From assembly GCA_039933475.1 (NCBI GenBank), contig JBDTOA010000001.1, positions 1-33,842 on the forward strand: a stretch of DNA of 33,842 nt. Direction: 5' to 3'. This document shows positions 1-33,842 of the stretch, one piece after another. The stretch comes from Dermatophilaceae bacterium (GTDB lineage: Bacteria; Actinomycetota; Actinomycetes; Actinomycetales; Dermatophilaceae). The notes under the pieces were generated by a model. It saw only the letters and a list, made by a program, of their open reading frames with translations, was not told where the DNA came from and searched no databases. The translations under genes and the position numbers were made by a program. How positions within the stretch are numbered: the stretch's first letter is position 1; each line of letters starts with the position of its first letter.

Positions 1-1
1 G

Positions 2-412
2 CGGGTCGAAGGAGAGTGGTCCTTCATCGAGACGCTGCGTCATCTCGTCTTCGCTTCGGACGCCTGGGTCAAGCGAGCAATATTGGGTGAACCGTCGCCC
101 TGGGACCCGCTGGACCTGCCTCACGACGAGATGGCTGACGAACCCAGCGTCCCACGCGATCGCGGAGCGCTCCCGTCGCTGGACAAGGTGCTCAGACTTC
201 GGGCGGACCGCATGACCACGGTGCAACAGGTGATTGCCGATCTCACCGACGAGAAGCTGGCTGGCATGACCGAAGCAGTCATGGAGCCGGGTTACCCGGA
301 GCCGGAGAGCTTCGCGGTACGCCGCTGCCTTCAGGCCATCCTCAGCGAGGAGTGGGAGCACCGGCTGTACGCCGAACGGGATCTTGACGTGCTCGAGTCC
401 CGCCGGTCCTGA
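2..412 (+). CDS. DinB-fold family protein, 5' end cut by the window edge
   Basis: Frame 2 is open from the window edge. The translation ...EWSFIETLRHLVFASDAWVKRAILGEPSPWDPLDLPHDE... resembles DinB/mycothiol-dependent-enzyme helix-bundle proteins. Stop TGA at 410-412. The ORF-track start at 83 is an internal TTG codon. Confidence 0.55.
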   Translation, partial: RVEGEWSFIETLRHLVFASDAWVKRAILGEPSPWDPLDLPHDEMADEPSVPRDRGALPSLDKVLRLRADRMTTVQQVIADLTDEKLAGMTEAVMEPGYPEPESFAVRRCLQAILSEEWEHRLYAERDLDVLESRRS

Positions 413-1343
413 GCCGGCTTTGGTCGCCACGATCACTGGTGGCTGTGGCGCGAGCGTTGGTCACCGTGATGACAAGGCTGACGAAGAGCAACCCCAGGCC
501 GAGCCATCCGATGGGGGGCAGGTGTTCGCCCAACACGATGGCGGCGGCGAGCGCGGCCACGGCGGGCTCGAGAAGAGACACCGTTGTTGCTGTGCTCGCT
601 GCGACGGTGGCCAGTCCACGCCCGAAGAGCAGGTAGCCGAGGAACATGGGCACGAAGGCCAGGTATGCCGCAGTGGCCAGGTTGCCACCCGAGGCGATGA
701 TCGGTGCGCCCGTTATCCCTAGGACGGGCAGGAGCAGGATGCCTCCGAGCCCGAAGACGGCGCCCATGACGGCCCCGCTGGGAAGTCCGAAACGCATCAC
801 TCGGGCGGCTCCCCATGAGTAGAGGGCGTAGGTGAAGCCGGCAAACAGGCCCAGGGCAATGCCCAGCACAGGTTGGGCTGTTGCCGAGGTGGCTATGTGG
901 CCGGACACGCCGGCGTGGGGTAGGGCGAGCGCGAGGAGGCCGGACACGCCGACTGTGGTCCCTAGCGCCCAGCCCCGTGAAAGGGGCTGATGGTCCACGA
1001 TTCGCTCAATGACCGCGGCCGCTGGTGGCGCCGAGCCGATCGAGACCACGGTGCCTACCGCGACGCCGGCGAGCCGCATCGAGGAGTAGAAGGCCAACGG
1101 GTACACGGCCACCGCCCCTGCCGACACCATTACCGTTCGCCAGTGCGCTGAGATTCCGCCCCGGTGGGTGAACATGACGCGGCTGGCCGCGGCCGATTGA
1201 AGGAGGCCACCGATGCCCATGGCTGCGGCACCGATGGCCAGCGGTCCAACGCCAGGGGCCATCGCCGCTGCCGTCCCGGTGGTTCCCCACAACAGGGCCG
1301 CCAGGAGCACGAACACGATGCCTGAGGGCATCGGGCTCCTCAT
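342..1343 (-). CDS. EamA/DMT-superfamily transporter
   Basis: 333 aa, Gly/Ala-rich, with about 10 hydrophobic segments. The N-terminus FVLLAALLWGTTG is typical of EamA repeats. Its ATG overlaps the TetR stop (ATGA at 1340-1343), implying co-translation. The 3' end overlaps the convergent DinB gene by 71 nt. Confidence 0.75.
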   Translation of the reverse strand: MRSPMPSGIVFVLLAALLWGTTGTAAAMAPGVGPLAIGAAAMGIGGLLQSAAASRVMFTHRGGISAHWRTVMVSAGAVAVYPLAFYSSMRLAGVAVGTVVSIGSAPPAAAVIERIVDHQPLSRGWALGTTVGVSGLLALALPHAGVSGHIATSATAQPVLGIALGLFAGFTYALYSWGAARVMRFGLPSGAVMGAVFGLGGILLLPVLGITGAPIIASGGNLATAAYLAFVPMFLGYLLFGRGLATVAASTATTVSLLEPAVAALAAAIVLGEHLPPIGWLGLGLLFVSLVITVTNARATATSDRGDQSRLRTGGTRARQDPVRRTAGAPTPR

Positions 1344-1999
1344 CGGACAGCGGTGTCGGTGGATGAATCCACGATCTGCAGAGCCAGGTCACGGGCGTGG
1401 TGCAACAGCTCGGCGCTGCCTTCCAGCCCTGCCCGTGCCACCGCTCCCTCCAGGATGAACGAGAGCTGCTCGGCCAGCGTCGCAACCCGCTGCGGCGCAA
1501 CGGTGTCGAGATCAGCGAGGTGGGCCGCCAGGAGGGCTTCGACATCTTCTTTGTGACGGCGTACGACGGCCCGGCCCGGCGCGCCTGCGGGCAGCTCGGC
1601 TGCCGCATTGAGGAGTCCGCAGCCTCGGAAACCATGCTGGTAGGCCATCTCGGCGTGGTCGATGTACGCGTCGAACACCGCAACGATCCCCGCGCGGGCG
1701 TCATCCGCGGTGGCCAGCCTGCGGTGGTAGAGGTCAAGCCACTCCTCGTGACGAGCCTGAAGGTAGGCCAGGACAAGGTCGTCCTTGGAGTCGAAGTTGT
1801 TGTACAGACTCATCTTCGCCACTCCCGCCGCAGCGGTGATGGCGTCAATCCCGGTTCCGTTCACGCCATGGTTGTAGAAGCAGTCTGCCGCTGCCGCGAG
1901 GAGGCGTTCCCTTGCCGATCCGCGAGTCGTTCTACCGGCCGCGCCCACCTGCGCGCGAGGTTTCAGCTGTGGCTGCGCCATGCCAGCACTTCCCTTCAT
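1340..1999 (-). CDS. TetR/AcrR-family transcriptional regulator
   Basis: The N-terminal HTH signature RERLLAAAADCFYNHGVNGTGIDAITAAAGVAKMSLYNNFDSKDDL is followed by a helical ligand domain. The gene sits directly upstream of the transporter and overlaps it. An alternative start (Met7) lies at 1981. Confidence 0.9.
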   Translation of the reverse strand: MKGSAGMAQPQLKPRAQVGAAGRTTRGSARERLLAAAADCFYNHGVNGTGIDAITAAAGVAKMSLYNNFDSKDDLVLAYLQARHEEWLDLYHRRLATADDARAGIVAVFDAYIDHAEMAYQHGFRGCGLLNAAAELPAGAPGRAVVRRHKEDVEALLAAHLADLDTVAPQRVATLAEQLSFILEGAVARAGLEGSAELLHHARDLALQIVDSSTDTAVR

Positions 2000-2029
2000 G
2001 CTAATAAGTAGACCAGTCTACCTATTAGC
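2000..2029. promoter_or_regulatory. Putative TetR operator (13-bp inverted repeat, 4-bp spacer)
   Basis: GCTAATAAGTAGA-ccag-TCTACCTATTAGC, with 12 of 13 positions complementary. It is an AT-rich island in GC-rich DNA and directly abuts the tetR ATG (1997-1999). Confidence 0.7.
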
Positions 2030-2367
2030 ATGTTCGTGCTCAGCCGGAGGAATCGAGATCACTGTGGTCACATCAGCTGATCCTCGTTGAGTTGAGCTGG
2101 TCGTTTTGGTGGCCTGCAGGCCACACCCCGGACAGCGACGATCTCTTCGGGAGACGGCTCCGAGCTGCCGACTGGTACGAGATGGTCGTTGCGTCCGAGA
2201 CCGGGTCGCTGGGATCTGCGCGGCACGAGGACGGCGAGAGTAGTCCTTCGGGATGAGGACACGGCTCGGGCCCTGGAGCAGAGTGGACCTGGATGCCTCG
2301 GCGATTTGACAAGAGCACCCACCGCGACCGCGACCGCGCCCGCGAACTCCTCGCCAAGGAGCACCAC

Positions 2368-3324
2368 ATGCACCGGAAGTCCCTGCTGCGTCGGCTGGCA
2401 CTGGCCGTCGTCACCGTCACTGCCCTGGCCGTTCCTGTCGCCCTGGGCTCGAACGCTTCTGCAGTGACCGGAGGCCCCCGCACCTGGCAAGTCCGCGTCG
2501 GCACCGAGTCACCTGACATGGCCGTCAGTGCGATGGCGTTCTTGCCGAAGGAGGTCTGGGTCGACGTCGGCGACACCGTCCACTGGACTGCGGGCAGCGC
2601 CGAGCCGCACACCGTCACGTTCCTCGCGCCGGGAGACTCACTCCCCGAGTTCAACCTCTTCGACCCGTCGCAGACGGGTCCTGTTGGCTCCTCGAGCTAC
2701 GACGGCACCGGGTACACGAACTCCGGGATCATCGCCACCCAGCCGATCTTCGTCTTCACCGACCCGGCGTCCAGCTACGACCTGACCTTCACAGCGACCG
2801 GCGACTTCACGTACTACTGCCTGTTGCACGGCGTAATGATGACCGGCGTCGTGCACGTCAGCGCGGCCGGCACTGCCTACCCGTACACCCAGCAGGACTA
2901 CAACCGGGCCGGCAACCACCAGGCCGCGGCAGCGCTCTTTGCCGGACGCACCGCCTATCGCCAGGCCAGGCAGGCGCACGCCACCACCGGCTCACAGGTA
3001 CAGGTCGGGATTGACGGAGAAGGCTTCTCGGTCATGCGGTTCGTGCGAGACAACGTCGTCGTGCACGTGGGAGAGACCGTGTCGTTCTCCACCGCCGGGC
3101 CCGGCGCGCCGCACACAGTCACCTTCGGCCAGGAGCCGCCCGGACTCGGAGTCCTCGGTCCGTCCGGCGACCCGACCCACTACGGCGGCGGCGACCTCAA
3201 CAGCGGGGTGCTTGCGCCCGGGGTCCCGTTCACCGTGACCTTCACCGCCGCTGGCAAGTACCACTACATCTGCGCCATCCACGACGACATGGGGATGGTA
3301 GGCGACGTCGTGGTCGTCCCCTGA
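2368..3324 (+). CDS. Secreted tandem-cupredoxin (plastocyanin/azurin-like) copper protein
   Basis: AAGGAG lies 6 nt upstream of the ATG at 2368. The signal peptide is MHRKSLLRRLALAVVTVTALAVPVALGSNASA. There are two repeats, each with a type-1 copper ligand set: EPHTVTF...YYCLLHGVMM and APHTVTF...YICAIHDDMGM. The ORF-track start at 2293 is probably too far upstream. Confidence 0.85.
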   Translation: MHRKSLLRRLALAVVTVTALAVPVALGSNASAVTGGPRTWQVRVGTESPDMAVSAMAFLPKEVWVDVGDTVHWTAGSAEPHTVTFLAPGDSLPEFNLFDPSQTGPVGSSSYDGTGYTNSGIIATQPIFVFTDPASSYDLTFTATGDFTYYCLLHGVMMTGVVHVSAAGTAYPYTQQDYNRAGNHQAAAALFAGRTAYRQARQAHATTGSQVQVGIDGEGFSVMRFVRDNVVVHVGETVSFSTAGPGAPHTVTFGQEPPGLGVLGPSGDPTHYGGGDLNSGVLAPGVPFTVTFTAAGKYHYICAIHDDMGMVGDVVVVP

Positions 3325-3336
3325 CCCCTGCACCCA

Positions 3337-3375
3337 GGTTCAGCCCACCCTGCTCACGCCAGGGTGGGCTGAACC
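3337..3375 (+). terminator. Stem-loop terminator after the cupredoxin gene
   Basis: A perfect 16-bp stem, GGTTCAGCCCACCCTG / CAGGGTGGGCTGAACC, with a 7-nt loop, 13 nt after the stop codon. There is no U-tract, which is common in actinobacteria. Confidence 0.7.
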
Positions 3376-3610
3376 TCGGCGAGCCGGCCCAAGAGTCCCG
3401 GTTGCAAGGGTCCGGCACTGACCCGAGGGTGGCTCCTGGTCGCCGTAGGCGATGCTGGCAGCGAACGCCAACGTCGCCTCGAGTTGTTCCTTGGACGGGC
3501 CGAGCCCGTTGCGGCGGACGATGTCGGCGCACGAACTGCGCCCGAGAGAGGCCACCTGCGGGCAACCAGCCCACCACCACCACTCCGCAGGTCACGAGGA
3601 GAGGATCTTG

Positions 3611-3693
3611 TGCCGGGAGCGGGACTTGAACCCGCACGCCCTTGCGAGCAAAGCATTTTGAGTGCTCCGTGTCTGCCATTCCACCACCCCGGC
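3611..3693 (-). tRNA. tRNA-Leu (anticodon CAA), type II with long variable arm
   Basis: The minus strand reads GCCGGGGTGGTGGAATGGCAGACACGGAGCACTCAAAATGCTTTGCTCGCAAGGGCGTGCGGGTTCAAGTCCCGCTCCCGGCA. It has a 7-bp acceptor stem, anticodon loop CUCAAAA, a GGTTCAAGTCC T-arm and discriminator A. CCA is not encoded. Confidence 0.95.
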
Positions 3694-3794
3694 AGGGTTG
3701 CGGCGATCAGCATACCGGCCACAGGACCCGCCCCCGATCCATCCTCAGGGGATGTCGCGGCGATTATCCGCTCAGCTCAGGACCCCAACGGTGT

Positions 3795-4352
3795 TCAGCC
3801 CTGACTCTCGACCCTGAACACGGGAGTGCCGCCCACGCATACCGCGGTCACTTTGGTCCCCCCATGACGCTCTTCATCGCCAGGGCCAAAGGCGACCTCG
3901 ATCTGGTCCGGACCGGCATTTTCAACCTGCACACGCCACCCGTTATCGGGTTGGGCGATTCGCAGCTGGATCACGTTTCCCGTGCAGCGCACCGAGACCT
4001 GACCCCCGGTGGCACTGAAGGTACGGTCTTGCGAGGTCGGGACAACCGGCGCACGCAATGTCGGCGAAGAGGGTTTCTGCGGAGCAGGACTCTTACCCAC
4101 GGGCGCGGGTACAGGCGCCTTGGTGGTCGGCTTGGCCGAGGGTGTGGGGGTTTGGGTAACCGTCTTCGGCGCTCCCGGCTCAGTCGTGGCCGTTGGCGTG
4201 CCTACGTTCAGGGGGGACATCGAGTTGACAAGACCAGTAGTCATATCACGGCCGGCTCGGTCGATGGCCACCCATGCGGCCACTGATACGCCAGCTACAG
4301 CGGTGACCCAGATCAGGCCGATACCGACCGCCGAGCGCAGCTTCACCACCAT
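3795..4352 (-). CDS. Single-pass membrane protein with Pro/Thr-rich linker and C-terminal globular domain (unknown function)
   Basis: MVVKLRSAVGIGLIWVTAVAGVSVAAWVAI is an N-terminal anchor. It is followed by a TPTATTEPGAPKTVTQTPTPSAKPTTKAPVPAP linker and then about 80 aa with good GC3. The gene is divergent from the response regulator. The start is uncertain; alternatives are 4382 and 4418. Confidence 0.6.
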   Translation of the reverse strand: MVVKLRSAVGIGLIWVTAVAGVSVAAWVAIDRAGRDMTTGLVNSMSPLNVGTPTATTEPGAPKTVTQTPTPSAKPTTKAPVPAPVGKSPAPQKPSSPTLRAPVVPTSQDRTFSATGGQVSVRCTGNVIQLRIAQPDNGWRVQVENAGPDQIEVAFGPGDEERHGGTKVTAVCVGGTPVFRVESQG

Positions 4353-4396
4353 GACGTCACTGTGCCACTTTCGCAGCAACATCCGCTCGCACGGCG

Positions 4397-4402
4397 TAGC
4401 GT
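4397..4402 (+). promoter_or_regulatory. Candidate -10 hexamer (TAGCGT) for a leaderless response-regulator mRNA
   Basis: A TANNNT hexamer sits exactly 6 nt upstream of the GTG start at 4409, and there is no Shine-Dalgarno sequence. T and A are rare in this sequence, so a match at this fixed offset is unlikely by chance. Confidence 0.35.
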
Positions 4403-4408
4403 GCGGTC

Positions 4409-5107
4409 GTGGCCACAATCTTGCTCATCGAGGACGACGTAGGGATCCGGTCGGCGATGACCCGGACCCTGACCGACCTGGGCCATGCCGTTGCAACAAG
4501 CGACCGGGGCATGCCCGGGCTGGAGCTGGCCGTCGACAACCCACCTGACGTCGTGCTGCTCGATCTCGGCCTGCCGGACCTCGATGGGTTGCAGGTGCTG
4601 GCGATGCTGCGCGCGGTCAGTGCGGTGCCGGTGATCATCATCACGGCCCGCGATGACGATGCTGACATCGTGGCGGCCCTCGACGGTGGCGCCGACGACT
4701 ACGTGGTCAAGCCGTTCGGGATCGAGCAGGTCGACGCCCGACTCCGCGCTGTTCTTCGTCGAAGCAGCTCTGCGGCCGCGGACGGCCCTCTGGTCGTAGG
4801 GGGGCTCAGCATCGACTCGCGGACGCGGCAGGTCACTCTTGACGGGCTCCCGATTGACCTGTCGCGTAAGGAGTTCGACCTGCTCTTTGCCCTGGCGCAG
4901 CGACCCGGGGAAGTGGTCACGAAGCGCGAGCTGCTTGCCGACGTCTGGCGCCAGAGCTATGGAGGGGGCGACCGGACGGTCGACGTCCACCTGTCGTGGT
5001 TGCGGCGCAAGCTCGGCGAGACCGCAGCGGATCCACGCTACCTGCACAGTGTCCGTGGCGTGGGTGTGCGGCTTGCAGCTCCCCCAGACGCGTCCAGCGG
5101 GCATTGA
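4409..5107 (+). CDS. OmpR/PhoB-family response regulator
   Basis: The receiver domain is ILLIEDD...VVLLDLGLPDLDG...DDYVVKPF. The C-terminal winged-helix region is LSRKEFDLLFALAQRPGEVVTKRELLADVW...RTVDVHLSWLRRKL. GTG start. Confidence 0.93.
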   Translation: MATILLIEDDVGIRSAMTRTLTDLGHAVATSDRGMPGLELAVDNPPDVVLLDLGLPDLDGLQVLAMLRAVSAVPVIIITARDDDADIVAALDGGADDYVVKPFGIEQVDARLRAVLRRSSSAAADGPLVVGGLSIDSRTRQVTLDGLPIDLSRKEFDLLFALAQRPGEVVTKRELLADVWRQSYGGGDRTVDVHLSWLRRKLGETAADPRYLHSVRGVGVRLAAPPDASSGH

Positions 5108-6402
5108 TGCGTCGTCGGATCTCATTGCTTGTGGCGGCCACGACATCAGCGGTCATCCTCGCATTCTTGATCCCGTTGGGGATGCTGGTACGCACTCTCG
5201 CTGAAGACCGGGCCATCGCCGGCGCCAGCCAGGAAGCGCAGGCGGTTGCCACTCTGGTCGCCGGGGTGAATGACGAGACCCAGCTCACAGACCTGGTCGG
5301 TCTGGTCGACCAGCGGTCGCAGCGGGCCACGTCGGTTCTGTTGCCTGACGGCACTCTCATCGGCACGGCCCCGCAAGGCTCGGCGAAGTCGAATGCTTCG
5401 GCAGTGGCGCGAGCAAGAACCGGTGAGGCGTTCACCCTCATACAGGACGAGAACGCAGAAGTTGTCGTGCCCGTTGTCACCGAGCGCGGCACTGTGGTCG
5501 TGCGGACCTCGATCAGCGGTGGCGACCTGCACCGGGGGGTGGCCACGGCGTGGCTTACCTTCGCGGGTCTGGGGGTGGTGCTCATGATCATCGCAGTGGT
5601 CGGCGCAAATCTGCTGGGGCGTCGAGTCAGTGCCCCGGTGACCGAGCTGGCCGCCGTGGCGCACCGCCTTCGGGCGGGAGAGCTGGAGGCCAGAGCGGTG
5701 CCACGCGGACCCGTCGAGACCGTCGAGCTGGGCGAAGCACTCAATCGCCTGGCCGACCGCATCGGTGAGCTGCTCACAGCAGAACGGGAGGCGGTTGCCG
5801 ATCTCTCGCACCGGCTGCGAACTCCGGTCACCGCGTTGCGCCTGGATGCCGAAGCCGTCGCCGAGCCCGAGCTCGCAGACCGACTCCGTGATCACATCGG
5901 CCACCTTGAGCGCACGGTGGACGCCGTTGTCAAAGATGCTCGGCGCCCCGTCCGAGGGACCATCGGACGGTCGTGCGACGCCTCAGCTGTGGTGCGAGAC
6001 CGGGTCGCCTTCTGGTCGGCGCTGGCCGTTGACCAGGACCGGAACCTCAACGTCTCCATCCCTTCGACTCCCTGCCTGGCGGCCATCGATGCATCCGATC
6101 TCGTGGATGTTGTAGACGCGTTGTTGGACAACGTCTTTGCGCACACTCCTGACGGGACTGACTTCTCCGTGTCCCTGACAAGAAGCGATCAGAAGATGCT
6201 GCGTCTGGAGGTCGCAGACGACGGCCCAGGAGCCGGGGACACTGACGTTGCCAGACGCGGTCACAGCACCGGCGACTCCAGCGGTCTTGGTCTGGATATC
6301 GTGCGAAGGGCCGCGGTCGCCGCCGGCGGAGGGCTGGTGGTTGCCAGCTCCCCAACCGGCGGCATGCTGGCTCTGGTCACACTGGGAGTCAGCACAGGCT
6401 GA
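5107..6402 (+). CDS. Sensor histidine kinase (2 TM, HAMP, HisKA, HATPase)
   Basis: The ATG at 5107 overlaps the regulator stop (TGATG). TM1 is ISLLVAATTSAVILAFLIPLGML, followed by an extracytoplasmic loop of about 140 aa, and TM2 is WLTFAGLGVVLMIIAVVGANLL. The H-box is SHRLRTPVTAL. N, G1 and G2 boxes are DNVFAHTP, DDGPGAG and GLGLDIV. Confidence 0.92.
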   Translation: MRRRISLLVAATTSAVILAFLIPLGMLVRTLAEDRAIAGASQEAQAVATLVAGVNDETQLTDLVGLVDQRSQRATSVLLPDGTLIGTAPQGSAKSNASAVARARTGEAFTLIQDENAEVVVPVVTERGTVVVRTSISGGDLHRGVATAWLTFAGLGVVLMIIAVVGANLLGRRVSAPVTELAAVAHRLRAGELEARAVPRGPVETVELGEALNRLADRIGELLTAEREAVADLSHRLRTPVTALRLDAEAVAEPELADRLRDHIGHLERTVDAVVKDARRPVRGTIGRSCDASAVVRDRVAFWSALAVDQDRNLNVSIPSTPCLAAIDASDLVDVVDALLDNVFAHTPDGTDFSVSLTRSDQKMLRLEVADDGPGAGDTDVARRGHSTGDSSGLGLDIVRRAAVAAGGGLVVASSPTGGMLALVTLGVSTG

Positions 6403-6425
6403 TCACGCGGAGACAGAGCGAAAGG

Positions 6426-6908
6426 TCAGTGCGAGGCCTCCATGCTGTCATCGTGAACGGCTTCTGTGGCGCCGTCGTCAGCTGAGCTGTCGTCGGTCGT
6501 GCCCTCGGCGTCGTCCTTCTCCTCCATAGCATCATCGCCGACCTTCGTCGTGTCTTCGGGGGCTTTGATCGCACTCCCCGGAGCCTCTGACGCGTCGTCG
6601 CCCGAAGCGGACGGCCCGGTGCTCTCTTGGGCACCAGTACTGTCGTCCGACACCTGTGAGCCGGTCGGAACCTGAGCGGCAGCTGGAGCCGGAACCACGA
6701 GGGTGCGCACGACATGTATGACGCATACGCCGTCCTCCAGCTTCTGGCCTTTGGCACAGTGGGCAACCGCAGCCGGTACTGACACCGCAGCCTTTGTCGT
6801 CTTCATGCTCGGCGTGGCGGCGGAGGACACGGCACCGTAGACCGCGGCCCCGGCAACGAGGCCTAAGGCAGCGCCGCTGATGACGGTAAAGCTCGGGCGG
6901 ATAATCAT
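6426..6908 (-). CDS. Membrane-anchored acidic low-complexity protein (unknown function)
   Basis: GGAGA lies 4 nt upstream of the ATG at 6908. The N-terminal anchor is FTVISGAALGLVAGAAVYGAV. It has a short HC-x10-C-x2-H motif (AHCAKGQKLEDGVCVIH) and then a D/E/S/T-rich tail. Its GC3 is lower than that of its neighbours. Confidence 0.6.
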   Translation of the reverse strand: MIIRPSFTVISGAALGLVAGAAVYGAVSSAATPSMKTTKAAVSVPAAVAHCAKGQKLEDGVCVIHVVRTLVVPAPAAAQVPTGSQVSDDSTGAQESTGPSASGDDASEAPGSAIKAPEDTTKVGDDAMEEKDDAEGTTDDSSADDGATEAVHDDSMEASH

Positions 6909-6962
6909 GTGTTCTCCAGACTTAAACAGGGAGGGTTCCCGACGACATCGTCACCCTCCAAG

Positions 6963-7006
6963 CCTCATGCGCACCTCGCGAGAACCTCAAGTCAACGTCA
7001 AGAACT
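6963..7006 (-). promoter_or_regulatory. Array A: four 11-bp-phased repeats (minus-strand consensus TCTTGAGG)
   Basis: The plus-strand 11-mers start at 6963, 6974, 6985 and 6996: CCTCATGCGCA / CCTCGCGAGAA / CCTCAAGTCAA / CGTCAAGAACT. Reverse complements of the 8-mers are GCATGAGG, TCGCGAGG, ACTTGAGG and TCTTGACG. The array lies 55-98 bp upstream of the 6908 start and is oriented with that gene. Confidence 0.55.
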
Positions 7007-7033
7007 TCGCCGCCCACGTCGGTCCCTCGCGCC

Positions 7034-7074
7034 GCTTGACGTCTCCTTAACACCAATCTGAGGCCGCCTTGTAC
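7034..7074 (+). promoter_or_regulatory. Array B: four 11-bp-phased repeats (weaker matches to TCTTGAGG)
   Basis: The 8-mers at 7034, 7045, 7056 and 7067 are GCTTGACG, CCTTAACA, ATCTGAGG and CCTTGTAC. The array mirrors array A (ACGTCAAG vs CTTGACGT) and lies 72-112 bp upstream of the 7146 start. Confidence 0.4.
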
Positions 7075-7145
7075 CTCCGGCCCGCACCCTTGCCTCTGCT
7101 GTGCTTCTGCACCTCTGGGGTGCCCGCAGAGATGAAAGGAATCCA

Positions 7146-7688
7146 ATGAGCCACGTCATGCTCTGGTTCGCGAACCGCGGAACCGGGGTCGTCCTGCTCG
7201 TGCTGCTGACACTCTCGACGATGATAGGTGTCCTCTCCACATCCCGCCTGAGCCCGCGGCTCTGGCCTCGGATGCTGACCCAGGGTCTGCACCGCCACGT
7301 AGCCGTGCTGGCGCTCAGCTTCATGGCTGCCCACACCCTGACAGCCGTTGCAGACAGCTTCATCGACATTCGCTGGTGGCATGCCGTTGTGCCGTTCACC
7401 GGTTCCTACCGACAGCCCTGGCTGGGCATCGCGGCTCTCTCGATGGACCTGTTCATCGCCGTTGGGGTGACGAGCGCACTTCGCCACCGGATGTCACATC
7501 GGCCCTGGCGTGGCGTTCACGTCCTCGCCTATGGCGCATGGGGCCTCGGGCTCGTCCACGGGATCCACGGAACCGACTCCGCCACCATCTGGGGGCAAGC
7601 ACTGAACTACGGGTCAGTTGCCGCCGTCACGATCGCAGTCCTCGCTCGCATAGGACTGCTCGCCCATTCGAAGGTCGTGACTGCATGA
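7146..7688 (+). CDS. Ferric-reductase-type (NOX/MsrQ-like) two-haem transmembrane protein, paralog 1
   Basis: AAAGGA lies 6 nt upstream of the ATG at 7146. There are about 5 hydrophobic helices. His49/His63 are 14 apart and His125/His138 are 13 apart, which matches the bis-haem ligand spacing of gp91phox-type ferric reductase domains. Confidence 0.8.
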   Translation: MSHVMLWFANRGTGVVLLVLLTLSTMIGVLSTSRLSPRLWPRMLTQGLHRHVAVLALSFMAAHTLTAVADSFIDIRWWHAVVPFTGSYRQPWLGIAALSMDLFIAVGVTSALRHRMSHRPWRGVHVLAYGAWGLGLVHGIHGTDSATIWGQALNYGSVAAVTIAVLARIGLLAHSKVVTA

Positions 7689-7702
7689 GCTCAGCCCAGC
7701 AA

Positions 7703-7743
7703 TCTTGAGGTTTTCTTAAGGCTGACCTGATGCCGTCTTGCGG
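7703..7743 (+). promoter_or_regulatory. Array C: four 11-bp-phased repeats, consensus TCTTGAGG
   Basis: TCTTGAGG (7703), TCTTAAGG (7714), ACCTGATG (7725) and TCTTGCGG (7736). The array lies 46-86 bp upstream of the 7789 start, in the only sizeable gap inside the cluster. Confidence 0.55.
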
Positions 7744-7788
7744 CCCGGGGCCCGACTCTGGTGGCTGCCAACCCGATGGAGGACCTGG

Positions 7789-8253
7789 ATGCCCCGCGAC
7801 ACCGCGTCTCGCGACGTGAAGCTCAACGCCCTGGCCATACTCACAGGTGGGATCACAGCGGCCGCCTTCGTAGGCACCGGCCTCGTCACCGGCATGGCTG
7901 CCGACTACACGGCGCAGAAGACCCAGGCGAAGGCGGCGTCCAAGACTGCTGCCCTTCGCGCGCTGCCGGCGCCTCAGCCCGTTGCCAAACCTCTGCCCGT
8001 CCGCACGGTCGTGACGACCCGGATTGTCCAGGGCGCTCCCGCCGTAGCTGCCCAGACCGGTGGCTCGGGTGGCCAGTTCCGCAGTGGCACGTCCTCGTCC
8101 TCATCCTCGTCCTCATCCAGCCGCTCATCCGCGGCCGCGCCCGCACCAGTCGCTGCTCGTGCCGCCGCGCCGGCCCCTGCTCGTGCCCCCGCTCCTGCAC
8201 CTGTGGCTGCGCCCAAGCCGGCGGCTGCTCCCGCTCCCTCTGCGGCCTCTTGA
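7789..8253 (+). CDS. Single-pass membrane protein with Ser-run and Ala/Pro-rich tail (unknown function)
   Basis: GGAGGA lies 5 nt upstream of the ATG at 7789. GC3 is high through the anchor LNALAILTGGITAAAFVGTGLVTGMAA. This is followed by ...GGSGGQFRSGTSSSSSSSSSSRSS and (A/P)n. The stop overlaps the apbE start (TGATG). No recognisable folded domain. Confidence 0.6.
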   Translation: MPRDTASRDVKLNALAILTGGITAAAFVGTGLVTGMAADYTAQKTQAKAASKTAALRALPAPQPVAKPLPVRTVVTTRIVQGAPAVAAQTGGSGGQFRSGTSSSSSSSSSSRSSAAAPAPVAARAAAPAPARAPAPAPVAAPKPAAAPAPSAAS

Positions 8254-9197
8254 TGCCTGCCCTCGAGGTCCGGGAGACGGCGGGGGCCGGGACTGCGAGC
8301 TGGCGAGCCCTGGGCACCTATGTCTACCTCTCAACAGCGGATGTGACAGGGCTGGAGCGCGCACGCCGGATCGCGGTCCGACTGCTCGCCGAGGTCGACC
8401 GCACCTGCAGCCGTTTCCGCCCGGACTCCGACCTGGTCCGCGCGAATCTCAATGCCGGAGCGTGGACCAAGGTTGACCCGCTGCTGGTCCAGGCGATCGA
8501 CACGGCCATGGACGCGGCGGCTCAGACCGACGGGCTCGTAGACCCGACGCTGGGCCGGTCACTCGTTGCGGTTGGCTACGACCGTGACCTTGCTCTGATG
8601 CCGGCCGCATCCTCGGGACCCGCGGGCTTGCCCATACCCGCGCGAAACGGTGCCTGGGCGGAGATTCTGCTCGATCCAGCCGGCGCAGTCCTTGTGCCTT
8701 ATGGGTGCGCGTTGGACCTCGGGGCCACGGCCAAGGCATGGGCCGCTGACCTTATCGCGGGGATCATTGCAGCAGATTCTGACTCGATGTTGGTCATCAG
8801 CCTCGGCGGTGACGTCGCGGTGGCGGGACCTGGCGGCGGATGGCCTGTGGCGATCAGCGAGACGATCGACGACGTGGCCGGTGCCGAGATCGTGCACCTC
8901 CCCTACGGCGGGTTGGCCACCTCCAGCACAGCCGCCCGACGATGGACTCGAGGTGGCGTCACACGCCACCACCTCCTCGACCCGCTCACGGGCGAACCGA
9001 CGCAGGGCCCCTGGCGGACCGTAACTGCCACCGGCGCCACCTGCGTGTCGGCGAACACAGCCAGCACAGCCGCGATCGTGCTGGGCAACGGGGCAGTGGC
9101 GTGGCTCACAGAGCATGACATTCCCGCACGCCTTGTCGACGGGGAAGGCAGGATCGTCCGTACAGCACGTTGGCCCAAGCCGGAGGTGCTTTCATGA
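8253..9197 (+). CDS. apbE: ApbE-family FAD:protein FMN transferase
   Basis: Family-typical segments are WRALGTYVYLST..., DRTCSRFRPDSDL, VDPTLG, LDLGATAKAWAAD, ISLGGDV and HHLLDPLTGEP. No signal peptide or lipobox follows the start at 8253. The ORF-track frame is open back to 7761, but that extension looks like an artefact. Confidence 0.85.
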   Translation: MPALEVRETAGAGTASWRALGTYVYLSTADVTGLERARRIAVRLLAEVDRTCSRFRPDSDLVRANLNAGAWTKVDPLLVQAIDTAMDAAAQTDGLVDPTLGRSLVAVGYDRDLALMPAASSGPAGLPIPARNGAWAEILLDPAGAVLVPYGCALDLGATAKAWAADLIAGIIAADSDSMLVISLGGDVAVAGPGGGWPVAISETIDDVAGAEIVHLPYGGLATSSTAARRWTRGGVTRHHLLDPLTGEPTQGPWRTVTATGATCVSANTASTAAIVLGNGAVAWLTEHDIPARLVDGEGRIVRTARWPKPEVLS

Positions 9198-9739
9198 CCG
9201 ACCCAATGTTGTGGTTTGCCAACCGAGGAACCGGCGTTGTGCTGCTGGTGCTGCTGACCCTCTCGACGCTGCTCGGAGTACTCTCCGGCGCACGTCTTCA
9301 CAACGCGATGTGGTCGCGGATGCTGTCCCAGGGCCTGCACCGCAATGTCTCTTTGCTGGCTGTCGCGCTCATGGCCGCCCACGCCACGACAGCGGTGGTC
9401 GACTCCTTCGTCGACATCCGCTGGTGGCATGCATTCGTCCCGTTCGCCGGAACCTACAAGCCGGTCTGGCTCGGCTTCGGCGCCCTGGCGATGGACCTCT
9501 TGATTGCCGTCACGATCACCAGCGTTCTGCGCCATCGGATGTCACATCGGCCGTGGCGCGCCGTACACCTGCTGGCCTACGCCGCATGGGGCCTTGGCCT
9601 CTTCCACGGGCTGCGAATGGGAACCGACGCGGCCACGGCGTGGGGCACAGCGGTGAACATCAGCTGTGTCGGGGTGGTCTCCGTGGCCGTCCTCGCCCGC
9701 CTCGGCATGCTCGCGCGCTCAACGGCGGCGACCTCATGA
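9194..9739 (+). CDS. Ferric-reductase-type two-haem transmembrane protein, paralog 2
   Basis: The ATG at 9194 overlaps the apbE stop (ATGA), and GGAGG lies upstream. By hand alignment it is about two-thirds identical to the 7146-7688 product. His49, His63, His125 and His138 are all conserved. Confidence 0.8.
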   Translation: MTDPMLWFANRGTGVVLLVLLTLSTLLGVLSGARLHNAMWSRMLSQGLHRNVSLLAVALMAAHATTAVVDSFVDIRWWHAFVPFAGTYKPVWLGFGALAMDLLIAVTITSVLRHRMSHRPWRAVHLLAYAAWGLGLFHGLRMGTDAATAWGTAVNISCVGVVSVAVLARLGMLARSTAATS

Positions 9740-10989
9740 AGTCGCCCATCACGGCCCACGTCGCCGTCCGCAACGACATAGGGCTGGCCCCATATGTGTC
9801 GGAAGGCCCTGCCCTTCTTGCCGGCATCGCAGAAGGCCCGGGCCTCGCCGCTCACCGCCGCCGCCACGGCCCGGCTCCGGCTCCGAGCGCTGACTCGCTC
9901 GTCGAGATGGCCAAAGCCGTGGATCTGCGCGGACGCGGGGGCGCCGGATTCCCTTTTGCGATCAAGCTCGCCACCGCTGCCCGCCGCAAGGCGGTCGTCG
10001 TGGTGAACGCGTCAGAAGGTGAGCCCGCGAGCCACAAGGACGCAGCACTGATCACCTGCTCACCGCATCTTGTCCTGGACGGCGCGGCGGCAGTGGCCCA
10101 TGCGCTGCGTACCCGCGAGGTCCACATCGCCGTGCCTTCCGAGTTCCCCGCCATCCGGCTGGCACTTGAGAGGGCCGTGGGTGAGCGTGCCGCCGATGGT
10201 GAGCGCCTGAACGTACGGCTCCACGACGCATCCCCACGCTTCGTTGCCGGTCAGGCCCAGGCAGTCCTACAGCTCCTTGCGGGTCGCGAGAACCTACCGG
10301 TCACCGCGTGGCAGCCGGAGGCCGTCAGCGGACACCGTGGTCGGCCCACGTTGTTGTCGAACGCCGAGACCTTCGCCCAGATCGGGCACCTGTGTGGTGT
10401 GGGTCCGAAGGGCTATGCCACTCAGGGCACGACACTTGAGCCGGGCACCACCTTGTTGACCCTTCGGGGCGACGGCATGGATCCGCAGGTCCTCGAGGTG
10501 GCTTATGGCACACCGCTGGATGAGGTCCTGGACGAGGCCGAGATGCTCCGCCCGCTGCTGCTGGGCGGCTACCACGGCACGTGGCTGACCCCAAAGCAGC
10601 TGCGCGGCCTGACCGTCTCCCGCAGCGACATCGCGGCGGCCGGGGCAACCCTCGGTGCGGGCGTGATGCTGCCCCTGGCGGAAGGCTGGTGCCCGCTGGT
10701 GCGTACTGCTGCGTTGGTCGACTACCTGGCGGGCCAGAGTGCCGGACGGTGCGGTCCGTGCCTGAACGGTCTGCCGGCGATGGCCGAGGCGCTCCGAGCG
10801 CTTGTGCATGGTGGCGGCCCGGTTCGCCGGGTGGAGGAGCTGTGCGGGCTGGTCGTGAGACGCGGCGCCTGTGCACATCCTGACGGAACGGCCCGCCTCG
10901 TGACCTCGATGCTGCAGCGCTTCGCCGAGGAGGTCGACTCCCACTCCTTGGGCACCTGTCGAAGCAGTCGGGAAGGTGCCCTCGTATGA
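9736..10989 (+). CDS. NuoF-like NAD(P)H/FMN-binding protein (Complex1_51K + SLBB + Fe-S-region-like)
   Basis: The ATG at 9736 overlaps the upstream stop (ATGA). DLRGRGGAGFPFAIK matches the NuoF FMN/NADH glycine motif. The C-terminal SAGRCGPCLNG...GACAHPDG aligns with the NuoF ESCGxCxPCReG...C region, with the first Cys replaced by Ala. Confidence 0.8.
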   Translation: MKSPITAHVAVRNDIGLAPYVSEGPALLAGIAEGPGLAAHRRRHGPAPAPSADSLVEMAKAVDLRGRGGAGFPFAIKLATAARRKAVVVVNASEGEPASHKDAALITCSPHLVLDGAAAVAHALRTREVHIAVPSEFPAIRLALERAVGERAADGERLNVRLHDASPRFVAGQAQAVLQLLAGRENLPVTAWQPEAVSGHRGRPTLLSNAETFAQIGHLCGVGPKGYATQGTTLEPGTTLLTLRGDGMDPQVLEVAYGTPLDEVLDEAEMLRPLLLGGYHGTWLTPKQLRGLTVSRSDIAAAGATLGAGVMLPLAEGWCPLVRTAALVDYLAGQSAGRCGPCLNGLPAMAEALRALVHGGGPVRRVEELCGLVVRRGACAHPDGTARLVTSMLQRFAEEVDSHSLGTCRSSREGALV

Positions 10990-11201
10990 CCGAGCACCAG
11001 CTCCGGGTGGACTGGCCCGCCTGCAAGGCGCACGGTCTGTGCGCCGAGCTCCTGCCCGAGGTCGTCAGCCTCGACGAGTGGGGCTATCCAATCGTGCATG
11101 AGCCAGTGAAGGGCGACGTGCTCGCGATGGCCAAACGCGCTGTCAAGGCATGCCCCACGCTGGCCCTGCGGCTCACCCAGCAGCCCCCGCGTCACAGCTG
11201 A
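10986..11201 (+). CDS. Small single-cluster ferredoxin (CxxHxxC...CP type)
   Basis: 71 aa with an ATGA overlap to the upstream gene. CKAHGLC...ACP is the three-Cys pattern reported for actinobacterial [3Fe-4S] ferredoxins. Confidence 0.8.
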   Translation: MTEHQLRVDWPACKAHGLCAELLPEVVSLDEWGYPIVHEPVKGDVLAMAKRAVKACPTLALRLTQQPPRHS

Positions 11202-11245
11202 CCCCCGGCCTCTTGGACAGCCGGGGGTCAAAGCCGACCCCGGCC
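11201..11245. terminator. Bidirectional terminator region between the ferredoxin gene and pyk
   Basis: ACCCCCGGC (11201-11209) pairs with GCCGGGGGT (11220-11228). On the other strand, CCGGGGTC pairs with GACCCCCGG around 11221-11245. The region lies between convergent stop codons. Confidence 0.6.
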
Positions 11246-11250
11246 TGCAG

Positions 11251-12699
11251 TCAGTCGAGATCCTCGTAGGCAGCGGCCGCCCTGTTCTTCGCGTCGCCAA
11301 TTCGGTGCACCCTCAGGGCGTTGGTCGAACCCGGTATTCCGGGGGGCGAGCCGGCGACGATGACCACCAGGTCGCCGATGGCGCAGCGGCCGTTCTCCAG
11401 AAGTGACTCGTCGACCTGCCTCGCCATCTCGTCGGTGTGCCGGACCATGGGAACCAGATAGGTCTCGATGCCCCACGTCAGCGAAAGCTGTGAGCGCGTC
11501 GCCTGCGTCGGGGTGAACGCCAGCATGGGCAGGTTCGAGCGGAGCCGGGAGAGCCGCTTGGCCGAGTCCCCGGAGAGCGTGAAGGTCACGAGGTACTTGG
11601 CTCCCAGGAGCTGGCCGATCTCTACGGCCGCGGCCGTGACGGCTCCGCCGACGGTGTGCGGCCGGGTGCCGAGACCCGGAACGCGCTCCAGGCCATGCTC
11701 CTCGGTGCTCTCGATGATCCGGGCCATCGCGGCCACCGCTTCGATCGGCCACTTGCCGACGCTCGTCTCGCCAGAAAGCATGATGGCGTCGGCGCCGTCA
11801 AGGACTGCGTTTGCGCAGTCGCTGACCTCTGCCCGGGTCGGCCGCGAGTTCTCGATCATGGAGTCGAGCACCTGGGTGGCCACGATCACGGGCTTGGCGT
11901 TACGCCGTGATATCTCGATGGCCAGCTTCTGGACCAGAGGAACCTCCTCGAACGGCAGCTCAACGCCAAGGTCACCGCGGGCCACCATGATGGCGTCGAA
12001 CGCCTTGATGATCTCCCGAAGGTTCTTGACAGCCTGGGGCTTCTCGATCTTGGCGATCACCGGCAGCCGAACGCCCTCCTCGTCCATGATCTCGTGAACC
12101 CGCCTGATGTCCGCGGCATCACGCACGAAGGACAGTGCGATGAAGTCCGCTTGCAGCCTCAGGGCCCAGCGCAGGTCCGCCTCGTCCTTGTCCGACAAGG
12201 CGGGCACGCTGACCGCCACGCCTGGCAGATTGATCCCCTTGTGGTCGGAGACGAACCCGCCCTCAATGACCTCCGTGACGACGTCACTGGCGGTGACCTC
12301 GAGGGCCACCAGGGTCACCTTGCCGTCATCGATCAGTAGCCGGTCGCCAGGCACGACGTCCCCGGGCAGTCCCTTGTAGGTCGTCGACACGCCATCCTGA
12401 CCGCCAGGAATGTCATCGACGGTGATGGTGAAGCGATCACCCTTGGCCAGCAGGACCGGGCCACCGGAGAAAGAGCCGGTCCGGATCTTGGGCCCCTGCA
12501 GGTCGACGAGCACGCCAACCGCCCTGCCGAGCTCATCGCTGGCCTTGCGCACCTCGGTATAAACCGCTTCGTGGTCCGCGTAGTCCCCGTGCGAGAGGTT
12601 GAGCCGGGCGACGTCCATCCCCGCAGCGACGAGGGCACGAACGCCCTCGGGTGAGGATGTTGCCGGGCCGAGGGTGCAGACGATCTTCGCGCGACGCAT
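11251..12699 (-). CDS. pyk: Pyruvate kinase
   Basis: MRRAKIVCTLGPAT...ARLNLSHGD...MVARGDLGVE... plus a C-terminal regulatory domain. Full-length, 482 aa. Confidence 0.97.
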   Translation of the reverse strand: MRRAKIVCTLGPATSSPEGVRALVAAGMDVARLNLSHGDYADHEAVYTEVRKASDELGRAVGVLVDLQGPKIRTGSFSGGPVLLAKGDRFTITVDDIPGGQDGVSTTYKGLPGDVVPGDRLLIDDGKVTLVALEVTASDVVTEVIEGGFVSDHKGINLPGVAVSVPALSDKDEADLRWALRLQADFIALSFVRDAADIRRVHEIMDEEGVRLPVIAKIEKPQAVKNLREIIKAFDAIMVARGDLGVELPFEEVPLVQKLAIEISRRNAKPVIVATQVLDSMIENSRPTRAEVSDCANAVLDGADAIMLSGETSVGKWPIEAVAAMARIIESTEEHGLERVPGLGTRPHTVGGAVTAAAVEIGQLLGAKYLVTFTLSGDSAKRLSRLRSNLPMLAFTPTQATRSQLSLTWGIETYLVPMVRHTDEMARQVDESLLENGRCAIGDLVVIVAGSPPGIPGSTNALRVHRIGDAKNRAAAAYEDLD

Positions 12700-12754
12700 G
12701 ACATCAATCCTATTTTGTCTACCGGTCAGGACGAGAGTGGGTAGGCGTTCGATC

Positions 12755-14215
12755 TCAGACCGTGAGCGGCCGGTCAGTAGGGTTCACCGGGCGGGGAAGC
12801 GCCGAGGCCCGAGCCATGAGATAGGCATCGACGCCGGCTGCTGCCGAGCGGCCTTCGGCGATCGCCCAGACGATCAGCGACTGGCCCCGGCCGGCGTCCC
12901 CGGCAACGAAGACACCTGGCACCGACGTCATGAAAGCCTTGTCCCGCTTGATGTTCGAGCGTTCGTCCAGCTCCACCCCGAGCTGTGCGACCACGCCGTT
13001 GGTCTCAGGCCCAAGGAACCCCATGGCCAGCAGCACCAGCTGCGCGGGAATCTCGCGTTCGGTGCCCTCGACCTCGGCGAAGCCGCTGGAGCTTGGCCCA
13101 ACCTCGACCAGGCGCAAGGCCCGGACACTGCCCTGCTCGTCGCCCAGGATCTCCTTGGTGTTCACTGCGTATACGCGCTCCCCGCCCTCCTCGTGTGCGG
13201 CCGCAACACGGAAAAGCATGGGGTACGTCGGCCACGGCTGGCCCGCGGGGCGGTCCTCGCCGGGGCGGGGCATGATCTCCAGGGAGGTCACCGACTTTGC
13301 GCCCTGGCGCAGCGCAGTTCCGATGCAGTCCGCTCCCGTGTCGCCACCACCGATGACGATGACGTCCTTGCCGGTCGCAACGACCTGGTTCTCGACCGCT
13401 TCGCCAAGGGCGGCACGGTTGGCGGGCGGCAGGAACTCCATGGCCTGAAGGACACCGTCCAGCTTCCGCCCGGGGACGGACAGGTCACGAGGGACTGTGG
13501 CCCCGATGGCAAGAACGACGGCGTCATAGCGTTCACGCAGCTGTCTGCCGGTGAGGTCACCGCCGACATCAACGCCGTTCCGGAACCGCGTGCCCTCGGC
13601 CTCCATCTGGGCCAGACGACGGTCCAGGACGGACTTCTCCATCTTGAACTCCGGTATGCCGTAACGCATCAGGCCGCCGGCTTTGTCGGCACGCTCGAAG
13701 ACTGCGACCGTATGGCCGGCCCTGGTCAGCTGTTGGGCAACGGCCAGACCTGCCGGGCCAGACCCGACTACGGCAACGGTCTTTCCGGTCAGCCGGTCCG
13801 GCGCCTGGGGACCAACTGCTCCGGCATCGAAGGCCCGCTCGACGGTCGTGACCTCGATCTGCTTGATGGTCACGGCGGGCTGGTTGATACCGAGCACGCA
13901 GGCCGTCTCACACGGTGCCGGGCACAGCCGACCGGTGAACTCCGGAAAGTTGTTGGTGGCGTGAAGCCGCTCGATCGCCTCGCGCCAGGACCCCTTCCAG
14001 GCCAGGTCGTTCCACTCGGGAATGAGGTTGCCGAGCGGGCAGCCGTTGTGGCAGAAAGGAATACCGCAGTCCATGCAGCGACCGGCCTGCTTCTGGAGCC
14101 GGCCGACCTCTTGCTGCTCGTAGACCTCGTGCCAGTCCATCAGTCGAACCGAGACAGGACGACGCTTGGGGAGGTCGCGCTCTCTTGTTGACAGGAACCC
14201 CTGAGGATCAGCCAC
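12755..14215 (-). CDS. gltD: Glutamate synthase small subunit
   Basis: The GTG at 14215 overlaps the gltB stop (GTGGCTGA). Motifs are [10 protein letters not shown]...[23 protein letters not shown] and [11 protein letters not shown]. The ORF-track start at 14347 lies inside gltB. Confidence 0.95.
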
Positions 14216-17200
14216 GTGAGGCCTCCATGATTCGCTCCCACACCTGGGGACCGTTGAGGTCGAGACCCTCGGCCTGGGCTGTGGCGCGCACGTCCAGCAC
14301 TCGCTGATAGTCGCGTGGCAGCACAAGGGTGAATCGGCTCGAGACATTGTCCCAGTCGGCGAGCAGCCTTCCGGCTACTGCAGACTCGGTCCACTGGCGA
14401 TGTTTGGTCAACAGCTCGTGCACGATGGCCACGTCGCCCTCGCGCAGCGCCATCAGGTCGACAAGATCGCGGTTGACCCTGTCCTCACGCAGGTCCAGGA
14501 CGTAGGCCACCCCACCGGACATCCCTGCGGCGAAGTTGCGGCCGGTCGGTCCAAGGACCAGCACGGTTCCCCCGGTCATGTACTCGCAGCCGTGGTCACC
14601 AAGGCCTTCGACTACTGCGGTGGCACCTGAGTTGCGCACGCAGAACCGCTCACCGACCTGGCCGCGCAGGAAGACCTCACCGCTGGTTGCCCCGTAGGCG
14701 ATCACGTTGCCGGCGATGACGTTCTGCTCTGCGGGCAAGGAAGCCGAGCGGTCCGGCCGAACAACCACTCGCCCACCCGAAAGACCCTTGCCCACATAGT
14801 CATTCGCATCGCCATACAGCCGCAGGGTAATGCCGGCGGGGAGGAATGCACCCAGGGACTGTCCAGCCGATCCCGACAGCTGGACGTCGATCGTGCCGTC
14901 CGGCAGACCGTGGGGGTAGGCCTTGGTCACCTCGTGGCCGAGCATCGTGCCCACGGTTCGGTTGACGTTACGGATGGGGAGCTCGATGCGCACGGGAGTC
15001 TTGTCCCGCAGGGCATCCTGGCTCATCTCGATCAACCGGTGGTCGAGGGCCTTCTCGAGGCCGTGAGCCTGGGCCATGGTGTTGCGCCGCGGCGCGCCAT
15101 CGACCGATTTGACCTCGGTGAGGATCGGCGCGAGGTCAAGACCACTGGCCTTCCAGTGCTGTACCGCTGCTGCGACCTCGAGCAACGATGCCTCGCCGAT
15201 GGCTTCCTCGACGGAGCGCAGGCCCAGGGCGGCCAGGTGCTCGCGCACCTCCTGGGCGATGTACTCGAAGAACGTCTCCACGAACTCCGGCTTGCCGGAG
15301 AAGCGCGAACGGAGCTCGGGATTCTGGGTTGCGATACCCACCGGGCAGGTGTCCAGGTGGCAGACACGCATCATCACGCAGCCGCTCACCACCAGCGGCG
15401 CAGTGGCGAAGCCGAACTCCTCGGCGCCCAGCAGTGCCGCGACCACAACGTCGCGTCCGGTCTTGAGCTGGCCGTCAACCTGGACCACGATCCGCTCACG
15501 GAGACCGTTGAGCACCAAAGTCTGCTGGGTCTCGGCAAGCCCCAGCTCCCATGGCGCTCCAGCGTGCTTGAGCGAGGTGAGTGGCGAAGCGCCGGTCCCA
15601 CCGTCATGGCCGGAGATGAGCACGACGTCCGCGTGCGCCTTGCTGACCCCTGCCGCGACCGTTCCGACACCGACCTCGGACACGAGCTTGACGTGGACGC
15701 GCGCCTCGGGGTTCGCGTTCTTGAGGTCGTGGATCAGCTGAGCCAGGTCCTCGATGGAGTAGATGTCGTGGTGCGGCGGCGGTGAGATCAGCCCTACCCC
15801 GGGGGTTGAGTGACGCACCTTGGCCACCCAGGGATAGACCTTGTGGCCCGGTAGCTGGCCACCCTCGCCCGGCTTGGCACCCTGAGCCATCTTGATCTGG
15901 ATGTCGTCTGCCTGGGTCAGATACAGGGAGGTAACTCCGAACCGACCGGAGGCGACCTGTTTGACCGCCGACCGCCGGATCGGGTCCAGCAGTCGATCCT
16001 CGTCCTCGCCGCCCTCCCCCGTGTTCGACCGGCCGCCCATGTGGTTCATGGCCACGGCAAGCGTCTCGTGCGCCTCCTGGCTGATCGACCCGTAGCTCAT
16101 CGCCCCGGTGCTGAAGCGGGCCACGATCTTGCTGATCGGCTCGACCTCGTCGATGGGCACCGCCGTTCGTCCGGCCGCGAGCTGGAACAGGCCACGCAGC
16201 GTCATCAGCCGCTCGGACTGCTCGTCCACCCGCGCTGTGTACTGCTTGAAGACGTCATAGCGGCGCGCTCGGGTGGAGTGCTGCAGCCGAAAGACCGTGT
16301 CCGGGTCAAAGAGGTGAGGCTCGCCCTCGCGGCGCCATTGGTACTCCCCGCCCACGTCCAGCTTGCGGTGCGGCAGACGCACACCGTCGGGCGGGTATGC
16401 CGTGGCGTGCCGTGCCGCCACCTCGCTCGCCACCACGTCCAGCCCGATGCCGCCCAGCTGGGAGATGGTGCCCGTGAAGTACGAGTCGATCAGCTCCTGG
16501 GAGAGCCCGATCGCCTCGAAGACCTGCGCGCCTCGGTAGGACGCCACTGTCGAGATGCCCATCTTGGACATGACCTTGAGCACGCCCTTGCCGAGCGCCT
16601 TGATCAGGTTCCGGACCGCCTTGTCGGCGCTGACTCCGGAAAGGGCACCCGAGCGAACGAGGTCCTCCACCGACTCCATGGCCAGGTAGGGGTTGACGGC
16701 GGCAGCACCGTAGCCGATGAGCAGCGCCACATGATGAACCTCACGGACGTCACCGGCCTCGACGAGCAACCCCACCTGGGTGCGGGTCTTCTCACGGATC
16801 AGGTGATGGTGCACTGCCGAGGTGAGCAGCAGCGTCGGGATGGGCGCGAGATCGCGGCCTGAGTCGCGGTCCGAAAGCACGACGAAGCGCGCACCGTCGC
16901 TCATTGCCTGCGACACCTCGACGAAGATCTCCTCGAGGCGGGCCTTCATCGCGGGGGCACCACCGCTCACGTCGTACAGACCCTTGACCACGTAGGTGGT
17001 GTAACCCGGCAGGTTGCCATCCGCGTTGATGTGCACGATCTTGGCCAGCTCGTCGTTGTCCAGCACCGGGAACGGCAGGACGACCTGCCGGGCCGAAGCC
17101 GGTCCGACGGACAAGGCGTTGCCCTCTGGGCCGATCACGGTGCCCAGCGACGTGACGAGCTCTTCGCGGATGGCATCCAGGGGCGGGTTCGTCACCTGGG

Positions 17201-18743
17201 CGAAGAGCTGGGTGAAGTAGTCGAAGATGAGGCGAGGGCGATCGGAGAGCACAGCGATGGGACTGTCGGTGCCCATCGAGCCGAGAGCCTCTCCCCCGGT
17301 CTTTGCCATCGGGCTGACCAGGATCCGCAGCTCTTCCTGGGTGTAGCCGAACGTCTGCTGACGACGGGCGACGGACGCCGGTGTGTGCACGATGTGCTCA
17401 CGCTCGGGCAGGTCCTCAAGGTTGATCATGCCGGCATGGAGCCAGTTCTCGTACGGGTTCTCCGCCGCCAGTGAGGACTTCACCTCGTCGTCGCTGATGA
17501 TTCGGCCGGACTCGGTGTCGACCAGGAACATGCGTCCCGGCTGCAGTCGGCCCTTGCGGACCACGCGGCCGGGCTCGAGGTCGAGCACCCCGGTCTCGGA
17601 GGCGAGGACCACCAGGCCGTCGTCGGTGACCCAGTAACGTCCTGGACGAAGACCGTTGCGGTCCAGCACGGCCCCTATGACGGTGCCGTCGGTGAAGGTC
17701 ACGCAGGCCGGCCCGTCCCACGGCTCCATGAACGAGGCGTGGAACTCGTAGAACGCCTTGCGAGCCGGGTCCATCTCCGCGTGGTTCTCCCACGCCTCCG
17801 GGATCATCATCAGGACCGCATGGGGCAGGGAGCGACCACCCAGATGAAGGAGCTCGAGGACCTCGTCAAAGGAGGCGGAGTCCGACACTCCCTTCGTGCA
17901 GATCGGGAGGAGACGTTCAAGGTCACCTGGAATCACGTCACTGGCGAGCTGGCTCTCGCGAGCCTGCATCCAGTTGCGGTTGCCCTTCACGGTGTTGATC
18001 TCACCGTTGTGGGCGATCATCCGGTAGGGGTGGGCGAGCGGCCAGGACGGGAAGGTGTTGGTCGAGAAGCGCGAGTGGACCAGCGCCAGCTCGGTGACAA
18101 ACCGGTGGTCGGACAGGTCGGGAAAAAAGGGCTCGAGCTGGTCGGTCGTGAGCATGCCCTTGTAGACCATCGTGCGTGTCGAGAGGGACGGGAAGTACAC
18201 CGCTGCCTCGTGCTCGGCCCGCTTGCGCAGGCAGAATGCCATTCGCTCCAGGCCCAGACCCACCTCGTGACAGCCGGATGCGCTGACGAACAGCTGGCGG
18301 AAGAACGGCATACAGGCGCGGGCCGTCTCACCGACCAGGTCCGTGGCGATCGGCAGGTCACGCCACCCGAGGACGTTCAGCCCCTCGTCTGCGGCCAGGG
18401 ACGAGATCGTTGCCTCGGCGACGCTCCGCTCCTCCGCGTCCGCGGGCAGGAAGGCGATGCCGGCGGCGTAGCCGCCCTTGGGGGGAAGCTCGAAATCCAC
18501 GACGGCGCGCAGGAAGGCGTCCGGGATCTGGGTCAGGATGCCTGCTCCGTCACCAACCGTGGGGTCTGCGCCGGTCGCGCCCCGATGCTCGAGGTTGCGC
18601 AACGCGGTCAGCGCGTGCTCGATGATGTCGTGCCCGGCACTGCCGCGCATCGTGGCGATGAACGCGACCCCGCAGGCATCGTGCTCGAGCTCGGAGTTGT
18701 ACAAACCCTGGTTCCGCGGCTGAGCGGAAAAAAGCCTAGACAA
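14208..18743 (-). CDS. gltB: Glutamate synthase large subunit
   Basis: The N-terminal amidotransferase region is [13 protein letters not shown] and GXGXG domains run through to the C-terminus. The start is uncertain: I chose the TTG at 18743 ([15 protein letters not shown]...), and the longest ORF starts at the GTG at 18803. Confidence 0.93.
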
Positions 18744-18862
18744 GATTCGACACCGTCCTTGACGTCTCGAGATGCGGCCCGGAGAACCAGGCGTGGACGG
18801 CACTGGCCAGCGTGGTCAGGGAAGGATACCGGAAAGCCGGGAGTCCTGACAGGCGGGACAGG

Positions 18863-19879
18863 TCAGTCCAGATGTTGAGATGATGAGGCGTCGTCAGCTC
18901 TGGATCCGGGCTCGGCGCTCACCTCGCCGGCCTCACCGTGAGAGACATTCTTCTCCTCTTCGCGGTCTTCGGCCTTCTCCGCCTCAGGCTCTTCGGCATT
19001 CTCAGCATTCTCGGCATTCTCGGGAACCTCGGCAACCTCGAGATCTCGGTCTTCAGAGTCGCGGGCTCGAACACCGAGCCGCCAGTAGGCGAATGCCGAG
19101 CCGGCGAAGACGACTGCCGACGTCCAGACGTTGAGTCGGAGCCCAAGGATGTGGTTTGCCTCATCCGTGCGCATCGCCTCGATGACGATCCGCCCGAGGG
19201 TGTAGAGCATTCCGTAGAGTGCGAACACCTGGCCCTTCGCCAGGGCGAACCGCCGGTCGACCAGCACCAGCGCCAGGGCGACGAGCAGGCACCACACGGA
19301 CTCGAACAGGAACGTCGGCTGGAACGTGCCCAGGATGGTGGTTGTGCCACCCGGGCAGGCGACGGCCCCTCCGGCGCCCTGGTCCCAGCAGTGGATCTGC
19401 AGACCCCAGGGAGCATCGGTCCGCGCGCCATACAGCTCGTTGTTGAAGTAGTTGCCCCACCGGCCGATCGCCTGGGCCAGCACCACGCCCGGTGCGGCCG
19501 CGTCGGCGAAGTCCAGGAAGTCGACCCCGCTGCGACGACACCCGATCCAGGCGCCCACTGCCCCGAGGGCCACAGCTCCCCAGATGCCGAGGCCGCCCTC
19601 CCAGATCTTGAACGCGTTCATGGGGTGCCCGCCCGCGCCGAAGTACGCCTGCGGGCTGGAGATCACGTGATAGAGCCGGCCTCCGACGATCCCGAAGGGC
19701 ACGGCCCAGGTCGCCACATCCAGCGCCTGCCCGGGCTTGCCGCCCCGGTCCACGAGCCGCCGCTGCGCGATCCAGACCGCCACCACGATGCCCACGAGGA
19801 TGCACAGGGCGTATGCCCGGATGGGGAACGCGCCGATGAACCAGACCGACTGCCCCGGGCTGGGGATGGACGCGATCAC
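18863..19879 (-). CDS. lgt: Prolipoprotein diacylglyceryl transferase with acidic repeat tail
   Basis: FPIRAYALCILVGI...GGRLYHV...GLGIWG...GRWGNYFNNELYG... The GTG start overlaps the upstream stop (GTGA). The C-terminal tail of about 60 aa is E/A/N-rich. Confidence 0.93.
   Translation of the reverse strand: MIASIPSPGQSVWFIGAFPIRAYALCILVGIVVAVWIAQRRLVDRGGKPGQALDVATWAVPFGIVGGRLYHVISSPQAYFGAGGHPMNAFKIWEGGLGIWGAVALGAVGAWIGCRRSGVDFLDFADAAAPGVVLAQAIGRWGNYFNNELYGARTDAPWGLQIHCWDQGAGGAVACPGGTTTILGTFQPTFLFESVWCLLVALALVLVDRRFALAKGQVFALYGMLYTLGRIVIEAMRTDEANHILGLRLNVWTSAVVFAGSAFAYWRLGVRARDSEDRDLEVAEVPENAENAENAEEPEAEKAEDREEEKNVSHGEAGEVSAEPGSRADDASSSQHLD
18995..19048 (-). repeat. Six 9-bp tandem units encoding (E-V/N-A/P)n in the lgt tail
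   Basis: Plus-strand units are GGCATTCTC / AGCATTCTC / GGCATTCTC / GGGAACCTC / GGCAACCTC / GAGATCTCG. They are in frame and encode ...EVAEVPENAENAENA... Confidence 0.8.
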
Positions 19880-20625
19880 TTAGTGGCGGCCTTGACCTGG
19901 GCGACCAGGGCCTCTGGCGTCGACAGGGTCCTGGTGATGTCCTTGCCGTCCAGCTTCACCGTTGGGGTCGAGTTGATCCCGGCCCGGCTGGAGGCATCCT
20001 GCACATCGATGACGAACTGGTCGTAGTGACCCGACGAGGCGCACTGCTGCCACGTGGTCAGGGCGGGACCCGTGATGCCCGCCTCCGTCGCGAACTGGGT
20101 GAGCTGGGCGTCCGTGTACCCGGCGCCCTCCTGAGCAGGCTGGGCCGCGAATACCAGGGCGTGGTAAGGCAGGAACTTGCCTGCGTCGGAGGCGCAGGCC
20201 GCCGCGTTGGTCGCCCGCTTGGACGAGTCGTTCTTGAGGTTGTCGTCCAGGAAGGTCAGGGTGTGGATGATGAACTTGATGTCGCCGGCGTCGGACAACG
20301 AGGTCATGGTCGGCCCCATCGCCTTCTCCAGGGCGCCGCACGTGGGGCACTGAAAGTCCTCATAGAGGTCAAGGGTGGGCGCGTTGCTCTTGGCCGTCGC
20401 CTTGTTGACCAAGATGCCACCACCGTCGCTGCTGACGGCTCCGGCCGGCTGGGTGCTCCCGCTGGTTCCGTCGCTCGCGGACCCGGTCTTGCCGTTGTTC
20501 GCCATCACGATCGCCACCACCACAGCCACGATCAGGACCACGGCAACGGCAGCCCCGATGACGATCGGGTTTGGTCCCTTCTTGGGCGTGACCGTGGCGA
20601 TCTTCTTCTTGGCGTCTGGACGCAT
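19876..20625 (-). CDS. Membrane-anchored DsbA-like thiol:disulfide oxidoreductase
   Basis: Start at MRPDAKKK (ATG 20625) with GAGGAG upstream. The TM anchor is IVIGAAVAVVLIVAVVVAIV. The thioredoxin-fold active site is FQCPTCG. Confidence 0.85.
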   Translation of the reverse strand: MRPDAKKKIATVTPKKGPNPIVIGAAVAVVLIVAVVVAIVMANNGKTGSASDGTSGSTQPAGAVSSDGGGILVNKATAKSNAPTLDLYEDFQCPTCGALEKAMGPTMTSLSDAGDIKFIIHTLTFLDDNLKNDSSKRATNAAACASDAGKFLPYHALVFAAQPAQEGAGYTDAQLTQFATEAGITGPALTTWQQCASSGHYDQFVIDVQDASSRAGINSTPTVKLDGKDITRTLSTPEALVAQVKAATK

Positions 20626-20641
20626 GGGGGTGATCTCTCCT

Positions 20642-21100
20642 CTAACCGGGCTGGCTGAACAAACGGTGATCAAGGCTGTATGCCGTACGTGGCCGCACCA
20701 CCAGCCACGCGGCACAGGCTACGAGGCCCGCGTCGCGAAGCAGGTCTGGCAGGTACTGCGTCTGGCTGCCAGCAATAGTTCCCCCGCCGCCGAAACAGCC
20801 GCAGTCGATGCTCAGCCCGCGGATCCAGGCCGAGCTGATGCCGATGATGAAGGCGAGCATCAGGAGACCGCCGACCAAGGCCGAAACACGGGTGAACAGG
20901 CCCGCGACCAGGAGCAGCCCGATCAGGATCTCGACCACGGGCAAGGCGTAGCCAACGTACGCGGCGAAGTCGTACGGGAGAATCTGGAAGGCGCGTACGG
21001 CCCTGGCCGAGACGGCAGGTGAGGTCACCTTCAGGGCCCCGGCGAGCACCAGGACGACCCCAAGGATCAGGCGTGCCAGCAGGCCGACGATATCTGCCAT
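20642..21100 (-). CDS. MauE/DoxX-family redox-associated membrane protein
   Basis: Start at MADIVGLLARL (ATG 21100) with GGAGGCGGAGG upstream. Four hydrophobic helices and the family-typical DCGCFGG motif. Confidence 0.8.
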   Translation of the reverse strand: MADIVGLLARLILGVVLVLAGALKVTSPAVSARAVRAFQILPYDFAAYVGYALPVVEILIGLLLVAGLFTRVSALVGGLLMLAFIIGISSAWIRGLSIDCGCFGGGGTIAGSQTQYLPDLLRDAGLVACAAWLVVRPRTAYSLDHRLFSQPG

Positions 21101-21132
21101 CCGTCCTCCGCCTCCAGGGAGGCGCATGGGGC

Positions 21133-21933
21133 TCAGCCCTCCCGTCGGACGCCGGCAGCCAGATCGGCCGTGAGCTTGCGGATCCCCGTGAGAGCGTCCT
21201 CGCTCGACCCGGCGTCGGTGAGGCATCGCACCAGAGCCGATCCCACGATGACACCGTCCGCGAAGGCCGCAACCTGCGCGGCCTGGGCTCCGGTTGAGAC
21301 ACCGAGTCCGACACAGATCGGGGTGTCCGTCATCAGACGCGTCCTGGCAACCAGCTTCTCGGCTGCGTCGCCGACCGTCGTCCGCTCCCCGGTGACCCCC
21401 ATGGTCGAGGCGGCGTAGACGAACCCGCGACAGGCCGCGGTCGTGCTGCGAAGCCGATCGGGGGTCGAGCTCGGGGCAACCAGGAAGACACGGTCGAGGT
21501 CGTTGCGCTTCGCAGCCGCGATCCACTCGGCGCCCTCGTCCGGAATGAGATCCGGCGTGATCAGACCGGCCCCGCCAGCCCTGGCCAGGTCGTCGGCGAA
21601 GCGGTCGACGCCATAGCGGAGAACGGGATTCCAGTAGGTCATGACCAACGCGGGGGCGCCAGTCTCGGCCACAGCCTTAACCGCCTTGAACACGTCCGCC
21701 AGCCTGGTCCCGCCCTTGAGCGCGACGTCGGCAGCATGCGCAATGACGGGGCCGTCCATCAACGGGTCGGTGTAGGGCACCCCGATCTCAACGATGTCCA
21801 CGCCAGCGCCGACCATGGCAACCATCGCCTCGATGGACCCGGGGACGTCCGGATACCCGACGGGCAGATAGCCCACGAGGGCGGCCCGTCCCTGGCTCTT
21901 GGCCTTGGCCAGGACCGCCGCGACGCCGCTCAC
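21133..21933 (-). CDS. trpA: Tryptophan synthase alpha chain
   Basis: The GTG at 21933 overlaps the trpB stop. Motifs are [10 protein letters not shown]...[17 protein letters not shown]...LVMTYWNP...GLGVS. The longer ORF-track extension to 22452 runs inside trpB. Confidence 0.95.
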
Positions 21934-23162
21934 TTCTTGTCCAAGGAGCCGTCGAGCAACCCGAACCATCGGGCTGCTGTGTCCACGTCCTTGTCGCCTC
22001 GCCCGGACAGGTTGACCAGGACGAGGCCGCTGGGGCCAAGCTCGCGACCAATTTCGAGCGCGCCGGCGAGTGCGTGCGCGCTCTCGATCGCCGGGATGAT
22101 TCCCTCGGTCCGGCACAGGAGCGAGAAGGCGTCCATCGCCTCCGTGTCCGTGATCGGCCGATACTCGGCCCGGCCGGAGTCTCGCAGGAATGAGTGCTCG
22201 GGCCCGACGCTGGGGTAGTCCAGCCCGGCCGAGATCGAGTGGGACTCCAGGGTCTGCCCGTCGTCGTCCTGGAGGACGTACGTGAACGCCCCGTGCAGGA
22301 CCCCGGGGAGCCCGGTGCTGAACCGGGATGCGTGCTTGTCCGTGTCCACGCCGTCGCCGCCCGCCTCGAGCCCGATGAGGCGGACCGAGGCGTCGTCGAT
22401 GAACCGGTGGAAGATGCCCATGGCGTTGGAGCCCCCGCCGACACAGGCGCAAACCGCATCAGGCAGCCGGCCGACGAGGTCGAGCACCTGGGCTCTTGCC
22501 TCGACGCCGATGATCCGCTGGAAGTCCCGCACCATGACCGGGAACGGGTGCGGGCCGGTGACCGTACCGATGAGGTAGTGGGTGGTCTCGACGTTTGCGA
22601 CCCAGTCGCGCATCGCCTCGTTGATCGCGTCCTTGAGCGTCTGGCTGCCGTGGCTCACGGGGATGACCTCTGCGCCGAGCAGCTGCATCCGGGCGACGTT
22701 CAGCGCCTGGCGCTCCGTGTCCTTCTGACCCATGTACACGGTGCACTCGAGGCCCATCAGAGCAGCCGCAGTCGCACTGGCTACGCCGTGCTGACCCGCG
22801 CCCGTCTCCGCGATGATGCGCGTCTTGCCCATCCGCTTGGTCAGGAGCGCCTGGCCGAGCACGTTGTTGAGCTTGTGCGAGCCCGTGTGGTTGAGGTCCT
22901 CACGCTTGAGCAGGACGCGGGCTCCCCCCGCATGGGCCGCGAAGCGCGGAACCTCCGTGAGGATGCTCGGACGGCCTGTGTAGGTGCGATGCAGTCGCTC
23001 GAGCTCGCCCTGGAAGGCCGGATCGCTGTTCGCCTTGCGCCGCGCCTCGTCGAGCTGTTCGAGGGCAGCCACCAGGGCTTCGGGGACATAGCGACCGCCG
23101 AAGGCACCGAAGCGGCCCGCGGGCGCGCCCTGAGCAGGCTGGTTCGGCTGGTCGCTCATCAC
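21930..23162 (-). CDS. trpB: Tryptophan synthase beta chain
   Basis: [11 protein letters not shown]...[16 protein letters not shown]...GGGSNAMG... The start (GTG 23162 or ATG 23159) overlaps the trpC stop. Confidence 0.97.
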
Positions 23163-23971
23163 GCCTCTTGCCTGGGCCGCAGCCCGTTGGTACCGGCGGC
23201 AACGAGGTCAGCAACAGCCTGCCTGGGGCTGCCACCGGTCACCAGGGTCTCCCCGACGAGCACAGCATCTGCACCGGCCCGGGCGTAGTCGAGGACATCC
23301 TGGGGCCCCCGGACGCCGGACTCAGCGACCTTGACGATCTGCGGCGGGATGCGGGGCGCCACCCGGGCGAAGGTCCCACGGTCGACATCGAGCGTCTTGA
23401 GGTTGCGGGCGTTCACGCCGATGACTCGCGCACCGGCCTCGACCGCCCGGTCGGTCTCGGCCTCGTCGTGCACCTCGACCAAAGCCGTCATCCCCAGGGA
23501 CTCGGCGATCTCTCGCAGGCTGGTCAGCGTGGGCTGGTCCAGGGCGGCCACGATCAGCAGCACGAGGTCGGCCCCATAGGCACGCGCCTCCCACAGCTGG
23601 TAGGCCGAGACGACAAAGTCCTTGCGGAGCACCGGGACGTCAACGGCAGTGCGGACCGCGGAAAGGTCCTTGAGACTTCCCCCGAACCGGCGCTGCTCGG
23701 TCAGGACGCTGATCACGCTGGCGCCACCGGCGGCGTAGTCGGCCGCCAGCTCCCCGGGATCAGCGATCACGGCCAGCGGACCCTTGCTCGGACTGGATCG
23801 CTTCACCTCGGCGATCACCTTGACGCCCTCCCCAGCGCTCAGGACCCCGAAAGCATCCAGGGGTGGCGCGACCTGCTGCACGAGGGACCGGAGCTCGTCC
23901 ATCGAGACGCGGGCGGCTCGGACCGCGAGGTCCTCACGGACGCCGGCAATGATCTCGTCGAGGACAGACAC
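23159..23971 (-). CDS. trpC: Indole-3-glycerol-phosphate synthase
   Basis: [13 protein letters not shown]...[12 protein letters not shown]...PVLRKDF...GVNARNL... GTG start at 23971. Confidence 0.96.
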
Positions 23972-24046
23972 CCGGCAAGGCTATCGGCGAGCGGGTCATG
24001 GGCCGAATTGGCCCCAGGACAGGTCAGCGAGCGGGCGAGGCCTTGC

Positions 24047-24664
24047 TCATCCCTCGTTGGTGGGGTCCTCTCCGCGGGACAGCTGGTCCCACGCGGAGTC
24101 GTGCCCTGGAGCTGAAGCCTTGCCCTTGGCTCCCTTCCCGCCGAACCCGTCGTCCGCCACCGGCGCGTCATACCTGCTGGAGAGCCCCCGCCACCGCCGT
24201 GCGCCGACCACTGCGCCCAGGCCTCCCACCCCCATGGCCAGCGCGGCCGCGAGTGCGACCCAGACCCAGACCGTCACCCGACCGTTGGCGGCCAGCGCCC
24301 CGCTGCGACCCGTGCCCGCCGCCGCAAGGCTGCCAAGCGCGCCATCAGGGTCGACCAGCACGCCGATGGTCGCCGCACCGCACAGGATCGCGGCCAGCAA
24401 CGCCGTGCACGCGGCGATGAAGCGCACCACGGTGCCGGAGGTGGCCACGGCCACAGCGGAGGCAAGCCCGACCAGGGCTGCGGCCAAGGCCCCCGGTGCC
24501 ACCTCAGAGCCCGTCCCGTGCAGGACGGTCGCGCCGAGCCCGGCGCTGACGGCACTGTCGGCCGTCCCCGAGACCCACTCACGAGAACCGCTGACAAGGA
24601 TGACTGCGGCGCTGACCAGCACGAGGACCACCACGAGTCGTTTGCTGGTCAGGGCGTCGATCAT
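24047..24664 (-). CDS. Trp-region conserved membrane protein (actinobacterial; position equivalent to M. tuberculosis Rv1610)
   Basis: Gly/Ala-rich multi-pass membrane protein. Its ATG overlaps the trpE stop (ATGA). It sits between trpE and trpC, as in other Actinomycetota. Confidence 0.8.
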   Translation of the reverse strand: MIDALTSKRLVVVLVLVSAAVILVSGSREWVSGTADSAVSAGLGATVLHGTGSEVAPGALAAALVGLASAVAVATSGTVVRFIAACTALLAAILCGAATIGVLVDPDGALGSLAAAGTGRSGALAANGRVTVWVWVALAAALAMGVGGLGAVVGARRWRGLSSRYDAPVADDGFGGKGAKGKASAPGHDSAWDQLSRGEDPTNEG

Positions 24665-26208
24665 GGCGCCCGCAGCTCCGAGGCCGAGGCCACCGCCCGC
24701 AGGGCCGCCGCGGCCTTGTTCACGCTCTCCTCCAGCTCAAGCTGGGGCACGGAGTCCGCGACGATCCCCCCGCCGGCCTGCACGTAGGCCCGGCCGTCCT
24801 TGACCACAGCCGTACGGATCGCAATGGCCATGTCGAGGTCGCCATGGAAGTCGAGGTAGCCGACAACACCGCCGTAGATGCCCCTACGGCTCGGCTCGAG
24901 CTCGTCGATCAGTGCCATTGCGCGGGGCTTTGGCGCCCCTGAGAGCGTCCCTGCGGGGAAAGTCGCCACCAGCACGTCATAGGCACTCTGGTCTGGGCGG
25001 ATGTCACCCACCACCGTGGACTCAAGATGCATGATGTGGCTGTAGCGCCGGATCGTCATGAACTCCACGACGTCCACGGTCCCGGCGTGACACACGCGCT
25101 GCAGGTCGTTGCGGGACAGGTCGACGAGCATGACGTGCTCAGAACGCTCCTTGGCATCGGCCAGCAGGTCTTCGGCATTGGCAACATCTGCCTCGGGGGT
25201 GTCCCCTCGTGGCCGCGACCCGGCAATCGGATGGGTGATGGCCCGTCTTCCGCTCACCTTGACCAGTGCCTCGGGACTCGAGCCGACCACGTCGTATGCC
25301 GTGCCGTCCGGCGCCGGGAGCCGCAGGAGGTACATGTAGGGGCTGGGGTTGGACGCGCGAAGGACCCGGTAGACATCAAGCGCGTCGGCGGGGCAGTCCA
25401 TGGAGAAGCGCTGCGAGAGGACGACCTGGAAGACCTCGCCGGCCCGGATGGCCTCCTTGCCGGCCTCGACCATGGCGCGGAACTGCTCGGGGGTGTGGTT
25501 GCTGGATGCCTCGGGTGACGTCGGCACCATCACAGCCACGGTGCTGGGGGCCGCCGCACCCAGGTCGGCCGTCATCCGGTCGAGCCGGGCAACTGCATCG
25601 GTCCAGGCATCGTCAACGCGTTCGTCGGTCGCGTCGTAGTTGACCGCGTTGGCGACCAGCAGCAGCGAGCCGTCCGAATGGTCCAGGACCGCGAGATCCG
25701 TGGCGAGCATCATGGCGAGCTCCGGCAGGAGCAGCTCGTCGGGAGCCGTGTCCGGGACCTTCTCCCAGCGACGCACGGCGTCGTACGTGATGGCACCGAC
25801 CATGCCACCGGTCAACGGCGGCAGACCCGGGATCGGGTCGGTCGCGAGCGCGGAGACGGTCGCACGCAGTGCCTCCAGCGGGTTGCCAGTGGTGGGGACT
25901 CCGACGGGCGGGTCCCCGATCCAGTGCGTGTCGCCATCCTTCTCCGTCAGCACGGCACCGCAGGCCGCACCGACGATCGAGTAGCGGGACCACACTCCAC
26001 CGTGCTCGGCGGACTCCAGCAAGAAGGTGCCGGGGGCGTTCTTGGCGAGCTTGCGGTACACCCCTACCGGCGTCTCCGCGTCGGCCAGCAGCCGGCGGAC
26101 CACGGGGATGACCCGGCGACTGCGCGCCAACGCGCAGAACTCGTCCAGCGAGGGCCACGTCACGCCGTACCCGAGGTCGGGGGTGGGCTCACTCATCGGG
26201 ATGTCCAT
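24661..26208 (-). CDS. trpE: Anthranilate synthase component I
   Basis: LLESAEHGG...SRYS... and C-terminal chorismate-binding motifs [12 protein letters not shown] and [22 protein letters not shown] chose the start at 26208 (GGGAG lies 6 nt upstream); an alternative ATG is at 26196. It overlaps the hisI 3' end. Confidence 0.95.
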
Positions 26209-26629
26209 GGACGGCTCCCAGGTCATGACCGTCGAAACAGGTGCGCGATCCGGTGTGGCAGGCCGCGCCGACCTGGTCGACGCGGACGAGCACGGTGTCA
26301 CCGTCGCAGTCGAGGGCGACCGTCCTGACGTACTGGACGTGGCCCGAGGTGTCGCCCTTGCGCCAGTACTCGCCACGGCTGCGCGACCAGAAGGTCACCC
26401 GCCCGGACGTCAGGGTCCGGCGAAGCGCCTCGTCGTCCATCCAGCCGACCATCAGCACCTCACGGCTGTCGTGCTGCTGCACGACAGCGCAGACGAGGCC
26501 GGCACCGTCGCGCTTCAGACGGGCGGCCAGCTCGGCGTCGAGCGATGGCCCCTGGAAGGACTGTGAGGAGGACTGTGCGGAGGACTGAGCCGGGGACTGC
26601 GAGGGAGACTGCGAGGGAGGCTGGGACAC
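26189..26629 (-). CDS. hisI: Phosphoribosyl-AMP cyclohydrolase with a Ser/Gln/Pro repeat N-terminal extension
   Basis: The conserved core is [25 protein letters not shown]...[22 protein letters not shown]...[21 protein letters not shown]. No in-frame ATG, GTG or TTG lies between 26629 and the core, so the repeat region is probably translated. An alternative GTG start is at 26650. Confidence 0.9.
26552..26623 (-). repeat. Six 12-nt tandem units, (CAG TCC CCN TCG)-like, encoding [24 protein letters not shown]
   Basis: The plus strand reads ...GGACTGTGAGGA GGACTGTGCGGA GGACTGAGCCGG GGACTGCGAGGG AGACTGCGAGGG AGGCTG..., in frame with hisI. Confidence 0.85.
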
Positions 26630-26693
26630 GTTGACATTCTGCCGTGCCACCCCCTCGTCAAAGGCATCAGAACCCTGCGTGTTGGATCTAGGG

Positions 26694-27098
26694 ATGCTTC
26701 CCATCGACCTCGACGTGATCCGACTGACCCTGCACGTGCTCGGAGCGACCATCTGGGTGGGCGGCCAGATCGTCCTGGCCGCGCTCGTGGGGCCGCTGCG
26801 CCGCGTTGCACCCAATGCCGTCGCCCCGGCCGCCCGTGTCTTCGCATGGGTCGGCTGGCCGGCGTTTGCCGTTCTCGTGCTGACCGGCATCTGGATGCTC
26901 ACCGGCGGCGACGAGATGAGCGATGCCCTGCAGACCACCTTGATGATCAAGCTGACGCTTGTGGCACTCTCCGGCCTGGGCGCTGCGCTGCACACGTTTG
27001 CCAAGAGCCCGGTTCTCAAGAGTGTCTGGGGAACGGTCGGGCTGGTGTGCGCGCTGGGCGTGGTCCTGCTCGGCGTGTCGATCGTCGAAGGCGGCTGA
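26694..27098 (+). CDS. Small integral membrane protein (about 4 TM, unknown function)
   Basis: [31 protein letters not shown]... with four hydrophobic segments and good GC3. The ATG at 26694 is preferred over the ORF-track start at 26631. Confidence 0.6.
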
Positions 27099-27100
27099 GC

Positions 27101-27718
27101 ATGACCCGGTTCGCCCAAAACGAGCGCCACGCCCTGTGCGACACCTTCGAACGGGTTGGTCCCGAGGCACCCACACTGTGCTCGCCCTGGCTGACCAAGG
27201 ATCTGGCGGCTCACCTGGTGGTGCGCGAGCGTCGACCAGACGCTGCCGCCGGAATCCTGGTGCCCGGTCTGGCCGGCCGCACGGAACAGGTGCAGAACGA
27301 GTATGCCGCCTGGGAATGGCCCCGCCTGGTCGAGCAGGTCAGAACCGGGCCGCCGCCCTGGTCCCCTGCCTCCATCGGCCGGGTCGACGAGGCGCTCAAC
27401 ACTGCAGAGTTCTTCGTCCACCACGAGGACGTTCTGCGAGGCGGCGAGGGCTGGACTGCTCGTGAGCTGCCCGCCGATCTCGAGAGGGCGCTCTGGGGCA
27501 TCGTGTCGGGGATGGCTCGGCTGAGGTACTCACGCTCGCGGGTGGGCGTCGTGCTCGTGGCACCGGGTCTCGGCCGCCGGCAGGCCCATGCCTTGACCGG
27601 GCTCGGCACTGTCGTCGTCAAGGGCACGCCAGGTGAGCTGCTGCTCCACTCGTTCGGTCGCCGGGGCGTCGCCCAGATCGACATCTCCGGGCCCGAGGAA
27701 GCCCTCGCGGCCCTCTGA
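27101..27718 (+). CDS. DinB-fold / maleylpyruvate-isomerase-like metal-binding protein (TIGR03085-like)
   Basis: The ATG at 27101 is 2 nt after the upstream stop. [36 protein letters not shown]...FFVHHEDV resembles the actinobacterial family often found near his genes. Confidence 0.65.
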
Positions 27719-27780
27719 GCCCACCAGACATCCGCGTCGGAATCAGACTGGCTCAGCCTGCCGCAGCCTGGCTCACAGCC

Positions 27781-28554
27781 TCAGCGGACCGGCAGACCGT
27801 GGCTGCGCAGCTCGTCCTTCACCTGGCCGATGGTGAGGTCACCGAAGTGGAAGACGCTGGCGGCAAGAACCGCGTCGGCACCCGCAGCCACGGCCGGGGC
27901 GAAGTCGCCAGCCTTGCCGGCGCCACCGCTGGCGATCAGCGGCACGCTCACGACCTGTCGAACCGCCCGGATCAGCTCCAGGTCGAACCCGTCTTTGGTG
28001 CCGTCGGCATCCATCGAGTTGAGCAGGATCTCCCCCGCCCCCAGCTCTGCAGCCCGTGCGCACCAGGCAATGGCGTCCAGCCCTGTCCCGTCGCGACCCC
28101 CGTGCGTGGTCACCTCGAACTCACCTGTGGAATCGCCGTTTCGGTCCCGTCGACGCCGGACGTCTGCCGACAGCACGAGCACCTGGGAGCCGAAACGATC
28201 GGCGATGTCCGCAATCAGCTCCGGGCGGGTGATCGCAGCGGTGTTGACCCCCACCTTGTCGGCTCCGGCCCGCAGCAGACGGTCCACGTCATCGACGGTG
28301 CGGACGCCCCCGCCCACGGTCAGCGGGATGAAGACCTGCTCTGCAGTCCGGCGGACGACGTCGTAGGTGGTCTCGCGGTTGCCGCTGCTCGCGGTGACGT
28401 CAAGGAACGTCAGCTCGTCGGCGCCCTGCCCGTCATAACGCCTGGCCAGCTCGACGGGATCACCCGCGTCACGCAGGTTCTCGAAGTTGACCCCCTTGAC
28501 CACGCGGCCTGCGTCCACATCAAGGCAGGGGATGACCCGTATCGCGACACTCAC
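27781..28554 (-). CDS. hisF: Imidazole glycerol phosphate synthase cyclase subunit
   Basis: [20 protein letters not shown]...DELTFLDV...PLTVGGGV...ASGGAG...ASVFHF. Tandem GTG codons lie at 28557 and 28554. I preferred 28554 because a TACGCT hexamer sits 6 nt upstream of it. Confidence 0.95.
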
Positions 28555-28560
28555 CACGCG

Positions 28561-28566
28561 AGCGTA
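28561..28566 (-). promoter_or_regulatory. Candidate -10 hexamer (TACGCT) for a leaderless hisF mRNA
   Basis: The minus strand reads TACGCT-cgcgtg-GTG(28554). The TANNNT hexamer is 6 nt from the start, and there is no SD at a useful distance. Confidence 0.35.
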
Positions 28567-28596
28567 CCGATCAGTCCGCCTCCCTCCCCCGCTGTC

Positions 28597-28602
28597 TAGA
28601 GT
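28597..28602 (+). promoter_or_regulatory. Candidate -10 hexamer (TAGAGT) for a leaderless P-loop kinase mRNA
   Basis: TAGAGT-ccacct-ATG(28609). The hexamer is 6 nt from the start, and there is no SD. Confidence 0.35.
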
Positions 28603-28608
28603 CCACCT

Positions 28609-29172
28609 ATGCACTTCACGACGACCGAAGAGGCCATCGCAGTGGCGCTTCAGTCGATCGACGAGGCCCAACCCCTCTGCGGCGACACGAAAGTCGTCGC
28701 CATCGATGGGCCCAGTGGCGCAGGGAAGACAGACTTCGCGGCCGCCCTCGCCCAACGCCTTCCCGGTGCGGTCCTTCTGCACATGGACGACCTCTACCCC
28801 GGTTGGGACGGCCTGCGTCAGGCGGTTGCCGATCTTCACGACCAGGTCCTGGCCCCGCTCTCACGCGGCGAGAGTGCGGCATACAGAGGGTGGGACTGGA
28901 AGCACGACCGGTATGACGGGTGGCACGTCATCCCCCCTACGAAGCTCCTGCTCATCGAGGGTGTGGGCTCCGGCGCGATGCCGGGCGCAGAGCTCGAGTC
29001 GGTGCTCATCTGGCTCGAGGCCGAGAGTGCGACCCGGTTCCGAAGAGGCATCGAACGCGACGGCGACTCCTACCTGCCTCACTGGCAGCGCTGGGCGATC
29101 CTCGAGGAGGCCCTCTTCGCGGACGACCTCACCCGGGACCGAGCCGACTTTATCCTGGACACGACGCCATGA
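28609..29172 (+). CDS. P-loop NTPase, uridine-kinase/PRK-like
   Basis: The Walker A motif is [18 protein letters not shown] is Walker-B-like. About 187 aa. The stop overlaps the next start (ATGA). Confidence 0.65.
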
Positions 29173-30380
29173 GCACTGCCGACCACCGGGTCCGCGGCCC
29201 CGCCGAGCTGCCCCCGCTCTGGCTGATGGCGCTGTCGCTGGTCGCCGTCTCGGCGAACATGCGGACGGCCATCGCGAGCGTCCCGCCACTGGCCAGGACC
29301 ATCGCCGCAGACCTTGACCTCTCCAGCGCCTGGATCGGCGCGCTCACCACGTTGCCTGTCCTGTGCATGGGGCTGCTGGCGCCGGCGGCGCAACGGCTGG
29401 GGCAGAGGTTCGGGGCAGCAGCCTCGGTGCAGATCGCGATGATCGCGCTGTTTGCCGGCCTCCTGATGCGCTGGTGGGGCGATCATCTCTGGGCTCTGTA
29501 CGGCGGCACGCTCTTCGCCGGCTTCGGCATCGCGGTGGCCGGCACCCTGCTGCCTCGCCTGGTCAAGGCGGCCTTCCCGCCCGAACGAACCGGGACGATC
29601 ACAGGCCTCTACATGCTCGCCATGATGGGCGGGGCCGCGGCATCATCTGCCTTGTCAGTGCCACTGGCAGAGCGCCTCGGATCATGGCAGGGCTCATTGG
29701 CGTCCTGGAGCCTTCTCGCTGCTGTTGGTGCCTTGGCCTGGGCGCCGGTCACCTGGAACATCTCGAGGTACAAGGCCGCGAACCCGGTCGCCGCGACAAG
29801 CCATCGGCTGCCCTGGCGACACCCCACAGCCTGGCTGATTGCGGCATACCTCGCCGTGCAGTCCTGGCAGTTCTACTCGAGCCTGGCCTGGATCGCGCCG
29901 TCGTACGTGGCCCGCGGCTGGAACCCTACGACGGCCGGCTTCCTGCTGTCGGCCTTCGGGGGCGCCCAGCTGGTGTCGGGACTTCTGGGGCCGGTACTCA
30001 CGGACAGGATCCACGACCACCGGGCCCTGTTGATGCCGGCCGCGGCCCTGGGGCTCGTGGGCATGCTCGGCCTGCTTCTGGCACCCGATGCTGCCCCCTG
30101 GGTGTGGGTTGTACTCCTCGGCCTCGGGCAGGGAGCGGGATTCTCGCTCGCACTGGTTCTCCTCGTGGACTACGCCGAGACCCCTGCCGGCAGTGGGCGG
30201 CTGACCGCCATGACCTTCTTCGTGAGCTACACGATCGCGTCCTTCGGACCCACTGTCACCGGAGCGCTGAGGGACCTCACGGGAAGCTTCACGGTGATCT
30301 GGCTGCTCATGACTGTGATGATCCTGGTCCAGATCGCCCTGGCTCTGCAGATGAGACCGGGCCTGCGCAAGGTGCCCTGA
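29169..30380 (+). CDS. MFS transporter (CynX/cyanate-permease-like)
   Basis: Start at 29169 (MSTADHR...). About 12 hydrophobic helices. The loop motif LLAPAAQRLGQRFG resembles the MFS motif A position. Confidence 0.8.
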   Translation: MSTADHRVRGPAELPPLWLMALSLVAVSANMRTAIASVPPLARTIAADLDLSSAWIGALTTLPVLCMGLLAPAAQRLGQRFGAAASVQIAMIALFAGLLMRWWGDHLWALYGGTLFAGFGIAVAGTLLPRLVKAAFPPERTGTITGLYMLAMMGGAAASSALSVPLAERLGSWQGSLASWSLLAAVGALAWAPVTWNISRYKAANPVAATSHRLPWRHPTAWLIAAYLAVQSWQFYSSLAWIAPSYVARGWNPTTAGFLLSAFGGAQLVSGLLGPVLTDRIHDHRALLMPAAALGLVGMLGLLLAPDAAPWVWVVLLGLGQGAGFSLALVLLVDYAETPAGSGRLTAMTFFVSYTIASFGPTVTGALRDLTGSFTVIWLLMTVMILVQIALALQMRPGLRKVP

Positions 30381-30416
30381 CCACCTGCGGGCACCAAAGC
30401 CCTCAGCCCTGAGTCC

Positions 30417-30896
30417 TCATGCACTGGGGTGTGGCTGGCTGTGAACCTGCACGAGCGCGGCCAGGCGCGCTGCTTCGGCCCTGCCAAACGCGCCGTCGGC
30501 CTTCTGAATCGCCATCACGGCAACGGTGTCGGTGTCATCGAGGTCCACGCTCACCCATGGCGCACCTCCACCGAACTGCACCCGGACGATCTGTGCCCAC
30601 TCGAGGGTCCGAGTAGTGAGCAGGTTACGGATCACCAGCGTCGTGACACCGGGAACGGCCCGGATCGTGGCATAGCGCCAGAGCAGGGACGAGATGGCTG
30701 CGCCGCAGCCCACAAGCAGGAGGCGGTCAGGCAGGCCCCAGCCGCCGAAGAGGGGGTCCACCTGCGGCAGCGAGATGGCGCCGCCCGTGAAGATCAGCAT
30801 GGACAACGCCGCCATCGTCAGGGCCACCCGGCGCCCGCGCCGCGGGCGGAATACGGCATACGGGTCGGGTGCCGCGACGGCACCCGGCCCAGGCAT
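30417..30896 (-). CDS. Membrane protein with bacterial PH-like domain
   Basis: The ATG at 30896 overlaps the hisG stop (TGATG). Two TM helices are followed by TLVIRNLLTTRTLEWAQIVRVQF...VAVMAIQ, which is typical of bPH domains found downstream of hisG in actinobacteria. Confidence 0.65.
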   Translation of the reverse strand: MPGPGAVAAPDPYAVFRPRRGRRVALTMAALSMLIFTGGAISLPQVDPLFGGWGLPDRLLLVGCGAAISSLLWRYATIRAVPGVTTLVIRNLLTTRTLEWAQIVRVQFGGGAPWVSVDLDDTDTVAVMAIQKADGAFGRAEAARLAALVQVHSQPHPSA

Positions 30897-31741
30897 CAGA
30901 GCCGGCAGGCGGCGATGTCGGTGACCAGGATCGCCCGCGCACCAAGGTTGTAGAGCTCGTCCATCACCTGGTTGGTGCGGTTTCGCGGCACCATCGAACG
31001 CACCGCGACGAAGCCCTTGTCGTGCAGCGGCGACACGGTGGGTGACTCCAGCCCTGGCGTCAGGGCACAAGCCTGCTCCACCAGCCCGACTGCCACGTCG
31101 TAGTCCATCATCACGTAGCCGTGCGCGGTGATCACGCCCTGGAGGCGCCGGGTCAGGATGTCGAGCGCACCCTGCTCCGGGGTGTCCCGCCGCTGGATAA
31201 GCACTGCCTCGCTGAGCAGGATCGGGTCTCCGAAGATCTCAAGGCCCTGCTGGCGCAAGGTGGTTCCGGTCTCGACGACATCGGCGATGACGTCGGCAAC
31301 CCCCAGCGTGATGGCGGTCTCGACCGCACCGTCCAGGCGGATGACCTCGCACCGGAGGCCGTTCTCGGCGAGATGGGCGGACACCAGCCCCGGGTAGCTG
31401 GTTGCAACACGCTTGCCGTCAATGTCCTTGACGCTCGCGGCGACCCCGGGCCTGGCGGCGTAACGGAAGGTTGAGGCGCCAAAACCCAGTGGGATCGACT
31501 CAAAAGCCGTGGCCCCCGAGTCCAGCAGGAGGTCCCGGCCGGTGATTCCGCCGTCAAGGGTTCCCAGACCCACATACACCGCTATGTCCCGAGGGCGCAG
31601 GAAGAAGAACTCGATGTCGTTGTCGACGTCGGTCAGCACCAGCTCTTTGGGGTCGCGGCGACCTCGGTAGCCCGCCTCGCGCAGCATCTCGGCGGCAGGC
31701 TCGGACAGGGAGCCCTTGTTGGGCACGGCGATTCGGAGCAT
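30896..31741 (-). CDS. hisG: ATP phosphoribosyltransferase (long form)
   Basis: MLRIAVPNKGSL...DIAVYVG...ITGRDLL...VATSYP...DVVETGTTLR, plus a C-terminal regulatory domain. Confidence 0.96.
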   Translation of the reverse strand: MLRIAVPNKGSLSEPAAEMLREAGYRGRRDPKELVLTDVDNDIEFFFLRPRDIAVYVGLGTLDGGITGRDLLLDSGATAFESIPLGFGASTFRYAARPGVAASVKDIDGKRVATSYPGLVSAHLAENGLRCEVIRLDGAVETAITLGVADVIADVVETGTTLRQQGLEIFGDPILLSEAVLIQRRDTPEQGALDILTRRLQGVITAHGYVMMDYDVAVGLVEQACALTPGLESPTVSPLHDKGFVAVRSMVPRNRTNQVMDELYNLGARAILVTDIAACRL

Positions 31742-31789
31742 GTCACGGGTCCTTTGGGTAGAAGACTTCGTAGAAGACGGGCGCTCTGG

Positions 31790-32053
31790 TCAGAGGTGGG
31801 CGTAGACGTCGTCGAGCGAGATGTCAGCAGCAACCATCATCACCTGCACGTGGTAGAGCAGCTGGCTGATCTCCTCTGCGGTGCGCGCCTTTCCCTCGTA
31901 CTCGGCGGCCATCCACACCTCGGCAGCCTCCTCCACGATCTTCTTGCCGATCGCGTGGACCCCGGCGTCCAGCTCGACCACGGTGCCCGAGCCAGCAGGG
32001 CGGGTGGCAGCCTTGTCGGACAGCTCGGCAAACAACTGGTCGAAGGTCTTCAC
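31790..32053 (-). CDS. hisE: Phosphoribosyl-ATP pyrophosphatase
   Basis: GTG start at 32053. [14 protein letters not shown]...[17 protein letters not shown]...[14 protein letters not shown]. 87 aa. Confidence 0.93.
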
Positions 32054-32060
32054 GAGGGTT

Positions 32061-32066
32061 AGGTTA
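32061..32066 (-). promoter_or_regulatory. Candidate -10 hexamer (TAACCT) for a leaderless hisE-hisG mRNA
   Basis: The minus strand reads TAACCT-aaccctc-GTG(32053). The hexamer is 7 nt from the start, and there is no SD. Confidence 0.3.
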
Positions 32067-32225
32067 CGGGGCCAGCGCTGGGCGCCGCCTGCGCGTCCGT
32101 GGTGCGGAACCGGCCGCGGCCCCGAGCCGCCCCTTTTGGCCCGGTCGGGGCCGTTTGACACATACGTGATACAAAGTCCGGAACCAGCCCGTGGGGATCC
32201 GACGTTGATGGAGACAGGTGTAGGG

Positions 32226-33746
32226 ATGACAGACAGCTCGCGAGTTCGTTGCAAGGCACTCCTGGACAAGGTGATGTCGGCCAAAGAGGCCGCCCAGTTC
32301 ATCACGGCCGGCTCGAATGTCGGGATGAGCGGGTTCACCGGTGCCGGCTACCCGAAGGCAGTGCCCGCGGCGCTGGTCGACCGGATGACCGAGGCGAAGG
32401 CGAGCGGCGACCGCTTCGCCGTCAGCGTGTGGACCGGCGCGTCCACCGCACCAGAGCTCGACGGTGCGCTGGCTGCTGTCGAAGGCGTCGAGCTGCGGAT
32501 GCCCTACCAGTCCGACCCGGTCAGCCGCGCAAAGATCAACGCCGGGTTGATGGACTACATGGACATCCATCTTTCCCACGTTGCCCAGATGGTGTGGGAA
32601 GGCTTCTTCGGGCACATGGACGTCGCCGTGATCGAGGTGGCCGGGATCACCGAGGACGGCGAGCTGATCCCCTCATCCTCGGTCGGCAACAACAAGACGT
32701 GGATCGACCAGGCCGACCACGTGATCCTTGAGGTGAACTCCGCGCAGCCCATCGAGCTCGAGGGCATGCACGACATCTACTACGGGACCGCACTTCCCCC
32801 CTTCCGCAAGCCGCTACAGATCACCAGCCCCTCAGACCGGATCGGGGTGCCCTACCTGCACTGTCCTCCCGAGAAGATCATCGCGATCGTGGAGACCAAC
32901 AGCCCCGACCGCAACTCACCGTTCAAGACCCCCGACGGCGACTCGAAGCAGATCGCCGGGAACATCCTGGACTTCCTCACCCACGAGGTGAAGATGGGCC
33001 GGCTGCCCGAGACCCTGCTGCCACTGCAGTCGGGCGTCGGCAACATCGCGAACGCGGTGCTGATGGGGCTTGACGAAGGCCCGTTCCGGCCGCTGACCTC
33101 CTACACCGAGGTGATCCAGGACGGCATGCTGCAGATGCTCAAGAGCGGCACCCTGAGCATGGCCTCCGCGACCGCGTTCTCCCTCAGTGACGACGCCATG
33201 GCCGACCTGTGCGAGAACATTGACTTCTACCGCGAGCGGATCATCCTTCGCCCGCAGGAGATCAGCAACCACCCCGAGGTCATCCGCAGGCTCGGCTGCC
33301 TGGCGATGAACGGAATGATCGAGGCGGACCTGTACGGCAACGTCAACTCCACCCACCTCATGGGCTCGAGCATCGTCAACGGCATCGGCGGCTCGGGTGA
33401 CTTCGCCCGCAACGCCTACATCTCGTTCTTCGTCACGCCGTCGGTCGCCAAGGGCGGTGCGATCTCGTGCATCGTGCCGATGGTCAGCCACGTCGACCAC
33501 ACCGAGCACGACACGCACGTCATCGTCACCGAGCAGGGTCTGGCCGATCTTCGCGGCTTGCCGCCCCGTCGACGGGCTCAGGTGATCATCGACAAGTGCG
33601 CGCACCCGGACTACCGCGACGCGCTCCAGGACTATCTCGACCGGGCCATTGCCAGCTCATCCGGCAAGCACACCCCCCACCTGATCGAAGAGTCGTTGTC
33701 GTGGCACGCTCGGTACCTGCAGGACGGCACGATGCAGCCTGCCTGA
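32226..33746 (+). CDS. Acetyl-CoA hydrolase/transferase family (succinate/acetate CoA-transferase-like)
   Basis: [39 protein letters not shown]...SSSVGNN...[13 protein letters not shown]. The start was chosen by resemblance to the N-termini of this family. An alternative ATG is at 32208. Confidence 0.88.
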
Positions 33747-33749
33747 GGG

Positions 33750-33842
33750 CTATGCGTACAGCTCACTTCGCCCGCGCAAGGTGAGCTCGGTCGCCACCGC
33801 TGCGGTGGCGGCCTCATGGCCCTTGTCCTCGCTGGAGCCCTC
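33750..33842 (-). CDS. 3' end of an unidentified convergent gene (partial)
   Basis: The frame is open from the window edge to the TAG at 33750-33752 (...EGSSEDKGHEAATAAVATELTLRGRSELYA*) and has high GC3. It is too short to identify. Confidence 0.3.
   Translation of the reverse strand, partial: EGSSEDKGHEAATAAVATELTLRGRSELYA

Follow-up and report, generated by a model that had tools for sequence, protein, structure and literature searches.

The closest described relatives of the locus reported here are MsrQ-like flavinylation clusters, found mainly in Actinobacteria, 31 of which carry a NuoF-like (PF10589) protein (Meheust et al. 2021, eLife, PMC8238504), and the E. coli pair of MsrQ and Fre, which the literature cited in PMC11031084 terms a 'two-component NOX-like system' (Juillan-Binard 2017; Caux 2021). 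Seven residues make up the minimal ApbE motif; replacing its Asp by Ala has a minor effect, replacing Gly by Ala leaves approximately 50% of flavinylation, and Ser is tolerated (PMC12052999). Flavin-tags are most efficient at protein termini, and cytosolic ApbEs exist (PMC12052999). Flavinylation has also been validated on the unstructured C-terminal extension of FMN_red proteins (PMC11334425), and further, unidentified ApbE substrates are to be expected (PMC8238504).

We analyzed a related gene cassette in the window, the whole 33,842-nucleotide stretch of DNA from a Dermatophilaceae bacterium (contig JBDTOA010000001.1). The original prediction knew of no characterised system with its exact composition; MsrQ-like/NuoF-like clusters (PMC8238504) and the MsrQ/Fre pair are, however, already published. 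The likely flavin carrier of the cassette is a previously undescribed small tail protein, g2, ending in Ser-x-Gly/Ala-Ser.

Organization and conservation of the locus

The six same-strand ORFs at 7146-11201 were each confirmed (Table 1). The last five, g2 to Fdx, are linked by four start/stop overlaps (TGATG at 8251-8255 for g2/ApbE; ATGA at 9194-9197, 9736-9739 and 10986-10989), exactly as had been predicted. FR1 lies outside this chain, with a gap of 100 nt to g2. The g2 ORF is readable from 7738, but the ATG at 7789 is preferred, being preceded by GGAGGA and in agreement with homologue starts. Translation of ApbE is coupled to that of g2, no Shine-Dalgarno sequence preceding the ApbE start.

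Table 1. Features of the cassette and its neighbours, with positions in the window
Feature	Position	Strand	Description
Protein A	3795-4352	-	N-terminal anchor, Pro/Thr/Ser-rich linker, conserved ~90-aa C-terminal domain, two invariant Cys; start codon approximate
OmpR-family response regulator	4409-5107	+	PF00072 + PF00486
Sensor histidine kinase	5107-6402	+	two TM segments, HAMP, HisKA, HATPase
Protein B	6426-6908	-	signal/anchor helix, conserved C-x10-C, VVRTVVVP strand, acidic disordered tail
FR1	7146-7688	+	di-haem ferric-reductase-domain membrane protein, extra paralogue
g2	7789-8253	+	small single-pass membrane protein, candidate ApbE substrate
g2 C-terminal Ser-Ala-Ala-Ser codons	8239-8250	+	terminal Ser proposed to carry FMN
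ApbE-family protein	8253-9197	+	PF02424
FR2	9194-9739	+	conserved ferric-reductase-domain membrane protein
NuoF-like flavoprotein	9736-10989	+	PF01512 + PF10589; FMN/NADH-site module
Fdx	10986-11201	+	single-cluster ferredoxin, PF13459

The gene order g2-ApbE-FR-NuoF-Fdx, following the response regulator and histidine kinase genes, recurs in approximately ten distinct lineages with differing flanking genes, including a Nocardioides MAG, and this synteny is far above chance level. The cassette is real and conserved across Actinomycetota, and its conserved unit consists of nine genes, among them the two-component regulator genes and those of proteins A and B, both small membrane proteins bearing a cysteine pair. 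Conservation of the neighbourhood, originally suggested as a check on the six-gene set, holds for g2 to Fdx and fails for FR1, which was not found in the loci of relatives (L081-L096), even where FR2 is 86% identical. FR1 is 66% identical to FR2; its closest listed homologue reaches 73% identity, and no close orthologue is among the homologues listed. By these sequence comparisons FR1 is an extra paralogue seen in this lineage only, outside the conserved cassette, relatives having a single FR gene, and the two two-haem membrane subunits named earlier are not a conserved feature of the system.

The FR-NuoF-Fdx triad is kept without ApbE in Actinomadura, Streptomyces, Rhizomonospora and Paractinoplanes, and its genes are adjacent, with overlapping start and stop codons, at every examined locus, including the ApbE-less ones. 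In two genera (loci L002 and L003) a single fused protein combines the NuoF-like part with Fdx. Since the triad is syntenic across Actinomycetota even without ApbE, and since such fusions occur, the functional link between the membrane ferric-reductase-domain protein, the NuoF-like protein and the ferredoxin is supported, as the original prediction had it.

Protein A is encoded divergently from the response regulator gene and has orthologues at the same position in L081, L082, L084, L088, L091, L094 and L095, while the position of protein B is kept in L082, L084, L086, L088, L091 and L094-L096. Neither Pfam nor NCBIfam gave a match for protein A, and Pfam gave none for protein B. The response regulator keeps its place beside the cassette in every Dermatophilaceae-like and Nocardioides-like locus; its nearest NCBIfam model is CseB-like (183 bits against a cutoff of 350), and its stop codon is overlapped by the histidine kinase start (TGATG at 5105-5109). 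This OmpR/EnvZ-type two-component system and proteins A and B would probably either regulate the system or be served by it. The RTVVVP strand of protein B resembles the RTVVTT strand of g2.

Components of the putative electron path

Profile searches placed three of the products in the expected families: the ApbE-family protein (PF02424, 148.6 bits), the NuoF-like protein (PF01512, 108.8 bits; PF10589, 57.5 bits) and the ferredoxin (PF13459, Fer4_15, 45.2 bits). The membrane proteins fared less well, FR1 matching PF01794 at 25.3 bits, under the gathering score of 28, and FR2 having no Pfam match of its own. Most FR2 homologues have precomputed PF01794 matches, and YedZ/MsrQ-type names occur among them. 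Both FR1 and FR2 show the His-x13-His/His-x12-His di-haem pattern with all four haem-ligand His kept, and throughout the FR2 family these residues (H49/H63 and H125/H138) and their x13 and x12 spacing are invariant. The AF2 model of FR2 (pLDDT 51) is too poor for fold comparison; five helices are predicted from this low-confidence model.

The NuoF-like protein scored 168.6 bits against TIGR01959 (cutoff 558), gave profile matches to NuoF, HoxF and HydB in the PDB (1e-39 to 2e-43) and retains the motifs RGRGGA[GA]FP, SEGE[PS]AS.KD and LSN[AG]ET. In 10 of 10 orthologues Ala replaces the first canonical Cys of the N3 motif of NuoF, and the Fe-S site is therefore non-canonical. The ferredoxin has three Cys ligands in a C-x2-H-x2-C...C-P motif, from which its cluster is probably of the [3Fe-4S] type. 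It gave PDB matches to single-cluster ferredoxins, among them a CxxHxxC protein of R. palustris and ferredoxins of M. tuberculosis.

Taken together, the cassette probably delivers electrons from NAD(P)H via ferredoxin to the two-haem membrane protein. NAD(P)H would be oxidised in the cytoplasm at the FMN of the NuoF-like flavoprotein, whose modified Fe-S site would hand the electrons on to the small ferredoxin, for which the conserved basic cytoplasmic loop of FR2 (RHRMSHRPWR) may be the docking site. They would then cross the membrane from the inner haem (H49/H125) to the outer haem (H63/H138), so that the core of the cassette would be a three-part NOX-like transmembrane electron exporter, with FR1 as a presumed addition of this genome only.

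The candidate flavin carrier and competing readings

The absence of an FMN_bind partner had been pointed out earlier, and in the Pfam search PF04205 (FMN_bind) was indeed absent from all six products, with no FMN_bind, DUF2271 or DUF3570 domain in the cluster. The flavinylated partner thought to be missing is nevertheless probably g2, the unannotated and overlooked second gene, whose C-terminal motif is similar to the core of the motif that ApbE recognises and which strictly co-occurs with ApbE. There was no match to g2 in Pfam or NCBIfam. Its N-terminus has a conserved R-x-R-D motif and a TM helix; a P-x-P-x-RTVVTT block, likewise conserved, comes next, and the Ala/Pro/Ser tail is variable and disordered. 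AF2 gives one helix (residues 5-57) and no further structure. The g2 profile search yielded 109 representatives. Among 126 near-full-length family members, P-A-P-[S/T]-[S/A/T]-[G/A]-S is present in 114 and forms the exact C-terminus of an otherwise variable tail in 111, with codons that differ synonymously between loci. Small residues precede the invariant terminal Ser, fitting the preference of ApbE, while the family consensus S-S-G-S differs from the canonical [S/T]-G-A-[S/T] in having Gly at -1, not -2, and no upstream Asp.

At each ApbE-bearing locus g2 lies directly upstream of ApbE. The g2 HMM had matches in 17 loci, all 17 with ApbE, and none in four FR-NuoF-Fdx loci without ApbE; in two Solirubrobacteraceae ApbE loci it stayed under threshold and a g2-like gene was recognised by eye. 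A tandem g2 paralogue in L084 likewise ends in PAPTSGS. No conserved [ST][GAS][AGS][ST] window was found in the other cassette proteins, except in the catalytic Ser region of ApbE itself.

We propose that the ApbE-family enzyme places FMN on the terminal serine of g2. This would leave the flavin flexibly tethered, outside any folded flavin-binding domain, in the role that an FMN_bind protein has in canonical MsrQ-like/ApbE clusters. A position outside the cell is predicted for the g2 tail because positive charge sits on the N-flank of the TM helix (mean charge +2.1, against -0.3 on the C-flank; N exceeds C in 83 members versus 11), and the tethered flavin would pass electrons from the outer haem to an envelope or extracellular acceptor. 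Gene order, translational coupling, family membership and conserved cofactor ligands are established, as are the conservation of the g2 motif and its co-occurrence with ApbE; to the whole proposal, a three-part exporter with the g2 tail as extracytoplasmic flavin carrier, we assign a probability of roughly 0.5.

Judged by its sequence, the cassette ApbE is atypical. A signal peptide is absent in 11 of 11 orthologues, contrary to the extracytoplasmic location first assumed, and Asp285 (V. cholerae numbering) is Asn in all 11. Asp285 is among only three universally conserved ApbE residues. An ApbE without a signal peptide and a g2 tail predicted outside imply that the topology prediction is wrong, that modification precedes export or that ApbE has another target.

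An unlikely alternative keeps the same NuoF-like to ferredoxin to FR chain and puts both the g2 tail and ApbE in the cytoplasm, with the tethered FMN in a flavin site at the cytoplasmic face of FR, in the manner of FMN in E. coli MsrQ and of FAD in NOX and STEAP, as a point of electron entry, not exit. E. coli MsrQ, a flavocytochrome reduced by Fre according to references in PMC11031084, speaks in its favour, as do the lack of a signal peptide, given that cytosolic ApbEs are known, and the presence of FAD in the cytoplasm, which would make an exporter unneeded. The g2 tails of the Dermatophilaceae subgroup, strongly basic (net +7 to +13) beside an almost neutral N-flank, also fit; the family-wide charge on the N-flank, however, indicates N-in/C-out. 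The long poly-Pro linkers also speak against it, such linkers being typical of segments that span the envelope. A second cytoplasmic carrier would moreover be redundant, the ferredoxin being able to reduce the haem directly.

It is quite doubtful that the ApbE-like protein is not a flavin transferase but an FAD-binding or structural subunit, the g2 motif serving another purpose. The Asp285 to Asn change means that transferase activity is not assured, and the g2 motif deviates from canonical SGAT; A and B, both with disordered tails, are conserved neighbours, and RTVVVP in B is similar to RTVVTT in g2. Yet the invariant equivalents of the catalytic Ser241 and His257 speak against this, as do the strict co-occurrence of g2 with ApbE and the ApbE-compatible end of g2. 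Other roles conceivable for the motif are O-glycosylation, recognition by a protease or sorting factor, and binding to A, B or the kinase sensor domain.

We find it improbable that the locus encodes, as originally predicted, a split NOX with two different two-haem subunits, the NuoF-like protein and the ferredoxin, with no flavinylated partner in the cluster and an ApbE target encoded elsewhere. The intact haem ligands of FR1 and FR2 and the lack of known flavinylated domains are as this reading expects, but FR1 is missing from all examined relatives and g2, with its conserved motif, is strictly linked to ApbE and translationally coupled to it. Finally, it is very hard to credit that the NuoF-like protein and ferredoxin have no functional tie to the membrane protein (serving instead, say, a P450 or another cytoplasmic enzyme as redox partners) and that FR is fed by menaquinol, as MsrQ, originally described as quinol-linked (PMC8238504), can be: CxxHxxC Fer4_15 ferredoxins are common P450 partners in Actinomycetota, the PDB matches 8amq and 6mcw being such cases, but the FR-NuoF-Fdx adjacency is universal among the examined loci and none of these neighbourhoods has a P450 gene.

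Comparison with known systems

The proposed three-part exporter with its tethered flavin resembles the clusters of Meheust et al. (PMC8238504) in its PF01794 membrane cytochrome beside apbE, in the NuoF-like protein as proposed cytosolic NAD(P)H donor and in its mainly actinobacterial distribution; those clusters, too, are known by comparative genomics only. They contain an FMN_bind-domain protein and a signal-peptide-bearing component, such as the authors' pipeline required, whereas here the known flavinylated domains and the ApbE signal peptide are absent and the candidate substrate is a domain-less tail protein. That study makes no mention of the ferredoxin, the two-component system or proteins A and B.

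With E. coli MsrQ/Fre, as represented in PMC11031084, the cassette would share the split-NOX principle of a stand-alone di-haem protein that receives its electrons from a distinct cytoplasmic NAD(P)H flavoprotein. Fre is of the FNR family and the cassette donor of the NuoF family; the E. coli system as described there has neither ferredoxin intermediary nor ApbE, both present here, and its acceptor, the periplasmic molybdoenzyme MsrP, is encoded beside msrQ, in contrast to the cassette, which has no MsrP-like gene. Fused NOX enzymes (eukaryotic NOX, SpNOX, CsNOX) have the same His spacing on alternate helices and, as proposed for the cassette, move NAD(P)H electrons across the membrane, but their FAD/NADPH dehydrogenase domain is joined to a membrane domain of six helices, not divided between separate NuoF-like and ferredoxin proteins beside a predicted five-helix FR.

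Listeria flavin-based EET (FmnB/ApbE, PplA, Ndh2, EetAB), like the proposed system, operates in a Gram-positive envelope with an extracytoplasmic acceptor made by ApbE-type flavinylation; there PplA has folded FMN_bind domains, FmnB is a lipoprotein, and the membrane step uses quinone with Ndh2 and EetAB instead of a ferric-reductase-domain cytochrome. The nearest parallels to g2 are FMN_red proteins (Huang et al. 2024, PMC11334425) and the engineered seven-residue Flavin-tag (PMC12052999), in both of which ApbE modifies Ser/Thr of a short motif carried by a flexible C-terminal stretch. In FMN_red proteins a folded flavin-binding pocket takes the tethered FMN, whereas g2 has no folded domain by AF2, and the g2 motif lacks the Asp and reads S-[S/A]-[G/A]-S. 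The general cassette type has been on record since 2021, while the tail protein, its likely flavin carrier, had not been described.

Organization and conservation of the gene cassette

The region encodes two putative ferric-reductase-domain membrane proteins (FR1 and FR2), a small membrane protein (g2), ApbE, a NuoF-like protein and a ferredoxin (Fdx), all on the forward strand. The start/stop overlaps described in the original prediction are exact (TGATG at 8251-8255; ATGA at 9194, 9736 and 10986), and 100 nt lie between FR1 and g2. The g2 frame is open from 7738, and the ATG at 7789, which is preceded by GGAGGA, agrees with the starts of its homologues.

Features of the cassette and its surroundings
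Feature	Coordinates	Strand	Type
Cupredoxin gene	2293-3324	+	
tRNA-Leu (anticodon CAA)	3610-3693	-	tRNA
A	3795-4352	-	small membrane protein
B	6426-6908	-	small membrane protein
FR1	7146-7688	+	ORF
g2	7789-8253	+	ORF
ApbE	8253-9197	+	ORF
FR2	9194-9739	+	ORF
NuoF-like	9736-10989	+	ORF
Fdx	10986-11201	+	ORF
Downstream block	11251-20715	-	

Neighborhoods in relatives were collected via homologues of the NuoF-like protein, g2 and FR. A nine-gene order, consisting of A (minus strand), an OmpR-family response regulator (RR), a sensor histidine kinase (HK), B (minus strand), g2, ApbE, FR, NuoF-like and Fdx, is conserved in approximately 10 distinct lineages, including Dermatophilaceae MAGs (by best hits the window's own group) and one Nocardioides MAG, and the genes flanking these nine vary from lineage to lineage. 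Solirubrobacteraceae MAGs have the order g2-like-ApbE-FR-NuoF-Fdx, and an FR-NuoF-Fdx core without ApbE was found in Actinomadura, Streptomyces, Rhizomonospora and Paractinoplanes. A contig scan for NuoF-like proteins with the patterns LRGRGGAGF and GGYHGTWL was rejected, as both are generic to all NuoF; among the matches listed, it returned mainly true complex-I NuoF loci, the informative ones being L001-L005 and L027 (L numbers denote loci from relatives).

The system had been read as having two membrane subunits. All relatives examined carry a single FR gene, and FR1 is missing also where the FR of a contig shares 86% identity with FR2; the closest FR1 homologue among the matches listed has 73% identity. 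Having two membrane subunits must therefore be regarded as an oddity of the window genome.

The positions of A and B are conserved alongside the cassette. Both have a single-pass anchor and belong to no known family: two cysteines are invariant in the C-terminal domain of A (approximately 90 amino acids), and B combines a C-x10-C motif with an acidic tail. Either the redox system or the kinase may have A and B as partners or targets. The B strand VVRTVVVP resembles RTVVTT of g2, and its acidic tail is opposite in charge to the basic tail of g2. Protein B of L082 (5123-5746, minus strand) ends in PVPTAAS, like the terminal motif of g2, while the other B orthologues end otherwise. The RR and HK are of the generic OmpR/EnvZ type, the nearest NCBIfam model being CseB-like with a score under the cutoff. 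Together with A and B, they suggest an inducible, envelope-directed function. No known RNA element, FMN riboswitches included, was found upstream of the cassette, the sole Rfam match in the window being the tRNA-Leu between the cupredoxin gene and A, and a consensus scan for promoters and terminators gave nothing exceeding shuffle expectation.

The downstream minus-strand block holds pyruvate kinase, whose syntenic counterparts in relatives match PF00224, and the small and large subunits of glutamate synthase; only ORF lengths and an lgt at the matching position in L081 underlie the assignment of its last two ORFs as lgt and trpA. In the window and in L081 and L088-L092, the cassette is inserted into the pyruvate kinase/glutamate synthase block; it lies at other sites in L082, L084 and L094-L096. 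The cupredoxin gene encodes a secreted-looking product with two cupredoxin-type domains and the Cu-ligand-like motifs YYCLLHGVMMTG and YICAIHDDMGMVG; its C-terminal domain scored 74.7 bits with the plastocyanin model TIGR02656, below the cutoff of 87.85. The protein could be an electron acceptor outside the cell. As a cassette member in that role it was rejected, since the gene is not syntenic in relatives and thus lies outside the cassette.

Redox proteins of the cassette

The family assignments of the original prediction are firm in Pfam for ApbE, the NuoF-like protein and Fdx. For the membrane proteins they are less so: FR1 scored 25.3 bits, below the gathering score of 28, with PF01794, the superfamily of NOX, FRE, MsrQ/YedZ and STEAP, and FR2 had no match. 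Precomputed PF01794 matches exist for the orthologues in L084 and L086 and for most of the 120 homologues listed, and most FR2 homologues also bear names of the YedZ/MsrQ type. FR1 and FR2 share 66% identity. In a 35-sequence alignment of the FR2 family H49, H63, H125 and H138 are invariant, and all four are kept in FR1; the resulting H-x13-H / H-x12-H arrangement is the spacing of the NOX-type di-haem domain, in which the two pairs sit on alternate helices. An AF2 model of FR2 built on that alignment has five helices, compared with the six-helix core of ferric reductase domains (FRDs), and places the putative haem-ligand histidines in predicted helices 47-74 and 119-139, at a low confidence (pLDDT only 51.3). 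The FR profile gave no significant match to PDB sequences; SpNOX (8qq7) appeared at E = 0.2, aligned over the H125/H138 helix. By a positive-inside reading, the R/H-rich loops (33-46 and 112-124, the latter being the invariant RHRMSHRPWR) and the C-terminus would be cytoplasmic, and the invariant loop D70-D74-I-R-W...P-F...Y88 would lie outside. The FR protein of L003 has an extra disordered C-terminal extension of approximately 400 amino acids.

The NuoF-like protein has both domains of NuoF, the 51-kDa subunit of complex I: Complex1_51K with its FMN/NADH site (PF01512, 108.8 bits) and NADH_4Fe-4S (PF10589, 57.5 bits). Its conserved motifs are SEGEP, NAET and an FMN loop rich in glycine. It is NuoF-like rather than NuoF, since it scored 168.6 bits with the NuoF equivalog TIGR01959, for which the cutoff is 558.65. 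The first cysteine of the N3 motif C-x2-C-x2-C...C is replaced by alanine (QSA..CGPC) in all 10 orthologues, with the remaining three kept, and C319 and C408 are further invariant cysteines. Neither a NuoE partner (a 2Fe-2S_thioredx gene) nor any other nuo gene was present in any cassette examined.

Fdx matches the single-cluster ferredoxin family Fer4_15 (PF13459, 45.2 bits vs 22.4), and solved relatives turned up in a PDB search. Its motif, read from the sequence, is C13-x2-H16-x2-C19...C56-P57, with three cysteines and a family position occupied by H or R at H16. Published CxxHxxC ferredoxins carry a [3Fe-4S] cluster, and by analogy the motif suggests the same for Fdx. The NuoF-like protein and Fdx form a single ORF in L002 (7953-9467, Streptomyces sp.) and in L003 (approximately 7950-9482, Rhizomonospora bruguierae), which is a strong argument that both act together.

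ApbE was identified by PF02424 (148.6 bits vs 25.6, residues 21-288) and by PDB ApbE matches of 2.3e-9 to 2.9e-23. Ser241, His257 and Asp285 (V. cholerae numbering) are the three universally conserved active-site residues of ApbE (PMC12052999). The equivalents of Ser241 (ATSS) and His257 (HHLLDP) are invariant in the cassette proteins, and that of Asp285 is Asn (A-N-T-A-S-T) in all 11 orthologues. No signal peptide or lipobox was found in any of these 11: five to 20 residues precede the first conserved strand (ALGT), and they contain no hydrophobic segment. An N-terminal signal is typical of ApbE but not universal, and cytosolic ApbEs are documented (PMC12052999).

A conserved C-terminal motif in the g2 family

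The original prediction took g2 merely as one of six genes, and neither Pfam nor NCBIfam gave a match to it. Our analyses indicate that g2 represents a conserved family with a C-terminal motif. When 1.84 billion representatives were searched with a profile, 109 were found to belong to the family. Homologues share an N-terminal R-x-R-D ahead of a single TM helix, a P-x-P-x-RTVVTT block and, at the very C-terminus, an invariant sequence (PAPSAAS for the window's group), which is preceded by a hypervariable Ala/Pro/Ser tail. The motif P-A-P-[S/T]-[S/A/T]-[G/A]-S was present in 114 of the 126 near-full-length members, at the exact C-terminus in 111, and PAPSSGS is its most frequent form. No conserved [ST][GAS][AGS][ST] window was found in the other cassette proteins, apart from the catalytic Ser region of ApbE itself. 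AF2 gave a single helix (residues 5-57) with the rest of g2 without structure (pTM 0.18).

An HMM for g2 matched 17 loci, all of which contain ApbE, with g2 always directly upstream of it; none of four FR-NuoF-Fdx loci without ApbE had a match. The g2-like genes of two Solirubrobacteraceae loci are divergent and fell below the HMM threshold, and were recognized by eye. In L084, tandem g2 paralogues (7001-7474 and approximately 7660-8185, ending in PAPSSGS and PAPTSGS) lie upstream of ApbE; the public call for the second (7471-8187) is in the wrong frame.

Two explanations of the g2/ApbE arrangement at the nucleotide level were considered and rejected. The codons of the motif vary synonymously among loci and the spacing before the next gene ranges from a 4-nt overlap through a 4-nt gap, so that selection acts on the C-terminal peptide rather than on a nucleotide signal for ApbE translation. 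A single protein, broken in two by programmed frameshifting or a sequencing error, does not fit either: every lineage has a stop codon, the junction is variable (TGATG, ATGA or gaps of 1 to 4 nt) with no constant frame relation, a gene intervenes in L084, and the site has no slippery sequence. The ApbE frame of the window is open over the entire g2 region (7761-9197, plus strand). Gene callers at times give a spurious 'ApbE' of approximately 480 amino acids that engulfs g2, for example in L090 (4553-6004, 483 amino acids); this call and the long database 'fusions' P0146 and P0323 were taken to be gene calls that are out of frame or carry a frameshift. Such calls probably explain in part why the family has gone unnoticed.

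The recognition motif of ApbE is D-x-x-[S/T]-G-A-[S/T], and published work indicates how far it can be relaxed: seven residues are enough, Asp to Ala has a minor effect, Gly to Ala leaves approximately half of the activity, Ser is tolerated, and modification works best on terminal tags (PMC12052999). Compared with this motif, P-A-P-S-A-A-S of g2 matches at the Ser at position -3 and at the terminal Ser, has small residues between them and lacks the Asp. FMN_red proteins have been shown to be flavinylated on C-terminal extensions that lack structure (PMC11334425), and PMC8238504 states that further ApbE substrates are still to be identified. No cassette product matches FMN_bind in Pfam, as the original prediction had noted. 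Based on the C-terminal motif, the co-occurrence with ApbE, the published tolerance of the motif and the precedent for C-terminal extensions, g2 is the probable ApbE substrate of the cassette, replacing the FMN_bind protein.

The topology of g2 bears on where modification could occur. Across the family the N-flank has a charge of +2.1 and the C-flank of -0.3, with N exceeding C in 83 members vs 11, and these charge statistics predict an N-in/C-out orientation. The motif would then be outside while ApbE, having no signal peptide, would be inside. The window's own subgroup runs contrary to the family-wide trend, with a strongly basic tail and a neutral N-flank, so that the topology evidence is two-sided. 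One possibility is that g2 is modified before its C-terminus is translocated. It is also possible that the tail is cytoplasmic and supplies a flavin site at the cytoplasmic side of FR; the reported flavocytochrome nature of E. coli MsrQ, as cited in PMC11031084, favors this reading, and the family-wide charge distribution points the other way. A non-transferase role for this ApbE, whose active site keeps Ser241 and His257 but not Asp285, is possible as well.

Proposed electron path and comparison with known systems

The core idea of the original prediction, electron transfer from NAD(P)H through the membrane haems, is reasonable. Gene content, residue conservation and synteny were observed, and the steps of the path are inferred. 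Electrons would pass from NAD(P)H to the FMN and then the Fe-S site of the NuoF-like protein, and on to the ferredoxin, which would reduce the inner haem (H49/H125) and through it the outer haem (H63/H138) of FR. From the outer haem they would reach a putative tethered FMN on g2 and then an acceptor. A more novel reading, given a probability of roughly 0.3, is that the g2 family is a natural 'flavin-tag', flavinylated at its terminal Ser by a signal-less Asn-variant ApbE. In this reading g2 lacks a flavin-binding fold, and apart from the membrane anchor its sole conserved functional element is the C-terminal P-A-P-S-x-G/A-S. ApbE may act in the cytoplasm just ahead of translocation of the last residues of g2, which would explain both the exact C-terminal site and why an FAD exporter would not be required. 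The flavin would sit on a disordered tether of approximately 100 residues and shuttle electrons into the thick actinobacterial envelope from the outer haem of an FRD cytochrome that the NuoF-like protein and ferredoxin drive.

If this flavin-tag reading is true, both the class of ApbE substrate and the mode of extracytoplasmic electron transfer would be new. A flavinylated g2 would extend ApbE substrates to a domain-less protein, explain some of the 'orphan apbE' genomes of the 2021 survey of flavinylation clusters (PMC8238504), and offer a natural tag ready for protein engineering. Metal reduction, envelope repair and extracellular respiration depend on transmembrane electron export in Gram-positive bacteria, a process that is mostly uncharacterized in Actinomycetota. 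The cassette is a compact, testable system in which all of the predicted electron-carrying parts, an NAD(P)H dehydrogenase, a ferredoxin, a di-haem cytochrome and a flavin transferase, are co-encoded. Since its relatives are mainly metagenomic, the few named ones being Dermatophilaceae and Nocardioides MAGs, it may bear on the redox ecology of environmental Actinomycetota.

The claim that the composition is without precedent was overstated, as MsrQ-like clusters with a NuoF-like protein and E. coli MsrQ/Fre precede it. MsrQ-like clusters are mainly Actinobacterial and usually contain ApbE and an FMN_bind protein; the donor is commonly a fused NAD-binding domain, and a NuoF-like protein occurs in 31 clusters (PMC8238504). 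One part of that survey's cluster definition asks for a PF01794 gene at most five genes away from one encoding ApbE, FMN_bind, DUF2271 or DUF3570, and here FR2 comes right after ApbE. As to the second part of its definition, the ApbE has no signal peptide, and FMN_bind, DUF2271 and DUF3570 are absent. Since the survey screened for signal peptides, cassettes of this type may have been left out by its filter. E. coli MsrQ/Fre, as cited in PMC11031084, is a precedent for a split NOX. No experimental work on an FRD system driven by NuoF and ferredoxin was retrieved in full-text searches. What appears to be novel relative to these systems is the g2 family with the motif at its C-terminus, an ApbE clade that has no signal peptide and carries Asn at the Asp285 position, the obligatory ferredoxin, which in some loci is part of the NuoF-like polypeptide, and a nine-gene layout that includes a regulator.

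Follow-up and report, generated by a model that had tools for sequence, protein, structure and literature searches.

We propose, with a probability of roughly 0.6, that a 154-aa protein encoded directly upstream of an apbE gene in a Dermatophilaceae genome is the dedicated substrate of the adjacent enzyme, and that its C-terminus would act as a naturally occurring flavin tag, held on a membrane leash, for an MsrQ-like electron conduit. Because the pair recurs in every comparable operon, this protein probably represents a new kind of ApbE substrate, one without a domain. This proposal is built on sequence comparison of the window, a stretch of 33,842 nucleotides (GenBank assembly GCA_039933475.1, contig JBDTOA010000001.1, positions 1 to 33,842 of the forward strand), with related loci. 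Many extracytosolic redox systems depend on flavinylation by ApbE, and orphan ApbEs for which no substrate has been identified remain (PMC8238504). The genes considered here are the following.

7789..8253, plus strand: small ORF, candidate ApbE substrate; 154 aa with an N-terminal basic RD motif, one TM helix, a low-complexity linker and a conserved C-terminal end
8253..9197, plus strand: ApbE-family FAD:protein FMN transferase, leaderless; 314 aa, Pfam PF02424
9194..9739, plus strand: MsrQ-like (ferric-reductase-like) membrane protein; 181 aa, four conserved His, start overlapping the apbE stop (ATGA)
9736..10989, plus strand: NuoF-like NAD(P)H-binding flavoprotein with a 4Fe-4S site; Pfam Complex1_51K 2.9e-31 and NADH_4Fe-4S 1.3e-15, ATGA overlap with the upstream gene
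10986..11201, plus strand: small single-cluster ferredoxin; 71 aa, Pfam Fer4_15 1.6e-11, ATGA overlap with the upstream gene
7146..7688, plus strand: second MsrQ-like paralogue; Pfam Ferric_reduct 24.8 bits (below the 28-bit cut-off), 66% identical to the 9194-9739 product (BLASTP, E 2e-72)
4409-5107 and 5107-6402, plus strand: OmpR-type response regulator and HAMP histidine kinase (gene calls, Pfam domains)

The small ORF, ApbE, the MsrQ-like di-haem protein, the NuoF-like protein and the ferredoxin form a conserved module in which all genes are translationally coupled. The MsrQ-like gene lies directly 3' of apbE in 74 of the 81 loci, and the NuoF-like and ferredoxin genes are present in 72 and 69 of them. 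The window's own 9194-9739 product has no match to Ferric_reduct (PF01794), its orthologues exceed the 28-bit cut-off (31.4 and 37.2 bits), and His49, 63, 124 and 138 are conserved at a level of at least 90%. A conserved outer loop of this protein reads DSF(V/I)DIRWWH. The NuoF-like protein matches the NCBIfam nuoF_fam model at 1.4e-49, under that model's cut-off. According to a survey of flavinylation, MsrQ-like clusters with apbE are typical of Actinobacteria and some include a NuoF-like protein (PMC8238504). No MsrQ-like copy upstream of the small ORF was found in any of the 80 related loci, and the paralogue at 7146-7688 is, by this comparison, an addition specific to the present lineage. 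Within 6 kb of the operon, a homologue of the response regulator occurs in 59 of the 81 loci and one of the kinase in 41. A 479-aa ORF without Pfam match between apbE and the msrQ-like gene of one locus (L064) was called in the wrong frame, the real gene being an MFS_3 transporter on the opposite strand.

The pair of small ORF and apbE was found in Dermatophilaceae, Nocardioides, Streptosporangiaceae, Streptomyces, Solirubrobacterales and one Dormibacterota MAG. Carriers of the operon include the culturable Nocardioides antri, a Streptomyces strain (L068) and the genome records OY969898.1, OY968774.1, OY970168.1, OY970282.1 and NZ_VUJW01. Four members of the ApbE clade have no small ORF nearby: L043 and L067, which lie in a YbjN/CoA-transferase context, L071 and L081. 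Homologues of the small ORF are all annotated as hypothetical proteins, and comparison of the ORF with Pfam and NCBIfam profiles gave no significant match. The elements within and just before it are as follows.

7779..7784, plus strand: Shine-Dalgarno GGAGGA, 4 nt 5' of the ATG at 7789, read from the sequence
7822..7902, plus strand: TM anchor, residues about 12-38, LNALAILTGGITAAAFVGTGLVTGMAA, with R3, R8 and K11 N-terminal to it, assigned from hydrophobicity and flanking charges
7990..8028, plus strand: conserved block P-x-R-T-V-V-T-T-R, residues 68-80, within an otherwise variable tail
8092..8130, plus strand: hypervariable linker of low complexity, a Ser run made up of 10 Ser, Arg and 2 Ser
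8239..8250, plus strand: C-terminal S-A-A-S, the four final codons ahead of the stop, with the proposed flavinylation site Ser154

This ORF could alternatively start with a TTG at 7738; like the product read from the ATG at 7789, homologues begin with MSRDT or MSRET. The sequence-only reading had described the ORF as nothing but a membrane anchor, a Ser run and an Ala/Pro tail, which holds for the single TM helix and the low-complexity tail and overlooked the conserved APSAAS end, the PxRTVVTTR block and the N-terminal RD motif. Within the block (alignment A2), R72 and V74 are invariant and P68, P70, T73 and V75-T77 nearly so. AlphaFold2 predicts a single helix over residues 5-57 and no other secondary structure, and neither Pfam, NCBIfam nor the AlphaFold2 model gave any sign in the small protein of a folded flavin-holding domain of the FMN_bind, NqrB/RnfD, DUF2271, DUF3570, Flavodoxin_4 or FMN_red type. 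The content of Lys and Arg is higher on the N-terminal than on the C-terminal flank of the TM helix in 64 of 67 family proteins and is never reversed, which predicts an N-in/C-out protein with its tail outside the cell. Export through the Tat pathway was considered and rejected, the N-terminal motif being R-D and not twin-Arg.

The strongest constraint in the tail falls on its last residues. The small ORF ends in [ST]-x-[GA]-S-stop, directly 5' of a leaderless apbE, in 73 of 73 assessable related operons, and the chance rate of such an ending computed from the composition of the tail is about 0.8%. Information content at the last four positions is 3.2-4.2 bits, compared with 1.3-2.7 bits at positions -5 to -20, and each of the 66 family members examined in context has Ser as its final residue. 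The position reads SGGS, SGAS, SSGS or SAAS in relatives, the variant following the ApbE clade. Exact SGAS occurs in 15 of 67 tabulated endings (one of these, L043, being out of context), the rest are SGGS or SSGS, and the window carries SAAS with Gly replaced by Ala. In several sister clades the end reads exactly TSGAS, matching [S/T]GA[S/T], the motif recognised by ApbE (PMC8238504). The same pattern was obtained in an independent library of 1.84 billion proteins, where 74 of 112 profile matches end in the motif and 12 more in near variants. Replacement of Gly by Ala within the motif lowers flavinylation without abolishing it, and the published effects of an Asp-to-Ala substitution are minor only (PMC12052999). 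The Asp of D-x-x-[ST]GA[ST] is absent from the small-protein family, the corresponding position -7 being mostly Pro or Gln.

Each of the four end positions is encoded by three to five different synonymous codons, with Ser -4 specified by both TCN and AGY codons, and because synonymous codons vary freely in this way selection acts on the protein and not merely on the DNA. A Shine-Dalgarno sequence for apbE as the sole cause of the conserved end was ruled out by this codon variation together with the SAAS clade, which is without a G-rich Shine-Dalgarno-like run; part of the conservation of Gly at -2/-3 could nonetheless be owed to such a role.

The junction between the two genes was described in the sequence-only reading as a TGATG, and this is correct: the small ORF stops with TGA at 8251-8253 and apbE starts with ATG at 8253-8255, an overlap of stop and start that is present in most loci. 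The same reading had suggested that the two ORFs might be the halves of one membrane-tethered ApbE, separated by a frameshift through sequencing error, pseudogene formation or programmed shifting. We reject this as hardly credible on the comparative data. In its favour, the apbE frame reads open upstream as far as 7761, its GC3 over 8040-8250 is 0.88-0.93, and three database proteins (P0026, P0172 and P0221) join both parts. However, the GC3 signal for a coding apbE frame is an artefact of composition, since the second base of Ala, Pro and Ser codons is C and raises GC3 in the shifted frame, and the three apparent fusions contain wrong-frame Arg/Cys-rich stretches and further frameshifts that mark them as products of assembly or gene calling. 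They are the only fusions found, against two separate ORFs in 73 of 73 operons, whose stop/start registers vary among -3, 0, +2, +3 and +5. Six independent assemblies and four sequencing runs agree and differ only by 12-nt in-frame indels and third-position SNPs, among them a +12 nt variant of the Ser run (L005), synonymous TCA/TCG changes, and an A>G change at 8115 in a third codon position of that run. The 120 closest ApbE homologues, moreover, are all called at just 299-352 aa. A leader contributed by a missed upstream start fares no better: an in-frame GTG does exist at 7761, and was rejected on frame comparison, on the relatives and on the homologue lengths. Over 7740-8040 GC3 is higher in the frame of the small ORF, whose protein is conserved in relatives, and the open stretch upstream of the apbE start varies by locus from 11 to 210 codons.

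Assignment of the 8253-9197 product to the ApbE family is secure in the PF02424 profile (148.6 bits against a cut-off of 25.6, 3.2e-43, residues 21-288 matching profile positions 2-258) and in matches to PDB entries 1vrm, 6nxi, 3pnd and 5mgy at E-values from 3e-23 (best 2.9e-23) to 2e-14. As had been observed from the sequence alone, it has no signal peptide: its first 20 residues, MPALEVRETAGAGTASWRAL, are non-hydrophobic and hold no lipobox, and an export signal in the form of a hydrophobic N-terminus was found neither in the window nor in any of the 81 loci. A signal peptide is typical of ApbE without defining it, and cytosolic ApbEs exist (PMC12052999). Residues S224, R229, H239/H240 and K161 are invariant in 81 of 81 clade members, as is the DLGATAKAWAAD segment; S224, H240 and K161 align to solved structures as the active-site Ser and His (V. 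cholerae Ser241 and His257) and the FAD-binding Lys. With Ser224, His240, Arg229 and Lys161 kept, the enzyme looks functional. An AlphaFold2 model computed from a shallow alignment had a mean pLDDT of 48.6 and was too poor for use. At the metal site the clade departs from canonical ApbE.

9054..9056, plus strand: codon of Asn268, which stands where canonical ApbE has its Mg2+-ligating Asp (Asp285 in V. cholerae, Asp301 in FmnB)

Asn is found here in 81 of 81 clade members, as opposed to Asp in all four solved ApbEs aligned (1vrm, 5mgy, 6nxi and 4ifu; 'AN' versus 'AD'), and the canonical ATSGDY segment reads ATSST..RRW in the clade. In FmnB, Asp301 ligates both Mg2+ ions, and Ala substitution of Mg2+-coordinating residues greatly reduces or abolishes activity (PMC8906456, PMC12052999). 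The chemistry of the clade's enzymes may therefore differ.

Evidence for any other substrate was sought across the operon and its surroundings. A strict D-x-x-[ST]GA[ST] at a consistent operon position was not found within about 6 kb in the 81 loci, alignments of the MsrQ-like, NuoF-like and ferredoxin orthologues contain no conserved flavinylation motif, and Pfam detected no FMN_bind domain in the window. A separate FMN_bind protein, which would have made the arrangement an ordinary one, is likewise missing from the operon and from about 6 kb around it. The initial statement that cluster proteins lack a [ST]GA[ST] motif thus stands for the MsrQ-like, NuoF-like and ferredoxin proteins, and had missed the motif-like SAAS end of the small ORF. 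By this search the small protein is the only candidate ApbE substrate within the operon. The suggestion of a cytoplasmic ApbE acting on a non-canonical target is partly borne out: the enzyme is leaderless throughout the clade, and a conserved motif was found in no cytoplasmic cluster protein. The idea that the low-complexity protein is itself substrate or tether is the best supported of those originally offered, given its conserved [ST]-x-[GA]-S-stop end and the exact TSGAS of sister clades.

As we picture it, the small protein would combine a single-pass anchor with a flexible low-complexity leash and no folded flavin-binding domain, its last four residues forming the flavin tag. ApbE would take FMN from FAD and attach it to Ser154 at the very end, and the tethered FMN would serve the neighbouring MsrQ-like di-haem membrane protein. 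The NuoF-like NAD(P)H flavoprotein and the ferredoxin would feed that protein from the cytoplasmic side. In this scheme we infer the attachment of FMN, the membrane side of the tail and the role of the flavin. The predicted locations conflict, the tail being placed outside and ApbE, which has no export signal in 81 loci, inside. We lean slightly towards an extracytoplasmic tail (N-in/C-out) to which FMN is added by cytoplasmic ApbE before or during export; the C-terminus would be the last part translocated, and the FMN-bearing tail could pick up electrons at the outer haem and shuttle them to acceptors located within the wall or beyond it. Only a little less favoured is a tail that stays cytoplasmic and would supply the flavin that MsrQ, NOX and STEAP-type proteins require at the inner face. 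A fuller version of the export scheme is speculative and rather unlikely in all its parts: FMN would be attached in the cytoplasm and the end threaded out, the acceptor Ser coming last because the C-terminal end stays longest in the cytoplasm and passes the translocon unfolded; Asn268 would be compensated by the terminal carboxylate of the substrate at the Mg2+ site; and the FMN, on a membrane-tethered leash of 30-170 residues, would take up electrons at the outer haem of the MsrQ-like protein and move them through the actinobacterial wall.

Two other explanations accept both genes as real and deserve consideration. The small protein could remain unmodified and serve as an anchor, scaffold or assembly factor, with ApbE flavinylating a target encoded elsewhere (FMN_bind, DUF2271 or other), which we regard as possible but doubtful. 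In one form of this, the small protein would keep either the leaderless ApbE or the NuoF-like/ferredoxin module docked at the MsrQ-like protein. The leaderless ApbE set against a tail predicted to lie outside fits such a role, as does the lack of the small ORF near some ApbE clade members; conservation of the N-terminal RD motif and of the PxRTVVTTR block points to protein contacts, and the search for FMN_bind spanned the operon and about 6 kb rather than whole genomes. A scaffold leaves unexplained that conservation in the tail peaks at its last four residues and that these resemble the ApbE motif, with a terminal Ser in every in-context member (66/66). The 81 loci, searched over about 6 kb, also yielded no other substrate.

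An altered enzyme is less probable still. Because the Mg-binding Asp is replaced by Asn, the ApbE-like proteins of this clade might have a changed activity, such as FAD pyrophosphatase, flavin trafficking or transfer of another nucleotide-derived group, with the C-terminus of the small protein as a ligand or a different acceptor. The uniform Asn268, the binding of both Mg2+ ions by the equivalent Asp of FmnB with the severe effect of substituting coordinating residues, and the changed ATSGDY segment all speak for this, and there is a precedent in Treponema Ftp, an ApbE family member which can hydrolyse FAD instead of transferring FMN (PMC4767422). Against it, the clade conserves Ser, His, Arg and Lys as well as the FAD-binding segment, and the motif at the end of the partner resembles the flavinylation motif. 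The side-chain carbonyl of Asn can, moreover, still ligate Mg2+.

If the small protein is indeed the substrate, it would define a substrate class without a flavin-binding fold, a natural counterpart of the engineered flavin tag, and would offer an explanation for a widespread five-gene operon in soil Actinobacteria. It would raise the question of how a leaderless transferase modifies a tail predicted to be outside the cell. The clade also provides an ApbE metal site in which Asp is naturally exchanged for Asn, and a short natural tag with a cognate cytoplasmic enzyme could serve protein labelling. A literature search that covered part of the journals returned no account of such a domain-less ApbE substrate.

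Several known systems share features with the operon described here. Among the nearest are the MsrQ-like flavinylation clusters of Actinobacteria (Meheust et al. 2021, eLife, PMC8238504), which have in common with it the host phylum and a PF01794 di-haem membrane protein with apbE, and a NuoF-like (PF10589) NAD(P)H module in 31 clusters. Those clusters contain an FMN_bind-domain gene and were selected for a signal-peptide-bearing ApbE or FMN_bind, whereas the present operon has no FMN_bind gene, a leaderless ApbE and a candidate substrate without a domain. As cited in PMC12052999, Tong et al. (2021) found that a 7-residue C-terminal tag suffices for flavinylation by ApbE and that tags work best at the N- or C-terminus. 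The small protein resembles this synthetic flavin-tag in ending with the motif; the engineered tag is D-x-x-S-G-A-T on folded cargo, in contrast to a candidate tag that is natural, lacks the Asp, occurs in G/A/S variants and is borne by a disordered chain anchored in the membrane. In the FMN_red proteins (Huang et al. 2024, mSystems, PMC11334425) the motif is similarly part of a C-terminal extension that is unstructured, and their gene occurs in association with apbE, but in that case the extension covers the flavin pocket of the protein's own FMN_red domain by folding back; the small protein has no such domain in cis, and a flavin pocket would have to come in trans, for example from the MsrQ-like protein. 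The ApbE of Klebsiella pneumoniae is also without a signal peptide and acts inside the cell on a soluble fumarate reductase with an FMN_bind domain and the canonical motif (PMC12052999), whereas the only candidate here is a membrane protein whose tail is predicted outside. The extracellular electron transfer system of Listeria likewise relies, in a Gram-positive cell, on a membrane-tethered carrier that undergoes ApbE-type flavinylation and passes electrons to the outside. The invariant Arg five residues past the catalytic Ser in the present enzyme reproduces the FmnB Ser257/Arg262 interval, a match by spacing and not by alignment. FmnB, however, is a secreted lipoprotein with Asp301 and PplA a carrier with folded FMN_bind domains, in place of which the operon described here has a leaderless ApbE with Asn and a putative carrier without a domain.

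Lying in DNA of ~67% GC from an uncultured actinobacterium, the window encodes an ApbE whose nearest relatives (~80% identity) are found in Dermatophilaceae MAGs, and near-identical contigs come from rhizosphere and soil metagenomes. Apart from the genes below, the window is ordinary core chromosome (pyk, gltBD, lgt, his genes, a trp operon, a cupredoxin and transporters).

4409-5107, + strand: response regulator (gene calls, Pfam)
5107-6402, + strand: HAMP histidine kinase (gene calls, Pfam)
7146-7688, + strand: MsrQ-like/ferric-reductase-like membrane protein, upstream copy
7789-8253, + strand: small ORF
8253-9197, + strand: ApbE (Pfam)
9194-9739, + strand: second MsrQ-like protein
9736-10989, + strand: NuoF-like protein
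10986-11201, + strand: small ferredoxin

The five genes from the small ORF to the ferredoxin have stops overlapping starts (TGATG at 8251-8255; ATGA at 9194-9197, 9736-9739 and 10986-10989), and no FMN_bind protein is encoded in the whole 33,842-nt window. A divergent gene at 6426-6908 (- strand) encodes a 160-aa protein whose N-terminus is hydrophobic and which carries a Cys pair (CAKGQKLEDGVC) and a long tail rich in Asp and Glu; this protein may bind metal. Homologues occupy the same position in the Dermatophilaceae loci L007 and L009, and the analogous protein of L013 has a tail rich in His and Asp. Elsewhere in the window, no operon link is evident for a 343-aa protein carrying cupredoxin (Copper-bind) domains, at 2293-3324, or for a small CopD-like membrane protein, at 26631-27098.

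A one-genome-per-species scan returned 507 loci encoding a relative of the window ApbE, and the best 80 of these were examined. Among the resulting 81 loci, window included, an MsrQ-like gene lies directly downstream of apbE in 74, a NuoF-like gene is present in 72 and a ferredoxin in 69. One MsrQ-like locus (L040) is cut off upstream, and the small ORF immediately precedes apbE in all 73 assessable operons. The same operon occurs outside Actinomycetota in L041 (Candidatus Dormibacteraeota MAG, labelled Dormibacterota), where the small ORF ends T-I-S-G-G-S. Leaderless paralogues of the same ApbE clade stand in other contexts without the small ORF in L043 (2264-3791), L067 (4885-6948), L071 and L081, the first two in the order YbjN-like, ApbE, CoA-transferase. 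Between apbE and the MsrQ-like gene, L064 (Streptosporangiaceae) carries an oppositely oriented MFS_3 (EntS-like) transporter gene (7036-8802, - strand), and similar extra spacing in L033, L059, L065, L079 and L085, mostly Streptosporangiaceae, is a weak hint of a siderophore or iron link. Upstream of the small ORF, Solirubrobacterales encode a membrane protein weakly resembling DUF4405, and the window, at the same place, its upstream MsrQ-like paralogue (7146-7688, 66% identical to the 9194-9739 copy); this looks like a lineage-specific duplication, since no upstream copy was found in any of the 80 related loci (best 80 of 507).

The sequence-only reading had described a leaderless ApbE behind an ORF consisting only of anchor and linker, and both descriptions held. 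The Pfam ApbE match spans residues 21-288 (E 3.2e-43) and the preceding 20 residues are not hydrophobic; AlphaFold2 predicts a single helix (5-57) and no other structure for the small protein, which matches no NCBIfam model and no Pfam family significantly. A missed leader from an upstream start, at the in-frame GTG at 7761, is opposed by four results: GC3 over 7740-8040 is higher in the small-ORF frame, the small protein is conserved among relatives, the open apbE frame extends upstream by 11 to 210 codons depending on the locus, and lengths among the 120 nearest ApbE homologues stay within 299-352 aa. The apbE frame does show high GC3 over 8040-8250, an artefact rather than a coding signal, since the second base of Ala/Pro/Ser codons is C.

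We likewise rejected the proposal that the two ORFs are one split or frameshifted tethered ApbE. Six independent Logan assemblies of this organism share the two-ORF layout, differing only by +12 and -12 nt indels and a few SNPs, and contigs of four runs show one 12-nt deletion and changes at 8115 and 8220, each of which falls on a third codon position in the small ORF. These in-frame indels (assemblies L005 and L006; run X4, at 8173) fall in the Ser run and Ala/Pro region, 8092-8200, and populations of the organism carry small proteins of 150, 154 and 158 aa. Fusion of anchor and ApbE in relatives finds no support in the 73 operons with separate ORFs. Three database proteins (P0026, P0172, P0221) do join the two, and each runs through Arg/Cys-rich sequence in the wrong frame before a further break; we reject them as true fusions and treat them as frameshifted assembly errors in GC-rich low-complexity DNA, a warning on gene calls in such sequence.

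Best supported of the earlier proposals is that the small protein is itself the ApbE substrate or tether. ApbE recognises [S/T]GA[S/T] and modifies the last Ser/Thr, a logic by which DUF2271 and DUF3570 were identified as substrates (PMC8238504). A C-terminal seven-residue tag suffices for modification; Asp-to-Ala at the first motif position has a minor effect and Gly-to-Ala lowers modification without abolishing it (PMC12052999). In all 73 operons the small protein begins with a short basic segment containing an R-D motif, continues through a single hydrophobic helix into a low-complexity tail of 32-168 residues, and ends [ST]-x-[GA]-Ser-stop. The ending is (V/T)-S-G-G-S in Solirubrobacterales and many Streptosporangiaceae, T-S-G-A-S in Streptomyces, Micrococcales and others, P-S-S-G-S in Nocardioides-like members and P-S-A-A-S in Dermatophilaceae including the window, and the variant tracks the ApbE tree. 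Information content is 3.2-4.2 bits at the last four positions against 1.3-2.7 bits at -5 to -20, and the tail's own composition would give the pattern in ~0.8%. When 1.84 billion representative proteins were searched independently with a profile, 112 matched, nearly all of 120-190 aa; the motif ends 74 of them, and near variants such as STGS end a further 12. Alignments of 67-73 orthologues revealed no conserved motif in the MsrQ-like, NuoF-like or ferredoxin proteins, leaving the small protein as the only operon product with one, and a D..[ST]GA[ST] search within ~6 kb at all 81 loci gave just ten scattered, unrelated matches.

The motif occupies the expected site of the apbE ribosome-binding site, and codons were therefore compared. 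Ser -1 uses TCA, TCC, TCG and TCT, Ser -4 uses TCN and AGC, Gly -3 and Gly/Ala -2 use all four third bases, and the SAAS clade lacks any G-rich run. A Shine-Dalgarno role may contribute to the preference for Gly; given this synonymous variation and the SAAS clade, it cannot account for the two Ser positions. We put the probability that the small protein is a genuine ApbE substrate at roughly 0.6. One Dermatophilaceae MAG (DATCNE01) has two paralogous operons (L009 and L060; ApbEs 81% and 46% identical to that of the window) whose small proteins both end S-A-A-S, while those paired with the ApbEs closest to that of L060 end S-G-A-S, which hints at a lineage-wide constraint on the motif. Directly after the helix, other clades conserve a short motif, LPGST in L033, L042, L064, L072, L074 and L079 and AFPGK/R in Solirubrobacterales; the window clade has A-A-D-Y-T at this position.

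In Listeria FmnB, both Mg2+ ions are ligated by an Asp that is the counterpart of V. cholerae Asp285 (PMC8906456; PMC12052999), and Ala substitutions at Mg2+-coordinating residues of FmnB greatly reduce or abolish activity (PMC8906456). This position is Asp ('TAD') in the solved ApbEs 1vrm, 5mgy, 6nxi and 4ifu and Asn without exception in the 81 clade members (window Asn268, 9054-9056; column shared by L007-L086). The canonical ATSGDY segment is replaced by ATSST..RRW, with Arg229 and Trp231 invariant. Because Ser224, His240, Lys161 and Arg229 are invariant, we expect an active enzyme with a different metal site. Speculatively, the substrate's terminal carboxylate could stand in for the lost Asp carboxylate, but Asn is likewise present in the four clade members that lack a small ORF nearby.

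The earlier proposal of a cytoplasmic ApbE acting on a non-canonical target was partly right, in that no ApbE export signal is present anywhere in the clade (81 members). Counted in 15 residues either side of the small-protein helix, K+R average ~4.5 on the N-side; of 67 family members, 64 have more on this side than on the C-side and none has fewer. The small protein is thus predicted to be N-in/C-out, placing tail and motif outside the cell. Attachment of FMN might take place in the cytoplasm, at the C-terminus that crosses last, and be followed by export of the unfolded tail; the tail might be cytoplasmic, supplying the inner-face flavin used by MsrQ, NOX and STEAP-type proteins; or ApbE might leave the cell by some other route. 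We slightly prefer cytoplasmic attachment followed by export over a cytoplasmic tail.

Published surveys left out those ApbE and FMN_bind genes that lack a signal peptide and note remaining orphan ApbEs (PMC8238504). The known substrate classes (FMN_bind, NqrB/RnfD, DUF2271, DUF3570, Flavodoxin_4 and FMN_red) include no domain-less tethered tail, and no description of such a substrate was found in the literature searched. In the published model of MsrQ-like systems, electrons pass from NAD(P)H through a cytoplasmic module and haems across the membrane to a flavinylated protein (PMC8238504). The operon matches this model: the MsrQ-like proteins keep four His with the spacing of di-haem ferric-reductase domains, and the NuoF-like protein keeps its glycine-rich flavin/NADH loop and 4Fe-4S Cys. 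The arrangement, if true, would be a variant within known flavinylation systems, of relevance to flavinylation and extracytosolic electron transfer, in which a bare flavin-tagged leash is proposed to replace the FMN_bind protein of the published system as recipient of electrons from the MsrQ-like haems.
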